Of a stretch of DNA of 64,000 nt, positions 1 through 64,000 are shown one piece after another. The stretch lies in assembly GCA_963790205.1 (NCBI GenBank), contig CAWBNQ010000010.1, forward strand, positions 32,001-96,000, given 5' to 3'. The position numbers and the translations under genes were made by a program. The notes beneath the pieces were generated by a model. The model was not told where the DNA came from. It did no database searches and worked only from the letters and a program-made list of their open reading frames with translations. How positions within the stretch are numbered: position 1 is the stretch's first letter; every line of letters starts with the position of its first letter. This stretch comes from Nitrospirota bacterium. GTDB lineage: Bacteria > Nitrospirota > UBA9217.

Positions 1-1
1 G

Positions 2-1723
2 CCCCTCTTCTACGGGCCGGTAAGCGACGTCGTCCCGTCGTCATCCATTTTCGAGATTTATCCCATCGGGTTTCTGACCATATCGGACTACCTCAACCGG
101 CACGGCCTGTCGGTCAGGATCGTCAACATCGCCTTAAAGATGCTGCGGGACAAGGCCTTCGACCCCGCACGGTTCCTTGCCCGGCTCACCCCGCCGGCCG
201 CCTTCGGCATCGATCTCCACTGGCTCCCGCATGCGGACGGCAGCCTGAGCCTGGCGGAACTCGTCAAGAAGCTTCACCCGGACGTTCCCGTCATCCTCGG
301 CGGCTTGAGCGCGACCTATTTTCAGGAAGAGCTCATGCGTGATTATCCCTTCGTCGATTTCATCGTCTGCGGCGAATCCACGGAAGAGCCTTTGCGCGGA
401 CTGATGGAGGCCATAAAGAAGGGTGGCGGGTATGAGTCGGTGCCGAACCTGGTATGGCGGGACAAGAACGGGCGGGTAACGGTGAACGAGCGCTCGTTCA
501 TGCCCGATGACCTCGATTACATAGACTTCAATTACCCCCATTTGCTGAAAATGGCGGTCAAATACCTTGACCCCTCCGGCTACATTCCCTTCAAGTACTG
601 GCCCAGCTACCCCGTCACCGCGGTCTTCTCGGTGCGTGGCTGCAACCACAATTGCGGCACCTGCGGGGGATCCCTCTCTGCGTTCAAACGGGTCTGCAAG
701 AGGCAGCGTCCCTGCTTCCGGTCTCCGGAACTCGTGGCCGACGATATTCGCCGGATCGCCGAGCTGACCGGCGCGCCCGTTATCGTTCTCGGGGACCTGC
801 TCCAGGCCGGAAGGGAGTACGGCGAACGGTTTTTGTCCGCCATGAAAAGAAACTGCATCAGGAACGAGGTCTGCATAGAATTCTTCAGCCCGCCTCCCGC
901 GGATTTTCTCGAAAAGGTGGCCGACTCCCTGGCGACCTTCAATATCGAGATCTCTCCCGAATCGCACGACATCAATGTCAGGAAGACCTTCGGGAAAAGC
1001 TATGACAATACGGCGCTGGAAGGCATGATCGAAACGCTCATCAGCGTGGGCTGCAAACGGGTCGACCTGTTCTTTATGGTGGGCCTCCCGAAGCAGACGT
1101 ACGCGTCGGTCATGGACACGGTCAAGTACTGCGGCGAGCTCATGGAACGGTACGGCGGCAACGGAACGCCGGGCAGGATCCTGCCGCTGATCGCGCCCCT
1201 CGCGCCGTTCATCGACCCCGGCAGCGCGATATTCGAAGATCCGGAGAAGTACGGATACCGGTTCTTCTACCGGACCCTCAAGGAGCACCGGCGGGCCATG
1301 CTCATGCCGAGCTGGAAATTCGCGCTGAACTACGAGACGAAGTGGATGAGCCGGGACGAGATCGTGCGGGCCACGTACGACGGCGCGCTCAACCTTCTTG
1401 ACCTCAAGGAGCGCTACGGGGTGATCGGAGCGAAAAAAGCGGAAAGGATACGGGACCATCTCACCCGCGCGATCGCGCTGAGCCGGAAGATCACCGATCC
1501 CCTGAACGTGGACAACGCCCTGCGTGAGGAGATCATGAACCTCAATACGCTCGACCTGGTCTGCGACAAGCACGAGCTCGACTGGCCCATTAAAGGATGG
1601 AAATTGAAGGTGCCGAACATATTGCGACTGATTTTCAAACCAACGGAACAGCGGCCCCGCCACATCTCTATTAAAGACCCTGGTAATAAACCACACGGGA
1701 AATCAGCAGTCACGACTCGGTGA
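2..1723 (+). CDS. B12-binding domain/radical SAM protein (TIGR04190-like), 5'-truncated by window edge
   Basis: Frame is open from base 2 (PLFYGPVSDVVPSSSIFEIYPIGF); cobalamin-binding region DLHWLPHADG...VILGGLSAT; CxxxCxxC motif RGCNHNCGTCGGS. Confidence 0.88.
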   Translation, partial: PLFYGPVSDVVPSSSIFEIYPIGFLTISDYLNRHGLSVRIVNIALKMLRDKAFDPARFLARLTPPAAFGIDLHWLPHADGSLSLAELVKKLHPDVPVILGGLSATYFQEELMRDYPFVDFIVCGESTEEPLRGLMEAIKKGGGYESVPNLVWRDKNGRVTVNERSFMPDDLDYIDFNYPHLLKMAVKYLDPSGYIPFKYWPSYPVTAVFSVRGCNHNCGTCGGSLSAFKRVCKRQRPCFRSPELVADDIRRIAELTGAPVIVLGDLLQAGREYGERFLSAMKRNCIRNEVCIEFFSPPPADFLEKVADSLATFNIEISPESHDINVRKTFGKSYDNTALEGMIETLISVGCKRVDLFFMVGLPKQTYASVMDTVKYCGELMERYGGNGTPGRILPLIAPLAPFIDPGSAIFEDPEKYGYRFFYRTLKEHRRAMLMPSWKFALNYETKWMSRDEIVRATYDGALNLLDLKERYGVIGAKKAERIRDHLTRAIALSRKITDPLNVDNALREEIMNLNTLDLVCDKHELDWPIKGWKLKVPNILRLIFKPTEQRPRHISIKDPGNKPHGKSAVTTR

Positions 1724-1771
1724 CCGTAGGATGAAAGCAGGCATAGAAACAACGAAGTTTTTTGTACAGCG

Positions 1772-2341
1772 TCATCTGGCAGGCATGAACAACAGGAACA
1801 AATCTGCGACACCCATAACGATAGCTGCGAAGCCTGCCAGTACGTTTACCACTGACACTATCCAACCAAGATACTGAAACCAGAGCCCTGCGATGATCCC
1901 CAGCATATATCCGGCACAAAGTCCCGCGACTGAGGTAGAGGCCCCAAGCCATGCAGAGTGGCTGTCAAGGCCGGCTAATACGCCGGAAGAGAACCCGAGA
2001 GAAACGATAAAGGCGAATATCCCGAACTGGAAGTTTCTGTAGGAAGGGGAAATACCCCGCTGGGAGTATATGCTGAAGCCGATAAGGGCTGCCATCCCGC
2101 CGACGCCCAGGATGCTCAGTATCCAGCCGAGGATCGATCCCAGCTTTATGACCATGGGGATGCCGATGGCAGCGAGAATCAGACAGATAGCAAGGCCTAT
2201 CGCGCCTTCCATGAAGCTGTGGGAAACAAAGGTGGTGCCTTCACTTTTTTCCGGCTGGAAGCGTGATCTGATCAATTGAGGGAAAAAAGTCATGTGAAAT
2301 TCCATGGAGAGGATCTTCGGGTGGACAATATCATCGGTCAT
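1772..2341 (-). CDS. hypothetical multi-pass membrane protein
   Basis: 189-aa ORF with ~5 hydrophobic Gly-rich segments; GGAGG RBS upstream. Confidence 0.6.
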   Translation of the reverse strand: MTDDIVHPKILSMEFHMTFFPQLIRSRFQPEKSEGTTFVSHSFMEGAIGLAICLILAAIGIPMVIKLGSILGWILSILGVGGMAALIGFSIYSQRGISPSYRNFQFGIFAFIVSLGFSSGVLAGLDSHSAWLGASTSVAGLCAGYMLGIIAGLWFQYLGWIVSVVNVLAGFAAIVMGVADLFLLFMPAR

Positions 2342-2731
2342 TTCAAAACCTCCATTAGGGCTGTGTGTCAGCGCCTCATGAGACGCCCATATCAGAAAAA
2401 CAAAATAGTACGTTTATTCCGAGACCATAGGCTCCTAATTAAAATATAGAAATAAAACTTTTACGAGAAATGCTTTATTAAAAGCAGCGGTCCTTAATAT
2501 TGCAATTATGGAGCAGGGCGGAAATTATTCTGTTATGATGGGCATCCGCAGGATGCAGTTTACCCGGCGCATGAGACTGTGTAGCAATAATGGTCTTCAT
2601 TTAGCATTTGCCGTTATCATCAGTTTCGCACTAATACAAACGCAGAATAAATTGATACAGTGAGGCAGCTTAACGCATTGATTATATGGGGCTACTATTT
2701 CGACTTTGCCACAATTCTTAGTGCGTTTGTA

Positions 2732-3568
2732 TTAGATCAGGTTGAAAGCGCGCAACTCCTTCTCGTTCAGTAGGCGTTGACCTACGTAGATAAAATCGAA
2801 GTGAAAGCTCCATTCGCCCATAATGATGAGGCGCCAGCGCGACTGCCATTTCTGGCAGACGATCCATTCGCCGAGATCCCCCTCACCACAGTAGCTGATG
2901 TATGCAAAGTCCCCGGATACAGCGGATGTTTTCCTGGACGATGGCTCGGAAAGCAGAAGGTCCAGGGGTGACGTCTCGGGCGGTGGGTGAGGGTCAAAAG
3001 TGGTAACGACCTGTGCGAGTGGCAAAATCTCGAGCACATGGACTTTGAGCCATGCAAAATCTTTTGCTGCTGAGAAAACGTCTAACAACTTAACCCGTAC
3101 GAAGGATGAAGGAGGAATTTCGTCTGGAGCATCATCCCAGCCGTTCAGTGCCGAGGAGGGAGGTTGGAACAGAATCCAGGGTCTAAAATTGCGATCCGAC
3201 GACAGGAATGGCTGTTGGACCCTAATGAAATATGTATCATTCAAAATTGGGGTGACGCTAGGCCAGAGGAGTTTGTCTGTAGAAGCGGGAGCAAATTCAG
3301 ACCACGTAACATTGTCATATGCCCAAAGGGAAGCCCAGGTCGGCAAGACTGGCAGAGCGCCCAGTTTGAGGAGTTCCGTGTCACAAGCTTTACAACGCGA
3401 TGAAAGGATTGGAATGATGATATAACTCCCTTTTTGGATTTCTACGACTTTGCTCAACGGCAAAATTCTAAAGCAACGGAAGCGACTATTTCCACGGCGA
3501 TTTAAGCAGCCCTCCAAGCCTTTCTCGACATACTCTCCTAATGACACGCTGAAAAGATTTCTCTCCAA
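2732..3568 (-). CDS. hypothetical protein (start uncertain)
   Basis: 278-aa ORF with no recognised motif; 5' part overlaps an apparent transposase relic. Confidence 0.35.
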   Translation of the reverse strand: MERNLFSVSLGEYVEKGLEGCLNRRGNSRFRCFRILPLSKVVEIQKGSYIIIPILSSRCKACDTELLKLGALPVLPTWASLWAYDNVTWSEFAPASTDKLLWPSVTPILNDTYFIRVQQPFLSSDRNFRPWILFQPPSSALNGWDDAPDEIPPSSFVRVKLLDVFSAAKDFAWLKVHVLEILPLAQVVTTFDPHPPPETSPLDLLLSEPSSRKTSAVSGDFAYISYCGEGDLGEWIVCQKWQSRWRLIIMGEWSFHFDFIYVGQRLLNEKELRAFNLI

Positions 3569-3690
3569 AGAGTATTATTCGCTCAAACTCATCGCGCGAG
3601 AAGGTCCGCTCGTTATGGAAGTTTTGCTTTCTGCTCTGGCATGGGCAGTCGCTGCCAGGAATCGGGTCCAACTTGTTCGGGAGCACTCAT
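3510..3690 (-). pseudogene. degenerate integrase-core (rve-type) transposase fragment
   Basis: Across a frameshift reads EFERIILFGEKSFQRVI/GEYVE, resembling the ECLDRxILFGExSLRRxxxEYVxHY segment of integrase-core transposases. Confidence 0.35.
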
Positions 3691-3886
3691 TCATTTTTCT
3701 CACTTTTTCTCTAATACGATCTCAAAAGAGTATTCAGCCTACAACCTGCAATTCTTTATCATCCCTAGCAACGCTTTTGAGTTCTGGCATTCGTAAGTTG
3801 ATATAATTTCGTTTCTATAGCTTATATATCCTTTCGACCCGCTGCACTTCAATCTTGCCTTTGCCGGAGGAAGATGCTGTCGCCTT

Positions 3887-4453
3887 CTACACGTTATCAG
3901 ACGCCCATACCTCAAATCCGGTCTTCGTGTCCTGGACTACGGTTCCCTTCGAGGCGCCGAGGAGTTTGGCCGCGATCCAAAGATCGCCGACTGCGCCGAT
4001 CGTGTTGATGGTGAAACAAAAGTTGGAAAAGAGTTTGAGCAAGTCCCGTGCATACAGAAGTCCGAATACGAGATCCAGAACGATTAGTGGAGCCAGGGCC
4101 ACGAGGATGAAATGATTGCGTGGGATCTTGCTCGTAAAAGTGATGTAAACAAGAGGAGGTTTGAACCCGAATACAGGGTCATGTCCGAAGAGGGCGGCGA
4201 CCGCACCGTGAATACCCTCATGCAGGCTGACGACAATGACTATCGCGGCGAGAAGCCAACCGACGAGAGAAAGTCTCAAGGTGAAATCCATATGCAAAAA
4301 GGAGTTCACTATGCCGGCGAGAATTCCCATGACAATGCATAATCCGTAAACGGCTTTTCGCGGTAGAGTAAATTCGCTGACCTTTTTCAATTTATGCATC
4401 CGCCTCATCACTTTGCCGAAGATAAATTGCCATTCGGTCTGAACCACGATCAT
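3887..4453 (-). CDS. DUF3267-family membrane zincin-like metallopeptidase
   Basis: HExxH (LHEGIHG), ALAP, GAVGDL, VQDTKTG motifs; TM segments. Confidence 0.8.
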   Translation of the reverse strand: MIVVQTEWQFIFGKVMRRMHKLKKVSEFTLPRKAVYGLCIVMGILAGIVNSFLHMDFTLRLSLVGWLLAAIVIVVSLHEGIHGAVAALFGHDPVFGFKPPLVYITFTSKIPRNHFILVALAPLIVLDLVFGLLYARDLLKLFSNFCFTINTIGAVGDLWIAAKLLGASKGTVVQDTKTGFEVWASDNV

Positions 4454-4618
4454 CTGTTATTGACAATGGCTTGCTTATTTCAATAGAAATACGGCTTCAT
4501 GATAATGTTTTAAGAGATCTGTCAATCTATGCAACAATTATGAATTATTCAAAACAACGTTTGAAACAACGCTGTTCTCTGTAACTCCATCAAAACATCT
4601 AACATGTAATTTCTCGCA

Positions 4619-4935
4619 CTACTCCTCGCTCTTTTTCAACGTCGACTGTATTATCCTGCCGCCTTCCGATATGAATCCCAGGTCCGCCTCTGCGCCGGTT
4701 ACGAGCGAGGGAATCTGCTTCTCTACGTTGAAACTTTGCCACATCTCTTTTTCCGTGCCTGCATTCCGCTGCCGGGCGACCTGAACATTCGCTTGCAGTA
4801 CACCGGTTTGTTTCTGGCTCTCTACTACTCTGAGTTGCACCGGAGAGTCGATGAACTGCACGAAGGTACCGCCTACAGAGTTGTTTGTACCATCATAAAT
4901 TATGTGAGCCTCATGATGTCCCCCTTGATAATATC
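4619..4935 (-). pseudogene. probable 3' fragment of a gene truncated by IS relics
   Basis: Frame stays open upstream of the called GTG (YQGGHHEAHIIYDGTNNSVGGTFVQF...) until it runs into the IS3-like relic. Confidence 0.3.
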
Positions 4936-5050
4936 GGGCTGCGGTCCCAGTTCATCGCCAAGGACTTCAAAGAGTACATTCGCGTGTCTGATATGATGCC
5001 TGTATGGACGTCGTCCTATGATCCCAGTCAAAGGGCAAACGGTAGAAAAC
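4925..5050 (+). pseudogene. IS3/IS481-like transposase relic
   Basis: DNIGLRSQFIAKDFKEYIRVSDMMPVWTSSYDPSQRANG resembles SDNGPQFIAKDFKEFIRISGMTHVRTSPYYPQSNG of DDE integrase cores; cut by the ISL3 end. Confidence 0.6.
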
Positions 5051-6352
5051 GGCTCTCCCGGGTTTAGCATGGATACATGTCTAGCCCGCCGCAGTGAAAG
5101 TAAATTGCTGTCTTGAAGTGTTCCTTGTTCCGAAATCCGTAGGCCATCTTTTTGATTGTCTGTATCTTGCTGTTGAGCCCTTCGCTGACCGCATTCGTTA
5201 TGCGGTGCTGAAGATAAGTCAGAACGTTAGCAATATGTCTTTTGATCGTTCCTGCTGCGTCAATGATTGGCTTCAGCCTGCTGTGTGTTGCCCAGAAATA
5301 CCACCGCTTCCAGAATTTCCTCGCTGACTCGGCATAGTTGTAATGCCACAACTTCCGAAACGTCTCCTTGATGGCCCACGCGCGTCCTACCTTCAACTCA
5401 AGCTTTTGTAATGCGGCAAATTCCCTGCGGCGTTTCTCCGGAACGTTCTCCTTGCTGTACGGCCACAAGTACTTACTCCCCTTGAGCGTTTCGTCACCTT
5501 CTTTCATCCGCTGCCGATGTTCCTGCTTTCGTACCGTGTCTACCGCTTTCCCGAGGTAGCCCATAATGTGGAACCGGTCGAAAACGATCTTGCTCTCGGC
5601 ACCAGGCACATGGGCACGCGTCGCCTCAAGGTAGGGCTCCCACATGTCCATTGCAACCGCCTCGAGGCCTTCTAATTGCTCCGGCGTCAGACTCTTGTAA
5701 TAGCTCTCCAGACTGCTCTGTTTGCGGTCATCCTCAATGTGCTCTACCGTGCCTCCGTCTATATCGCTTACCAGCGTCAGGTATGTATGACCCTTGGCAA
5801 TGGCTTTCTCATCGACGCCGATCCGGGGAACGACGCGGTCTTGTTTCCGAAGCTTTCCGCGCTCTACGGCGCGTTCCATGAGGTTCCATGCTTCGTCCCA
5901 GCTTATCCGCAAGATCTTCGTGGCCCCGGTTATATCGCACTCCCGAAGAACATCTATGGCCAACCGCTCAAATAAAACCGTGAATCGTGACTTCGGTTCC
6001 GCCCAAGGGACCCGAACCTGCAAAATCCCATGCTCTGCACACGTTATGCGGGGAATACGCGCATGCAAGTACGTCTTGAACTGGCAACTGTCAAGGTGAC
6101 GCCATAACCGCTCTTCGGCATGATCATAGACCGTCGACTCCTTCGAGCATTCCGGACAAGACCATACTGCGTCCTTCTCATGTTCCACCCATACATCTAC
6201 CCGCTGCTGCTTTACATCCAGTTCAACTTGACTGACACTCCAGGGTGACTTCAATCCCAGCAATTGCTGATAAAGTCCGGTATCCTGCATGATCGCCTCC
6301 TCAGGCGACCATCCTATCACATATTTCTACCCACGGGAAAGCCGGAAGAATC
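5051..6352 (-). mobile_element. ISL3-family insertion sequence, copy 1 (1302 bp)
   Basis: Imperfect terminal IRs GGCTCTCCCGGGTTT / GATTCTTCCGGCTTT; near-identical to 17673-18974; flanks TAGAAAAC vs AAAAAAAC are not a perfect target duplication. Confidence 0.92.
5064..6320 (-). CDS. ISL3-family transposase
   Basis: Zn-finger CPEC...CAEH, IGVDE, AMDMW, FDRFH, SEGLNSKIQ..K..AYGFRN motifs; likely start MQDTG at 6290. Confidence 0.95.
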   Translation of the reverse strand: MIGWSPEEAIMQDTGLYQQLLGLKSPWSVSQVELDVKQQRVDVWVEHEKDAVWSCPECSKESTVYDHAEERLWRHLDSCQFKTYLHARIPRITCAEHGILQVRVPWAEPKSRFTVLFERLAIDVLRECDITGATKILRISWDEAWNLMERAVERGKLRKQDRVVPRIGVDEKAIAKGHTYLTLVSDIDGGTVEHIEDDRKQSSLESYYKSLTPEQLEGLEAVAMDMWEPYLEATRAHVPGAESKIVFDRFHIMGYLGKAVDTVRKQEHRQRMKEGDETLKGSKYLWPYSKENVPEKRRREFAALQKLELKVGRAWAIKETFRKLWHYNYAESARKFWKRWYFWATHSRLKPIIDAAGTIKRHIANVLTYLQHRITNAVSEGLNSKIQTIKKMAYGFRNKEHFKTAIYFHCGGLDMYPC

Positions 6353-6362
6353 AAAAAAACAA

Positions 6363-6848
6363 TCATCTATGGATGGCTCGGCCGACGACTTCAGCAAAAG
6401 CAGCAACTCCAATTCCACCCGCAAGTGCAGCGTATCCACTGACAAAAGACAAACAAAGGGCCGTAGTCAGTCCCAGCACGGCTGCCGTTCCTTCAGGCGA
6501 GTTAACTCCACCATTGCCAACGCCGCTACCAGGACAGGGGCCACAACCACCTCCGCAACTGCCCTGACACACATCATCCTTCTGCCACCCGGCTGCCGTC
6601 TGATGCAACAGTCCGCTGCTTCCGGCCTCTGCAGCAATAAGGGTTTTCATTTCAACGTTATTCAATGGTTGTATGGCTGAAGGAAGCACCTCACCAGCTT
6701 TTTGGTTCAGTAGTTCCCTGCTCCCGGAGCCCGCATTTAGTTTTGCGATTTCATCCGCTCCATTTGACGCAAAGGCATTTGCCACAAAGCCTTGCAGTAC
6801 AATGCCGATAACCATGATGCAGGTAAGCGCACATTTCATAATTTTCAT
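6363..6848 (-). CDS. secreted precursor-like protein with two AG-ending leader repeats, Cys-rich core and hydrophobic tail (PA2779-like partner of a C39 peptidase)
   Basis: Signal peptide ending AFA; repeats LLNQKAG / LLHQTAAG; CQGSCGGGCGPC; GGAGG RBS. Confidence 0.65.
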   Translation of the reverse strand: MKIMKCALTCIMVIGIVLQGFVANAFASNGADEIAKLNAGSGSRELLNQKAGEVLPSAIQPLNNVEMKTLIAAEAGSSGLLHQTAAGWQKDDVCQGSCGGGCGPCPGSGVGNGGVNSPEGTAAVLGLTTALCLSFVSGYAALAGGIGVAAFAEVVGRAIHR

Positions 6849-6873
6849 ATCACTGCCTCCTTGTTTATTTGAT

Positions 6874-7608
6874 TTAATTTTCTAATATCTGCTTGACTGT
6901 TACAGGCTTATCCTTATCCACTTTCTTTTGCATAGTTGCCGGAATTGCAAGAAGCGTAAACCGGTTAGCCAGCACCCAGCTTCTTTTGAAGTTCTCGAGC
7001 GGCACGGCAAGCTGGCCTCGGGCTGGGTCTAACAGAGCCACCAGATTGCGTTCAGGATCATATCCTGTAAGGAGCACATAGTGGTCGCTTTTGCCGTCCG
7101 CCGTTCCCAGCATGATTATCAGCGGTCTGTGGCTGTCCAAATGTCGGTATATGCCGGTCGTTTCGCGGTCAATTGTTCCCGGAAATACCGCAACGAAATA
7201 GCCGGCTTCTTCTAAGACAGCTTTAAGCACAGCGCCGCTGATACCTCGACTTTTTGCGGCTTCATCGGACAGGCTCTGCCGCTCAGCGTCATTCAGTGGC
7301 ACGCTGTAGTAGCGGGTAAGCATCTCAACGGCAGCAAAACCGCACAGATTGGGAGTCTTCTGCGATTCAAACGGCAAGTCAAGCATTACCGCCTTGTCGG
7401 AAAACAGGTGAATGTCTTGTGAGGGCTTTGCTTGGACAAGGACTTGATTGAGCGTTGAACAAGCGGAGAATAGGAGAGCGCAAGTTATCGCCAAAAACAA
7501 AAAAGTAGACTGAGAAATCAGTCTGCTTTTTCTGGAAATAATTGAAAGGATATTTACAGCGATAAAAAATGAACGACGGAAGAAAAGAAAAAGCCTGAAT
7601 TGCCCCAC
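6874..7608 (-). CDS. C39-like cysteine peptidase lipoprotein (PA2778-like)
   Basis: Lipobox LFSAC; QKTPNLCGFAA (catalytic Cys), DHYVLLTGYD (His), LLDPARG (Asp). Confidence 0.82.
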   Translation of the reverse strand: MGQFRLFLFFRRSFFIAVNILSIISRKSRLISQSTFLFLAITCALLFSACSTLNQVLVQAKPSQDIHLFSDKAVMLDLPFESQKTPNLCGFAAVEMLTRYYSVPLNDAERQSLSDEAAKSRGISGAVLKAVLEEAGYFVAVFPGTIDRETTGIYRHLDSHRPLIIMLGTADGKSDHYVLLTGYDPERNLVALLDPARGQLAVPLENFKRSWVLANRFTLLAIPATMQKKVDKDKPVTVKQILEN

Positions 7609-7928
7609 GTCATCTATCTCCTAATTTTACTTACGGGGTTACTACATGCCTCAGGTGACCATAGCCTTTGCTAGTACCTGAATTCATGTTCGCCATTCAC
7701 ACTGTTTAAATCGTACGGGAAAATATATGTGGTGAGTATTTCCGTGGATGCATGCGCTTCGCGTACTATACGCGAGTGCAACTTTTTGTCAAGACCTTTA
7801 AACGGGAGACTCGCACCAGCTTGGGAATGTGTTATCGTGAGTTTTAGTCGTAACAGGTAACTCATTACTCAGAGAGCAATTCCACTTACAATTTGGATGA
7901 ATAATATAATTGGTTGAGAATCCCGAAA

Positions 7929-8404
7929 TATGCTTATCCGGTTAACACAGCTAACGGATAATTGTCGCTTTATTTTGATGCTGTGGCTCGACCACCTAGA
8001 AATCCAAGTACGCCTGTTACGGTACTTGTAATTATCGGATACCCAATATCTGAACGGCCAGACTTTATCAGAACGTAACCGGATATGCCACCGATAACTG
8101 AAAGAAAAACAACTATGCCGTAAATGATTAATGTTATGATGAATCTATATTGCATGTCTTTTAGCCTTATTTTTTCATTACTTCCTACGTTTGTTTTATT
8201 CATTTCAATTTGTGTATTAGATACTGTATTAATTATTTCTTTTGCGGCTTCCATAATTGGCTCCAAATTAAACTTCGATTCATCTTTCGGAATCAGTTGT
8301 TTGTTTTCCATAACTCACCCCTTTGTCGAGATGGGGCGAGTATATCACTAATCGCTTTTCTGGTCACTCAAAAAAGGCTAGGCTGTATTAACCGGATAAG
8401 CATA
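7929..8404. mobile_element. non-autonomous IS1595-type (ISSod11-like ends) mobile cassette, 476 bp, carrying one passenger gene
   Basis: 23-bp terminal IRs TATGCTTATCCGGTTAA(C/T)ACAGC (22/23 match); 8-bp direct repeat TCCCGAAA at 7921-7928 and 8405-8412; no transposase inside. Confidence 0.8.
7970..8311 (-). CDS. AT-rich 2-TM hypothetical protein (passenger gene; DUF2335-like architecture)
   Basis: 113 aa, soluble N-terminal helix plus two hydrophobic helices; low GC. Confidence 0.65.
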   Translation of the reverse strand: MENKQLIPKDESKFNLEPIMEAAKEIINTVSNTQIEMNKTNVGSNEKIRLKDMQYRFIITLIIYGIVVFLSVIGGISGYVLIKSGRSDIGYPIITSTVTGVLGFLGGRATASK

Positions 8405-8423
8405 TCCCGAAAAGACCGCTCCC

Positions 8424-8720
8424 CTACTTGATCAAAAGCTTAAAGAACCTGTTCATGATGACTCCGGCGACCGCGCCGAGCATGGCGCCGAACGCGGCGA
8501 GAAAACCCATGACAAGCACGAGAACAAGCGTAACTGCGAACCAGTTCTGACCGCAGGCGGGCCCGAACATCCTGGTAACGTCCTTTGTTGCTGCGTCGCG
8601 CCACGTGCCCTGGAACGTGTCGGAAAAGAACATATCCAGGGACAGGGCCGTGCCGAGGGTTATGAGCGCCCCTGTTGCCGCGCCGATGATGATTGCTTTC
8701 TTAAGTCCCTTGTCGCTCAT
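8424..8720 (-). CDS. small hypothetical membrane protein
   Basis: 98 aa, two hydrophobic Gly-rich helices, host-like codon usage. Confidence 0.65.
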   Translation of the reverse strand: MSDKGLKKAIIIGAATGALITLGTALSLDMFFSDTFQGTWRDAATKDVTRMFGPACGQNWFAVTLVLVLVMGFLAAFGAMLGAVAGVIMNRFFKLLIK

Positions 8721-8812
8721 GAACGCCTCGAGAATAGTAAACAGTAAACGGCATACGAAACCGCATCCTGCCCTCCCTGTTTACCGCATACCGTCTACTT
8801 TAAAACTACCGT

Positions 8813-9466
8813 CTACTTCAAAATCTCGCCAGTCTTCCGCGACCACAGGAGCAGGTCCAGGTGGTCCATGTCGATGCCGAGCTCCCTGGCGAACTGCTCA
8901 AGCCTCTTTTCTATTTCAAGATACCCCGCCTGCGTGGAGGGCCGCATTCGTTTGTTGATCACGCCCATCTCGCGAAGGCTGTTCAGGATATGCTTGTCCA
9001 GAATGGCATAGCCGGGGAACCCTATGTTCCGGAGAAAGTGGCTCGATTCTTTGTAGCCCAGCCCTTTCACGGACTTGTTCTTCGCGAAAAAATCCCGGCG
9101 CGCATCCCGGCAGTCGAAGGATTCCAGGAGCCGGCGGAGCTTCATATCGCAGGCGTCCTCGAGATATTCCCTGGTCCGGACGATGTACGACGGCCGGATG
9201 CGCCAGAAGCGCACGCGGTGCGCCCGGGCGCGTTGTTGAAGCTCCGCCTCGGTCCCGGAATGGAGAATGTCCCTGAGCGCCTCGACGGTACGCATGCCCA
9301 TTTTTGCGCTGCTGCCCGCGGTCAGGATACAGTAACACAGCTCTTCAAAGATCGCCCGGTCGCCCTTTTCATAGACCGCCTTGAACTCCGACAGGCGTTG
9401 TATGATCGCCGGCTTCTTTTTGCGGTAATCTTTCCTGAGCTCACCGATGAATTCTTTTCCAGGCAC
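8813..9466 (-). CDS. ogg: 8-oxoguanine DNA glycosylase/AP lyase (Ogg2, archaeal/Thermotoga type)
   Basis: FEELCYCILT, KGLGYKESSHFLRNIG, AILDKHIL, C-terminal LDLLLW..KTGEILK. Confidence 0.9.
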   Translation of the reverse strand: MPGKEFIGELRKDYRKKKPAIIQRLSEFKAVYEKGDRAIFEELCYCILTAGSSAKMGMRTVEALRDILHSGTEAELQQRARAHRVRFWRIRPSYIVRTREYLEDACDMKLRRLLESFDCRDARRDFFAKNKSVKGLGYKESSHFLRNIGFPGYAILDKHILNSLREMGVINKRMRPSTQAGYLEIEKRLEQFARELGIDMDHLDLLLWSRKTGEILK

Positions 9467-9813
9467 TGTAGCCGCCCTTCAGGTTGTAAAGATTTTTATA
9501 GCCCATGCCCATCAGGCGCTTGATGGCCCAGATGCTCTGGTTGCCGCTCCGGCAATAGACCACGAGGTCTTTGTCCTTTTTGAGCTTTTTGACTTTCTCG
9601 CCGACGTCCGCAAGCGGCACATGGACCGCGCCCGGGATGTGCCCCTGCTCGTATTCCTTGCCGGGGCGGACGTCAAGAAGCATCATTCCCTTCTTCTGGT
9701 CAAGCTCTTTCGGCGTGATCTGCTTGATCCCCAGCCGGCCGAGGAACTCCGAGCAGCTTGATGATAAGGTAGAGCGCAATGATACTGATAAGAATGGTTG
9801 ATGCCGTATCCAA
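9441..9813 (-). CDS. membrane-anchored rhodanese-like protein (frameshifted near 9750)
   Basis: LLDVR..EY..GHIPGA and YCRSGNQS; RBS GGGAGG plus TTG at 9813 opens MDTASTILISIIALYLIIKLL in another frame, joined by removing one base. Confidence 0.8.
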
Positions 9814-9857
9814 AATAGAACCCTCCCTATTATAATTTCCGAATTCCGCATTTGTTT

Positions 9858-12026
9858 TTACCCCTGCCTCACCGGCAATTCAATAAGAAACCGGGCACCC
9901 TTCGGCGCATTTTGCTCCACGCGGATGACTCCGCTGTGGTCCTTGATGATCCGAAGCACGATAGCGAGTCCCAGTCCGCTCTTTTTTTTCTTCCGGGAAA
10001 AATCGGGCTGAAACAGGCGCGGGAGGTCCTCTGCCGCTATCCCCGGCCCTTCATCGGCGACCTCTATCTGCGCCATGCCGCCCGGGGTCATCCGCGCCGC
10101 CACCCGGATCCTGCCCTTGCCGCCCATGGCCTCGACGGCATTCTCGAAGAGATTGATGAAGACCCGCTTCATCTGCTCATGGTCGAGGACCACGTCGGGC
10201 ATGCCGGACGCAATCTCCTTCACCACGGAGATGTCCTTGTGCGCTCCGGCGTACAGGTTGATCACGCTCTCGATCACCGGCGCCAGCTGCTGCGGGACCG
10301 GGTTGGAACCGGGCATGCGCGCGAAATCCGCGAATTCGTCGACGAGCTTTCGCAGGCCGTCCGCCTCCTCCACGATCGTCCTGCTGCATTCGTCGAAAAC
10401 GGCTTCAAAATCGGGCGCCCCTTCCGCGTGCTTTTTGCGCAGCCGCTCCGCGGAAAGCTTGATCGGCGTGAGGGGGTTTTTGAATTCGTGGGCGATCCTC
10501 CGCGCCACGTCCTGCCAGGTCTCGGCCTTCTTGGCCCGGATCAGCTCGGTCAGATCATCAAAGGTCACCACCGAGCCGATGGCCGTCCCGCTGCCGTCCC
10601 TGAGCGCGGAGACGCGCATCCGGAGCGTCAGGACCCTGCCGCGCACGTTGAGCGCCACTTCCTCCTCGGCCCGGCCGTGCCCTTCCTCAAGCCTTCGGAA
10701 CAAATCACGGATCGGTCCGAGCTCGATGAACCCGAAGGCCTCATCGTACCGCTTATTGAGCACATCGCCTTCGTTCACCGCGAGGATTTCCGACGCCGCC
10801 CGGTTGATGGTCGTGATCTTGCCGGAGCGGTCCATGGACACCACGCCGGTGTCGACGTTGGAGAGGATCGTCTGCTTGTAGGAGACCTCCTGTTCGAGCT
10901 GCTCCCGGGAATGCTTGAGGTCGCGCGTCATTTTGTTGAACGAATCGATGAGCACGCCGACCTCGTCCCCGGTCTTTTCATCGATGTGATAATCGAACCT
11001 GCCCGCGGCAACGGCCGCCGTTCCCTCGGCCAGCTTGCGGATCGGCACGGTGATGCCCGCCGCCACGCGAAGCGCCACCCAGATCGCCGCCAGGAGGAGC
11101 GCGAGGGTGACCGTCAGGAACGCCAAGCCGGTAGGACAGCTTGATCGGCTCATCGCCCCTGAGCGATGACCGGTACTGGGCATATCCCGTGCGGATCTCG
11201 TTGACTTTCGCCGAGAGGCTTTGGGGGACGTAATAGCTCACGGCAACGGCGGCAATGACCTCTTTGTCCTCAAGCGATGCATAGACCGGGACCACGGTCC
11301 TCACGATCTCGCCTTTTTTCCCGAGGTCCAGGACCATGACCGCCTCCTCGGCCGCAAAGGCCCTGGCCGCGAGCTCGGATGACGTGGCGACAAAGGTCCT
11401 GGCCGGGAACTTTCCGGTAACAACGGTGATCGTCCGTTCACGGGGCGCGACAAAAAGCTCTATTGAACCGAGCCCGTACTCGGCCGCCTTTTTTGCGAGG
11501 TAATCTTTGAGCACCGGGTTCTCAAAACGGGAAAGAAGACGCTCCTCGGTCAGTCTGCCGGCTGATCTGCCGGCTGAAGTCAAAGGCCTGTTCGTGCAGC
11601 CGGTCGTAATAGGCCTGTGTTACGGCTGACCGAGTCCTGGAGCGAGTTCTCTATCTTGAGGCTGAAGAGCCGGTCCATGCTCCTGGTGAACATGCCGGTG
11701 CCGATCACGAAAAGCAGTATGGGAGGAATAAACGAGAAGCTGACGAAGGCAGCCACCAGCTTGGTCCTGAACTTCGCCCCGAGCACGCCGTGCTTGCGCT
11801 CGATCGACAGCTTCCACAGGCTCCGCGCCATCATGAAGATGACCGCGGCGAGGAGCAGGAAGTTCGCGTTGATCAGGATGATGATGAGGATGTTGTCCGA
11901 AAGCGGGCCTTCAAACCCCCGGTACTTGATCTGAAGGACCACGGCGAGCGCCGTCAGGACCATGACCCCGAGGAGGTACAGCACGCCCCGCAGTCCCGAT
12001 TGTCCGTCTTTCCTGTCGGTCATCAT
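9858..12026 (-). pseudogene. ntrY: NtrY-like HAMP/PAS sensor histidine kinase, split by three +1 frameshifts (probably sequencing errors)
   Basis: N-terminal TMs with GAKFRTKLVAAF, HAMP, PAS, WQDVARRIAHEFKNPLTPIKLSAERL, G-boxes; first and last ORFs share a frame. Confidence 0.8.
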
Positions 12027-12086
12027 GGTAAGGGCAGAATACCAAAAACACCCGTCAAAAGCAAGGTTTGCTTTCGTTTAATTCTC

Positions 12087-12116
12087 TTGACAAACAAGAG
12101 CTTTCTCGGCTATCTT
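12087..12116 (+). promoter_or_regulatory. putative sigma70 promoter for the LysM gene
   Basis: TTGACA-18 bp-TATCTT. Confidence 0.4.
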
Positions 12117-12329
12117 TAGGTACACGAACCGCCGCATCACCCTTCACGAACAAGAGCGTGGCAGCGCAAATCAGAAGGAACACTGCGCCGCCCGGCTGCT
12201 GCGGAAGAATGGCAAACCGTGAACGTCATCGTCAGCCGGCCGAAATTCGCGCCCGAGCCAATGACTGGAGAGCGCAGGATCAAGCATTAACCGGCTGTAC
12301 AAGTCCATACAGAGAGTCAGGAGGCAGGA

Positions 12330-13604
12330 ATGACCACCAGGTCGCTAACCCTCGTCCAGGCAGTATTCATAGCCCTTCTCATTTCACTCGTACCCCCCGC
12401 AGCATGGTCCCAGCAGCAAGAACAGCCCGGTATGCCGCCGCAGGAGACAACCGCCGGAGAACCGTCTCAGGAGACGCCGGCCGGGACAGCTCCGGAGCAG
12501 CACCAGGGCGCTGCGATCATTCCCGGACAGGGGAACAACGCTCCCGAAAAGGCCGGGGCCACGCCGCAGCAAGCACCGCCAAAAAAAGAAGGCGGAAGCT
12601 ACACGATCAAGCAGGGTGACACGCTCTGGGACATTTCAAATGCTTTTTTGAAGGACCCGTTCCTGTGGCCCTTCATCTGGAAGGCCAACCAGTATATAAC
12701 CAACCCGGACCTTATCTATCCCGGCAACAAGCTTGCAATTCCGAGCCTCGCGCCGATCGAGCGGGCCTTGCAAACGCCGGCCGTGCCGCAAGAACAACTC
12801 GCCGAAAAGCAGACGACAACAGCGGAGGCGCCTCCTGTTAAACCAAAGGAAGAGAAGCAGGCGGCGGTGAGCAAGCTCATCGTGCCGGAGGAAGCCCCCG
12901 TCCCCATCGTGGACAAGTATTCAATGCTGAGCGCCGGCTTCGTAAACTCGGAAGAAAGCAAGGATGTTATCGTGGGATCGCAGGAAGGCAAGACTATTTT
13001 CGGCTATGACGACATCGTGTACGTCACCATCCACTCGAAAGACGCCTCCATCGGGGACAAGTTCATTATCTACACGAGGCTCAAAAAAGTGAAACATCCC
13101 GTCACGGGGAAGTATTACGGCAGGCTCATTAAAGTCCTCGGTGTTCTCCAGCTTACGGAAAAGGGGGCGCCGGGCACGTATGCCGCGCGGGTTACGCTCT
13201 CCTTCGATACCATTGAAAAAGGCAACCTGCTGACACCCTACCAGGAGCCGACCCTCATCTTCAAAACAGCCCAGGAGAAGCCGAAAGATATTAACGGTTA
13301 TATCCTCGAGGTGAGGGACGGCCGCACTATCAATGCACAGGCAGACATCGTGTATCTGGACAAGGGAAGCACGGACGGGGTCGATCCCGGCGACCGGTTC
13401 ACCATCTATGCCAGACCGCAAAAAAAGATATACCCGAAAGAAGTGATCGGAGAAGCGCAGGTCTTTCTGGTCAAGGAGCACACGGCGACCGCTCTCGTGA
13501 CCAAAAGCGCCAATATCATAGTCAGAGGGGACGAGGTGGAATACAAGAAGCAGCCCGCGTCCGGCGATTCTTCTCCTCCGGAAGAGTCCGTGAAAAACCC
13601 GTAG
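12330..13604 (+). CDS. secreted LysM peptidoglycan-binding protein (TsaP-like)
   Basis: Signal peptide; YTIKQGDTLWDIS..FLKDPFLWPFIW..N..ITNPDLIYPG; C-terminal VYLDKG..DGV.PGD.F. Confidence 0.88.
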   Translation: MTTRSLTLVQAVFIALLISLVPPAAWSQQQEQPGMPPQETTAGEPSQETPAGTAPEQHQGAAIIPGQGNNAPEKAGATPQQAPPKKEGGSYTIKQGDTLWDISNAFLKDPFLWPFIWKANQYITNPDLIYPGNKLAIPSLAPIERALQTPAVPQEQLAEKQTTTAEAPPVKPKEEKQAAVSKLIVPEEAPVPIVDKYSMLSAGFVNSEESKDVIVGSQEGKTIFGYDDIVYVTIHSKDASIGDKFIIYTRLKKVKHPVTGKYYGRLIKVLGVLQLTEKGAPGTYAARVTLSFDTIEKGNLLTPYQEPTLIFKTAQEKPKDINGYILEVRDGRTINAQADIVYLDKGSTDGVDPGDRFTIYARPQKKIYPKEVIGEAQVFLVKEHTATALVTKSANIIVRGDEVEYKKQPASGDSSPPEESVKNP

Positions 13605-13638
13605 TACCAAAACCAGCGGGGATAAAAATACAGAGCAG

Positions 13639-13678
13639 AACAAAAGGCAGCGGCCATTACAGGCCGCTGCCTTTTGTT
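13639..13678. terminator. bidirectional intrinsic terminator
   Basis: AACAAAAGGCAGCGGCC-ATTACA-GGCCGCTGCCTTTTGTT between convergent genes. Confidence 0.85.
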
Positions 13679-13705
13679 GTAGTACGTGAAAAATAAGAAC
13701 TGGCC

Positions 13706-14242
13706 TTACTTCATAAAGAGAAAGAACCCGTTAAAGAAGTACACCAGACCGAAGCACCCTGCCGCCATACCGAGAAACCAGAAAAGCCTTCTCTTCATCA
13801 AAGCCGCAATGGACGAAAGCAGGATGGCGATCTGGAGGAACATGGCCGCCAGGCCGAAGGCGCCGGAATGTTTCTGCGCATCGTCGCGCGTGGCTTCAAG
13901 GGCCTCGGCCTTTTTCTTGATCTCTTCCTTTTCCTTGTCGTATTTCTCGATCTTTTCCCTGTAGGCCGCGATCTTTTTCTCATACTCCGCGGTCACCGCG
14001 CGGGACGCGCCCTTCGCGGCCTTGAGGTCCATCTCGAACTTCTCCTTCTGAAGATCGTAGACGTATCCCTTGATGCTCTTGGCCTGGTAATAGGACCAAT
14101 TGTCGGAAGCCTGCGCCTGGGACATGATCGCCCGCGAACCGAACCCGCCGCCCTTGAGCGTCGAAAGCGTTGCGCATACCGCGAAGATCACCGTGGTGAG
14201 CGCGAGATAATTAAGCCATGGTTCCTTTTTTTCGTCCGCCAT
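13706..14242 (-). CDS. DUF4337-family membrane protein
   Basis: QAQASDNWSYYQAKSIK and FLQIAILLSSIA motifs. Confidence 0.85.
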   Translation of the reverse strand: MADEKKEPWLNYLALTTVIFAVCATLSTLKGGGFGSRAIMSQAQASDNWSYYQAKSIKGYVYDLQKEKFEMDLKAAKGASRAVTAEYEKKIAAYREKIEKYDKEKEEIKKKAEALEATRDDAQKHSGAFGLAAMFLQIAILLSSIAALMKRRLFWFLGMAAGCFGLVYFFNGFFLFMK

Positions 14243-14399
14243 GAAAACCCTCCTGAAGTATGATTTTCCGAGGGCACATACTACCCAAAACCGCGCTCTG
14301 AGTCAAGAGCTTCGTGGGCCGCGCTGCGTTGAAATAAACGGGAAGAAATGATACTATTTTACTAACAAGCTGCCGAAAATTGTTTTTGACTTCTTTGCC

Positions 14400-14577
14400 G
14401 TCATTCCTGCGCACGCGGGAATCCAGGGTTCAATATATATAATAGTGCGTCCAATGGTTCTTTAATTAAGCTGTCACCCTGAACGAAGTGAAGGGTCTTG
14501 CAGCGATCGGGAAACACGAGATTCTTCGCTGTGCTCAGAATGACCACTAAAGGGCTTTATGATGCGGCTACACTAGA
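14400..14577. repeat. REP/MITE-like intergenic palindromes
   Basis: GTCATTCCTGCGCACGCGGGAATCCA and GTCACCCTGAACGAAGTGAAGGGTCT...GAGATTCTTCGCTGTGCTCAGAATGAC; the first type recurs at ~43089. Confidence 0.65.
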
Positions 14578-14600
14578 GTACACTCACAACAGGAGGTATC

Positions 14601-15713
14601 ATGATCATCGGCGTGCCGAAAGAAATAAAGACGGAGGAGTTTCGCGTGGGCATGACCCCCGTGGGCGCGCGCGAACTGGGGTTTGGCGGTCACACGGTCC
14701 TGGTGGAAAAAGCAGCCGGAGAAGGGAGCGGCTTTTCCGATGACGAGTACCAAAAGGCCGGCGCAGAGACAACGACCCGGGAAATCGTCTTTGATCGCGC
14801 CGAGCTTATCGTCAAGGTTAAGGAGCCTGTTCCCCGGGAATATCCCCTGCTGCGTGAGGGTGTCGCCCTTTTCACCTACCTCCACCTCGCTCCGAACCCC
14901 GGCCTCACGAAACAGCTGCTCCGGAAAAAGATAACAGGCCTCGCCTACGAGACCCTGGTGCGGGATGGCAAACTCCCCCTCCTTGCTCCCATGAGCGAGA
15001 TCGCGGGCAGGATGGCGCCTCTCATGGCCGCGTTCTACCTCCAGAAGTTCAAGGGCGGCTCGGGCGTGCTGCCGACCGGCGTCTCGGGCGTACGGCCGGG
15101 AAAGATCGTGGTCCTGGGCGCCGGGGTCGTGGGGACCAACGCCGCCCGCGTGGGGGTGGGGCTCGGCATGGAGACCGTGGTGATCAACAAGGATACCGTA
15201 GGGCTCCAGCGGATCGACGAGCTGTTCAAGGGCCGCGTCAGGACGCTTCCCATGACCGCCCACGCCCTGGAAGAGGAGATCAAATTCGCCGATATCGTGA
15301 TCGGCGCGGTTCTGGTGCCCGGCGGGAGGACGCCTGTTTTGATAACAAGAGCGATGCTCGGGACCATGAAGAAGGGCTCGGTGATCGTGGACGTTGCCGT
15401 GGACCAGGGCGGGTGCGTCGAGACGACCAGGCCGACCACCCATGACGACCCCGTGTTCGTGGTGGACGGCATCGTGCACTACTGCGTGGCCAACATGCCC
15501 GGCGCGTATCCGAGGACGTCAACGATAGCGCTCACGAACGCGACCCTTCCCTATGTCAAGACCATCGCTGAAGAGGGAATTACAAAGGCCGTGCAGGAAG
15601 ACCCCGTCATCAAAAGCGCGCTGAACACGTATCAGGGCAAGATTGTAAACAAGGCCCTGGCTCAGTCGCTGGGGTTTGCGACGATTAAAACTAAGCAGTT
15701 TAAAATGAAATGA
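14601..15713 (+). CDS. ald: alanine dehydrogenase
   Basis: [54 protein letters not shown]. Confidence 0.95.
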
Positions 15714-15951
15714 TGAGTACACCTACAAGTTGTTAAAACAGCTAACAACAAATTCTGCGGATTTCCAGTTGTACTTTGCAAAATATTCGAATCGGGAATG
15801 GTATTCGAAACGTGATGAAACTGCGTACCTTAAATAATTTACATGGTGACCTAACTTTGGAGTGTCACCCTATTTCCTCAAATCATTGTTATCATAAACT
15901 GGTCGCTAGGACACTGATAATTTTACCCACTCGATAGGGAGATGACCTATT

Positions 15952-16791
15952 TTAGAAGTTGATTCCTAGGCCGAGTCTGATACCGTAAATGTCCGTTGTG
16001 CTTTTCGGCTCGAAGGCGGTGCCCACAGGCACCCCGCCTTGCGTAAGTACTATTGTGCCGGAAGCCCCGATATTCCATCTCTGGTAGTAGGGCGTACCGA
16101 AAACAAACATATTCATGTTTTCGTCCCTGTACACATTATAATTTATCGGGAACTCGGCGCGAAAGCCGAGGCGGGATTTGATATTGAAGGTGGCGTTGTC
16201 CACCTGCCCGGCAATATTGGTTGTCATTTCGGATTGGAACGGAAAGACCACGGCAGCATCAAAGCCAAGAAGCCACTCGTAATAGCGGTAAGCAAGGTTA
16301 GTTCCCACTGCAACATACCACCAACTGTAGTCTTCCCGGTAATCAGGAAGATTGTTCTCCCCTCTCTTCCAGTCCCGGTACCCGAGTCCGGCATACGGGG
16401 ACAATGTTGCAGTACCGAAATTCAGAGCTTTATACCCGAAGTTTGTCTCAAACTGGGAAAATTCTTCCCTCGTTTTCATCGAGAGAGGGGTCCCGTTTTG
16501 GAGCGCACCGGCATAATTGGCGGAATTCGACATCGTGTAATCGATTATTATGCGCGTGAATGCATCATCGCTGTCATCCCTCAATTCAAGGAATCCGCCG
16601 TTTAACCAGCCCGTGTCCTTATCGATGACGCTACTATTGACGCATTCCTTGTATGATAATGAGCTGCCATCATAGCCAAAAGATAGCGTTGTTCCTGTTT
16701 GGCCGGCTCCCATGACGGGCTCCTCCGCGGCAGATGAAATGCCGCTGTACATCAGACATAATGCTATTGCTAATATGATCTTGATTTTCAT
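15952..16791 (-). CDS. outer-membrane beta-barrel protein
   Basis: Signal peptide, alternating aromatic beta-strands, terminal YGIRLGLGINF (BAM-type Phe). Confidence 0.75.
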   Translation of the reverse strand: MKIKIILAIALCLMYSGISSAAEEPVMGAGQTGTTLSFGYDGSSLSYKECVNSSVIDKDTGWLNGGFLELRDDSDDAFTRIIIDYTMSNSANYAGALQNGTPLSMKTREEFSQFETNFGYKALNFGTATLSPYAGLGYRDWKRGENNLPDYREDYSWWYVAVGTNLAYRYYEWLLGFDAAVVFPFQSEMTTNIAGQVDNATFNIKSRLGFRAEFPINYNVYRDENMNMFVFGTPYYQRWNIGASGTIVLTQGGVPVGTAFEPKSTTDIYGIRLGLGINF

Positions 16792-17672
16792 CTTTGTTAT
16801 TCTCTCTCAGATTATCGAATTACTCGTACTCTGCAATTTCCACAAGTTGAAACTACTACGATTTGCTGGAAGGAACGTTGACTAAAAATTTCAAACGGAA
16901 TTATTCATTTTCTTGGCAATTCTGGCCTGCGAACTGCACATAATGGCTGTGCTGTTCTCCCGTTGCGCGAAAATTTCGCGGTAACTATCTATTGTTTTAT
17001 ATACCCATATGAGACTGTCCTGATTTCAGCTACCCTACCGTTTTTCAGAACAACGATACGAGTAAACTGGTCTGGCCCAAGATTATACGTCCACTCTTCC
17101 ACAGTGATATAAACCTTTTGCTTTGTATCATAGTATATTTCCGGAAGAAATAAACATTGCATATTTCAAATTCAATTTTGTACTTCTGATTAATCCTGGC
17201 CCATATTAGGATCACCAACATACTGTGTAATTGCAATTGGTTGAAACAATCAACAGATACTGAATGAAACATGAAACTGCTAAGGCTGTTATTCTGCGTA
17301 AATATTTTACTCGCGGGCGATGATACTTTTCAGAGTTTTTCGACTTTGTAAATCGATGACTTCAGAGGGAATGACAGAAAGATCACCACATGATCTTTCG
17401 CTACCTCCATCGCATCAATACGTACTCGTATTCTTCGACAATCTCCCTCAAAAAACTCAGCTCCCCGCTAGCGCAAAAAAAACTCGGCAACGGTAGGGCT
17501 GTGGAGTACGTACGGCTTGATGAGAGACTATTCGTTTCTAGCTTTTTTCTCGTGAAGGCCTTTTAATGGGCGACCTCGCATGATCCCGTCCTACGGGGCT
17601 CCGGTAGTGAATGGCTGCGAGACAAGATGGGAAACATTGGAATAGCTCCCCTCGAAAACCCTTAAATTGTTA

Positions 17673-18974
17673 GGCTCTCCCGGGTTTAGCATGGATACAT
17701 GTCTAGCCCGCCGCAGTGAAAGTAAATTGCTGTCTTGAAGTGTTCCTTGTTCCGAAATCCGTAGGCCATCTTTTTGATTGTCTGTATCTTGCTGTTGAGC
17801 CCTTCGCTGACCGCATTCGTTATGCGGTGCTGAAGATAAGTCAGAACGTTAGCAATATGTCTTTTGATCGTTCCTGCTGCGTCAATGATTGGCTTCAACC
17901 TGCTGTGTGTTGCCCAGAAATACCACCGCTTCCAGAATTTCCTCGCTGACTCGGCATAGTTGTAATGCCACAACTTCCGAAACGTCTCCTTGATGGCCCA
18001 CGCGCGTCCTACCTTCAACTCAAGCTTTTGTAATGCGGCAAATTCCCTGCGGCGTTTCTCCGGAACGTTCTCCTTGCTGTACAGCCACAAGTACTTACTC
18101 CCCTTGAGCGTTTCGTCACCTTCTTTCATCCGCTGCCGATGTTCCTGCTTTCGTACCGTGTCTACCGCTTTCCCGAGGTAGCCCATAATGTGGAACCGGT
18201 CGAAAACGATCTTGCTCTCGGCACCAGGCACATGGGCACGCGTCGCCTCAAGGTAGGGCTCCCACATGTCCATTGCAACCGCCTCGAGGCCTTCTAATTG
18301 CTCCGGCGTCAGACTCTTGTAATAGCTCTCCAGACTGCTCTGTTTGCGGTCATCCTCGATGTGCTCTACCGTGCCTCCGTCTATATCGCTTACCAGCGTC
18401 AGGTATGTATGACCCTTGGCAATGGCTTTCTCATCGACGCCGATCCGGGGAACGACGCGGTCTTGTTTCCGAAGCTTTCCGCGCTCTACGGCGCGTTCCA
18501 TGAGGTTCCATGCTTCGTCCCAGCTTATCCGCAAGATCTTCGTGGCCCCGGTTATATCGCACTCCCGAAGAACATCTATGGCCAACCGCTCAAATAAAAC
18601 CGTGAATCGTGACTTCGGTTCCGCCCAAGGGACCCGAACCTGCAAAATCCCATGCTCTGCACACGTTATGCGGGGAATACGCGCATGCAAGTACGTCTTG
18701 AACTGGCAACTGTCAAGGTGACGCCATAACCGCTCTTCGGCATGATCATAGACCGTCGACTCCTTCGAGCATTCCGGACAAGACCATACTGCGTCCTTCT
18801 CATGTTCCACCCATACATCTACCCGCTGCTGCTTTACATCCAGTTCAACTTGACTGACACTCCAGGGTGACTTCAATCCCAGCAATTGCTGATAAAGTCC
18901 GGTATCCTGCATGATCGCCTCCTCAGGCGACCATCCTATCACATATTTCTACCCACGGGAAAGCCGGAAGAATC
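17673..18974 (-). mobile_element. ISL3-family insertion sequence, copy 2 (1302 bp) with 8-bp target duplication
   Basis: Same IRs as copy 1; AATTGTTA at 17665-17672 and 18975-18982. Confidence 0.95.
17686..18942 (-). CDS. ISL3-family transposase
   Basis: Same protein as copy 1 except KYLWLY (copy 1 KYLWPY). Confidence 0.95.
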   Translation of the reverse strand: MIGWSPEEAIMQDTGLYQQLLGLKSPWSVSQVELDVKQQRVDVWVEHEKDAVWSCPECSKESTVYDHAEERLWRHLDSCQFKTYLHARIPRITCAEHGILQVRVPWAEPKSRFTVLFERLAIDVLRECDITGATKILRISWDEAWNLMERAVERGKLRKQDRVVPRIGVDEKAIAKGHTYLTLVSDIDGGTVEHIEDDRKQSSLESYYKSLTPEQLEGLEAVAMDMWEPYLEATRAHVPGAESKIVFDRFHIMGYLGKAVDTVRKQEHRQRMKEGDETLKGSKYLWLYSKENVPEKRRREFAALQKLELKVGRAWAIKETFRKLWHYNYAESARKFWKRWYFWATHSRLKPIIDAAGTIKRHIANVLTYLQHRITNAVSEGLNSKIQTIKKMAYGFRNKEHFKTAIYFHCGGLDMYPC

Positions 18975-18999
18975 AATTGTTAATCTGAGCGAAGCATCG

Positions 19000-19773
19000 C
19001 TAATATTTAATAATAAAATTCACCCCCAAGCTCTGCGGCTCTGTTGTATGGCCTGTGCGAGGAGTGCCATTTGTACCATCAGTAATGGGTGCTGTCACTG
19101 TAAGCGTACTTTCACCCTTAAGTGCAAGGCCATAATAGGCATATGATCCTGAAGAATCGTGAACTACGTTGGTATTATTTGTAAGGTTGTGATAATGTCC
19201 TTGAAATTGGTCTTGATTGTATGCGCCAAGCATGCCGCTATAGAAGTTCCCCGATGCATCTTGCCCTGCCGCTCTATTTGTCGTTCCCGCGCCTTTTGGG
19301 AAAATACCTCGGAAATCGGGAAGGTTAAAAGTAGTAGAACCGTCCCCCGCGCCGTAGGTCGTGCCGATGACGGTGAACAAATTCGCGTAGGTCGTTCTCG
19401 ACACCGCCGCTCCGTCACACAGGAGCCAGCCGGCCGGCGCCGCTTGACCGCCGAACATGGAAATAACCCCCGAAAGCGAGGGAAAGGCTGTGGCCGCGCC
19501 TGTTTGCACGGAACCGTCGGGGAACATGATTCCGCCCGTGGTTGATTGAATGACGCCGTTCACGGTAAGTGGCTGACTTGGCGATGATGTTCCGATGCCG
19601 ACATTGCCATCCACGATCATGCTTCCGTTGATCTCCGCCTTGCCTGCCGGTGTGGACGTGCCAACCCCGAGATTGCCGTTCACGATGAGGTCGCCGTTTG
19701 CCGCATAAAGAATTTCTGCAAAAATTAATATTCCTGCCAATGCTGCAGTTCCCATCAACAGTCTGATTTTCAT
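19000..19773 (-). CDS. secreted tail-fibre-like protein with phage tail-collar domain
   Basis: Signal peptide MKIRLL...LYA; GNVGIGT fibre repeats; collar motif GVISMFGG..APAGWLLCDG.AVSRTTYANLF.VIGTTYG.GDGSTTFNLPDFRG; ends VNFIIKY. Confidence 0.85.
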   Translation of the reverse strand: MKIRLLMGTAALAGILIFAEILYAANGDLIVNGNLGVGTSTPAGKAEINGSMIVDGNVGIGTSSPSQPLTVNGVIQSTTGGIMFPDGSVQTGAATAFPSLSGVISMFGGQAAPAGWLLCDGAAVSRTTYANLFTVIGTTYGAGDGSTTFNLPDFRGIFPKGAGTTNRAAGQDASGNFYSGMLGAYNQDQFQGHYHNLTNNTNVVHDSSGSYAYYGLALKGESTLTVTAPITDGTNGTPRTGHTTEPQSLGVNFIIKY

Positions 19774-19929
19774 TGTCTCCTCCTCAAATTGTGAATTTTT
19801 CAGCGGCATGTTGCGCTGCACTTATTTTCCATAAATATATTTAATGCCAATCGCGATCAGAGAGTGAGGCTTTTCTCTTGACAACGAGCTTTAAAATGGA
19901 TGCCCCCTGGACCTTCAGGGTCTCATTTT

Positions 19930-20415
19930 TCAGGGCTGACCCTTTACGGTCCCTGGCAACTCAATAAGCCGGCATTTTTGCAAAATTTCCAACGCCGCGT
20001 CTCTTGGAACTGAAGTAATGAAATAAACAGGGGTCCCGTAGGTTACAAATAGTCCCGGGCTAGTACTCACAAAACCAGCCCAATAACGAATATAGTATGT
20101 TCTGTCTCCCTGCAAATTAAACGTGTTTTCAACGTACAATTTGGAATTCCGGGAAACTGCAAAATTGTAAGTTCCAGGATCAAGAATCAACAAATGATAT
20201 CCTTTGTTCTGTAGCGGTAAAGCATTCCCTCCATTTATTCTTAAATCTAAGGTCCATACGCTACCAGTGCTACTATTTCGAAAAAAATAAACCACCGCTT
20301 TTCCCTTATGCTCCTCCAACGGAACTTCATGAAACAAGGAACCGGTCGCGACAGAACAACCAATAATACTATTTGCAAAAAAAACAACTATTAATAAAAT
20401 ATGGTTCATCTTCAT
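19930..20415 (-). CDS. DUF2846-like lipoprotein, candidate immunity protein
   Basis: Lipobox IIGC; AVVYFFR...L.NKGY....LDPGTYNF; AT-rich; 6 bp after the RHS stop. Confidence 0.7.
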   Translation of the reverse strand: MKMNHILLIVVFFANSIIGCSVATGSLFHEVPLEEHKGKAVVYFFRNSSTGSVWTLDLRINGGNALPLQNKGYHLLILDPGTYNFAVSRNSKLYVENTFNLQGDRTYYIRYWAGFVSTSPGLFVTYGTPVYFITSVPRDAALEILQKCRLIELPGTVKGQP

Positions 20416-20421
20416 TTTTCG

Positions 20422-23400
20422 TTAATCTCCCATTTCATTAACGGTCAATGAATTGACCACGGGTAATGTTTCATTTTTTGAATTAGAATAAGTTAAATTC
20501 GAGTTCGCCTGCCCGCCAGTTGCATTTTGGGTTTTCTTAATTGGCGAACTTGTTAAACCACTTAGCAAACCACTTCCGACTGACCAGAGCAAGCGCCATT
20601 CGTTGGGGTTAATCGATGAAGGCCCTGGAAAAAATATATTCCAAAGTTCCTTGCCATATGGTGCAACATATGGTTCAGCATATCCCACACTGCCGCCAAA
20701 AATGGCGCTATATAAGCCGCTTGAGAGCATTGTATCAACATTTCCATTCCCGCCCGCATAGCCAGTAGCAACCCCGGATCCGAAACCTCTGATCGCGCCT
20801 TCAGCTATATTTGCTACGTCCGATCCTTCACCTATGGCGCCGTAAGCCTCTCCACCTAAATAGCCGGTCACACCACCTACGACACCTCCGACAACCACGC
20901 CATGAAGGAAATTCCCCCCAGATCGATAAGCGCTAATGCCCCCGGCTATTTCTCCAGCTAATGCACTTACGTACGCGCTTTCTACCGCATCCGCCGCCAC
21001 ACCGCCTGCCACCCCTCCGCACCCATCACAGTACCACGTTGCCACAGCAGTACCAATAATAATTTCATCTCCAAGAATATAGCTCCCAGTCTTGGACTTC
21101 GTCAACTCATATGAACCATATATTGGCTCCACACCCTGAATCAATAATTCCCCGACCCAGGTTGAAAACAGGTTTGAAAAGAAATCTCCCCAGTGCATAT
21201 GCCCTGTGGGGTCGGTGTAAATCATCGGGTTATTGAGCACGTAACTGTACCTGTTGAGCGATTGCGGATTCGACGGGTCATTCACAAGTGAATCCGCGCT
21301 GATGAACCTGCCGAGCGCCGGGTTATAGAATCTTGCATTGTAGTTATACAGCCCGGTCTCCGCGTCAAACTCCTGCGCCGTGTACTTATGGTTTACGGGA
21401 ATACCCCCCGCGTCAAAGTACGTTGCTCCAAACGGCAGGTAGTGCACCTGGTCCACTGAGTTGTCCGGATACCCGGATACGAGGAGCTCGAAGTTTTGGA
21501 TGGTTAGCGAGCCCGCGTTGTCGCTCACCATGCCCACAAGCTCCGACCTTCCAGCTTGGCTCGTATAGGTGCAGTCGTAACCGCCGCTGAGCGTTACGGA
21601 GACGCCGTTGCTCAAATTGAGGTTTTCGATGAAGTTCCCGGCCATGGTCTGGATAACGTCGCCGTCCGACGCAGCGTCATAGGCCGCCTGGATCGTGGAG
21701 AAATACTGCGGCGTGGCCCCGGCGATTCGGACAGGCTGGTTGGAACATTGACCGTCCTGAACCGCCCCGACCTGACTGACGTCCTGGGTGCTTCCGAGAT
21801 GGTCGTCGTGATAGTATAAAACAGCGGTGCCGGTCTTCATGGCCACCCGCGTGTCTCCGGCAAAAATGTACTTGGTGCAGTTCTCCGCCATGCACTCGTA
21901 GAACTTTCCAAAGTAGATGTCGTCGCCAAGAGATGTGGTCTTCTTGACCCGCGTGTCCGCCCCGTCGTACACGAAGCTTGTGGTCGCGCTGTTTACGGTC
22001 ACGGACTGGGGCATGTTGTCGTAATCGTAGGAGATTGTCCTAATCCCATCCGAGATCATGTTGCCGTTTGCATCATAGGTATAGGCCCCTCCGTCCGAGG
22101 TGGATTTTACGGCATGGGGCTTTGGGCCGGTGTAGTCGTACGTTACACCCTCTTTCATCGTAATATTGCCTGCAGGAGAATAGTTATACCAGAGAGCGCC
22201 GTAGCTCTGGCTCTGCGCTTCCTGGATGCGGTTGTGCTCGTCATACCAGAACGACTGGGTATTCGCGCCGTTAACGTTGTCCACGATGTCTCTGATGCTT
22301 CCGCCGGGATTATAGTCATACGCGAGACTCATGATGGTCTGGTTCGCGTTTCCCGTGACGATTGATTGGAGGCGTTTGTTCGTGGAGTAATACTGGTAAG
22401 CGGTAGTGACGCCGTTGCCGTAGGTGATGGTCCCCGGCTGGCCGACGGCATTATAGTTATCATAGATCGCGTATGGCGAGCCCGCAGAGTTAATGGCTGC
22501 AGCAAGAGCGCCGGCATTATAAGCATAGCTCACCGTTTCGGTATCGGGATACGTAAGACTTGCGATTCTTCCAAGAGCATCGTATGACATCTTAAAATCG
22601 TATCTTGTCGAGCCTATGATTTTCGACGTTCCGGTCGACCTTCCGAGCTGGTCATAGTAATAGTTAGTCGTTCCCGATGCGTCGGACATTGTCGACAACC
22701 TGCCTATGGGATACGTGGGCATGGTGGAATCAGGCGCAACGTCGTACGTATAGACCACGTCGCTGCCCGTGGGATAATGTTTTCTGACAGGCCTGTTCAG
22801 CGGGTCGTAGTTGAATGTTATGGTCTGGACTTTGGCGTCCGTCTGGGAGACAAGGTTGCCGTTGGCGTCGTAGAAATACGTCCAGTCGTTTCCGTTGGGA
22901 CCGCTCATGTCTGGATCGTGCATGAAGACTTTGCGGCCGAGGTGGTCGTAGCGCATCTCGGCCTGGTTGCCTTCCGCATCCGTCACGAAGCGCAGGCTTC
23001 CGAGCACGTCGTACTGATATGTGGTCGTTGCGTAGGAAGTAAGGGCATCGGTCGTGCAGGAGGAAAACGGCCCGGTATATTCTTCGACCTTGACGAGTTT
23101 GCCCTGCTCGTTTTTCGTTATGCGCTTGCGGTGCTGATCAGGATCGATGGACACTGTAACACCGTTGTAGTAGCATATGCTTGCGCTGCTGCCGTCAGGC
23201 GCGGTCATAGTCATCGCACGGCCCATCGCATCATACGTATAGCTAACCCATTGCGAAGTTTCTACCCCGTCAAAATAGGGCAGTGAAGTCTGAGACACCG
23301 TGCCGGTCGAATTATATTTCGTTTGGAATGCTATTATGTTCCCGTCCGGGCCGGCGCTTTTTTCTGCAATGGTCCTGCCGAGCCCGTCGAAATAGGACCA

Positions 23401-23964
23401 CGTCGAAAGTCCGGCGGCGTTCGTGGTTTGGACGTTTTGCGATCCGACAGCGCCAATGATGTTGTACCCCCAGGTCGTCGAGGTGCCATCAGGCAGGATC
23501 ACTTTAGTCTTTCTGCCGAGGGCATCATATTGCATAGTCGTGGTTGCGTAGTTGGAGTCTGTAGAACTTTTCACCTGACCATAAAGACCGGTATCTGTCT
23601 GGACGCCATCCACACCGTAATACGACGTCTTTTCCTGCTGACCGAGCGGGTTTGTTACAACCAGGGGGAACGTGAATGATCCGTCATAGGTTATTATCGA
23701 TGGCGAATTCCCATTGGAGTCTCTCATACAGCTGACGTTTCCGTAGCCGTAGGGATCATACGCCATCCGAACATCGGGGTCGTGTGTTCCGTCCAGCCAG
23801 CGGACGATACGGGTGAGATTGCCTGGTGCAGGGACTTGATTCGAGGAGGCGGTATTACAGTCCGTTGTTCCGTCATAGTAGTACGTCGTTGTTGATGCTT
23901 TTTTTTGTTGGATCAAGGTTTGCAGTGTCGACCCCGGGGTAAGTCCCTTGATAGATCGTTTCAC
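20422..23964 (-). CDS. RHS/YD-repeat toxin, C-terminal part (continues 23873-26782 across a frameshift)
   Basis: YD repeats, DPDM, DHLGS, GLYNYNARFYNPALGRFISAD, NRYSYVLNNPMIYTDPTG, then a Gly-rich hydrophobic C-terminus. Confidence 0.9.
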   Translation of the reverse strand: MKRSIKGLTPGSTLQTLIQQKKASTTTYYYDGTTDCNTASSNQVPAPGNLTRIVRWLDGTHDPDVRMAYDPYGYGNVSCMRDSNGNSPSIITYDGSFTFPLVVTNPLGQQEKTSYYGVDGVQTDTGLYGQVKSSTDSNYATTTMQYDALGRKTKVILPDGTSTTWGYNIIGAVGSQNVQTTNAAGLSTWSYFDGLGRTIAEKSAGPDGNIIAFQTKYNSTGTVSQTSLPYFDGVETSQWVSYTYDAMGRAMTMTAPDGSSASICYYNGVTVSIDPDQHRKRITKNEQGKLVKVEEYTGPFSSCTTDALTSYATTTYQYDVLGSLRFVTDAEGNQAEMRYDHLGRKVFMHDPDMSGPNGNDWTYFYDANGNLVSQTDAKVQTITFNYDPLNRPVRKHYPTGSDVVYTYDVAPDSTMPTYPIGRLSTMSDASGTTNYYYDQLGRSTGTSKIIGSTRYDFKMSYDALGRIASLTYPDTETVSYAYNAGALAAAINSAGSPYAIYDNYNAVGQPGTITYGNGVTTAYQYYSTNKRLQSIVTGNANQTIMSLAYDYNPGGSIRDIVDNVNGANTQSFWYDEHNRIQEAQSQSYGALWYNYSPAGNITMKEGVTYDYTGPKPHAVKSTSDGGAYTYDANGNMISDGIRTISYDYDNMPQSVTVNSATTSFVYDGADTRVKKTTSLGDDIYFGKFYECMAENCTKYIFAGDTRVAMKTGTAVLYYHDDHLGSTQDVSQVGAVQDGQCSNQPVRIAGATPQYFSTIQAAYDAASDGDVIQTMAGNFIENLNLSNGVSVTLSGGYDCTYTSQAGRSELVGMVSDNAGSLTIQNFELLVSGYPDNSVDQVHYLPFGATYFDAGGIPVNHKYTAQEFDAETGLYNYNARFYNPALGRFISADSLVNDPSNPQSLNRYSYVLNNPMIYTDPTGHMHWGDFFSNLFSTWVGELLIQGVEPIYGSYELTKSKTGSYILGDEIIIGTAVATWYCDGCGGVAGGVAADAVESAYVSALAGEIAGGISAYRSGGNFLHGVVVGGVVGGVTGYLGGEAYGAIGEGSDVANIAEGAIRGFGSGVATGYAGGNGNVDTMLSSGLYSAIFGGSVGYAEPYVAPYGKELWNIFFPGPSSINPNEWRLLWSVGSGLLSGLTSSPIKKTQNATGGQANSNLTYSNSKNETLPVVNSLTVNEMGD

Positions 23965-26782
23965 TTGCAGGCTTGTTCAAAATCCAGGCAGTGTTATTGA
24001 GAGCGTAACTTGTGACGATTGTCAAGTCGTCCGTCGGGTCGGCCAGATCGCCGTACCGGTCTTCGCGGAGATCATTGCCGTTGGTATTGTCATAGGTATA
24101 GACAGTCTGTATGTGCTGGGCAGAAGGGTTGCCCGCGCATGCGCCGGAGATTTTACCGTCGCAATTATAGATGTCCACCTGAAGAGGCGGATTGAAGTAA
24201 GGGGCGTAACCATCCGCATCAGCGGCATATGCAGTCGTCGTTTCCGTATATATTGCACTGCTCTGCGCGTCCGAAACTCGCGTGCGATAGGGGTTGCCCT
24301 TCATGTAGCCGATACTTCCCGAGGGGTCATTTGAATCAACCGCGATATCGTTGCCCTGGTGGAACCAAGTTTCCGATACTTCCTGCTCTCCATTCGGTCC
24401 GGCCTGCCCGGTGACCTTGACGTAGTTGAATCCTCTGAAATCGCGTTCGCCCGTGTGGTAATATCCGCCGGAATAGGTATAGGCTGTACTGGAAATCACG
24501 CCATTTCCATCATCAGAGGTCACGGAACTAACTGTTTGAACGGGAAACGGCAATTGAGTATTTTGGTACTGAGTGGAGGAACTGTATGCAATTGTTTTGG
24601 AGCCTCCGATTCCATTTTGAATGGACGTCAAAAGATCGGGAAGACCGCTCCCATCAACTATTGCCGTGTTCCACGTGCCGGAACTGGCCGCGGTCTCGCA
24701 CCAGAAATCCGTCTTGCTGTCGCCGTTCAGGTCGCCCATGAAGCAGTGGTCACTCACTGGCGATCCTGTTATTGGACCGCTCCATTGCGAGGTAGTCCAG
24801 TCGCTGCCGGTTGAAAATGCAACGTTCCACAGACCGGAACTGGCCGCGGTCTCACACCAGAAATCCGTCTTACCGTCGCCGTTGAGATCACTCATAATAC
24901 ACAGGTTGGATACCGGAAGTCCGGTCGAGGGGCCGCTCCATTGATTGGTCGCCCAGCTGCTGCCGGTTGAAAATGCAACGTTCCAGAGACCGGAACTGGC
25001 CGCGGTCTCGCACCAAAAATCTGTTTTCCCGTCTCCATTGATATCGCCGGTAAAGCACGACTTGCCAACCGGTGATCCCACCTGCGGGCCACTCCACTGC
25101 GAGGTAGTCCAGGCATAGCCGATTGACAACGCCACGTTCCACAGGCCGGAACTGGCCGCGGTCTCGCACCATAAATCCGTCTTGCCGTCACCGTTCAGGT
25201 CGCCGGTAAAGCACAGGTTGCTCACCGGCCATCCCGCCTTCGGGCCGCTCCACTGAGACATCCCCCAGCCGCTACCGTTTAAAACTGCAACCATCCACAG
25301 ACCGGAACTGGCCGCGGTCTCGCACCAGAAATCCGCCTTCCCGTCACCGTTCAGGTCGCCTATGAAGCATTGGTTACTCACTGGCGATCCCGTTATTGGA
25401 CCCCACCATTGCGAGGTAGCCCAGCCGCTGCCGGTTGAAAATGCAACGTTCCAGAGACCGGAACTGGCCGCGGTCTCGCACCAGAAATCCGTCTTGCCGT
25501 CGCCATCAAGGTCGCCGGTAAAACACAGGTCGCTCACCGGCGAAGCTACTTTCGGACCGTTCCACTGTTCGGTCGTCCAAGTGCTGCCCGCTGACAGCGC
25601 CACGTTCCACAGACCGGAACTTGACGCGGTCTCGCACCAGAAATCCATATTGCCATCACCGTTGAGGTCGCCGGTGAAGCAAAGGTTGTATACGGGAAAG
25701 CCCGCTTTCAAGCCTGTATTTTGTTGGTTCGACCAGCTATCTGCCCCCATCTGCGTGCCGAAGGTAATTGCTGGAAGAGCGCTGCCGCCTGGTATTAATC
25801 CGCTTGACGGATCAACCGCTGCATCCGATCCAAACTGCTGCACACTGGAGAGCACACTGCGTCCGGTGCTCGAACTGTATGGCAGATAATTGAGCTGGTA
25901 TGCCCTCACTCGGCTGCCATTAGCAAATACATCAATCGCCTTGAGCCGGTAGGCTGTTGTGACTTTAAAATTGATCGTGTACATGTCAGGGGCATCAGTC
26001 CGGCTCTCGCGGTAAAATTTTACATAATTCGTTGTTCCAGCCCCATTCAGATTGCCCGTGTAATCAATTTGGTCAAGATATATCTCTCCCTGGTCCTTGA
26101 AATAAGAGAGGGTCATATAATTACCGTTCGCATCTACGACCTGGTTTAGACACCACTTGAAGATTTGCGTACCCGAGGGATCGTCCTGCCGAGAGGCTGC
26201 AGTCTGTCCGTAGAAATAGCTCACTCCCGACTTATCCGTAATTTGCCAATAGATTTTACCATCTGTGGCCGTGAGTTTTTGTATTCTGTCGAATTTTCCT
26301 TCTATTTGTGCATGATAGAGTCCGCTTGCGTCGGCTATGAGCTCTATAGCCGATCCGGCTTTGCGAAGAATGTATTGGCTTGCAGCGTTGTCGTTATAAT
26401 TGACGCCGAATCTCGCGCCCCGCTCTATAGCACCCACTTCCAAATCCCAGCCTACTCCCACCCAACCATTGCCATTACTACTGTTGTAGCTAAGCGCAAG
26501 GCTCGGTTCCATGCCATGCCGTCCGCTTGGAACTTCAATAGGAATTCCGTAGATCATAGTGCCGGTAAACAGACCAGGCGTCACTGCGCCAATAGGTGTA
26601 ACAGAGCCGCCTCCTGCGGTAAAACCTCCGACATTTCCATCGCTCCCGCTGCCTCCGGAGGGGGGTATGAGGACTCCAGCAGCAACGTTGCTGGTGATTG
26701 CGTGGCAATTCATAGCGGTGAAGTGGATAATAAAAACACTAAGAGCGAAAATCAAGATGATTTTTTTCTTCGCCTTGGCCAT
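23873..26782 (-). CDS. SpvB/TcdB-like toxin N-terminal part with signal peptide and FG-GAP-like propeller
   Basis: Signal peptide; IPIEVPSGRHGMEPSLALSYNSSNGNGWVGVGW (SpvB); DANGNYM..SY; ERDFRGF (TcdB mid-N); GAGGAG RBS. Confidence 0.88.
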   Translation of the reverse strand: MAKAKKKIILIFALSVFIIHFTAMNCHAITSNVAAGVLIPPSGGSGSDGNVGGFTAGGGSVTPIGAVTPGLFTGTMIYGIPIEVPSGRHGMEPSLALSYNSSNGNGWVGVGWDLEVGAIERGARFGVNYNDNAASQYILRKAGSAIELIADASGLYHAQIEGKFDRIQKLTATDGKIYWQITDKSGVSYFYGQTAASRQDDPSGTQIFKWCLNQVVDANGNYMTLSYFKDQGEIYLDQIDYTGNLNGAGTTNYVKFYRESRTDAPDMYTINFKVTTAYRLKAIDVFANGSRVRAYQLNYLPYSSSTGRSVLSSVQQFGSDAAVDPSSGLIPGGSALPAITFGTQMGADSWSNQQNTGLKAGFPVYNLCFTGDLNGDGNMDFWCETASSSGLWNVALSAGSTWTTEQWNGPKVASPVSDLCFTGDLDGDGKTDFWCETAASSGLWNVAFSTGSGWATSQWWGPITGSPVSNQCFIGDLNGDGKADFWCETAASSGLWMVAVLNGSGWGMSQWSGPKAGWPVSNLCFTGDLNGDGKTDLWCETAASSGLWNVALSIGYAWTTSQWSGPQVGSPVGKSCFTGDINGDGKTDFWCETAASSGLWNVAFSTGSSWATNQWSGPSTGLPVSNLCIMSDLNGDGKTDFWCETAASSGLWNVAFSTGSDWTTSQWSGPITGSPVSDHCFMGDLNGDSKTDFWCETAASSGTWNTAIVDGSGLPDLLTSIQNGIGGSKTIAYSSSTQYQNTQLPFPVQTVSSVTSDDGNGVISSTAYTYSGGYYHTGERDFRGFNYVKVTGQAGPNGEQEVSETWFHQGNDIAVDSNDPSGSIGYMKGNPYRTRVSDAQSSAIYTETTTAYAADADGYAPYFNPPLQVDIYNCDGKISGACAGNPSAQHIQTVYTYDNTNGNDLREDRYGDLADPTDDLTIVTSYALNNTAWILNKPASETIYQGTYPGVDTANLDPTKKSINNDVLL
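24650..25700 (-). repeat. seven tandem 156-bp (52-aa) FG-GAP/VCBS-like repeats
   Basis: CFTGDLNGDGKTDFWCETAASSGLWNVA x7; DNA core CCGGAACTGGCCGCGGTCTCGCACCA recurs every 156 bp. Confidence 0.92.
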
Positions 26783-26919
26783 GATACTCTCCTCCTCATG
26801 CAAAGTTATTCGGTTTTAAAGCTTGAGTTAAATACCGTGCTCGCTATGACGACCTACGGGGTATCCTTTTCCCGCATGAGAACCGACGGGATCACGAGAT
26901 AACAAAGATAAGTATTTTA

Positions 26920-27480
26920 TTATCCTTGGCCTCCTGGAGGTTTGTTGGGTGGCCTCATCCCCCCCGGGGTCATACCAGGCTGACCGGACTTGGGGGTACA
27001 TACAAACTGCCACTCGCTGTACTTGGTCTTTCCTTCAAAATCCTTGTCCTGATCAGGAAAGTTGGCCTGCTTAAGCGGCTTTTTATCGCTCGGACTGTAT
27101 ACGCCGTTGATGCGGTTCGTCAGGGGATCGCGAATTTCCGAGAAATCCTTTCCGGTGATCGGGTCATTGTACTTTTGGCGAAGGTGGCGTTTCATCGCGC
27201 CGGTCCTTTTGTCCTGGACCAGGTCGTCGATGCTTTGGGGGTATTCCGTCCGCCCGGGTATGGCCTTCACGTATCGCTCGATGGCAGATCGGTACTGGTC
27301 GCCGCGAAAAAGGAGTTCTTGTTCCTTTTCGCGGAGCGAGATATTCGACCAATACTTGCCCGCGGCGCCAAGTGATATCCCGATGATGACGATCGCGACA
27401 AGAAGAGCGAGGTAAGCGAAACCTCGATCATTCACATGACGATTGGCCGCTATTTGACTTTTGATTTTTGATAAAAACAT
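26920..27480 (-). CDS. type II secretion pseudopilin-like protein
   Basis: Prepilin cleavage RG|FAYLALLVAIVIIG; REKEQELLFRG.QYR.AI..Y; RHLRQ.Y.DPIT; YSEWQF. Confidence 0.85.
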   Translation of the reverse strand: MFLSKIKSQIAANRHVNDRGFAYLALLVAIVIIGISLGAAGKYWSNISLREKEQELLFRGDQYRSAIERYVKAIPGRTEYPQSIDDLVQDKRTGAMKRHLRQKYNDPITGKDFSEIRDPLTNRINGVYSPSDKKPLKQANFPDQDKDFEGKTKYSEWQFVCTPKSGQPGMTPGGMRPPNKPPGGQG

Positions 27481-28411
27481 GTCACTGTACTTTTGAAGCA
27501 ACCTGCGCTTTTTTTCGCATTTGCCTCAACGGTAACAATTTAAAACCAAAACGTCAATCGGGGAAACCCTGATATTTAGCTTCGAAAAACCTGAGAACAC
27601 TTTGTTGCAGAAATCCATGGCCCGCCCCGCGTGCCGGGCGGCAAGTTGGTAGCTGATGGCAGCCGCAGCGATGCTGTTGGTCTCGGGTGTTTCGGCGATC
27701 TATTTCAGAAATCGGTGAAGGGCCAGCCTTATTCGTCATCCCCGAAAGGGACAGACTGGAAGCGCGAGACGAAAATCATTGACTATTCGATTGAAGAATA
27801 CGACATGAAGTGTACAAGTTCGGCAAGATGCAACTGTCGCGGAGTACAGGAAGACAATGTCATTAAGAACTTCTACAGAAAATAATTACTCTTCGATGTC
27901 GTCCTGGTCCTCGAAGGCACCTACTATCATGCAGTGGCGAGCGCGGATGGGGCACCATTGCTCACGCAGTTCTGCGCTCGCAACCAAGATAGGCCAGCCA
28001 TGAGGTGATTCCAGCCGAAATAGTCTTTACCATATCGTCTGGTACCCGCAAGCGTGACGTACTCAGCCAGCTGGTGTCGCGGCGCTTAGTTTACGGGTTC
28101 TTTAGGAATCTCAAATAGAAGGCTGCAAACACCAAGACAATACCGATGTTCACTATCAGCCGTTCCCATAATCGATTCTTAAAGAACAGTAAATCTACAC
28201 TAACGACAACTGCTATCATCACCAGAATGTAAAGCACGACAGACATGTTTCTTGTCATTTCAATCACCAGTTCAAATATATCAACAGCCGCTTACCCATG
28301 GAGTTGCAGGATTTGCCTCAACATCCTCTTGCGGCTGTTCCTGTTCTCGACAGCCAAAAGACTCACCAGGAAGACATGCGGAGCATAAAATGTTGGATTT
28401 CAAGCGTATCC

Positions 28412-29059
28412 TCAATCGTCTGGCCCTCGGTGGGCCGTGGCGTCTTCATCGACCCAGTTCTCCTCGGTGTAGGACATACCTTTGCGCCCCGGAACTTTCC
28501 GGGCGGGTCCGGGCTGGTAAAAGGGGCAGCTTTTCGGGCCGTAACAGAAGGTTTCGAACCGGTACTGCTTCTTTGACGGATTCCACTGATCGATGCTCAT
28601 ATCCACTGGCATACGGCAGCCCCAGATGCAGGTCGTGCATTTGGCGTCGAAGGTCCTCGTGTCCAGGCGACGGTGTCCGCGGCTGCGATAGGTTTCCAGG
28701 TCAGGAGGCGCGCTTAGAAACGGAGGCCCGACAGGACCATCACCCTCGGCAGCCTTGACGAGCTTAATTCCGCTCGTCTTGTAGAAATCCGCTGTTTCTT
28801 TCCGTGGATCATCGACTCGGACTGATTGCCCCTCTAATTCCATGCCGGTTTGAAACCGATGCTTCTCATGCGCACCTTCACCGACCGCGATCAAAAATTC
28901 GCCGGTTTGCTCTCCACAAGTCCCGTCGATGCGAAGCACATACCCGAGGTAACTGTGACTGCGTTGATCGAAGGACCTCATAAGCCGGATGCGAGGTTGA
29001 ACAGCCACGACACGGCCCGACCACGATATTTTCTCCGCGCTTGCCATTGCGCCGATCAT
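28412..29059 (-). CDS. Cys-containing hypothetical protein
   Basis: 215-aa ORF with CTTCIWGC...CYGPKSC cluster; plausible codon usage. Confidence 0.6.
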   Translation of the reverse strand: MIGAMASAEKISWSGRVVAVQPRIRLMRSFDQRSHSYLGYVLRIDGTCGEQTGEFLIAVGEGAHEKHRFQTGMELEGQSVRVDDPRKETADFYKTSGIKLVKAAEGDGPVGPPFLSAPPDLETYRSRGHRRLDTRTFDAKCTTCIWGCRMPVDMSIDQWNPSKKQYRFETFCYGPKSCPFYQPGPARKVPGRKGMSYTEENWVDEDATAHRGPDD

Positions 29060-29075
29060 CAGCCTCTATCAATTG

Positions 29076-29110
29076 AGTCAAGACCGCCGGCTACGCCGGT
29101 GGTCTTGACT
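29076..29110. repeat. 16-bp-stem palindrome, IS200/IS605-end-like
   Basis: AGTCAAGACCGCCGGC-TAC-GCCGGTGGTCTTGACT. Confidence 0.5.
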
Positions 29111-29248
29111 GAAATGTTTAATCGGAAGTCTACACTACTTTCTGAAGTTCACACTCATCGGACTCTCAGTTCATTGTAGGTTTCATTCGAAAAGATGGAA
29201 TGGTGGCCACGACCTGATATTATTTCATGAAATTCTAAAATTCTCCGG

Positions 29249-29278
29249 AAAAAAGAAGGCGGGATTTCTCCCGCCTCC
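29249..29278 (-). terminator. intrinsic terminator of the Gly-rich lipoprotein gene
   Basis: GGAGGCGGGA-GAAA-TCCCGCCTTC-TTTTTT on the minus strand. Confidence 0.8.
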
Positions 29279-29293
29279 AGCTCTTCTCCGACA

Positions 29294-31711
29294 TTACTTA
29301 ACCTGCACCCAGTCGATCCAGACCTGGCCTTTGTTCCCGTGGGGATATCCGGGGCCTCCTGAAACGTTGAGCGCGCCGGTGTTCGACGTGCCTCCCGTCT
29401 CGCTCATGATGTCGATGGTGTATCCGTTGCCGCCGCTGCCGGTTGATCCGGCCCCGCCCGCGCAGGCGATGCTTCCGGTGTTCGTCACCTTGCCGCCGGC
29501 ATAGATCTGGACGGAGTCGCCACCGCCGCCAATGACTCCGCTACCACCCGAGGCATCTATGGGTCCGGAGTTGGTGATGTTCAGGCCTGATAGGATTCTG
29601 ATGCTATCGCCATTTGCACCGTCTCCGCCGCCGGTTGAGCTGCCCCCCCGCGCAATAAGAGAGCCGGTGTTGCTCACACCGTCATGGCCACTGATATATA
29701 TTCCTCCCGCAATGCCGCCGTCTCCGCTGCCGCCGGTGCCGCCTGACGTATCAAGCTTGCCGGTGTTGGTTATTGTCGATACACCGCCGGGGCCAAAATA
29801 AGCGTTAGTCCCTGTTTGCATACTGATACTGTCATAGTGGAATCCACCTCCGCCCGTACCGCCTGTAACATTCGAGTTTCCCCCCCTGGCCGTTATGTTT
29901 ATTTGATTGATGATGGGCCCCGGCGGCATTGGCGTACTGCCGTTACCGGGATAATCGTTGTAGGTAATGACCTTCATGCTCAAATATCCGTCACCTGTTG
30001 GCACACCACCGCCTATGTCGCCAAAGCCGCCCGAGAGGTTTGCGGATGCGTATCCAAGGAACTGGATGCCGGTATTGGATGCTTCGGCTCCGGATTTGGC
30101 CTGGTAGACGTACAATTTCCCCCCGCGTCCTCCTGTGCCGGTCTGGCTCGCTCCGCCGTTTAGGTACATATTGCCGGAGACCTGAATCGGCCTGACAGGC
30201 GTTGGCGAGCTGCCAGACCCGGCAGCATAGTCATAGGGAACGTAGTTTTGAAGGGTCAGTGTTCCGGCGATCCCGCCGTTATTAGCCCCCATTGAGTCGC
30301 CGCCATTAATGGAAATCTTGCCGCTCGTCCTGATGGCGCCGGAGGCGTACAGGGAAATATTCCACCCATTGCCTCCTGAGCCGCTGTTCGTGGCACTGCC
30401 TGCGTCAGCCGTGATGCTCCCCGAGTTCACGACGTCGCCTGAATACCCCGATTTCCCGGCATAGAGAAGGAACGTTCCGCCATCGCCGCCTCCCGTGGTA
30501 CCGTTCCCGCCTATCTGAGAAAGGGCCGCGGAATTATAGACGCTGCCGTAAAAGGACATGACCTGGAAAACCCCGACAAACCCGGATCCGCCGTTTCCGT
30601 TCTTACCTGTGCCCCCGTTTGCCGTGATGGGGCCTGTGTTGAACAGATCCGAATTGGCGATAATGGAGACTTCTGCGGGCTGACCGCCGGTTGCGCCGGT
30701 TCCGCCGTTCGAGATGAGTTTACCCGTGTTGATGATAACGCCGCCGAGGCCATAAGGTATGGGCCCGGTGCCTTGATCCGCGAGTATCTGGAGGTAAATA
30801 CCGGAGCCCGAGCTCACACCCGCGCTGCCGCCGTCAGCAGTGGAGTCGAAGCTGTTGCCCCCCGAATTGTCGATCGTGCCCTGGTTGATGAAGTAATTGC
30901 CGGCTGAGAGACTGATGTATCCGCCGTCGCCGCCCCGCTGGCCCGCAGATGCGCCGTTCAGCCCTTTGGTGATGATCGACCCGGTCGAGCGGACGAAGAT
31001 CTGCGTATTCGATGACAGGTTGAGGGCGCCCATGTCGCGGTCCGTGGAGGGTCCGAAATGGCGGGTGTCCGTGGAGCCGGAGGTCAAGAGGTCTTCTGTC
31101 TTGATCGTTCCCGCAATGTCCACATCATTTTGGAAATAAAGACAGGCCTCGTCCATACTCCCGTTGCTGTTCGTATCGTTATTAAGGCCAAGCGTGACCG
31201 TAACGCCCGCGTTCACCTTGAGGCCCGTGACATATGCTGCGGGGGGCGCAAAACCCGGCACCGGCACCGTCCCCGTGCCGGTGCTTATAAGTACACTACA
31301 GTCGCTGTCGCCCTGGATGAGATAGAGCGCGCCGCTCGCCAAGGTCTGCGAAGCGCCGCTGATTAATGCGGGGACGGTGGTATCAGCGGTTATGATCTCC
31401 CCGGCCGTACCGAGATCAGTCGGAGGGTTGTAGTTTGGTACGGTGAAGGTTGTCGAGGCGGCTCCGGCCTTCATGATCTTGACGCCTTGCTGCTGATACG
31501 TCTCCATGTACCAGTAGCCGCCATTCCCTCCTGTGCCGCCTGATCCGCCGACAGCGTTTATGGTCCACGATCCCGGAGAGCCGGTTTGCTCGGCCGTTGT
31601 TCCGCTCTCAAGGGGGGGAGTGCTGCTGTTACCACCGTTACCGCCGCTGCATGCTGTCAGCAGACCCGCTGACAGCAAAACAATTCCCCATAACCTGGTC
31701 AGCTTCTTCAT
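29294..31711 (-). CDS. large Gly-rich repeat surface lipoprotein (805 aa)
   Basis: AGGAGG RBS, MKKLTRLWGIVLLSAGLLTAC lipobox; repeated N(T/S)G.I.A.GG...GG.GG.I units. Confidence 0.8.
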   Translation of the reverse strand: MKKLTRLWGIVLLSAGLLTACSGGNGGNSSTPPLESGTTAEQTGSPGSWTINAVGGSGGTGGNGGYWYMETYQQQGVKIMKAGAASTTFTVPNYNPPTDLGTAGEIITADTTVPALISGASQTLASGALYLIQGDSDCSVLISTGTGTVPVPGFAPPAAYVTGLKVNAGVTVTLGLNNDTNSNGSMDEACLYFQNDVDIAGTIKTEDLLTSGSTDTRHFGPSTDRDMGALNLSSNTQIFVRSTGSIITKGLNGASAGQRGGDGGYISLSAGNYFINQGTIDNSGGNSFDSTADGGSAGVSSGSGIYLQILADQGTGPIPYGLGGVIINTGKLISNGGTGATGGQPAEVSIIANSDLFNTGPITANGGTGKNGNGGSGFVGVFQVMSFYGSVYNSAALSQIGGNGTTGGGDGGTFLLYAGKSGYSGDVVNSGSITADAGSATNSGSGGNGWNISLYASGAIRTSGKISINGGDSMGANNGGIAGTLTLQNYVPYDYAAGSGSSPTPVRPIQVSGNMYLNGGASQTGTGGRGGKLYVYQAKSGAEASNTGIQFLGYASANLSGGFGDIGGGVPTGDGYLSMKVITYNDYPGNGSTPMPPGPIINQINITARGGNSNVTGGTGGGGFHYDSISMQTGTNAYFGPGGVSTITNTGKLDTSGGTGGSGDGGIAGGIYISGHDGVSNTGSLIARGGSSTGGGDGANGDSIRILSGLNITNSGPIDASGGSGVIGGGGDSVQIYAGGKVTNTGSIACAGGAGSTGSGGNGYTIDIMSETGGTSNTGALNVSGGPGYPHGNKGQVWIDWVQVK

Positions 31712-31860
31712 ACGTCGTTTCCTCCTTTCAACAAAAAAAGTCGTGAAAAAAGCCTTTGTTCCCGTACGGCTGCGAAGACGCAATTCGTCATCGCACATAT
31801 TTTGGCATTATTGATTTGAATTAATTGATTAAATAGAAAAGCTGATCGTACCTGGATTTT

Positions 31861-31945
31861 CACTTCTCGGGTAGCTCGGCTATCTTAATAGTAAGACCCG
31901 CAGCTTTCCGTCGCCGTCTTACGACGGCTTTGGTTAAAAGTATAG
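31861..31945 (-). ncRNA. GEMM-I (c-di-GMP-I family) riboswitch, c-AMP-GMP-type variant
   Basis: Minus strand TACTTTTAACCAAAGCCGTC-GTAA-GACGGCGACGGAAAGCTGCGGGTCTTACTATTAAGATAGCCGAGCTACCCGAGAAGTG: GNRA-capped P2, CGGAAAG junction, P3, and P1 pairing. Confidence 0.85.
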
Positions 31946-32239
31946 CAAAGATTAATTGAACATTCCAACCTGAAAAGTATAATGCTGTTGGCAGTTTGTC
32001 CGTTCTACACTAGTAGGTGTGGGTCGGATTGCCAGAATAAGAAAGTGGCCATACCCATCCAAATACGCATTCAGGAAATAATTGATAGGCGTGGTGGGGA
32101 CGAATTTGCGGAACACCGCTTGGATCAAGCACGCTGAAGATTCAAGGAAGGTGGTATGGCTGACACCAAGGGCGAGAAAGGAAATGAGGTTGAACTTTGC
32201 TTAATAAGGGACAGGTTGAAGAGACTGCCCTGAAAATTA

Positions 32240-32812
32240 TCACAAACTGCCGCATTTTTCCTTGTAAATCAACTTCAGGCGTCCTTCGGGTTTATCGTTC
32301 ATAACCTCAAGCATTATGCATCCGCTGGGCGTGCTCCAGATATCAAGTCTCTGGTAAAACGATATTTCCTCAGGTTTTGCTGATTTCGACGGCGTCCCGA
32401 ACTCCGAGACCAAGACATTGAGAAACTCTTTGTAAGTGTCCAAAAGGTTATCGCGCGTTTTTAATTGGTTTTGTTCAATCTTGCCTTCAAATGTAATTTC
32501 GACCTCGTAAAGTTGTGAACTGATAAATCTTAAAATCGTTTCTTTTATCGGAGGCGTGAAAAGGTCATCCTTCCTGGCGATCCCGAACCCCCTGGAGAAA
32601 TCAACGCCCTGGAATTCTTTTATCCTGTTGCAGAAGTAATAGTCTCCTTCTTTGCCAACCGCGAAATAAGGCCCGCACTTATCCTTAGCATTTTCAGGTG
32701 TCATTCTCCAATATAGGCCGGCATATCCGGTAATGTCCTTCTTTTCTCTCGCACCCGCAGATTGGCCGAAAAAAAAGGCACAAGACAAGATAATGGCAAT
32801 TAAATATTTCAT
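32240..32812 (-). CDS. secreted hypothetical protein
   Basis: GAGGAG RBS, signal peptide MKYLIAIILSCAFFFGQSAGA. Confidence 0.65.
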   Translation of the reverse strand: MKYLIAIILSCAFFFGQSAGAREKKDITGYAGLYWRMTPENAKDKCGPYFAVGKEGDYYFCNRIKEFQGVDFSRGFGIARKDDLFTPPIKETILRFISSQLYEVEITFEGKIEQNQLKTRDNLLDTYKEFLNVLVSEFGTPSKSAKPEEISFYQRLDIWSTPSGCIMLEVMNDKPEGRLKLIYKEKCGSL

Positions 32813-32968
32813 GCTCTCCTCGTTTGATGTTCCCATAATACTCATTCTCTGAACTCTTGTCTATATAATCATTGCTGCTTTTGAGTTGAAGTATGAATGT
32901 TCCTGAATGACGCAACTACCGCAAAGTTCAGGATGAAGTTTACAGTCGCTAACACCAGCCACTTTTTT

Positions 32969-34528
32969 TCATGTCAGCAGCAGCTGGTTCTCTTTCGACC
33001 TGCTCTCCCCCACATTCGACACGTAGATCGCCGGCCTGCCGAGCACCGGGCATTTGGCCTCGCAGATGCCGCAGCCGATGCAGAGTTCGAGGTCCACGTG
33101 GGGCTGCTTTACGGTTGTGACCTTTCCCTGCCGGTCGCGCACCCGGACTTCCTCGAACCAGATGGCCTTCTTCGAGGTGGGGCAGACCTCTTCGCACATG
33201 ATGCACGGCCGGGCCTGCGCCCAGGGGAGGCACCTTCCCTTGTCGATCATGGCAAGGCCTATCCTGACCTTCGCCTTTTCTTCGAGGCTCAGCCGCTTGA
33301 TCGCGCCCGTGGGGCAGACCTGGCCGCAGAGCGTGCAGCGATACTCGCAGTACCCGATGCGCGGCACGAGCATGGGCGACCAGATCCCCTCGACGCCGGC
33401 CTCGAACAGCGTGGGCTGGAGCCCGTTCGTGGTGCAGACCTTCATGCACTCGCCGCATTTCACGCAGCGTTTGAGAAACTCCTTCTCTTCAAGCGCTCCC
33501 GGAGGACGCAATAGCACCGGGTCCTGGGCGCCCGCTTTCGCGATCGGGACCGCGCGCAGGAGCGGCACGGTGACGACGCCGGTGACGAAGGAAGCGATAA
33601 CGCGCCTTCTGCCCAGGTCCATGGCCGCGGTCCCCGTCTTTCGTTTGAACTCGAAGCTGACGGCATTCTGCGGGCAGATATCGTCGCAGTTCCTGCACCC
33701 GAGACATTCCGTATCGCGCCAGTGTTCTTTGACGTCAGGCTGGGCATTTCCCTGGCATGCGGTCGCACAGACGCCGCAGGAGGTGCAGTCTTCGCTCACC
33801 GACCGCTTCAGGAATGAAAAGCGGGAGAGGATGCCGAGGAACGCTCCGAGCGGACAGAGATATTTGCACCAGAACCTCTTCTCGATGAAGTTCAGCCCCA
33901 GGACAATGAAAAAGAGCGTACCGATGAGCACGCTCTGATTGTACGATGACTGCTCAAAGGTGAGCACGGTCTTTTTGAGGACCGTATACAAGGGCTCGGT
34001 GACAGCGGCGATGCCCGCCGGATTTACGCTGTATATCGTGTCGAAGAGGGAGCGGACGCCGTAATTGAAGAGTGGAAAGCCGCTGATCGAGAGCGACCGG
34101 ATGAGGAGCGAGAGCGGGTCCATGACCCCCACGGGCTGGAGCGTGAACAGGGCCGAGGCCATGATGGCGATAAGGAGATAATACTTTACGCGGTACCATT
34201 TTTCGTACATCCCCACAGGCCGTTTTTTCCTGATCGAGCCTGCAAGGGTATTGAGCGTGCCCAGGGGGCAGGCCCAGCCGCAGAACACCCGGCCGAAGAG
34301 GATGGTGATGACGATCGTGACAAGGGAGAAATAGAACGCCTTTGCCGCTGCGTGGGCAGCGAGGAGAGTTGTAACCAGGATGAGGGGGTCGAAGTCGAGA
34401 AAGAGCCGCGCCGGATAGCCAAGCTCGTCGTTACCCTTGGACTCGGTCTGGATGAACAGAAAGAGGAAAAGGAGCAGGAAGAGGCCCTGGACAAGCCTGC
34501 GTGTATTTTGGATAGTGAATAAACGCAT
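32969..34528 (-). CDS. membrane polyferredoxin (NapH/MauN-NapG/MauM-like fusion)
   Basis: FCGWACPLG, RFWCKYLCPLG, LRPPGA, multiple CxxCxxCxxxCP motifs. Confidence 0.88.
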   Translation of the reverse strand: MRLFTIQNTRRLVQGLFLLLFLFLFIQTESKGNDELGYPARLFLDFDPLILVTTLLAAHAAAKAFYFSLVTIVITILFGRVFCGWACPLGTLNTLAGSIRKKRPVGMYEKWYRVKYYLLIAIMASALFTLQPVGVMDPLSLLIRSLSISGFPLFNYGVRSLFDTIYSVNPAGIAAVTEPLYTVLKKTVLTFEQSSYNQSVLIGTLFFIVLGLNFIEKRFWCKYLCPLGAFLGILSRFSFLKRSVSEDCTSCGVCATACQGNAQPDVKEHWRDTECLGCRNCDDICPQNAVSFEFKRKTGTAAMDLGRRRVIASFVTGVVTVPLLRAVPIAKAGAQDPVLLRPPGALEEKEFLKRCVKCGECMKVCTTNGLQPTLFEAGVEGIWSPMLVPRIGYCEYRCTLCGQVCPTGAIKRLSLEEKAKVRIGLAMIDKGRCLPWAQARPCIMCEEVCPTSKKAIWFEEVRVRDRQGKVTTVKQPHVDLELCIGCGICEAKCPVLGRPAIYVSNVGESRSKENQLLLT

Positions 34529-34556
34529 TTTCTAAGCCTCAATGCCTATCGATCTT

Positions 34557-34928
34557 TCATCCTCCCACCTCGCGGGGGAGGACCGAGGTGGGGGGCAGGT
34601 CGCTGCATGCTTCTCTTATTTTTTCCAGCACACCAGCAATGTTCATCAGAATATCATTATTCCAGAATCGCAATATCATAAAACCCTGCTTTTTCAAGTA
34701 TTCATCGCGAATGCGATCTGTATCACTTCCGCTATGCTGTCCGCCGTCAGCCTCTATAATAAGTCTCTTTTCGAAGCAAACGAAATCAACAATGTAGTGG
34801 TCTATCGGAACCTGTCGCCTGAACCGCAGGCCCCCCATCTGGTTCAGCCGAATGTGTTTCCATAAAAAGCGTTCTGCCTCCGTGGGATTTTTTCTCAGCA
34901 CCCTTGCCCTTGCAGTCAGTCGAGGCAA
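34557..34928 (-). CDS. DUF559 (Vsr-like) endonuclease-domain protein
   Basis: AR.LRKNPTEAE..LW, FRRQVPI..YIVDF, IEADGGQH, ILRFWNND. Confidence 0.88.
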   Translation of the reverse strand: MPRLTARARVLRKNPTEAERFLWKHIRLNQMGGLRFRRQVPIDHYIVDFVCFEKRLIIEADGGQHSGSDTDRIRDEYLKKQGFMILRFWNNDILMNIAGVLEKIREACSDLPPTSVLPREVGG

Positions 34929-34973
34929 TTCTTGCTACCCCCACCCTACCCCTCCCCCGTTACAGGGGGAGGG
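34560..34973. repeat. inverted pair of CCCTCCCC..GGGGAGGG REP-like palindromes bracketing the DUF559 gene
   Basis: Copies at ~34560-34595 and ~34938-34973, opposite orientation. Confidence 0.65.
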
Positions 34974-35000
34974 AATGCCGTCACAAGTTGTACGGGTCAG

Positions 35001-35903
35001 CTACGCCTGTACCTTCTTTATCCTCAGTTTATTCAAGTCCATCTGCCCGAGCCCCCTTTTGTGCGCAAGCGTCACATACCCGAGGTCGCTCCCCTTCATG
35101 CCGAAGAGCGTCGCCCCGTAGGAGTCGATCGCGACCGGATCGACGCCCACGATGACCGTATCCAGCTTTTTCACGTCCGCGAGGCTCCCTCCCTGCGGGC
35201 CGTTGGCCGTCAGGATGCGCACGGCGTCGAGGATCGTGAGCGTGGGTTTGATCTTCGTGGAAAGGTCCACGAGGCTCTCATCCAGCTTCTGGTGGATCTG
35301 GCGGCGCGACCCGCCCATCACGCCCATCCAGTTCTTCATGGACATGGTGAGCTTTGCAAGGCCATGGTGCTTTGCGATCGGGATATTGATCACCTTGTCG
35401 GCTTCAAAGACCTCGGTATACAGCGGCCAGGACTTGAGCGCCGAGCCGTTGATGTCCATGTCCTTGAACTTCCGGTCGTCCGCGTAATCCACGTTCGCGC
35501 CCAGCGCGCCGGCCGCAGCGGCGATCCCGCTCTGGACAAAGCACCGCCGCGGATCGTTCACCGGCCGGTCGAAGACCCTGACCTTTTTGGCACCCGCCTC
35601 GAAGCAGAGCTTGACGACCGCCGCGACAACCTCGGGGTTCGTGTTCCCCGCCTGCTCCGGCGTCCGGTCCCAGCCGATGTTCGGTTTAATGACCACCACG
35701 TCGCCGCGGGAAATGAACTTCCTGATGCCGCCCATGGCGTCAAGAGCGGCCTTCACGATCAGTTCGGGAGAGGCTCCGTGCGCGACCACGAGGTCCGGCC
35801 GCATTGCCCGCTCGGCCGCTTCGGCAAGCGCGTCCAGCCCTCCGGGCATCGACAACCCCGCGCCCGTAAGCGCGGCAAGCTTCAGGAACTTTCTGCGATC
35901 CAT
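35001..35903 (-). CDS. Tat-exported DUF362 protein
   Basis: MDRRKFLK twin-arginine; VVIKPNIGWDR.PEQAGNTNP; IPIAKHH..LTMSMKNWMG; NGPQGG. Confidence 0.88.
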   Translation of the reverse strand: MDRRKFLKLAALTGAGLSMPGGLDALAEAAERAMRPDLVVAHGASPELIVKAALDAMGGIRKFISRGDVVVIKPNIGWDRTPEQAGNTNPEVVAAVVKLCFEAGAKKVRVFDRPVNDPRRCFVQSGIAAAAGALGANVDYADDRKFKDMDINGSALKSWPLYTEVFEADKVINIPIAKHHGLAKLTMSMKNWMGVMGGSRRQIHQKLDESLVDLSTKIKPTLTILDAVRILTANGPQGGSLADVKKLDTVIVGVDPVAIDSYGATLFGMKGSDLGYVTLAHKRGLGQMDLNKLRIKKVQA

Positions 35904-35906
35904 GGG

Positions 35907-37277
35907 TCACCTCACCTTTCCCCTCGCGAGCGACGCGAAGATGCCGGCGAAACAGAGAACGGCAAAAAGGGAGAACGCGGTCCGCACGCTCTTCAAAAAG
36001 AGCGGATAATTTTCCGGCGTGATGCGCGCGCTCCCGATATGCACCGAGAAGATGAGCATGGCGATGCCCATGGAGAGCATCTGGCCGGTGAGCCGCATGG
36101 TCCCGAGCGTAGCCGAACCGATGCCGTAGAACCGTTTGTCGATGGAGCTCATGACCGCGTTCGTGTTCGGCGACGAGAAAAGGGCGAACCCGAACCCGAG
36201 CAGCACGAGACCGGACACGATGGACCCGGGGTGCGTGTCCGCGTTCAGGAAGGTGAAGAGAAAAAGCCCGACCGCCGCGAACGCCATGCCGATGGACGCA
36301 ACGACCCTCGGTTCTATTTTATCAGAAAGCTTGCCCGCGGAAGGCGAAAAGATGACCATGACCAGGGGCTGCGCAACGAGGACCAGGCCTGCGTGCTGGG
36401 GGGTAAATCCCTTGATATATTGCAGATAGAGGCTCAGGAGAAATCCCACGGCAAAGGTGGCGCTGTAGTTGATCAGGGCGGCGAGATTGGAGAAGGTAAA
36501 AGCGGCGTTCCCGATGAACAGGTCCATGTTGAGCAGCGGGCTTTCGGCCTTCCTTTCCCACGCGATGAAGAGGGCCGCTCCGCCGATGCCGATGAGGATC
36601 AGCCATGCGCCCGCTTGCGCAGGCAGGCGCGAGAGCCCCTCCATGAGCGCCACCAGGGTGACCCCGTAGATCACGGAGCCGGCGCGATCGAACTTCTCGC
36701 CCCGCGAACCCGCCCACTCTCCCTGCAGTTTGGTCAGGAGCAGATAGATCACGAGCAGTCCGATCGGGATGTTCACGAGAAAGATGCTCCGCCACCCGAA
36801 CTGATGGGTCAAAAACCCGCCGAGAAAGGGGCCGAGCGACAGGCCGAGATACACGGCGGCCACATTGATCCCGAGCACTCTTCCCCGCTCGCCCGGAGGG
36901 AACACGGACGTAACGATCGCCATGCCCGTGCCGAAGATCATGGCCCCTCCGACCCCTTCAAGCACGCGGAACGCGATGAGCAGCGACGCGGTCGGGGAAA
37001 AGGCCAGGAGCAGGGCCGCCAGCGTGTAAAGCGAGATGCCGTAGAGGAATATCCTCTTCCGTCCGTAGATGTCGGCGATCCTGCCGAAGGGCACGAGGAA
37101 CACGGCGGCCGCGAGCAGATAGGCCGTGGGGATCCAGCTCAAGGCCACGGCGCTCATGTTGAATTCCCGGCCGATGGCGGGAAGCGCGATATTGATCGAC
37201 GATACCATGAAGGGAGTGAGGAACGCGGCGAGAACGGCGATCAGGAGGGCCGAGCGTTTTAGAGCATTATCATTCAT
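35907..37277 (-). CDS. MFS (DHA2-like) transporter
   Basis: GRIADIYGRKR motif A, ~14 TM segments, GWRSIFLVN. Confidence 0.9.
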   Translation of the reverse strand: MNDNALKRSALLIAVLAAFLTPFMVSSINIALPAIGREFNMSAVALSWIPTAYLLAAAVFLVPFGRIADIYGRKRIFLYGISLYTLAALLLAFSPTASLLIAFRVLEGVGGAMIFGTGMAIVTSVFPPGERGRVLGINVAAVYLGLSLGPFLGGFLTHQFGWRSIFLVNIPIGLLVIYLLLTKLQGEWAGSRGEKFDRAGSVIYGVTLVALMEGLSRLPAQAGAWLILIGIGGAALFIAWERKAESPLLNMDLFIGNAAFTFSNLAALINYSATFAVGFLLSLYLQYIKGFTPQHAGLVLVAQPLVMVIFSPSAGKLSDKIEPRVVASIGMAFAAVGLFLFTFLNADTHPGSIVSGLVLLGFGFALFSSPNTNAVMSSIDKRFYGIGSATLGTMRLTGQMLSMGIAMLIFSVHIGSARITPENYPLFLKSVRTAFSLFAVLCFAGIFASLARGKVR

Positions 37278-37304
37278 GAACTCTGTCCTGCCCGGCAGGC
37301 GCTC

Positions 37305-37523
37305 CTATCTGAACTTCCCGATGAGATAGAGGATGAGGCTGATGATGATACTGATGATGATGCTCGTGGCCAGCGGAAAATAGAAGGTGAAATTATCTTT
37401 TTTGATGAGAATATCGCCGGGGAGCTTCCCCGGGAACGGCGTTTTCTGGAACAAGAGCAGAACGAGGCCGACCACGATGAGCACGACCCCGATCAGGATT
37501 ATCGCTTTGGCCGTCTCACCCAT
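37305..37523 (-). CDS. DUF2905 small membrane protein
   Basis: GKLPGDI.IK..NFTFYFPLATSIIIS. Confidence 0.88.
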   Translation of the reverse strand: MGETAKAIILIGVVLIVVGLVLLLFQKTPFPGKLPGDILIKKDNFTFYFPLATSIIISIIISLILYLIGKFR

Positions 37524-37530
37524 AGCGGTC

Positions 37531-38373
37531 CTATTCGGAGAAAAAGTCGAGGATCCTGCCCAGGGTCGCGCGCATCTCCTTGCGCGGGACGATCATGTCG
37601 ATCATGCCGTGATCGAGCAGGAACTCCGCCCGCTGGAACCCCGCGGGAAGCTGTTGCTTGATCGTCTGTTCGATCACGCGGGGGCCTGCAAACCCGATAA
37701 GGCTCTTGGGTTCCGCCACGATAAGGTCCCCGAGCATGGCGAAACTCGCCGTGACCCCGCCGAAGGTCGGATCGGTGAGCACCGAGATGAAGGGAAGCCC
37801 GGCCTCGCCCAGCCGCGCAACGGCCGCCGAGGTCTTGGCCATCTGCATGAGGGAAAGGATCCCCTCCTGCATCCGAGCCCCGCCCGAGGAAGCCACCGAC
37901 ACGAAGGGCGTCCTCTTCTCCAGCGCCCGCTCCACGGCCCGGGCGATCTTCTCGCCCACGACCGAACCCATGCTGCCGCCCATAAAGTTGAAGTCCATGA
38001 TGACGAGCGAAACAGGTCTTCCGCCGATCTTGGCCTCGCCGGAGATGACCGCGTCCTTGAGACCGGTCTTTTTGCGGCTGCTCTTGAGCTTGTCCTTGTA
38101 GTCCTTGAACCCAAGAAAATCCTTGGGCGAGAGACCATCCTCAACCTCAAGAAAGCTCCCTTCGTCCACCAGGTAGGGCAGCCGCTCCGACGCCGTGATG
38201 CGGAAATGGTAGTCGCACTTGGGACAGACCTTGAAGTTCTTGTCTACCTCTTTGCGATAGATGATCTCTTTGCAATTGTCGCACTTGACCCACAATCCCT
38301 CGGGTATCTTGACCTTCTTGGGCGGGGCCTCGGGAGCGGCGCTTTCGGGCCGTTCTTTCTTAAACCAAGCCAT
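37531..38373 (-). CDS. accD: acetyl-CoA carboxylase carboxyltransferase beta subunit
   Basis: [13 protein letters not shown] Zn finger, [33 protein letters not shown]. Confidence 0.96.
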
Positions 38374-38519
38374 GACTCTCCTCTACAACAAGCGCCAAAT
38401 CTCAAGCATCAAATCTCAAATAATGTTCAAAATAACAATGACCGAAATTCAAAACTGTTTTGGATATTGAAATTTGGCATTTGGAGCTTATTGGTAATTT
38501 GGATTTTGCTCTTTAGAGC

Positions 38520-39287
38520 TTAAAAATGATACGTCTTCCCCTCCTGGAGGATCTTCACGTTCTTCCTGCCGAGGGCCTTGAGTTCGCTGAGCACTTTCCT
38601 TTTATGGACCGGCTTTACATGATAGACATAGATCGGCACGTCATTGCCGATCTTTGCCTTGGCAAGATCGTTGTGGAGCTGGCCCGGCGTAAAGTGACCG
38701 CTCAGGTGGGCGATCATATCGAGGCTGTTCGGGAACGAAGTGTCCACGATGATTGCCTTGAGATTCTTTACCTTGGCCGCCTCCTTCCAGAGGCCCTCAT
38801 TCGGCCCGGTATCGGCGCTATAAAGGAGGGAAGCTTTCCCGTCATTCACGATGAAACCGACGGCGGGGACGGGGTGGTTCATGGGGATAGTCTTTACCTT
38901 CAGCCCGGCGATGCTCACCGTAGCGCCTATCGCCATCGGTTTATACGTCAGCACCGGATTTTTGGCATTCGGAATCTTGGTAAAGTCCGGCCAGATGATG
39001 TCGTTCATCAGGTGTTTTTTTATTGCATCGATCACCGCGGGGATTGCCCGGATATTCACCGGTTTTTTGATGCGGCCGATGATGTTGTCCGCCAGAAACA
39101 AGACCGATTTGATATGGTCAAGGTGCGTATGACTGATAAAAATATCGGTGATCCTGCTCTGCGCTTCGATGCTCAGCGCCGCCGTGATGGTGCCCGCGTC
39201 GAGCATCAGAACGTCGTTGACGAGAAAACCCGGAGGCATATGGCCGATCGTCTCCGAACCGGAGCATCCCAGTATCCTTACCTTCAT
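38520..39287 (-). CDS. 3',5'-cyclic nucleotide phosphodiesterase (class II, metallo-beta-lactamase fold)
   Basis: LDAGT, SHTHLDHI, MNDIIWPDFT.IP, NHPVP, SFPN, SGHFTP, YHVKP. Confidence 0.85.
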   Translation of the reverse strand: MKVRILGCSGSETIGHMPPGFLVNDVLMLDAGTITAALSIEAQSRITDIFISHTHLDHIKSVLFLADNIIGRIKKPVNIRAIPAVIDAIKKHLMNDIIWPDFTKIPNAKNPVLTYKPMAIGATVSIAGLKVKTIPMNHPVPAVGFIVNDGKASLLYSADTGPNEGLWKEAAKVKNLKAIIVDTSFPNSLDMIAHLSGHFTPGQLHNDLAKAKIGNDVPIYVYHVKPVHKRKVLSELKALGRKNVKILQEGKTYHF

Positions 39288-39428
39288 TCACCCTCCTTCA
39301 TATGCGGAACATTCTAATATCGAAGTCCCTCCTACCAAACAAAACCAGTATTCGAAAATCAAAAAAGTTTTGATTTACCTCTTTTTGAATTTATTCAGAG
39401 TTTAGAAATTCGTATTTAGGATTTGAGA

Positions 39429-41327
39429 TCATCCCTTCACCCCGACCAGATCATAGACCACGACCGGAAGCTGCTTGCCTTTTACCGTCACCGCACCCAG
39501 CTCTTTAACCTCTACGATATGCTCTACCTTCGCATACGTATATTCCGATATGATGATATGATTATTGTATTGTCTTGTCAAGCTTTCTAACCGCGCGCCG
39601 AGGTTCACATTGTCCCCGATCACGGTATAATCCATCTTCTTGCCCTCGGCGCCCATATTGCCCACCACCATGTCGCCGGTGTTGATCCCGATCCCGATAT
39701 CGATGGAGTATCTCCCCTCGGCAATCCACTTCGCCTGCAATTCCTTCAGCCGGGTAATCATGGCAAGGGCGCATCTGCACGCGCGTTCGGCATGATCAGG
39801 CTGGCCCACGGGGGCGCCCCAAAGCGCCATGATGGCGTCTCCCACGAACTTGTCCAGGGTCCCTTCATACTGAAATACGATCTCGGTCATGGCTCCCAGG
39901 TATTCATTCAGCAGGGAGACCACTTCTTCGGGCTGGTGTTTCTCGGAGAAGGAAGTAAAACCCCGGATGTCTGAGAAGAGGACCGTGATCTCCTTGCGAT
40001 CGCCGCCGAGCTTTGCCTTGCTGGGGTCCTTGATGAGCTCATCCACGATACGTTTGGATACGTAACTGGAGAACATTTTTCGGATATCCCGCGCGCGCCG
40101 CTCTTCGGTGAAAAAGCGGTACGCCGTCTGGCTGGTGTACCCGAAGAAGAGCGCCGAAGCGGGATACACAAGGTTGAACCAGATGCCCTTGGCCGCAAAC
40201 AGGTAGTATACCGCGCCCAGGTAGCCGATGAAAAGCGAGAGGAACAGCGCGGCGCCGGCCTTGGCCCCGAGCCGAGGGATCGTGACGCCAAGTGCGATCG
40301 CGAAGAAAAAGATGAGGAGCGTGACCGATGTCTCGGTGCGATGGATAAAATCGCCGCGCAGGATATTATCCACCACGCTCGCGTGCTTCTCGATTCCCGC
40401 CATGTTGGGCGAGAAGGGCGTAACGCGCAGGTCATAGATGCCGATGGCCGTTGCGCCGATGAGCACTATTTTATCTTTGAACGTCCCGGGCGTCGTGAGC
40501 CGGTCTAAAATGTCGGAGATCGAATACTGGGGGAACATCCCGTTCGGTCCGCGGTAGTTGATAAGCATGCGACCGTGTTCATCGGTGGGTATGGCCGTCG
40601 TGCCGAGACGGACCTCCCCCCGGTAGTCGAGGGCGAGATCTTCTTTCTTGAGCCCCCGGTACAGCCAGGCGGCCTGGAGCCCGATCGGCGCGTAAAAATC
40701 CCCCTGATAGCCGATCGCGAGCGCTTCCCACCGCAGGGTCCCGTCGGCGTCCGGGATCATGTTGATGTGCCCAAGGCTGTTGGCGACCGACGAGAAGCGC
40801 GGCAGCGTAGGCAGCACCATCTTGGCCTGGAGCGGATAGAACGGCTCGTCGGCATGCTTGATCACCGAATAGGCGGAAGGGACCAAAGATTCCAGCTTCT
40901 TGTCCGTGAAGCCCGATTCCTTGTATCCCGCCTCGGTAAAGTCGAATACCACCGGCAGGATCACGCGGCCGCTTCTCATAATGGCCCGCTGGAACAGATC
41001 GTCGGATTCCACGTTCTCGGGTTCTGTGAAAAACACGTCGAAGCAGATCACCTTCGCGCCGTCTTCCGTAAGGCGGTCCACCACCCTGCCCCAGACCGAA
41101 CGGGGCCAGGGGAAGCGCCCGAGCCTGTTGATGCTCTTCTCGTCAATGGCGGCTATCACGGTCTCGGGCCCCGGGGCAATGGGACCACGCGCCAGAAACC
41201 GCATGTCGAGCGTTTTCTGTTCCAGGATTTCGAAAAATCTGAAATTTCCCAAGTGCATGACCGCAAGGGCAAAGGCCACGATCAGCGCTATGGTGATGCC
41301 GGCCCTTTTCCCCGTTCCCCGTCTCAT
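39429..41327 (-). CDS. CHASE2-domain class III adenylate cyclase
   Basis: IDEKS...GRFPWPR CHASE2, 3 TM, FSDIRGFT, DKFVGDAIMA, DYTVIGDNVNLGARLE. Confidence 0.92.
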   Translation of the reverse strand: MRRGTGKRAGITIALIVAFALAVMHLGNFRFFEILEQKTLDMRFLARGPIAPGPETVIAAIDEKSINRLGRFPWPRSVWGRVVDRLTEDGAKVICFDVFFTEPENVESDDLFQRAIMRSGRVILPVVFDFTEAGYKESGFTDKKLESLVPSAYSVIKHADEPFYPLQAKMVLPTLPRFSSVANSLGHINMIPDADGTLRWEALAIGYQGDFYAPIGLQAAWLYRGLKKEDLALDYRGEVRLGTTAIPTDEHGRMLINYRGPNGMFPQYSISDILDRLTTPGTFKDKIVLIGATAIGIYDLRVTPFSPNMAGIEKHASVVDNILRGDFIHRTETSVTLLIFFFAIALGVTIPRLGAKAGAALFLSLFIGYLGAVYYLFAAKGIWFNLVYPASALFFGYTSQTAYRFFTEERRARDIRKMFSSYVSKRIVDELIKDPSKAKLGGDRKEITVLFSDIRGFTSFSEKHQPEEVVSLLNEYLGAMTEIVFQYEGTLDKFVGDAIMALWGAPVGQPDHAERACRCALAMITRLKELQAKWIAEGRYSIDIGIGINTGDMVVGNMGAEGKKMDYTVIGDNVNLGARLESLTRQYNNHIIISEYTYAKVEHIVEVKELGAVTVKGKQLPVVVYDLVGVKG

Positions 41328-41445
41328 GCGAGCTCCCCGTTTCCTCTCCCGGTGCAGTTATGAGCGATGAAGTTCAGCAGTTGAGAGGTCCGTAATCTCT
41401 TCCTCATTTCCGGACCTCTCCTGTTCCCGGCTTCTCCGCGTTTCC

Positions 41446-42090
41446 CTACGTCATCTCGCCGAAGATCTCCCTCATCTCGAGATACCGTAACAGCCTGTCG
41501 ATCTGTTCCTGGCTCGATATGTGCACCGTGTCGCCGGCAAGCTCCACGATCCGGACGCTGGCCAGCTTTTCGAGAATCATCCTGGTCTGGGCGGTCTCTA
41601 TGCCGGCAATGCCGGAGAGCTCGTCGACGGTGACTGAATATTCCCCGGACTTTTTCTGCTCACGCACCTGTTTGGCGAGGATGCTTACCAGCCGGCTCGT
41701 ATTGTCCTTGATCATGAGGGCTTCCATCTGGTCGTTCGTCTCCCGCAAACGGTCGGCCAGTCGTTTAATGAACCGCACGGCGATCTCTACGTTGCCGCGG
41801 ATGAGCGCGTCGAAGGTCTTCCGGTCGATGACGAGCATCTCGCACTCCTCGATCGTTTCGGCAGATGCGGAACGGGGCTTGTCGTTCAGGATCGCCATCT
41901 CGCCGAAAAACTCGCCCTTTTCGAGCGTGGCGAGGGTCTTCTCTACGCCGCGGATGCGTTTGCTGATCTTCACTCTGCCGGACTGGATGATGTACATCTC
42001 CTCGCCCTTATCACCCTCCTGAAAAAGCACCGTGCCTGCGGGAATTTTCCTGCCGAACCGTGAAAAAAGCTGTCCCTGCATATCTGCCAT
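41446..42090 (-). CDS. cyclic-nucleotide-binding Crp/Fnr-family protein
   Basis: LFQEGD, GEFFGEMAIL..KPRSASA; C-terminal winged-helix-like region. Confidence 0.85.
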   Translation of the reverse strand: MADMQGQLFSRFGRKIPAGTVLFQEGDKGEEMYIIQSGRVKISKRIRGVEKTLATLEKGEFFGEMAILNDKPRSASAETIEECEMLVIDRKTFDALIRGNVEIAVRFIKRLADRLRETNDQMEALMIKDNTSRLVSILAKQVREQKKSGEYSVTVDELSGIAGIETAQTRMILEKLASVRIVELAGDTVHISSQEQIDRLLRYLEMREIFGEMT

Positions 42091-42247
42091 ATGCTCCCCC
42101 TCGTGATCGAAGTAGAATGCGGACCGGCAATATCACGCTGTCCGGGACTTCCCTGAACAGTTCAAAATCACCGCCCCTGGACAAAGGCGACATCGCCCGC
42201 TTCACCTGCCCGCTTGCATGAATCCACGAGCAGGGCATCGTATTGAC

Positions 42248-43069
42248 TCACCCTGTTTGTTCGCCATCACCCGCAAGGACACCCTGTTTCAATGCCTTGA
42301 CAAAGGCCGCAGCCTTTGAGATAAGCTCGGGAGAACCGGTATTTTCTTCGATCACTTTCACCAGCGCGCTTCCGACGATAACGCCGTCAGCGCCCCATTG
42401 CGCAACCTGCGCCGCCTGGTCCGGCGAGGAAATGCCGAACCCCACGGCAACGGGCTTGTCCGTCACTTGTTTGATCTTTTGGAGCGAACCGGCGACCGAG
42501 CTCTGGACACCGGCCCTCGCGCCCGTCACCCCGGTCAGCGAAACATAATACACAAACCCCTGGGATAGTTTGCAAATCAGCTTGATCCGCTCATCGGTGC
42601 TCGTGGGGGCAAGCAAAAAGATCGTGTCCAGGCCCGCCTTCTTTGCCAGGGGGACCAGGGTCCCCGCCTCTTCGGGCGGAAGGTCCGGCAGGATAACGCC
42701 GTCCAGGCCCGCGGCCGCGGCGTCGTTCACGAATCGTTCCTCGCCATAGTGGAAGATCAGGTTGTAGTAGGTCATAAGGATGAGGGGAATCTTGCTCTCT
42801 TTGCGGACATCGGCGACAAGCCCCAGCACATCGGCGATGCTCGTATGGTTCCTCAGCGACCGGATGGCCGCCTTCTGGATCGTGGGCCCGTCCGCCAGGG
42901 GGTCGGAAAAGGGCGCGCCGAGCTCGATCATATCACAGCCCGCTTTTTCCATCTCAAGGATGAGCGTCTTCGTCGTCGCGAGGTCCGGGTCCCCGGCCAT
43001 CACGTAGGGAATGAGCGCCGTCTCGTTCTTTTTCTTCAGCCGGTTGAAGGCATTTTTTATCCGTGACAT
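42248..43069 (-). CDS. trpA: tryptophan synthase alpha chain
   Basis: IELGAPFSDPLADGPTIQ, YYVSLTGVTG, VGFGIS, GVIVGSA. Confidence 0.97.
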   Translation of the reverse strand: MSRIKNAFNRLKKKNETALIPYVMAGDPDLATTKTLILEMEKAGCDMIELGAPFSDPLADGPTIQKAAIRSLRNHTSIADVLGLVADVRKESKIPLILMTYYNLIFHYGEERFVNDAAAAGLDGVILPDLPPEEAGTLVPLAKKAGLDTIFLLAPTSTDERIKLICKLSQGFVYYVSLTGVTGARAGVQSSVAGSLQKIKQVTDKPVAVGFGISSPDQAAQVAQWGADGVIVGSALVKVIEENTGSPELISKAAAFVKALKQGVLAGDGEQTG

Positions 43070-43183
43070 TTTGATCCTATCTGCATTTCGTCATTCCCGC
43101 GAAAGCGGGAATCCAGCGGCTCTTCATAAAACAGCGGATTCCGGGTTATCATTTCTACTTCCGCATTCCGCGATCCGCACTCG

Positions 43184-44374
43184 CTACAGCTCCACGCCCT
43201 TGATCTTCGCCACCTGCATCACGTCCTTGTCCCCGCGGCCGGATAGGTTCACGATGATCACCTTGTCCTTGCCGAGCGCGGGCGCGAGTTTGAGGCAATA
43301 GGCCACGGCATGGGCGCTCTCCAACGCCGGGATGATGCCCTCAAGGCGCGAGAGGAGATCAAAAGCCTCCATGGCTTCTTCATCAATGGCGTAGGTATAT
43401 TCGATGCGGCCGGAATCGCGCAGGAAGGCATGCTCCGGACCTACTGCCGCGTAGTCGAGGCCCGCGGATACCGAGTGCGTAAGTTCGATCTGGCCCTCTT
43501 CGTCCTGGAGCACGAAGGTCTTGGTTCCCTGCAATACGCCGAGGGACCCGCCGGCAAAGCGGGCCGCGTGCTTGCCGCGCTCGATGCCGAGACCGCCCGC
43601 CTCGACGCCGTACATCTTTATGGCTGCATCATCGAGAAACTCATAGAAGAGGCCGATGGCGTTCGAGCCTCCTCCCACGCACGCCACCAGGGCGTCCGGC
43701 AGCCTGTTTTCGAGTTTCATGATCTGCTGCTTGGCCTCCCGGCCGATAACGGACTGGAAATCCCGCACCATCATGGGGAACGGATGGGGTCCGAAGGCCG
43801 TGCCCAATACGTAATGCGTATTCGCAACGTTCGCGATCCAGTCTCGCATGGCCTCATTGATGGCGTCTTTCAAGGTCTTGCTGCCGAGATCGACGGGCCG
43901 GACGATCGTGCCGAGGAGCTTCATCCGGAACACGTTCAATGACTGGCGCGCCACATCGTCAGTGCCCATGTAGACCTCGCAGTCGAGCCCGAACATGGCG
44001 GCGGCCGTTGCCGTTGCAACGCCGTGCTGGCCCGCGCCGGTCTCGGCGATCACACGGGTCTTGCCCATCCGCTTTGCAAGCAGCACCTGGGCAAGGGAGT
44101 TGTTGATCTTGTGAGCGCCCGTATGGCAGAGGTCTTCACGCTTGAGATAGATCTTCGCGCCGCCAAGATGGTCGGTGAGCCGCCTGGCGAAATAGAGGGG
44201 GGTGGGACGGCCGATGAATTCCCGGGAGTAGTATTCGAGCTCTGCCTGGAACTCCTTATCTTTCCTTGCCGCACGGTAGGAGGCTTCGAGTTCGGCGAGC
44301 GCGGGCATCAGCGTCTCGGGAGCGAACTTTCCGCCGTAGATGCCGAAATGCCCCTTTTTATCCGGCATGCTCAT
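43184..44374 (-). CDS. trpB: tryptophan synthase beta chain
   Basis: [48 protein letters not shown]. Confidence 0.97.
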
Positions 44375-44991
44375 GGCCGCGACGCCCTCCGGACCTCGGT
44401 AATGAATTTCTTGATCTTTGCATGGTCCTTGATGCCCTTTTCCCTCTCAACGCCGCCGGCCACGTCCACGCCGTAGGGTTGGACGAGCTTTACGGCCTCG
44501 ACCACGTTTTCGGACGTAAGCCCGCCGGCCAGGATTATTCTCCCGAAGGTCTTGGCAACCACGGCCAAATGCCAGTCGAAGGTCGTGCCGGTGCCGCCCC
44601 GCACGCCGTCACGGTAGCTGTCGAGAAGCAGCGCGCTTACATGGTAATGCACCATGTGCTTGAGGCTCTCCTTGTCCTTCACCTGAAAGGCCTTGATCAC
44701 CCGGGTAGCGAAACGCTCGCAGAATTCCGGGCTCTCGTCTCCATGGAATTGAAGGACCTTGATGCCGGTGGTGAACATGATGTCCCGAATCTTTTCCTCA
44801 CGCTCGTTCACGAAGATGCCGACGGGCATGACAAAGGGAGGGAGCCGCTCGATGATCTCGGCCGCTTTGTCGGGCTCGATACAGCGGGGACTTTTCTTGT
44901 AGAAATTGAACCCCAGCGCATCCGCACCGAAATCGGCCGAGGCCAAAGCGTCGTCAAGATTGGTGATGCCGCAGATTTTGATTTTTATCAT
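44371..44991 (-). CDS. trpF: phosphoribosylanthranilate isomerase
   Basis: [36 protein letters not shown]. Confidence 0.95.
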
Positions 44992-45100
44992 AAGAAAAAC
45001 TTTTGACGCTGATGTGCACGAATGACTCTCTGATTTACGGTGATACGGCAACGCCGAACCCGTGTTAAGGATAATGGTTCAGTGCCCATCAGTGTCTCTC

Positions 45101-45880
45101 TCATTCCTTTCCTAAGAGTTCTTTTATTTTCTGTTCGATGTTCTTTTCCCGCATCAGGCTCTCGCCGACGAGGATGGCGTCCACGCCCGCCTGCCGGAGC
45201 ATGAGCACGTCGTCCCGGGTCCCGATTCCGCTCTCGCTCACGACGATGCGGTCCTCGGGGACGTCCTTCAAGAGATCGAGCGTTGTCTGCAGACTCACCG
45301 CGAATGACGACAGGTCCCGGTTATTGATGCCCACAAGCAGTGCTCCCGCCAGAAGCGATTTGTCCAGCTCCTTGTACGTATGCGATTCGACCAGCACGTC
45401 GAGACCGAGCTCCTTGGCTACACCGAGAAAGTCCTCTATCCGCCGCCGCTCAAGACAGGCCGCGATCAAAAGCATCGCATCGGCGCCGGCCGCGCGCGCC
45501 TCGAACAGCTGGTACTCGTCGATAATGAAATCCTTGCGCAGAAGCGGGACCCCGACGGCCTTCCTGATCTCGCCGAGGTGCTCAAGTTTCCCCTGAAAGT
45601 ACTTTCTCTCCGTGAGGACCGACAGGCATGACGCACCCGCCCTTCCGTAGGTCTTTGCTATCTCCACGGGATCGAAGTCTTCGCGGATCACGCCCTTTGA
45701 CGGCGACGCTTTTTTCACCTCGGCGATGAGCCCGATCTCTTCGCGTCCGGAAAGGGCTTTTCCGAAACCCCGCGTCGGTCCCGCCTCAGCTGCCCGGCTT
45801 TTTATATCGGCAAGCGGGACCCGACGTTTCGTCTCCGCAAGCTCTTCTTTTTTATACGCGATGATCTCATCTAAAATCAT
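45101..45880 (-). CDS. trpC: indole-3-glycerol phosphate synthase
   Basis: IAEVKKASPSKG, LLRKDFIID, GINNRDL, SESGI, LVGESLM; start MILDEII. Confidence 0.95.
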   Translation of the reverse strand: MILDEIIAYKKEELAETKRRVPLADIKSRAAEAGPTRGFGKALSGREEIGLIAEVKKASPSKGVIREDFDPVEIAKTYGRAGASCLSVLTERKYFQGKLEHLGEIRKAVGVPLLRKDFIIDEYQLFEARAAGADAMLLIAACLERRRIEDFLGVAKELGLDVLVESHTYKELDKSLLAGALLVGINNRDLSSFAVSLQTTLDLLKDVPEDRIVVSESGIGTRDDVLMLRQAGVDAILVGESLMREKNIEQKIKELLGKE

Positions 45881-46093
45881 TATTCTAAAACACTCGCCGC
45901 AAATACACGTTTTAAAATCTTCTCTTGGCGCCTTTGCCTGCACCCGGCGCTTTCGAGCCTGTGGCCGGTGCTTATGAGCCTGCACCCAGCGTTTATGAGT
46001 GGAACCGCGAATACAGGCCATGCGCATGCGCGGCCTGCTCTTGCGAAGACGCGGCCATAAACAAGAGCAGGGTGTGCCTTCGTGGTAAATCCT

Positions 46094-47107
46094 TTACGGT
46101 TTATTCGTAAACGCTTTCAGCTGTTCCAGTTTTTCCAATGCCGCGCCGGAATCGATGGATTCAGTTGCCAGCCTGATGCCTTCCTGAAAATCCGAAACCC
46201 GCCCCGCGGCAACCAGTGCTGCGGCAGTGTTCATCAGAACGATGTCGCGGCGCGGGCCTTTCTCTCCCTTGAGGATCCCGGTCGTGATCGCCGCGTTGTC
46301 CTTCGCGTCGCCGCCCCGGAGGTCTTCGACTTTGCCTGCCGCAAATCCGAAATCAGCGGGGTGGATGAAATAGTCTTTCACCTTGCCGTCCCTGAATTCC
46401 GAGACCTTGGTCTTGCCTGTGATCGTGATCTCGTCGAGCCCGTCCATGCCGTGGACCACGAAGGCGTGCGCGGCACCGAGGTTCCCCAGTGCCCGTGCCA
46501 AAAGGCCGGTCAGGTCCGCGGAATAGACGCCCATGATCTGGGACGTCACTTTTGCGGGATTGGTAAGGGGCCCCAGCACGTTGAAGATGGTGCGGATGCC
46601 GATCTCCCGCCGCGGACCGATCGCGTACTTCATTGCCAGGTGCATCATCGGCGCGAAAAGGAAGCCGATGCCTACTTCGTTGATGCACGCTTCCGCGCGA
46701 AGGGAAGGAATTTCAATGTTCACGCCGAGCGCCTGGAGCACGTCGGCGCTCCCGCTCTTACTCGACACCGAACGGTTGCCGTGCTTGGCCACGGTAACGC
46801 CCGAGGCAGCCACGACAAAGGCCGCGGTCGTCGAAATGTTGAACGTATGGGCCATATCGCCGCCGGTGCCGCAGGTGTCAACCTGGTAGCGGGCATCGAG
46901 TTTGATCGGCACCGCCTTCTCGCGCATGACCCTGGCCGAACCCGTGATCTCCTCCACGGTCTCGCCCTTCATCCGGAGCGCCGTGATGTACGATGCGATC
47001 TGGGCGTCTGTGGCCTCGCCCTGCATGATCTCGCGCATTACCGCTTCGGCTTCGGCTTCGCTGAGGTTCGTTTTGGCTATGACTTTTGCGATGGCTTCTT
47101 TGATCAT
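46094..47107 (-). CDS. trpD: anthranilate phosphoribosyltransferase
   Basis: [47 protein letters not shown]. Confidence 0.96.
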
Positions 47108-47292
47108 AGGATCCCCATAAAACTCTGCCGCAGAGACACGGAGACACAGAAAAATAAAAACGAAATAAATTTATTGAATTTACTGCTCAGACCACAGTCG
47201 CCAATTATAAACTTTCGCGACTTCGCGGTTCAAATCCTGCTCTTCGATTCCCTCTGTGTCCTCTGTGCCTGTGGCTAATACGAATTTTGCTC

Positions 47293-47856
47293 TTACAGCT
47301 TCAAGAAGTTCCTGAGCAGGTCCTTGCCCACCGTGGTCAGGATCGATTCGGGATGGAACTGCACGCCCTCGACCTTGTACTGCTTGTGCCGCACGCCCAT
47401 GATCACGCCGTCGTCGGTCCAGGCCGTCACCTCGAGTACCGGCGGCAGCGTCTCACGCTTGATGATGAGCGAATGGTAGCGCGTGGCCTCGAAGGGGTTC
47501 GGGAGGCCGCTGAAGAGGGTCTTGTTATCGTGATGGATCATCGAGGTCTTGCCGTGCATCAAATAGGGAGCCCGGATCACGTCCCCGCCGAAGGCCTCGC
47601 CGATGGACTGGTGGCCGAGGCAGACGCCGAGGACCGGAATCTTTCCGGCAAAATGCCTGATCACGTCTATCGAGATCCCCGCCTCCTTGGGCGTGCACGG
47701 CCCCGGCGAGATCACGATCCGCTCGGGCCTCATCTTTTCGATCTCCGCGATGGTGATCTTGTTGTTCCGGTACACCTGCAGGCTCTGCCCCAGTTCGCCC
47801 AGATACTGGACCAGGTTGTAGGTGAAGGAATCGTAATTGTCGATCATCAATAACAT
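47293..47856 (-). CDS. trpG: anthranilate synthase component II (glutamine amidotransferase)
   Basis: [32 protein letters not shown]; operon context. Confidence 0.93.
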
Positions 47857-48019
47857 AGAAACAAACCTCTATCTCTCGCAGAGGCGCAGAGAGCGCAGAG
47901 TTAAAAAAATCACTTTACAAGGCTTTACTTTTCTCCGCGTCCTCAGCGTGCTCCGCGAGAAAAATGCTTTTGCTTTTTTGACTACTCCGAACTCTGCGCT
48001 CCACTCTCCGAGCTGTTTT

Positions 48020-49504
48020 CTAATCCAATCCCTTCTCCGCCATCTCCACCGCCCGCATCATGGCCTTGGCCTTGTTCACCGTTTCCTGGTACTCGGCAGC
48101 CGGGTCGCTGTCCGCCACGACGCCGCCGCCGGCCTGGATGTATGCCACGTTGTCCTTGATCACGAGCGTGCGGATGGTGATGCAGGTGTCCATGTTGCCC
48201 GAGAAGCCGAAGTACCCGACCGCGCCGGCATAGGGCCCGCGCCGCGTGGGCTCGAGCTCGTCGATGATCTGCATGGCCCTGATCTTCGGCGCGCCCGAGA
48301 CCGTGCCCGCCGGAAAGCAGGCCCGGATCACGTCGTAGGAGTCCTTGCCGGCGGAGAGTTTGCCCCGCACGTTCGATACGATATGCATCACGTGGGAGTA
48401 GCGTTCGATCACCATGAGCTCGGAAACCTGAACGCTCCCCGGCTCGCTCACCCTGCCCACGTCGTTCCTGCCGAGGTCCACGAGCATGATATGCTCGGCC
48501 CGCTCCTTGGGATCGGCCAGAAGCTCGTCGGCAAGCGCCTTGTCCTCTTCCTCGGTCGCCCCGCGCCTGCGCGTGCCGGCGATCGGCCTGAGATCGATCC
48601 TGCCGTCCTCGAGCCTGACCATCACCTCCGGCGACGCCCCCACCACGGTCGCGTCACCGCACCGGAGAAAATACATATAGGGAGACGGGTTGATCAACCG
48701 GAGCGCCCGGTAAATTTCATAGGGCTCGACCTTGATCCCCGTCTGAAACCGCTGCGACGGCACCACCTGGAAAATATCGCCCGCCTTGATATACTCTTTG
48801 GCCTTGAGCACCGCCTGCTCGTACTGAGGCCGGGTAAAGTTCGAGGTGAGCGGCTGTTCCTTCGTCTTTTTTCGCCTCCCGCCTCCCGCCTCACGCTTCC
48901 CGGCCCCCTTCAGCTTCCTGACCAGCGCGTCGATCTTCTTCGTCGCTTCCTTATAGGAAGCCTCAACCGTCCTGCCTTTCACATGCGCGTTCGATACAAC
49001 CTTGATCCGGTGCGTGACATTGTCGAAGATCACGAGCGTGTCGGTGATCATGAAAAAGATATCGGGAAGATCGAGGCCGTTCTTTTCCCGCTCCGGCAAC
49101 TCTTCAAAAAAACGGATAACATCATAGCCCATGAATCCCACAGCCCCGCCGAAAAAGCGCGGCAGCGAAGGATCGGGAACGGGGGCGTAGGAGGACAGAA
49201 GGTCTTTTATCACTTCGAGCGGATCGCGGTCAAAGGGCAATCGTTCCTTCCTGCCGTTCCTGATGATTTCCGCGGTGCGGCCGAAGCTCTTGACGATCAC
49301 CGACGGACGGCTGCCGAGGAAGGAATAGCGCGCCCACTTCTCGCCTCCCTCCATGCTTTCGAGGAGAAAGGAATGTCGTCCGTCGTCGATTTTAAGGAAT
49401 GCCGAAACCGGGGTCTCCATGTCCGCGAGGATCTCGCGATACACCGGGATAAGATTGCCTTTTTTCGCCTTTTGCCTGAATTCCTCGAGTGAAGGCTGAA
49501 ACAT
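48020..49504 (-). CDS. trpE: anthranilate synthase component I
   Basis: FLLES, NPSPYM, PIAGTRRRG, EHIMLVDLGRND, FPAGTVSGAPK, QAGGGVVADS. Confidence 0.96.
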   Translation of the reverse strand: MFQPSLEEFRQKAKKGNLIPVYREILADMETPVSAFLKIDDGRHSFLLESMEGGEKWARYSFLGSRPSVIVKSFGRTAEIIRNGRKERLPFDRDPLEVIKDLLSSYAPVPDPSLPRFFGGAVGFMGYDVIRFFEELPEREKNGLDLPDIFFMITDTLVIFDNVTHRIKVVSNAHVKGRTVEASYKEATKKIDALVRKLKGAGKREAGGGRRKKTKEQPLTSNFTRPQYEQAVLKAKEYIKAGDIFQVVPSQRFQTGIKVEPYEIYRALRLINPSPYMYFLRCGDATVVGASPEVMVRLEDGRIDLRPIAGTRRRGATEEEDKALADELLADPKERAEHIMLVDLGRNDVGRVSEPGSVQVSELMVIERYSHVMHIVSNVRGKLSAGKDSYDVIRACFPAGTVSGAPKIRAMQIIDELEPTRRGPYAGAVGYFGFSGNMDTCITIRTLVIKDNVAYIQAGGGVVADSDPAAEYQETVNKAKAMMRAVEMAEKGLD

Positions 49505-49532
49505 AAAACTCCTTAAAAATACACGGTTTTTG

Positions 49533-49563
49533 TACTATACCAAATAGGCTGAATCACTGTCAA
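49533..49563 (-). promoter_or_regulatory. sigma70 promoter of the trp operon
   Basis: TTGACA-18 bp-TATAGT with extended TG, ~30 bp before the trpE ATG. Confidence 0.65.
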
Positions 49564-49565
49564 TC

Positions 49566-49594
49566 AAAAAACCTGCCGCATGTATGCGGCAGGT
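49566..49594 (-). terminator. intrinsic terminator after the 49686 gene
   Basis: ACCTGCCGCA-TACA-TGCGGCAGGT-TTTTT. Confidence 0.75.
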
Positions 49595-49685
49595 GCCGGA
49601 GTTTTAAGCGGTGAATATGCCGCTTCCGAGATGGGAGCAGAAGGAAGGGTGCCGTACAAGCCGGGAAAATACCATGAAGGAAGGG

Positions 49686-50864
49686 TCAAAAGATCGGCCT
49701 GTCGAACCTGGTTTTATTGTACTCGTCGATCTTTTTGACAGCAGCTTCCCGATAGGCGTCCTTGAGCGCCGGATCGGACTGTTCGAAAGTGATCAAGCCT
49801 GAGTCAAAGATACTGACGGACCGTTGTTTTGAGTCCTGCTGCCAGCGGGCCGTGATCCCGCCGGGCTGCGGGACGGTTTCGACAGGCGTTCCGTAGACCT
49901 TGATGAATCGATCAAGCTTCTGCTGTACGTCCGTGTAGACATGCATATCGGTGAACTTCGCCGTGGAAAAGGAGGCGTAATAAAGCTTTTTCTTCAGGCT
50001 GCTGTCCTTCCCGGCCCCGGCCTGGTCTCCCGTGAACTTCAGCACAATGGTGCCGAGATCCACCCCCTCAAAGGCCTGGGACTCATAATCCAGCGCCGTG
50101 AAGAAATCGTATTCTTTCGCCACATAGTCTGTAACAGCATACTGCGGGGCGGCCTCGTCACGCTCCTCATCCAGCTCGAGCCTGTTCTGATAGCGCTTCC
50201 AATAAAGCGCGGACGCTTCCTTGAGGGACATCCCCAACTTGAACTTCTGTACCGCGTCTATCCATTGATACAGCCAGCTGTTGATCTTCTTGGGACGCAG
50301 CTCCAAGCATGCCTGGACCAGCGCGTCATTGCCGAGTGTAAGCGCCAGTGTCCTCTTGTTCCCCTGCGGGGCCGTCGTCACGGCTGTTAATTTTATGCCG
50401 CCCGCCCCCTGCTCGCATTGCCCCCAGCAGAAGTCCAGCGGGTCGCCTTGAGCCCCCGAGAACAGCGGCGTGCCGTATTTGGCGACCAGTTTTTCCCTGA
50501 ATTTCGGGACGGCAAGTTCGGTCTCTTCCGTCGTAAACGATGTAGTAAGTTCCACCTTCCCGAGAATGTATCCTTTGGCGCTGCAGGTCAACAGGAGCCT
50601 GATTTCCGTCCCCGGGGAAGGGCTGTAGGCAAAAATATCGGAGAAGCCCGTTTCGTAGCCATGGACCTTTTTTTTCCATAATAATTGTTTCACCTGCCCC
50701 ACGGTCATGCCGATGCGAAAACCTTGGATATTCAGCGGAGCAGCGGTCTTTACGGTCTTTTTAGTTTTGACCGCTTTGGCGTACATCGGCTGCGCAATGC
50801 CGAGCAGTAAAACAGCGGCGAGCATAAGGGTCATGGTCGTTTTTTCTCTTTGCGGTCTTTCCAT
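49686..50864 (-). CDS. secreted hypothetical protein with two internally similar domains
   Basis: GGAG RBS; signal peptide ...AQPMYA; GFRIGMT...KYGTP and KFKLGMS...VYGTP halves. Confidence 0.65.
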   Translation of the reverse strand: MERPQREKTTMTLMLAAVLLLGIAQPMYAKAVKTKKTVKTAAPLNIQGFRIGMTVGQVKQLLWKKKVHGYETGFSDIFAYSPSPGTEIRLLLTCSAKGYILGKVELTTSFTTEETELAVPKFREKLVAKYGTPLFSGAQGDPLDFCWGQCEQGAGGIKLTAVTTAPQGNKRTLALTLGNDALVQACLELRPKKINSWLYQWIDAVQKFKLGMSLKEASALYWKRYQNRLELDEERDEAAPQYAVTDYVAKEYDFFTALDYESQAFEGVDLGTIVLKFTGDQAGAGKDSSLKKKLYYASFSTAKFTDMHVYTDVQQKLDRFIKVYGTPVETVPQPGGITARWQQDSKQRSVSIFDSGLITFEQSDPALKDAYREAAVKKIDEYNKTRFDRPIF

Positions 50865-51028
50865 TGGGGTCTCCTTTTCCTCTTTTCGATTGGCGCTTAC
50901 AGGGGGCACTAGCGTCAACTTGTCGCAACTGTTTCCCGCTGAACATTCTCCCGAAGGAAGCAGAAATCTCAGAAGATCGGAGCAGCGATTGTTGGTCCTT
51001 CCGGAACGGTCCTGATGATACCGCAAGA

Positions 51029-51113
51029 AAGGTTGAAGCAGAAAACTTCTTAAAAAAATAAATGTTTTTGTACTGTACCAAATAGGCGGAAGGACTGTCA
51101 ATCAAAAAACCTG
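51029..51113 (-). repeat. degenerate duplicate of the trpE promoter/RBS/first codons (copy of 49491-49575)
   Basis: GTTTTTGTACT(A/G)TACCAAATAGGC....ACTGTCAATCAAAAAACCTG shared; similarity extends into ATGTTTCAGCCT vs CTGCTTCAACCT. Confidence 0.8.
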
Positions 51114-51202
51114 TTGCCCTGATACGGGCCATCGGCCTTATCACGTGCTGATATGCATGTGCGGGGAAAGGGCTGGCAGCGGCCATGCCGCCGCGAAGAG
51201 GG

Positions 51203-54200
51203 TCACTTGATCTTGACTTTGAATGTCACGGAAAAAATTGTGCTCTGGGGGCTGGGGGCCCCGTTAAACGTGCCTGAAGGCGTGATCTGAATGTTTGTCA
51301 CATTCGAGTCATAGCCGTTGGAGTCGGCGGCCGGCGTATAGCCGTAGGACACGCCGCTGTTATTGGAGTATGTTAACGAAATCCCGGTCAGTCCGCAGAC
51401 AGGCGACGCACTGCAGGTGAACCCCATGACCGGATTGCTGCAAAGGGTAGAAACGCACATGCTCGTGTTTGTCGGAATCGGATCAGTGATCACCGTGGTA
51501 TTGGCGTCCACGGAGCCGTAGCTGCTGTTCGTCACCTGGACGGTGTAAAGTATCATCGCGCCGGGAATGGCCTTCGGATTGGTCGTTCCGTTATAGGGAT
51601 CGGAATAGGTCTGGGCCGATTTAAGGACCGAGAGACTCGGCGTAATTTTGAATGTGCCGACCCTGGAGTCCGAAATCGCGCCTTCCGTGCCCTCCCATGC
51701 ACGCACGGCCGCGGACCAATTCCCTGAGGCCGCGGGCGCTGTGGGCATGAACGCATACTCGAACGTTTTCGTCGCAGCGCCTGAGTCATTGACCAGGGGC
51801 ATAGGGACATTCATTACTTTGTTGGCGCTGGTCGGGTCTGTGATCGTGAGCGTCGGGAGGCTGACGATGTCATAGCTTCCGAAGGGGTCGCTTACCACGG
51901 CGCGTACGTAGATCGTTCCGGTCGTGAAAGACGAGAGCGCCGTCCCGCCGCCGCTTAAATAACTCGCATTATAGGCAGTGACGCTGTTTATGTTGATGAC
52001 GTTTTGTGAGGGCAGGTTGACGTACGAATTGTTCGTGCCGCTCATCGGGGACACGATTACGTTTAGAGTTCCGCCGCCGGCAGTCGTGTTTTGCACGGTG
52101 AGCGCCCAATTGGAAGCACAGGTCAGCGCTGCTCCGAGTGGCAAAGTGAATGTCTTCAGGGCTGCCGTAGTTGTGAGCGCCAGGGTCTGCGTCTGCGTGA
52201 GAGTCGTGCCTCCGCATGCAAGAGTAACAACAACCGTCCTACTTCCCGCTGCATTGCTGGCCAAATAAAGATAAACAGGCACGTTGGCGTTAATCGTGTC
52301 ATTGGACTGCAAGGCCGGGTTGAGGGTCCAGACTTGGGATTGGCCCCCTTTTGTCAAGGGAACAGTGCCTGCGAGGCCGGTCGGCTTCGTCCGTGATAAT
52401 TTATGGGTTGGAGTGGAAGTATTGTCATAGAGATACAGCGGCTTGTTGCCGCTGGCCGCGTTTACCGTGACCGTGCCGGCTGCCGGTGTCCCGCCCGTGC
52501 CCGCGGAGGGCGTGATCGTGGCGGTATTGCTGATCGTAGTGCCGTTAACAGCCGAGGAAGCGATGGTCACTGTAAATACGATGGTGACGGACCCGTTCGC
52601 GGGGACGGTGATGTTGGAGAGATTGAGATAGCCCGTTCCGTTTGTACCGCCCGTTGGCAAGGAGTTGTCGGAGCACGTCGGCTCGCTTACGATCGTGAAG
52701 TTGGTCACATTCGCGGGCATATTATCCGTTACCGTCACGCCCGTGGCATTGACGCCGGCGGTCTCTTTGAGCGTAATGGTATACTGCAGAGTGTCGCCGG
52801 GACTGGCGTTGGCCAGTGTGTTGTTAAGATCGGCAACCGCCTTGGTCGAGGTGGAGAAGTTGTTGTTCACCGCGAAGCTCACCGTGGCGCTGTTGTTGTT
52901 GGAGTTGTAGTCCGTGATCGAGCCCGGTATGACGAGGCTTGCGGTGTTGGTAAGCATACTGGGCGCGGGCGCGCTTACGGTGCCCCTGATCGTATAGGTC
53001 ACATAGCCATTTAAGGGAAGGTTGGCGGTCGTGTTGATCGTGTTCCCGCTTCCCGAGGCCGCGCCGCAGGAAGAGGTGCCGTATGTTGATGATGTTGCCG
53101 TACAGGTCCAGGTAACGCCGGTGATGACCGACGGCACGGTGTCTTGGATCCCGACACCGTTCGCCGTCACGTTGTTGGGACCGGTATTAGCCGCGATCAC
53201 GGTGTATTGGATCGTGTCACCCACAGACGCGGTCGTGGTCGAACCGCTCGTTACGTCCGTGAATGTCTTGGTAATGGCGAGGTCGATCGCGGAGGTCGTG
53301 GTCTGATTGCTCACCAGGAGGTTGCGGATCTCATGATAGTTCGTGGAGCCGCCGGTGCTGGCGGCGTATCCCATCATGAGCTGTTGGGATGTCGAGATCG
53401 CGGGGAGCGCCTGGTTCGTGATCATCTGCGTATAGACAAGCGGGGAGTTGTAGCCGAATGCGACCCAGACATTGGCAACCGGATTGGGCGCCGGGCTGAT
53501 CTGTATGCGCACCTTGCGGTAATTCACGCCGGTTTGGGACGGTCGTGGCGTACCGTTGTACCACAGTGAGCCGGGGCTGCCGGAGGTGGCGATCCAGGGG
53601 TAAGAAGTTGTGCCAGTCGTTGACCCGATGGCGCCCCCGCCGAAGCCGACCACGGAGCCGCGTATTGTCACCGTGTTGGGCTGTTGTGAAGCTCCCAGGT
53701 AGCGTCCTTCACAGCCGTAGGCAAAATTACCGAACTCATCGACGCCGATCCCCACATAGCCGCCGCTGATTCCCGCTACGCTCGGTGTAACCGGATTGCA
53801 CGCAGCAGTGGACAGCTTCTGTGCATAACCGAGGGAGCCGCCGAAGGCGCCGATATTGAAGGTACTTACCCCGGCGTCGAACAGGTAGACGCTGTAGCCG
53901 TCGGCGCCGTTCCCCCCCCAAGTGGCGTAATCGAACTCGATAAGAAGCCCTGCGCTCAGGTCAAAAGTGGTGGTGTTATAGGCAAACCCGGTCTGGTTGC
54001 CCGAAGCGCTGGTCAGCCGCAGCCATCCCTGCCCCACCGGATCGATGACGCCGTTTCCGGTCAGCAAGGCGGACGTGGGATTGCCCCCCAGGACCCAGCC
54101 CGCGCTGTTCGTGTCGGTCATCGGTGCGTTGATGATGATCGCGGCAGAAGCGCCGCCCACAAGGCCCCCTCCCAGCGCAACCAGGGCCAAGGCCAGGATA

Positions 54201-54256
54201 ATGCAGGCGGCACGCAATTCTTCTCCTACCTTGTTGAAATTGAAAAAAGGTTTCAT
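51203..54256 (-). CDS. secreted adhesin: legume-lectin-like domain plus DUF11 Ig-like domains (candidate pilus tip)
   Basis: Signal peptide; GWLRLT..NQTG, GADG, GIGVDEFGNF, AASTGGSTNYHEI; DLAITKT..GDTIQYT; C-terminal SDPYNGTTNPKAIPGA domain; start could be 54295. Confidence 0.85.
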   Translation of the reverse strand: MKPFFNFNKVGEELRAACIILALALVALGGGLVGGASAAIIINAPMTDTNSAGWVLGGNPTSALLTGNGVIDPVGQGWLRLTSASGNQTGFAYNTTTFDLSAGLLIEFDYATWGGNGADGYSVYLFDAGVSTFNIGAFGGSLGYAQKLSTAACNPVTPSVAGISGGYVGIGVDEFGNFAYGCEGRYLGASQQPNTVTIRGSVVGFGGGAIGSTTGTTSYPWIATSGSPGSLWYNGTPRPSQTGVNYRKVRIQISPAPNPVANVWVAFGYNSPLVYTQMITNQALPAISTSQQLMMGYAASTGGSTNYHEIRNLLVSNQTTTSAIDLAITKTFTDVTSGSTTTASVGDTIQYTVIAANTGPNNVTANGVGIQDTVPSVITGVTWTCTATSSTYGTSSCGAASGSGNTINTTANLPLNGYVTYTIRGTVSAPAPSMLTNTASLVIPGSITDYNSNNNSATVSFAVNNNFSTSTKAVADLNNTLANASPGDTLQYTITLKETAGVNATGVTVTDNMPANVTNFTIVSEPTCSDNSLPTGGTNGTGYLNLSNITVPANGSVTIVFTVTIASSAVNGTTISNTATITPSAGTGGTPAAGTVTVNAASGNKPLYLYDNTSTPTHKLSRTKPTGLAGTVPLTKGGQSQVWTLNPALQSNDTINANVPVYLYLASNAAGSRTVVVTLACGGTTLTQTQTLALTTTAALKTFTLPLGAALTCASNWALTVQNTTAGGGTLNVIVSPMSGTNNSYVNLPSQNVININSVTAYNASYLSGGGTALSSFTTGTIYVRAVVSDPFGSYDIVSLPTLTITDPTSANKVMNVPMPLVNDSGAATKTFEYAFMPTAPAASGNWSAAVRAWEGTEGAISDSRVGTFKITPSLSVLKSAQTYSDPYNGTTNPKAIPGAMILYTVQVTNSSYGSVDANTTVITDPIPTNTSMCVSTLCSNPVMGFTCSASPVCGLTGISLTYSNNSGVSYGYTPAADSNGYDSNVTNIQITPSGTFNGAPSPQSTIFSVTFKVKIK

Positions 54257-54519
54257 GCGGCAGGCGCTGTCTTTTTTTCGAGGATGACTCTTCATGACGA
54301 TATAATTAAAAATGTTTATTACCGTATTCGTAATCCCGGAGTCAATGAATCCAGATCGAAAACCCCATACAACTCCGATACTGCTGCTGCCTGTATAGCA
54401 GCATATCTTTTTGAATACTATCAAAAAATTATTTTTTATTCAACAAAAAAACATGTATTTCCGCAGGGTTTGGATTCCACTCCCATGATCTGATCAGCGC
54501 GAAAAATCGCTTCATCATT

Positions 54520-54897
54520 TTAGTACGCTTTAAAAGCATGCCGCTCAACGGCTTCCACGAACTCGTCGGTCCTGAGCGGCTTGGACAAGTATCCGCACAT
54601 GCCGGCATCCAGGCACAGCTTTTTCCCGTCACCCTCGGCAGCCGCCGAAACAGCAATAATGGGAACGTCATGCCTTCTTACCGGAGATGCATGACTTCTT
54701 ATGATTCTCGTGGCTTCGATACCGTCCATCACGGGCATATGAACATCCATCAAGACGATGTCGAAATCCTCTTTCTCCAGTTGTTCTATTGCTTCCTTCC
54801 CGTTTTTAGCCGTCTTCACGCAGTGCCCCCGTTTTTCGAGGATCCGTGCGGTCAGCATCCGGTTGGTCAGGATATCATCTACGACAAGCACTCTCAC
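54520..54897 (-). CDS. single-domain response regulator
   Basis: VLVVDD, LMDVHMPVMDG, YLSKP. Confidence 0.9.
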   Translation of the reverse strand: MRVLVVDDILTNRMLTARILEKRGHCVKTAKNGKEAIEQLEKEDFDIVLMDVHMPVMDGIEATRIIRSHASPVRRHDVPIIAVSAAAEGDGKKLCLDAGMCGYLSKPLRTDEFVEAVERHAFKAY

Positions 54898-55062
54898 TGG
54901 CTGCCATCTCCACGCTGCTATGAATCATACCTGTTCATGCCTGCTGCTCAGGCTGGGAAAAATACTGAAACCACAATCGCCATGGTCCGGTCCCGCACAG
55001 TCAAGTCATGAGAACTTTGCATAATGCAAAGATGGGACCTTGCTGGTTTATAATGTTTTATT

Positions 55063-55078
55063 TGCAAAAACACTGCCA
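55063..55078 (-). promoter_or_regulatory. sigma54 -24/-12 promoter
   Basis: TGGCAGTGTTTTTGCA (GG-N10-GC) upstream of the response regulator and adhesin. Confidence 0.7.
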
Positions 55079-55216
55079 GAAAACAACTATTTGATTATAT
55101 GAACGTAATAGGTCGCGAATGAAGTGAATGAAGTCATCGAGGTAGGAATTATTACTGCTTACAAGGAAATATTCCCGTCCCAAGAGGTCTTGATGCTCGC
55201 AGGGGGCAACCCGCCC

Positions 55217-56557
55217 CTATTCAATGCCGTGCTCGCTCATCTTCGACCGGAGAGTTTTGACGTCAACCTGCAAAATTTCAGCGGCCCTGGCCTTGTTGCC
55301 CTTTGTCGTTTCGAGGGCCTTCCTGATGAGTTTCTTCTCGATACCGCTCACGGCTTCTCTCAGCGGCACTAAGGCGCTGTCCGCACTGGCCTCCTTTCCG
55401 CCCAGAAGAAATTCGACGTGGTCCGGCCCGATGTTCTCTCCGCCCGATAGCAGCACCGCCCTCCTGATCACATTCTTCAATTCCCTCAGGTTCCCCGGCC
55501 AGGGGTATTGCATCATGCGGTCCATGGCCTGACTGCTCATCACGGCGACCGGCATATTCAGTTCCGAGGCGGCCAATTCGCAAAATTTATTGGCGAAAAA
55601 AGGTATATCTTCGGCCCGCTCTCTCAAGGGCGGCAGCGTGATGATGAACTCGCCCAGCCGGAAAAACAGGTCCTCCCTGAATTTCCCCTCCTGCACGCTC
55701 TTCTGGAGGTCCGCATTGGTGGCGGCAATGAACCTGATGTCCAGGTTGATGATTTTTCTGCCGCCGAGGCGGCTGACCTCCCGGCTCTCCAGGACGCTCA
55801 GGAGCTTGCTCTGTACGGACAGGGGCACGTTCTCCAGGTCATCGAGGAACGCGGTGCCTTTGTCCGCGGCCTCAAAAAAACCTTTTTGGGTCTGAACAGC
55901 GCCGGTGAAGGCGCCCCTTTCATAGCCGAAAAGCTCGCCCTCGATGATGGTTTCGGGCATCGACCCCATGTCGATCTTCACGAACCCCTTGTCCGCCCGC
56001 CTGCTCATGTTGTGCAGGATCTTCGCCAGGAGCGTTTTCCCCGTGCCGGTTTCCCCCTGGATGATGACCGAGAAATCAGTCCCCGCCACCTGCTTCAGTT
56101 GCTCGGCGATCTTCTTCATGGCCGGCGCCTTACCCGCGAAGCGTTCCAGCGAGGCGTTCTCGGAGGTATGAAGCCTGGCCAGCTCACGCTCCAGCCGGTA
56201 CTTTTCCAGCGCCCTTCGCACGGTGATGATGAGTTTCCCCGGCTCCACCGGTTTCACGAGAAAATCGTATGCGCCGAGTTTCATGGTTTCCACCGCCGTC
56301 GCTGTATCTCCGCTGGCGGTCGAGATGATGACCGGTATTGACGGGTCGATCTCCTTCAATATCCGTATGGTCTCAATACCGTCCATGACGGGCATGATGA
56401 GGTCGAGGATGACGATTGCCGGCGCTTCCCGTCGAAAACGGTCCACGGCCTGGCTGCCATCGGCCGCCTCGACTACCTGCAGTCCCTCCTTTTCCAGTAT
56501 CCTGGCGAGCATGGTCCGCGTTACCTTCTCATCTTCCACAATGAGGACCTTGTCCAT
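55217..56557 (-). CDS. NtrC-family sigma54-dependent response regulator
   Basis: REC, GETGTGKT, GAFTGA, FREDLFFRL, WPGNLREL, Fis-type HTH; Walker B reads FLDDL. Confidence 0.93.
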   Translation of the reverse strand: MDKVLIVEDEKVTRTMLARILEKEGLQVVEAADGSQAVDRFRREAPAIVILDLIMPVMDGIETIRILKEIDPSIPVIISTASGDTATAVETMKLGAYDFLVKPVEPGKLIITVRRALEKYRLERELARLHTSENASLERFAGKAPAMKKIAEQLKQVAGTDFSVIIQGETGTGKTLLAKILHNMSRRADKGFVKIDMGSMPETIIEGELFGYERGAFTGAVQTQKGFFEAADKGTAFLDDLENVPLSVQSKLLSVLESREVSRLGGRKIINLDIRFIAATNADLQKSVQEGKFREDLFFRLGEFIITLPPLRERAEDIPFFANKFCELAASELNMPVAVMSSQAMDRMMQYPWPGNLRELKNVIRRAVLLSGGENIGPDHVEFLLGGKEASADSALVPLREAVSGIEKKLIRKALETTKGNKARAAEILQVDVKTLRSKMSEHGIE

Positions 56558-56727
56558 TCCCTCGTTCCCTCCCCGCCTCCTATTGAGAATCGCGACGCAC
56601 ATGCAGACGTTTAAACTATAGCACGGTGAGCGCTTCGAGGACAACCGATTTTTTTACCAAAACCGGCCTCTTGCCAAGACCCGCAAACTTTTGTATAGTA
56701 GGAGTGCAGCAAGGGAGCATAACCACG

Positions 56728-59412
56728 ATGTTCTACCTCACGCCCTATGTCATCCAGCCCCTGTTCTCGGCCGTCGTCTGCGGAGGGCTGGCCGCTTATG
56801 CCTGGCGTCGGAGAAACGTGCCGGCGGCCGTGCCCGTCTTCGCGGCCATGCTCATCGCGGCTGTCTGGTCCCTCTGCTACGCGCTCAACACCGCCGCAAC
56901 GAGCCTCGCCCTCAAGGTGTTCTTCTATCAGGCCGCCACCACCTTCGCGGCGTTCATAGGACCTGCGACGCTTGCCTTGGCGCTGGAGATCACGGGGTTC
57001 GGACAGTGGCTGACCCGCCGCAGGCTCGCCGTGCTGTGCGCCCTCTCCGGCGTCTTCGTCCTCCTGGCATGGAGCGGGGAGCATCACGCCCTTTTCCGAT
57101 ACGGGTTCTCGCTCATCCGAAACGGCCCTCTGCTGCTGCTCGACTTCAAGCAAGGGTGGGCCTGGTATATCTATAGTGCCTACGTAAACGGCCTCATGAT
57201 CGCCGCCCTGGCCCTTTTCCTGGCGCGTGCCCTGCGCAGTCCCGCCGTGTCCCGGCCCCGTTTTTACCTTCTCTTCGTGGGAACGCTCATCCCCATGCTT
57301 GTGGAAAGCCTGAATCTCACGCCAATTGAAAAGTTCAGCATGACCACCTCAACCTTCTGGTTTACCGGCTGCTGCTACATCCTGGTCATCTTCCGGCACC
57401 GGCTGTTGGAGGTGGAGCCGGTCGCCCGCGCGGCGCTCTTCGACCAATTGGAGGAACCGATCCTTGTCTTCGACGACCAGGGCACGCTGGTGGATTGCAA
57501 CCGCGCTGCGCAGAAATTGCTCAGCCCCGGAGCCGGACTCGCGAAGCTGAGCGCCGCCGCGTTCACCCGCTTTCCGATGCTCCAGTCACTGTCGAACCGG
57601 CCCCTGATCGTAATTGATGCTTTCGTAAAAGATGCCGAGGATGATCAGCGCTACTGGAGGATAAAGTCCCTGCCGCTCACAAGGGGGCTCCTCACGGTCG
57701 GGAACCTCGTTCAGCTGTACGACATCAGCGTCCTCAAGCGGAGCGAAGAGGAACGCCGTCGGGCGCACGATGCAGCGGAGGCGGCCAACCGCGCCAAATC
57801 GGTCTTTCTTGCGAACGTGAGCCATGAGCTTCGTACACCCCTGAACGCGATCATCGGCTTTACGGACCTTGTCCTCGACACTGAGTTGACCCTGGACCAG
57901 AAGAACTGTCTCGAAACCGTCAACCATTCGGCTGTGACGCTCCTTGCCATCCTGAACGACATCATGGATTTTTCAAAGATAGAGGCCGGGAAGATGGAGC
58001 TCGAAGAGGTCGATTTCGACCTGCGACAACTGGTTCACACAGCAATAAGGACGCTCTCCCTGCAGGCAGAAAATAAGGGGCTGAAACTGGAGTATTCCAT
58101 CGACCCTGACGTTCCGACGGTCTTGACGGGGGATCCCCTGAGACTGCAGCAGATTTTGCTCAACCTTGCAGGGAACGCGATCAAGTTCACTGAACAAGGC
58201 GAAGTGAAGATATCGGTACAGACCGCGCCGTCGAACCCAGAGCTTAAATTGAGGCGTCGGACAGATCGTCCGCGTTCCTCCGTAGGGATCCTTTTTAAAG
58301 TTAGCGACACCGGCATAGGAATACCCGAGGACAAACTGCGCAGTATCTTCTCGAGTTTTACGCAGGCCGACAGCTCCATTACCAGAAGATACGGAGGCAC
58401 AGGCCTGGGACTCACCATTTCGAACCAATTGGCCGGAATGATGGGAGAAGAGCTGAGGGTTGAAAGCACGCCGGGAGAAGGAAGCGTTTTTTACTTTACC
58501 GCGCGGTTCGCCCCCGGCCGCGAAGACTTTAACCAGGCAGCGAGAGGGGACGTACCTCAAACGCCGCTGCCCCATAAAAGCATGCATGTCCTTCTGGTAG
58601 AAGATAGTGCAACCAACCGGATGCTCACGGTACGCCTGCTCGAAAAACGAGGACACCTGGTGAGAACGGCGAACAGCGGGAAAGAAGCGATAGAGTTATT
58701 GGAGAGGCAAATTTTCGATGCCGTTCTCATGGACGTCCAGATGCCGGGGATGGATGGCTGTGAGGCCGCACGGATCATCAGGGACCCCCATTCGTCCGTA
58801 CTGAGGCATGATGTCCCCATTATCGCGCTGACCGCCCATGCCATGGCCGGCGATAAGGAGCGCTGCCTTGCCGCCGGCATGAACGGATATCTATCCAAAC
58901 CGCTACGGCTTGATGAATTTATCGAGGTTGTTGAGATGCATGCGGGTCGAGGTCCCCTGTCAACCATTACGCAGGCAGCGAACACGGATGTTTCGTATGA
59001 TGCTGATCACGGCCCACCCGTGCCGGGAACACAACGTGAAACGATCGGCGGAGCAATCATCACGGGGGAAACAGACCCGCTGAAAAAAATCAAAGAAGTG
59101 CTCCTCATACAGTATGAGGGCGACGAACGGCTCGTTGAGGAACTGCTCGAAGTCTTCCGGAACGAGATACCCGGCCTCGTCCGTAGGATCCGGGACGCCG
59201 TTGAAGCACGTGATTTCGCGCATCTCGCGATGCATGCCCATGCCTGTAAGAGCGCGGTAGGAGCTGTCGGGCTCACTGCTGCGAGTGAAATCGTTTCCAC
59301 AATCGAAAACGCGGCAAAAACGGAAGACATCGAGAACGCTGCCCGTAATTATGAAAAGCTCACACGGGAATTGAAAAGTTTTAAACTTCTGGCCAGTCGC
59401 CTGATACCATGA
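56728..59412 (+). CDS. hybrid histidine kinase (7TM-PAS-HisKA-HATPase-REC-Hpt)
   Basis: 7TM N-terminus, [55 protein letters not shown]. Confidence 0.92.
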
Positions 59413-59704
59413 AGAACATAAAAGCCCTCTGTATGCCTGGTATTCGATCCGAGAGCTGGAAGCTCTTCCGGACCAAATGCCCGGACATGCCCGATTCAAA
59501 ACGTATTTAGCCGCAGAAGGTTTTCGCCGCGCGGGAAATTCACCGGGAGAGCCCAAGATTAGCGGTGCTCACTGTGTGCAGCAAAGATGACCTGCAGTTT
59601 TAGAAGAACTGTTTTCCAGTATTTCTTCCCCGAATAAGTGATTTTTTCCCTCATCATCACCCCATAAATAAATTTTTTTTATTTAAAAACAACATATTAC
59701 CATA

Positions 59705-59720
59705 AGGCACGCCATTTGCA
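59705..59720 (+). promoter_or_regulatory. sigma54 -24/-12 promoter of the DUF11 operon
   Basis: AGGCACGCCATTTGCA (GG-N10-GC). Confidence 0.7.
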
Positions 59721-59972
59721 TAACTAAGCTTAATATAAACATAACACTTTATTATTATTTTTAAAAATTTTAATGAAATTGAACAGCTTTTAAAAACCTT
59801 GATAAAAATAACGCATTAGAAAACAACAAAAAAAAGTATTGCGTAAAAAAATTAATCGTTACTATATGTAACATAAAGTATTACAAATTTTTCGTGATTT
59901 TAATACAGTTTTTATGTATAACAATAAGTTATAATTTGACTAATTTTTTTGTTATCATCGGGATTTTTTTAA

Positions 59973-61172
59973 ATGAATCAAGATGGATCTGAGAAAACCC
60001 GTTATCGTCAAATAGTTTTGACATGGGACCAGGCGCTGCTTATGGGAACGTTTAATAAAATAGTCTTGACGCTCGTGCATGGGGACGCACACACGCGTAA
60101 AAAATTGCGCGTGTTGTTTGCTGCCGTCCTCTTCATCGTGTCGTTCCTGTCCGCAATAGATGCCCATGCCGTGGGCACCCCTGTCGGAACAGTGCTCGGC
60201 AGCCAGGCCACAGCGCACTACACCATAGGCACGAGCAATTATTCCACGTTGAGCAATATGACCACCTTCAGGGTGGACGACAAGGTCTCATTTACCCTGA
60301 CAGCCAGTGATTCCGCAAACGTAACGATCCTCCCCAACAGCAGGGCATACATGACGTATGTCCTGACCAACACCGGAAACGGCCCGCATGATTTTACGCT
60401 CACTCAGGCGGTCTCGGGAATTCCCACGCTGACGCCTGCAGCAGGCCCCACGTTTTATTCTGATCAGGCCGGTACGGCCGCGCTGCCGACCGACGTGAAC
60501 GCCGGCGGCCTTCCCTACCTCAGCAGCCTGGCATCCGATGGGACCAAGACGATCTACTTGTATATAACGGCTCCCTCAACGCCAACGGACGGACAGACAG
60601 CCGATTATCTCATCACTGCCGAGGCCTACCAGCCCAATAATCTCGGCACGGTAAACCCGCCGGTGAAATCTTCAACGCAAGCCGCTGCCGATGCATCTAT
60701 CGACAAAAATGCAAATTTCACGACTCAGTATGTCGTCCTGGCTGACGGGCAGGGCAACGGCGGAGATGCGCTCAGAGACGGCAAGTACGCCGAACTCGCG
60801 AAGGACGGGAGCAACAGAACCGTGGGGTTCAAAGCGCAATCAGGGTCGGTGAACGTGGCCAAAACGGCCACAGTAACGGACGAGCTCGGCGGCAGCCAGC
60901 CCATGACCGGAGCAACGATCCATTACATTCTCGCCGTGACGGTGACCGGTTCGGGGACGGCGATGAACGTGGTGATCGCGGACCCCATCCCGTTGAACAC
61001 GACCTACACTGCCGGCACGCTCAAATTGAACGGCGTCACCCTTACTGATGCGGCGGACCCTGACGCTGGAGATGTGGGCGGAACGACACCGGGGACCGTT
61101 ACGGTAAAGCTGGGGAGTTTGACGAACGCCTCGCCGGTCCAGACCGTCACGTTCGATGTGAAGATAAATTGA
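59973..61172 (+). CDS. secreted DUF11-family pilin-like protein A
   Basis: Signal peptide ..AHA|VGTPVGTVLGSQATAHY; C-terminal VAKT..IADPIP..VTFDVKIN; start uncertain. Confidence 0.82.
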   Translation: MNQDGSEKTRYRQIVLTWDQALLMGTFNKIVLTLVHGDAHTRKKLRVLFAAVLFIVSFLSAIDAHAVGTPVGTVLGSQATAHYTIGTSNYSTLSNMTTFRVDDKVSFTLTASDSANVTILPNSRAYMTYVLTNTGNGPHDFTLTQAVSGIPTLTPAAGPTFYSDQAGTAALPTDVNAGGLPYLSSLASDGTKTIYLYITAPSTPTDGQTADYLITAEAYQPNNLGTVNPPVKSSTQAAADASIDKNANFTTQYVVLADGQGNGGDALRDGKYAELAKDGSNRTVGFKAQSGSVNVAKTATVTDELGGSQPMTGATIHYILAVTVTGSGTAMNVVIADPIPLNTTYTAGTLKLNGVTLTDAADPDAGDVGGTTPGTVTVKLGSLTNASPVQTVTFDVKIN

Positions 61173-61354
61173 TTCTGGGGAAGCTTGATTGAGAAAAATA
61201 CGGCATGCGGGGATTTTGCAATCTCCAAAAGGAGGCGGGCCATGCGAACAGGATAATTGATACAGATGAAAAAAAACGACGATCGCGCAATCTCATGCGA
61301 AGACCTCTTTATCGAACGTCTTCGCGGCAACAATCAAGTTTGAAGGAGAATACC

Positions 61355-62476
61355 ATGAGTACAATTCGTAAATCCATGTTTCCGGCCTTGCTCCTTATCG
61401 GAGTAATGGCCGTCCTGGCGCCGCAGCACGCTCTCGCGGCGGGCACCGCGTCGGGAACAATCATCAACAACAAGGCCACCATGAACTATCAGGCCGGAGG
61501 CGTTGCCCAGACGCTCATCGAGAGCTCTCCCACGGGCAACACGACCCCCGGCGCCGGGAACGGCGCCAACACGTGGTTCTACGTTGCCAACAAGGTCAAT
61601 GTCGTGGTGACGAACACCGGCAACGCCACGGTGATTCCCGGCTCGACGAAGCAGGCGCTGGTGTTCACCATTACCAACAGCGGCAACACCCCTCAGAGTT
61701 ATGCATTAGCGGCAAACCTTGTGTCCGGCCAGACCATGAGCAATGTCGCGATCTACTTGACCAATATCGCCCCTCCCACCCAGTATAATGCCGGCGACAC
61801 TCCATACGTGGATGCAACCACCTTCGGCACTATCGCTTCGGACGCAACCTACACCGTGCTGGTCGTGGCGGACGCGCCGCTCTCATTGACCAACGGCCAG
61901 ACCGGCGTATACAATCTGATCGCGACGACCACGAATGCAGGTACCACAACCGTTACTGCGCAAACAGCCGGCGCAGCCAACCTTCAGACCAACTCTCCGC
62001 TGGATGTGGTCTTTGCCGATGCCGCCGGAACCGATGACTCCGCCCGGGACGGAAAGATGTCGGCGCGAGGGACCTACACGGTTAGCGCGCCGGTGCTGAC
62101 GGTCACCAAGACCACGGCGGTCTACTCTGATCCGTTCAATGGCACCACGAACCCGAAGGCGATCCCCGGCGCGGTCATGACCTACACGATCACGATCGCG
62201 AATGGGGCCGGCGGCGCGACCGCCACGTCAGTTTCGATCGTGGACGCCGTCCCGGCGAATACGACGTTCAAAACCACGTACGTTGACGCCTCTACCACCT
62301 GCTCAGGCGCAGACGGCATCGTGGTGGGCGCGGGGGCCGGGGTCTGCAAAACCAACACGAACGATGGGGACGGCGCGGACTACAACGTATCGAATGCAGG
62401 CGCGGTGACGGTGACAGGGCTTTCGGTCGCCGCCAGCGCCAGCGCTGTTGTCAGGTTCCAGGTTACGATCAATTAA
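61355..62476 (+). CDS. secreted DUF11-family pilin-like protein B (candidate major subunit)
   Basis: AAGGAG RBS; ALA|AGTASGTIINNKATMNY; VTKT..SDPFNGTTNPKAIPGA..IVDAVP..VRFQVTIN. Confidence 0.85.
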   Translation: MSTIRKSMFPALLLIGVMAVLAPQHALAAGTASGTIINNKATMNYQAGGVAQTLIESSPTGNTTPGAGNGANTWFYVANKVNVVVTNTGNATVIPGSTKQALVFTITNSGNTPQSYALAANLVSGQTMSNVAIYLTNIAPPTQYNAGDTPYVDATTFGTIASDATYTVLVVADAPLSLTNGQTGVYNLIATTTNAGTTTVTAQTAGAANLQTNSPLDVVFADAAGTDDSARDGKMSARGTYTVSAPVLTVTKTTAVYSDPFNGTTNPKAIPGAVMTYTITIANGAGGATATSVSIVDAVPANTTFKTTYVDASTTCSGADGIVVGAGAGVCKTNTNDGDGADYNVSNAGAVTVTGLSVAASASAVVRFQVTIN

Positions 62477-62539
62477 GAGAAGCGATCATTCCATGATGGT
62501 CTAGTAAAAAACAGGAATGAAACAAAAAAGGAGGAACTC

Positions 62540-63034
62540 ATGAAAAGAACGGTAATCAGCATCTTGGTCGCGCTTTTGCTCCTTCCTGCCGCGGCACGGG
62601 CGCAGCAAAAGGGAAGCGTAGAACTTAAATCGATTGCGGAAGTTGAGGTCACGAAAACGAACGCAAAGGGCGAAAAGGAGGTGAAACGCGTTGACACGGC
62701 CAAGGCCAAGGTCGTGCCGGGCGATATGGTCATCTTTACGACGACCTACACGAACATCGGCAAGCAACCGGCGGACAAGGTCGTGATCACGAACCCCGTG
62801 CCCGAACATATGGATTACCTGGACAAGAGCGCCGAGGGCAAAGGAGCGAAAATAGACTTCTCCGTGGACAAGGGAAAGAGCTACGAAACTCCCGATAAGC
62901 TTATGGTCACGGACGCGCAGGGAAAGACGCGGAAGGCGCGGCCTGCGGATTATACAACCATCCGGTGGACCCTGATCAAACCCGTGCCGCCGGGCGGCGC
63001 AGGCAGCGTCTCCTTCAGGGCCAAGCTGCAATAA
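62540..63034 (+). CDS. secreted single-domain DUF11-like protein (candidate chaperone/cap)
   Basis: AGGAGG RBS; signal peptide; PGDMVIFTTTYTN, ITNPVP, IRW, VSFRAKLQ; highly charged. Confidence 0.8.
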   Translation: MKRTVISILVALLLLPAAARAQQKGSVELKSIAEVEVTKTNAKGEKEVKRVDTAKAKVVPGDMVIFTTTYTNIGKQPADKVVITNPVPEHMDYLDKSAEGKGAKIDFSVDKGKSYETPDKLMVTDAQGKTRKARPADYTTIRWTLIKPVPPGGAGSVSFRAKLQ

Positions 63035-63263
63035 AGCAGGAAATGACGTACCGTCCCGGTCACGTGGATCGGGAATGAATCAACAGAGATAATTTCGGGC
63101 ACATTGGTTGAAAAATTTTAACAAGGAGGCAATTCGTGTGAAAGGATAATCAGAGGGGAAGCATCACAAAAGAAAGTTAATAATTATGAAACGCATCTAC
63201 GGACTACGGTCCGAACAGGCACATAAAACCATATAAAACGCAGCAGAACGTAAAGGAGAAAAA

Positions 63264-64000
63264 ATGAAGACAGTAACGAAAAACATAGCATTGGCGCTGC
63301 TCCTCATCGGAGCGATGGCAATGCTGGCGCCGCAAACGGCCCTGGCGCTCGGCACCGCCGCAGGCACCCCGATAACCAACAACGCCGCCGTTAACTATAG
63401 CGTGAACGGCACGGGTCAGCCCCAGGTAAATGCCTCAGCAACCTTCAAGGTTGACGACAAGGTCAGCTTCACGTTGACTGCCCAGGATTCCGCGAACGTG
63501 ACGATCTCCCCCAGCGGCGCAGCATACCAGACCTATGTGTTGACCAATACCGGCAACGGCCCTCATGACTTTACCCTCGGTCCGGTAGTAATAGGCGGCA
63601 ATACCCTTGCGCCTGCCACGGGGCCCACCTTGTATTCCACGAATACGGGTACGGGCGGCACGCAGTTGCCTATCGATGGAACCGCCACTCTTCCGTACAT
63701 CAGCAATCTGGCGTCCGACGCGACAAGGACGGTCTATATGTACATAACCGCGTCAGCAACGCCCACTGATGGACAGTTTGCCGACTATACGGTTACCGCC
63801 ACGGCATACCAGCCCGGTAATCTCGGGAACCCGACCCCCGTCAAATCCTCAGTGCAAGCAGCAACGGATGCGACCGTTGACAAGAATTTAAATCTTAACG
63901 GTCAGGTATATGTCGTCCTGGCGGACGGACAGGGCAACGGCGGAGATGGGCTCAGGGACGGCCTGTATGCCGTCATCGCGAAAAGCGGCGGCGGCTCCAC
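63264..64000 (+). CDS. secreted DUF11-family pilin-like protein D, paralog of protein A (runs off window; absent from ORF track)
   Basis: AAGGAG RBS; MKTVTKNIALALLLIGAMAMLAPQTALA|LGTAAGTPITNNAAVNY...FKVDDKVSFTLTA...YVLTNTGNGPHDFTL. Confidence 0.85.
   Translation, partial: MKTVTKNIALALLLIGAMAMLAPQTALALGTAAGTPITNNAAVNYSVNGTGQPQVNASATFKVDDKVSFTLTAQDSANVTISPSGAAYQTYVLTNTGNGPHDFTLGPVVIGGNTLAPATGPTLYSTNTGTGGTQLPIDGTATLPYISNLASDATRTVYMYITASATPTDGQFADYTVTATAYQPGNLGNPTPVKSSVQAATDATVDKNLNLNGQVYVVLADGQGNGGDGLRDGLYAVIAKSGGGS

Follow-up and report, generated by a model that had tools for sequence, protein, structure and literature searches.

The last part of the 64,000-nucleotide window (the whole stretch of Nitrospirota DNA that was analysed) raises the question of what is built by secreted proteins in which the final domain of one protein lacks strands that are found at the beginning of another. 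The first-pass annotation had suggested a fibre joined head to tail by intermolecular isopeptide bonds. On the reading favoured here, the locus probably encodes a surface pilus that is locked by isopeptide bonds and uses neither a sortase nor an usher.

A CLIPPER domain divided between proteins

The split domain belongs to the CLIPPER (DUF11) family. Its acceptor portion, which lacks the last two strands, forms the C-terminus of five proteins (the tip adhesin and A, B, C and D; Table 1), and its donor portion, consisting of those two strands as a hairpin, lies at the start of four (A, B, D and the barrel protein). All of the DUF11 strand motifs quoted in the first-pass annotation were found in the translations, and its statement that four C-termini stop at a VxFxVxI strand is borne out for the adhesin, A, B and C; pilin D likewise stops there (VKYMVTIN). 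The missing strands that it placed at three mature N-termini are present, but as a two-strand hairpin of which the barrel protein carries a fourth copy. The complete internal domain that it described in the adhesin also exists, but is one of two (K386/D428/N493 and K528/D567/N633). Lys, Asp and Asn occur together in a continuous domain only in such internal copies (tip adhesin and barrel protein), and the terminal domains stop before the Asn strand.

Table 1. Features of the putative pilus locus, in window coordinates; pilin D and the barrel protein are numbered in coordinates extended beyond the window.
Feature	Position	Strand	Characteristics
Tip adhesin	51203..54424	-	signal peptide, N-terminal head, two complete CLIPPER domains, C-terminal acceptor half; without N-terminal donor
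Acceptor half-domain of tip adhesin	51203..51646	-	K935, D981, major-type KAIPG loop; stop after VTFKVKIK
Single receiver domain gene	54520-54897	-	between tip gene and operon
Sigma-54 activator gene	55217-56644	-	between tip gene and operon
7TM hybrid histidine kinase gene	56626-59412	+	between tip gene and operon
Pilin A, minor type	59973..61172	+	donor hairpin with Ser77 for Asn, middle Ig domain, acceptor with K297 and D337
Pilin B, major type	61355..62476	+	373 aa; signal 1-28, donor hairpin, middle Ig domain 78-243, acceptor 244-373
Protein C	62540..63034	+	164 aa; secreted, highly charged, acceptor-only; Ser31 and Asn85 at Lys/Asp positions
Pilin D	63264..64388 (window ends at 64000)	+	374 aa; N40, K260, D310, B-type acceptor loop
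Outer-membrane barrel protein	64435-70488 (G000:C10:96435-102488)		2017 aa; directly behind pilin D, wholly beyond window

The tip adhesin has 1073 residues counted from a TTG codon, with Met44 or Met57 as likelier starts. Its N-terminal head, which may be lectin-like to judge by its motifs, has no match in Pfam, and its acceptor is 38% identical to that of B (E 4e-18). The body of pilin D is A-like (50% identical to A). PF01345 scores above its cut-off in the tip adhesin, C, D and the barrel protein, falls below it in A and has no match in B; TIGR01451 scores above cut-off in the tip adhesin, A, B and C.

Judged by sequence, the end point of the acceptor is more than chance. Among 138 representatives clustered at 50% identity (3 of 141 new matches, of at least 500 aa, were left out), 130 end exactly six residues from the equivalent of Phe368 of B. 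A profile of the intact domain (135 positions), derived from 37 intact repeats in two unrelated giant adhesins, is matched by the acceptors at positions 10-93 and by the N-terminus of B at 96-131, the latter match being weak on its own (iE 0.31). In a natural tandem fusion (P0243, a single-member cluster from two contigs) five residues join acceptor to donor, and the intact profile matches continuously at 13-125.

The donor pattern lies near the N-terminus of 68 of 75 barrel proteins versus 3 of 2604 control ORFs. It occurs in 1 of 52 tips, in an internal complete domain, and a looser version is found in none of 76 C proteins. A donor profile also found no match in the 52 tips, but it missed the A and barrel donors of its own genome and therefore counts little; the pattern count carries the point. 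Both inter-domain linkers are of fixed length in all 120 homologues compared. Head-to-tail complementation, as originally proposed, is supported by the acceptor-only tips and donor-only barrel proteins, which argue against circular permutation, together with the rejoining fusion, the fixed linkers and an asymmetric dimer model.

Predicted reactive residues and the dimer model

The triad of pilin B consists of N39 (61469) in the donor hairpin, and K252 (62108) and D297 (62243) in the acceptor. In the best 120 of 820 homologues Lys is kept in 120/120, Asp in 120/120 and Asn in 119/120, and more distant representatives retain them in 135, 136 and 131 of 138, respectively. Across 80 other loci, Lys, Asp and Asn are present in 77/77, 77/77 and 78/78 downstream pilins and in 72/73, 73/73 and 64/73 upstream pilins; tips have Lys and Asp in 50/52 each. 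C proteins show the reverse, with no Lys in 76/76 and with Asn at the Asp position in 70/76 (Asp in 5/76). Lys39 of C was considered as a reactive Lys and ruled out, being kept in 7/120. A KAIPG-type acceptor loop is found in 76/78 downstream pilins and 45/52 tips, and a DPxGG-type loop in 61/73 upstream pilins. The homologues and loci are related, so these counts are not independent. The proposed layout, with Lys and Asp on one subunit and Asn on the N-terminus of the next, is seen in the residues of B but not in C or, in this genome, in the donor of A; by these sequences, not every junction can be covalent.

Modelling of a B dimer agrees with the predicted strand insertion, the hairpin of one copy completing the C-terminal domain of the other. 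The homodimer is open, head-to-tail and one-way, and scores 0.77 versus 0.00 for the best of three controls; the mark used was reached by 20/30 solved pairs and 1/23 single chains. Contacts agree between runs to at least 98%, and pLDDT is at least 93. In mature numbering, residues 216-275 and 330-345 of copy 1 contact residues 1-52 of copy 2. A13, which lies two positions from N11, is contacted by both K224 and D269; among the 25 lowest-error pairs listed, K224-N11 does not appear. The result may reflect resemblance to intact CnaA domains of solved structure. The modelled acceptor aligns to GBS104 (3txa 182-680; rmsd 2.9, 99 aligned) with Z 6.9, a value within the range of common arrangements, and the alignment stops before Asn692, as that residue is given in a table of PMC12617251. 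Among the matches listed for the B model, only single-domain Ig folds appear (best Z 8.8), with no solved fibre of this family. A PDB sequence search with B, the second CLIPPER domain of the tip and the fusion P0243 returned nothing meaningful.

The barrel protein and a model of assembly

The first-pass annotation had advised looking beyond 64 kb for an outer-membrane export or anchor protein, and the barrel protein encoded there is the candidate. Its order is a signal peptide, a donor hairpin (N97), an Ig-like stalk with one complete CLIPPER domain, an OmpA domain (816-918) and, at residues 1195-2017, a predicted giant C-terminal beta-barrel modelled with at least 31 strands. Measured against known outer-membrane translocons (SprA, LptD, usher, Omp85), its matches to solved structures are generic barrel matches: Foldseek TM-scores are at most 0.25 by query length, VIA gives Z up to 15.7 at rmsd 4.8-18, and FimD is a partial generic match (Z 12.9, rmsd 4.8, 268 of 823 aligned). 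The Atlas clusters matching the barrel protein are all unnamed, and those matching C are labelled DUF11. In the 98%-complete genome of this organism no match was found to usher (PF00577; E. coli control positive), PapD-type chaperone (PF00345) or sortase (PF04203), nor does the barrel protein match PF00577. The pilins end at a beta-strand with no tail and no sorting signal of the sortase type, and Omp85 is present in the genome.

Based on these observations, split CLIPPER halves on secreted proteins are predicted to join head to tail into a surface pilus. The modelled step is completion of the C-terminal domain of one B by the N-terminal hairpin of another. The further steps are given in descending order of confidence. 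A completed domain would enclose the Asn of subunit n+1 together with the Lys and Asp of subunit n, and their bond would form spontaneously, as in intact CLIPPER domains; residue conservation and CLIPPER chemistry make such a bond likely. The acceptor-only adhesin would be the tip, B-type pilins the shaft, and the donor-only barrel protein would close and anchor the base. Protein C, an acceptor without Lys and Asp, would reversibly hold donor hairpins in the periplasm as a mirror image of the PapD chaperone, and its sequence makes a non-covalent cap or chaperone likely. The barrel may be the exit pore. Lastly, A could be an adaptor with a non-covalent joint, given its different acceptor loop and its donor without Asn. 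Fibre length and export route, too, are what we infer. With the donor covalently fixed to the barrel, it is a puzzle how subunits join before termination.

An unlikely alternative is a short tether whose composition is fixed at tip, barrel protein and one or a few pilins; this would be a fibrillar adhesin made from parts and not a long polymer. In its favour, the barrel family is also found in fusion with an unsplit 4553-aa tandem-CLIPPER stalk and next to a CLIPPER protein of 2587 aa, and the two acceptor loop types could encode a fixed order. However, the modelled B donor fits the acceptor of B itself and leaves the other ends free, tip and B have a common loop type so that nothing evident stops B from repeating, and a need to restrain runaway polymerisation would more readily account for a dedicated dead acceptor. 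It is improbable that the fibre is held by donor hairpins non-covalently, with Lys, Asp and Asn kept for folding only. Across phyla the triad hardly changes, whereas most of the acceptor does, and exactly Lys and Asp have been lost in C, which makes sense only if those residues react. In favour of the non-covalent reading are the absence of Asn from the donor of A here and in 9/73 relatives, the existence of some DUF11 domains without the bond (PMC12617251), and a dimer model that yields no triad distances.

A further reading, with no surface pilus, has the chain hang from the barrel protein as a scaffold of the periplasm or envelope; in its favour, the OmpA domain of this barrel protein, placed between donor-bearing stalk and barrel, would fit a periplasmic stalk equally well. 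This reading is very improbable: OmpA is present in 12 of 63 full-length barrel proteins and absent from 51, tips across loci carry highly variable, adhesin-like heads on a constant acceptor, and the published role of CLIPPER domains is to form surface-adhesin stalks (PMC12617251). The least probable reading is that each pilin is circularly permuted, its N-terminal hairpin completing the C-terminal domain of the same chain, so that monomers would be crosslinked or dimers closed. It would leave the donor-only and acceptor-only proteins unexplained; the linkers are short as well as fixed in length, the dimer model is one-way, and the B monomer (1-345) aligns end to end, weakly, on an extended integrin leg (rmsd near 10). 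In its favour, the hairpin, like the rest of the monomer model, is predicted with confidence (pLDDT 90-98).

Relation to known fibres, and distribution

The closest mechanism in print is that of Clostridium BsaA, whose fibres in Clostridium perfringens belong to the TasA family and whose named triad-bearing members are mostly Clostridia (10.1101/2024.11.04.621531). There, as predicted here, Asn on an N-terminal donor strand enters the next subunit, which supplies Lys and a catalytic acid, and the intermolecular bond forms autocatalytically without sortase. BsaA differs in its TasA-like fold, Glu catalyst, single strand, SipW processing and monoderm host, in contrast to the CLIPPER domain with Asp, two-strand hairpin, two-domain pilins, dead-acceptor protein and outer-membrane barrel of this locus. 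No TasA-family Pfam match was found at E 0.1, the catalytic position is Asp in 120/120, and the TasA fold is not among the top fold matches listed for B, a listing that does not by itself speak against that fold. CLIPPER (PF01345) itself is described as an intramolecular isopeptide domain (PDB 9IFR; PMC12617251). The domain family and triad are common to both, and intact copies occur here in the tip and barrel proteins, but CLIPPER bonds are described within one chain in tandem stalks, whereas in this locus the cut falls ahead of the Asn strand and the two halves are found on different chains. The word 'donor' is absent from the main text of that paper.

Chaperone-usher pili (Fim, Pap) also have an acceptor-only tip adhesin, N-terminal donation to the more distal subunit, and a small periplasmic helper and outer-membrane barrel in one operon (PMC13721041); in the model the N-terminal hairpin of B similarly completes the Ig fold of its neighbour. 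However, those pili are non-covalent, PapD donates a strand (PMC13721041) where C can only accept one, and the usher has 24 strands while the terminating donor here is fused to a larger modelled barrel, with no match to usher or PapD families. The archaeal thread Saci_0406 is a donor-strand filament with a proposed intermolecular isopeptide bond, but it links Asn57 to the N-terminal amine of subunit n+2 with no Lys/Asp triad, and is archaea-specific, with no outer membrane (PMC9715654). Tip, shaft and terminator logic by strand exchange is also found in the Elr/WxL pilus (10.64898/2026.10.17.759780), Pam pili of CPR bacteria (PMC13278184), Tafi (PMC11821415) and TLP-1 (PMC11494351), which have other folds and hosts and for which the accounts cited report neither a split CLIPPER domain nor this barrel. 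The Litorilinea DUF11 hook (10.1101/2025.08.19.671072) was rejected as the same system, being one long unsplit chain. Type V pili are defined by a lipoprotein precursor and by a donor strand at the C-terminus that acts after protease cleavage; here the donor is N-terminal in the dimer model and the signals, judged by eye, end in Ala-X-Ala.

Precedents for single elements of the system exist in BsaA, CLIPPER and chaperone-usher logic; the system as a whole falls outside each pilus family tested. The first-pass annotation had named no characterised system of this layout; the chemistry has its precedent in BsaA, but a literature search, with thin coverage of subscription papers and supplements, found no description of the operon. 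Whether it is a separate Gram-negative pilus class is evenly balanced; such a class would have an assembly pathway of its own and comprise a tandem-repeat adhesin stalk cut into self-ligating modules, a dead acceptor as reversed chaperone, and an exporting barrel of roughly 36-38 strands that ends the covalent chain with its own donor hairpin. On that reading the barrel family would also display unsplit giant CLIPPER adhesins and be an unrecognised protein secretion route in many diderm phyla. A 2026 review associates covalently crosslinked pili with sortases in monoderms (PMC13721041). If the proposed pilus is real, diderms have a covalent pilus without a ligating enzyme, a chaperone of opposite polarity and a barrel without a close solved relative. 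The system would also supply naturally split domain pairs that ligate themselves and differ in specificity.

Sigma-54-like sites occur at 55063-55078 (-) and 59705-59720 (+), but such sites are not above chance window-wide (5 matches versus 7.0 expected). At other loci a good site precedes 1/73 upstream pilins, 0/79 downstream pilins and 4/50 tips, versus 0.0-0.1 in shuffles, which counts as a lead, and Rfam has no match in the operon. For 59900-64000 no RNA holder is listed, a blank that does not bear on expression. Any regulation of the pilus genes by the intervening signalling genes is a guess.

In 69 of 81 loci, from several diderm phyla, the genes follow the order pilin, small protein, one or two further pilins, barrel. 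The pilin is present in 15 of 151 sampled genomes, all 15 of which also have the barrel (E < 1e-150), and 1,549 clusters (50% identity) match it at E 1e-30 or better. A plasmid search gave one record, from Novosphingobium sp. THN1. Cultured Sphingomonadales, among them Novosphingobium arvoryzae KCTC 32422 and Erythrobacter sp. SD-21, carry the system, which is therefore testable at once.

The split domain and its locus

CLIPPER (DUF11) domains are CnaA-like, with a solved Lys715-Asn806 bond for which Asp748 is the presumed catalyst (PMC12617251, in part). The 1073-aa tip adhesin carries two intact copies, each with Lys, Asp and Asn. Five proteins (the adhesin, pilins A, B and D, and the small secreted protein C) end before the Asn strand, bearing out the first-pass annotation, which had C-terminal domains stopping there. 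The two-strand hairpin missing from these acceptors opens four proteins directly after the signal peptide: A, B and D, where the annotation had placed the missing strands, and also a 2017-aa outer-membrane barrel protein that it had not counted. On a profile of 37 intact repeats from two unrelated giant proteins, the acceptors of A and B match positions 12-93 and 10-90, and the B N-terminus matches 96-131, weakly when taken alone (iE 0.31). The alignment of the modelled B acceptor with GBS104 extends as far as residue 680 (Z 6.9, in the common range; rmsd 2.9), and GBS104 Asn692 lies past its end (PMC12617251, in part). The proposed division of Lys and Asp from Asn between successive subunits fits the residues of B and D. 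It fails for C, which has neither Lys nor Asp, and for the A donor, which has Ser77.

Genes of the split-pilin operon and its 3' neighbour (window positions unless marked G000:C10; the window spans G000:C10:32001-96000)
Feature	Position	Strand	Remark
Pilin A	59973-61172	+	ORF translation
Pilin B	61355-62476	+	ORF translation
Small protein C	62540-63034	+	ORF translation
Pilin D	63264-64388	+	ORF translation, past window end
2017-aa barrel protein	64435-70488	+	wholly beyond window
DDE transposase	G000:C10:102585-103823		directly after barrel gene

The barrel gene lies past 64 kb, where the first-pass annotation suggested looking for an outer-membrane export or anchor protein. The adhesin lies on the minus strand 5.5 kb upstream of the pilin operon, with signalling genes in between, and is directly followed by a 471-aa ORF (49686-51101, -) with no Pfam or NCBIfam match. 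Sigma-54-like candidate sites upstream of the receiver and tip genes (55063-55078, -) and of pilin A (59705-59720, +) flank a sigma-54 activator gene; among 50 related tip genes, 4 have a similar site on their 5' side. D is 50% identical to A, carries Asn and a B-type loop, and is likely an extra subunit in this genome. When every stop-to-stop ORF of at least 100 aa in the host genome (15,162 in total) was scanned with profiles, no second locus was detected. Omp85 genes are present, and the nearest named homologues are from Nitrospirota; from these we infer a diderm host, probably of that phylum.

Conservation and distribution of the two halves

The B triad is nearly invariant among the best 120 of 820 homologues (K252 and D297 120/120, N39 119/120). 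It persists in a more distant set of 138 representatives, from which three long proteins were excluded (K 135, D 136, N 131); 130 of the set stop at the same residue as B. The pilin family is large, with 1,549 clusters matching at an E-value of 1e-30 or better. Of 607 stretches matched in a genome scan, 556 were confirmed; the scan yielded 80 loci, whose sources include Nitrospirota, Desulfobacterales, Alpha- and Gammaproteobacteria, Burkholderiales, Verrucomicrobiota, Fibrobacteraceae, Eisenbacteria and Zixibacteria. Counting our own locus, 69 of 81 show the order pilin-C-pilin(-pilin)-barrel; the other 12 are mostly cut by contig ends, with one broken pilin and one differing order. Of 151 genomes sampled evenly from the host's phylum, 15 carry the pilin, all 15 with the barrel at E <1e-150, and one further, fragmented genome has the barrel at this level without a pilin match. 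All these locus and genome counts come from related lineages and are not independent trials.

Outside our own locus, the half-domain residues are retained in downstream pilins (K 77/77, D 77/77, N 78/78), in upstream pilins (K 72/73, D 73/73, N 64/73) and in tip proteins (K and D each 50/52). The donor pattern occurs near the start of 68 of 75 barrel proteins but in just 3 of 2604 control ORFs. The seven barrel proteins without it comprise one fragment and six that have a less strict version. Only 1 of 52 tips contains the pattern, within an intact domain. A donor profile matched 0/52 tips, a result of low weight as the profile also missed our own A and barrel donors. A KAIPG-type acceptor loop is found in 45/52 tips and 76/78 downstream pilins versus 14/73 upstream pilins.

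Rejoined halves occur naturally. P0243 (696 aa, a single-member cluster) is a tandem of two pilins in which five residues connect acceptor 1 to donor 2, together giving a continuous match to the intact-domain profile. A subfamily of ~870-980-aa pilins repeats this layout. Among 19 hand-picked from 42 long matches, all have the donor pattern at the start and 15 have a second near residue 310-350, following the internal acceptor where one was detected. Two proteins of this subfamily are named Deinococcus and Armatimonadetes. The pilins of this second subfamily (P0384-P0425; locus L090:5480-18003, +) start with a donor and end with an acceptor, and its genes are arranged as C, pilin, barrel, tip.

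Models of pilin B, the barrel protein and protein C

The B monomer model (pLDDT 95.7) consists of the hairpin and two Ig-like domains, and both inter-domain linkers have one fixed length in 120/120 homologues. In the suggested multimer model, N-terminal residues of one copy indeed meet the other's acceptor, one-way (216-275 and 330-345 against 1-52 and the middle domain, mature numbering). The dimer scores 0.77 (best control 0.00), above a mark passed by 20/30 solved pairs and 1/23 single chains, with contact agreement of at least 98% and pLDDT of at least 93 across runs; this pass may partly reflect resemblance to solved intact domains. K224 and D269 both contact A13, next to N11. The model output carries no distances and its listed top 25 pairs do not include K224-N11, which leaves the reactive Lys-Asp-Asn geometry presumptive.

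The model of barrel residues 1195-2017 (pLDDT 81.5) contains 31 consecutive strands between model positions 253 and 806, preceded by up to eight more around an inserted domain; we read the strand list as a probable wall of 36-38 strands. Fold searches gave generic barrel matches only. Of the 63 barrel proteins of full length, 12, our own among them, contain an OmpA domain. Two of four inspected genomes with weaker barrel matches carry divergent split-pilin operons. A third has a 2587-aa CLIPPER protein adjoining a barrel gene, and in the fourth (L088:3330-16991, +) a 4553-aa protein has an unsplit stalk of many intact CLIPPER domains fused to the same barrel family. This fusion is an unsplit counterpart of the split-pilin system. 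The barrel family thus accompanies CLIPPER stalks, split or unsplit, which favours a putative role in display or export.

In C, the Lys position is Ser/Thr in 119/120 close homologues and the Asp position Asn in 120/120. Across loci (n=76) none has the Lys; at the Asp position, 70 carry Asn and 5 retain Asp. Charged residues make up 30% of C versus 8-13% of pilins. These features fit an unreactive acceptor that could reversibly cap donor hairpins.

Proposed assembly and alternatives

Judged from sequence and models, the split-pilin system is real, conserved and coherent in its predicted mechanism. We consider it probable that it forms an isopeptide-locked pilus with its own barrel as exit and anchor. 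Subunits would likely reach the periplasm via Sec, where C would mask their donor hairpins. A B-type donor would enter the tip acceptor, which mostly has the KAIPG-type loop also seen in downstream pilins; B subunits would then repeat, a Lys-Asn bond locking every joint. The chain would exit through the barrel, whose own donor would terminate and anchor it, perhaps via A. A joint made by the A donor here would be non-covalent because of Ser77.

A short tether of fixed composition is an unlikely but not negligible alternative to this pilus. A non-covalent fibre seems improbable, and a periplasmic scaffold slightly more so. We give least credence to self-complemented, circularly permuted pilin monomers: the barrel protein is donor-only and the tip acceptor-only, so their domains can be completed only across chains, which is the strongest argument against permutation. 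As far as excerpts of the sources describe them, C. perfringens BsaA is alike in chemistry and chaperone-usher pili in layout, but by the sequence features and family matches compared, the split-CLIPPER system falls into neither, nor into sortase or type V pili. No published description of such an operon was found in the literature searched, mostly non-subscription papers in their main text.

Elsewhere in the window, a c-di-GMP-I riboswitch (31867-31944, -; 61.3 bits) immediately precedes an ORF of 834 aa (29294-31798, -) that matches nothing in Pfam. In the region 19000-26803 (-), an RHS protein with SpvB/TcdB-middle and FG-GAP domains is spread over two ORFs that overlap (23873-26803 and 20422-23964); the next ORF (19000-19821) encodes a phage tail-collar protein. 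Two ISL3 transposase copies (5064-6320 and 17686-18942, -) and an ordinary run of tryptophan biosynthesis genes (42248-49504, -), recognised by eye in translations, are also present.
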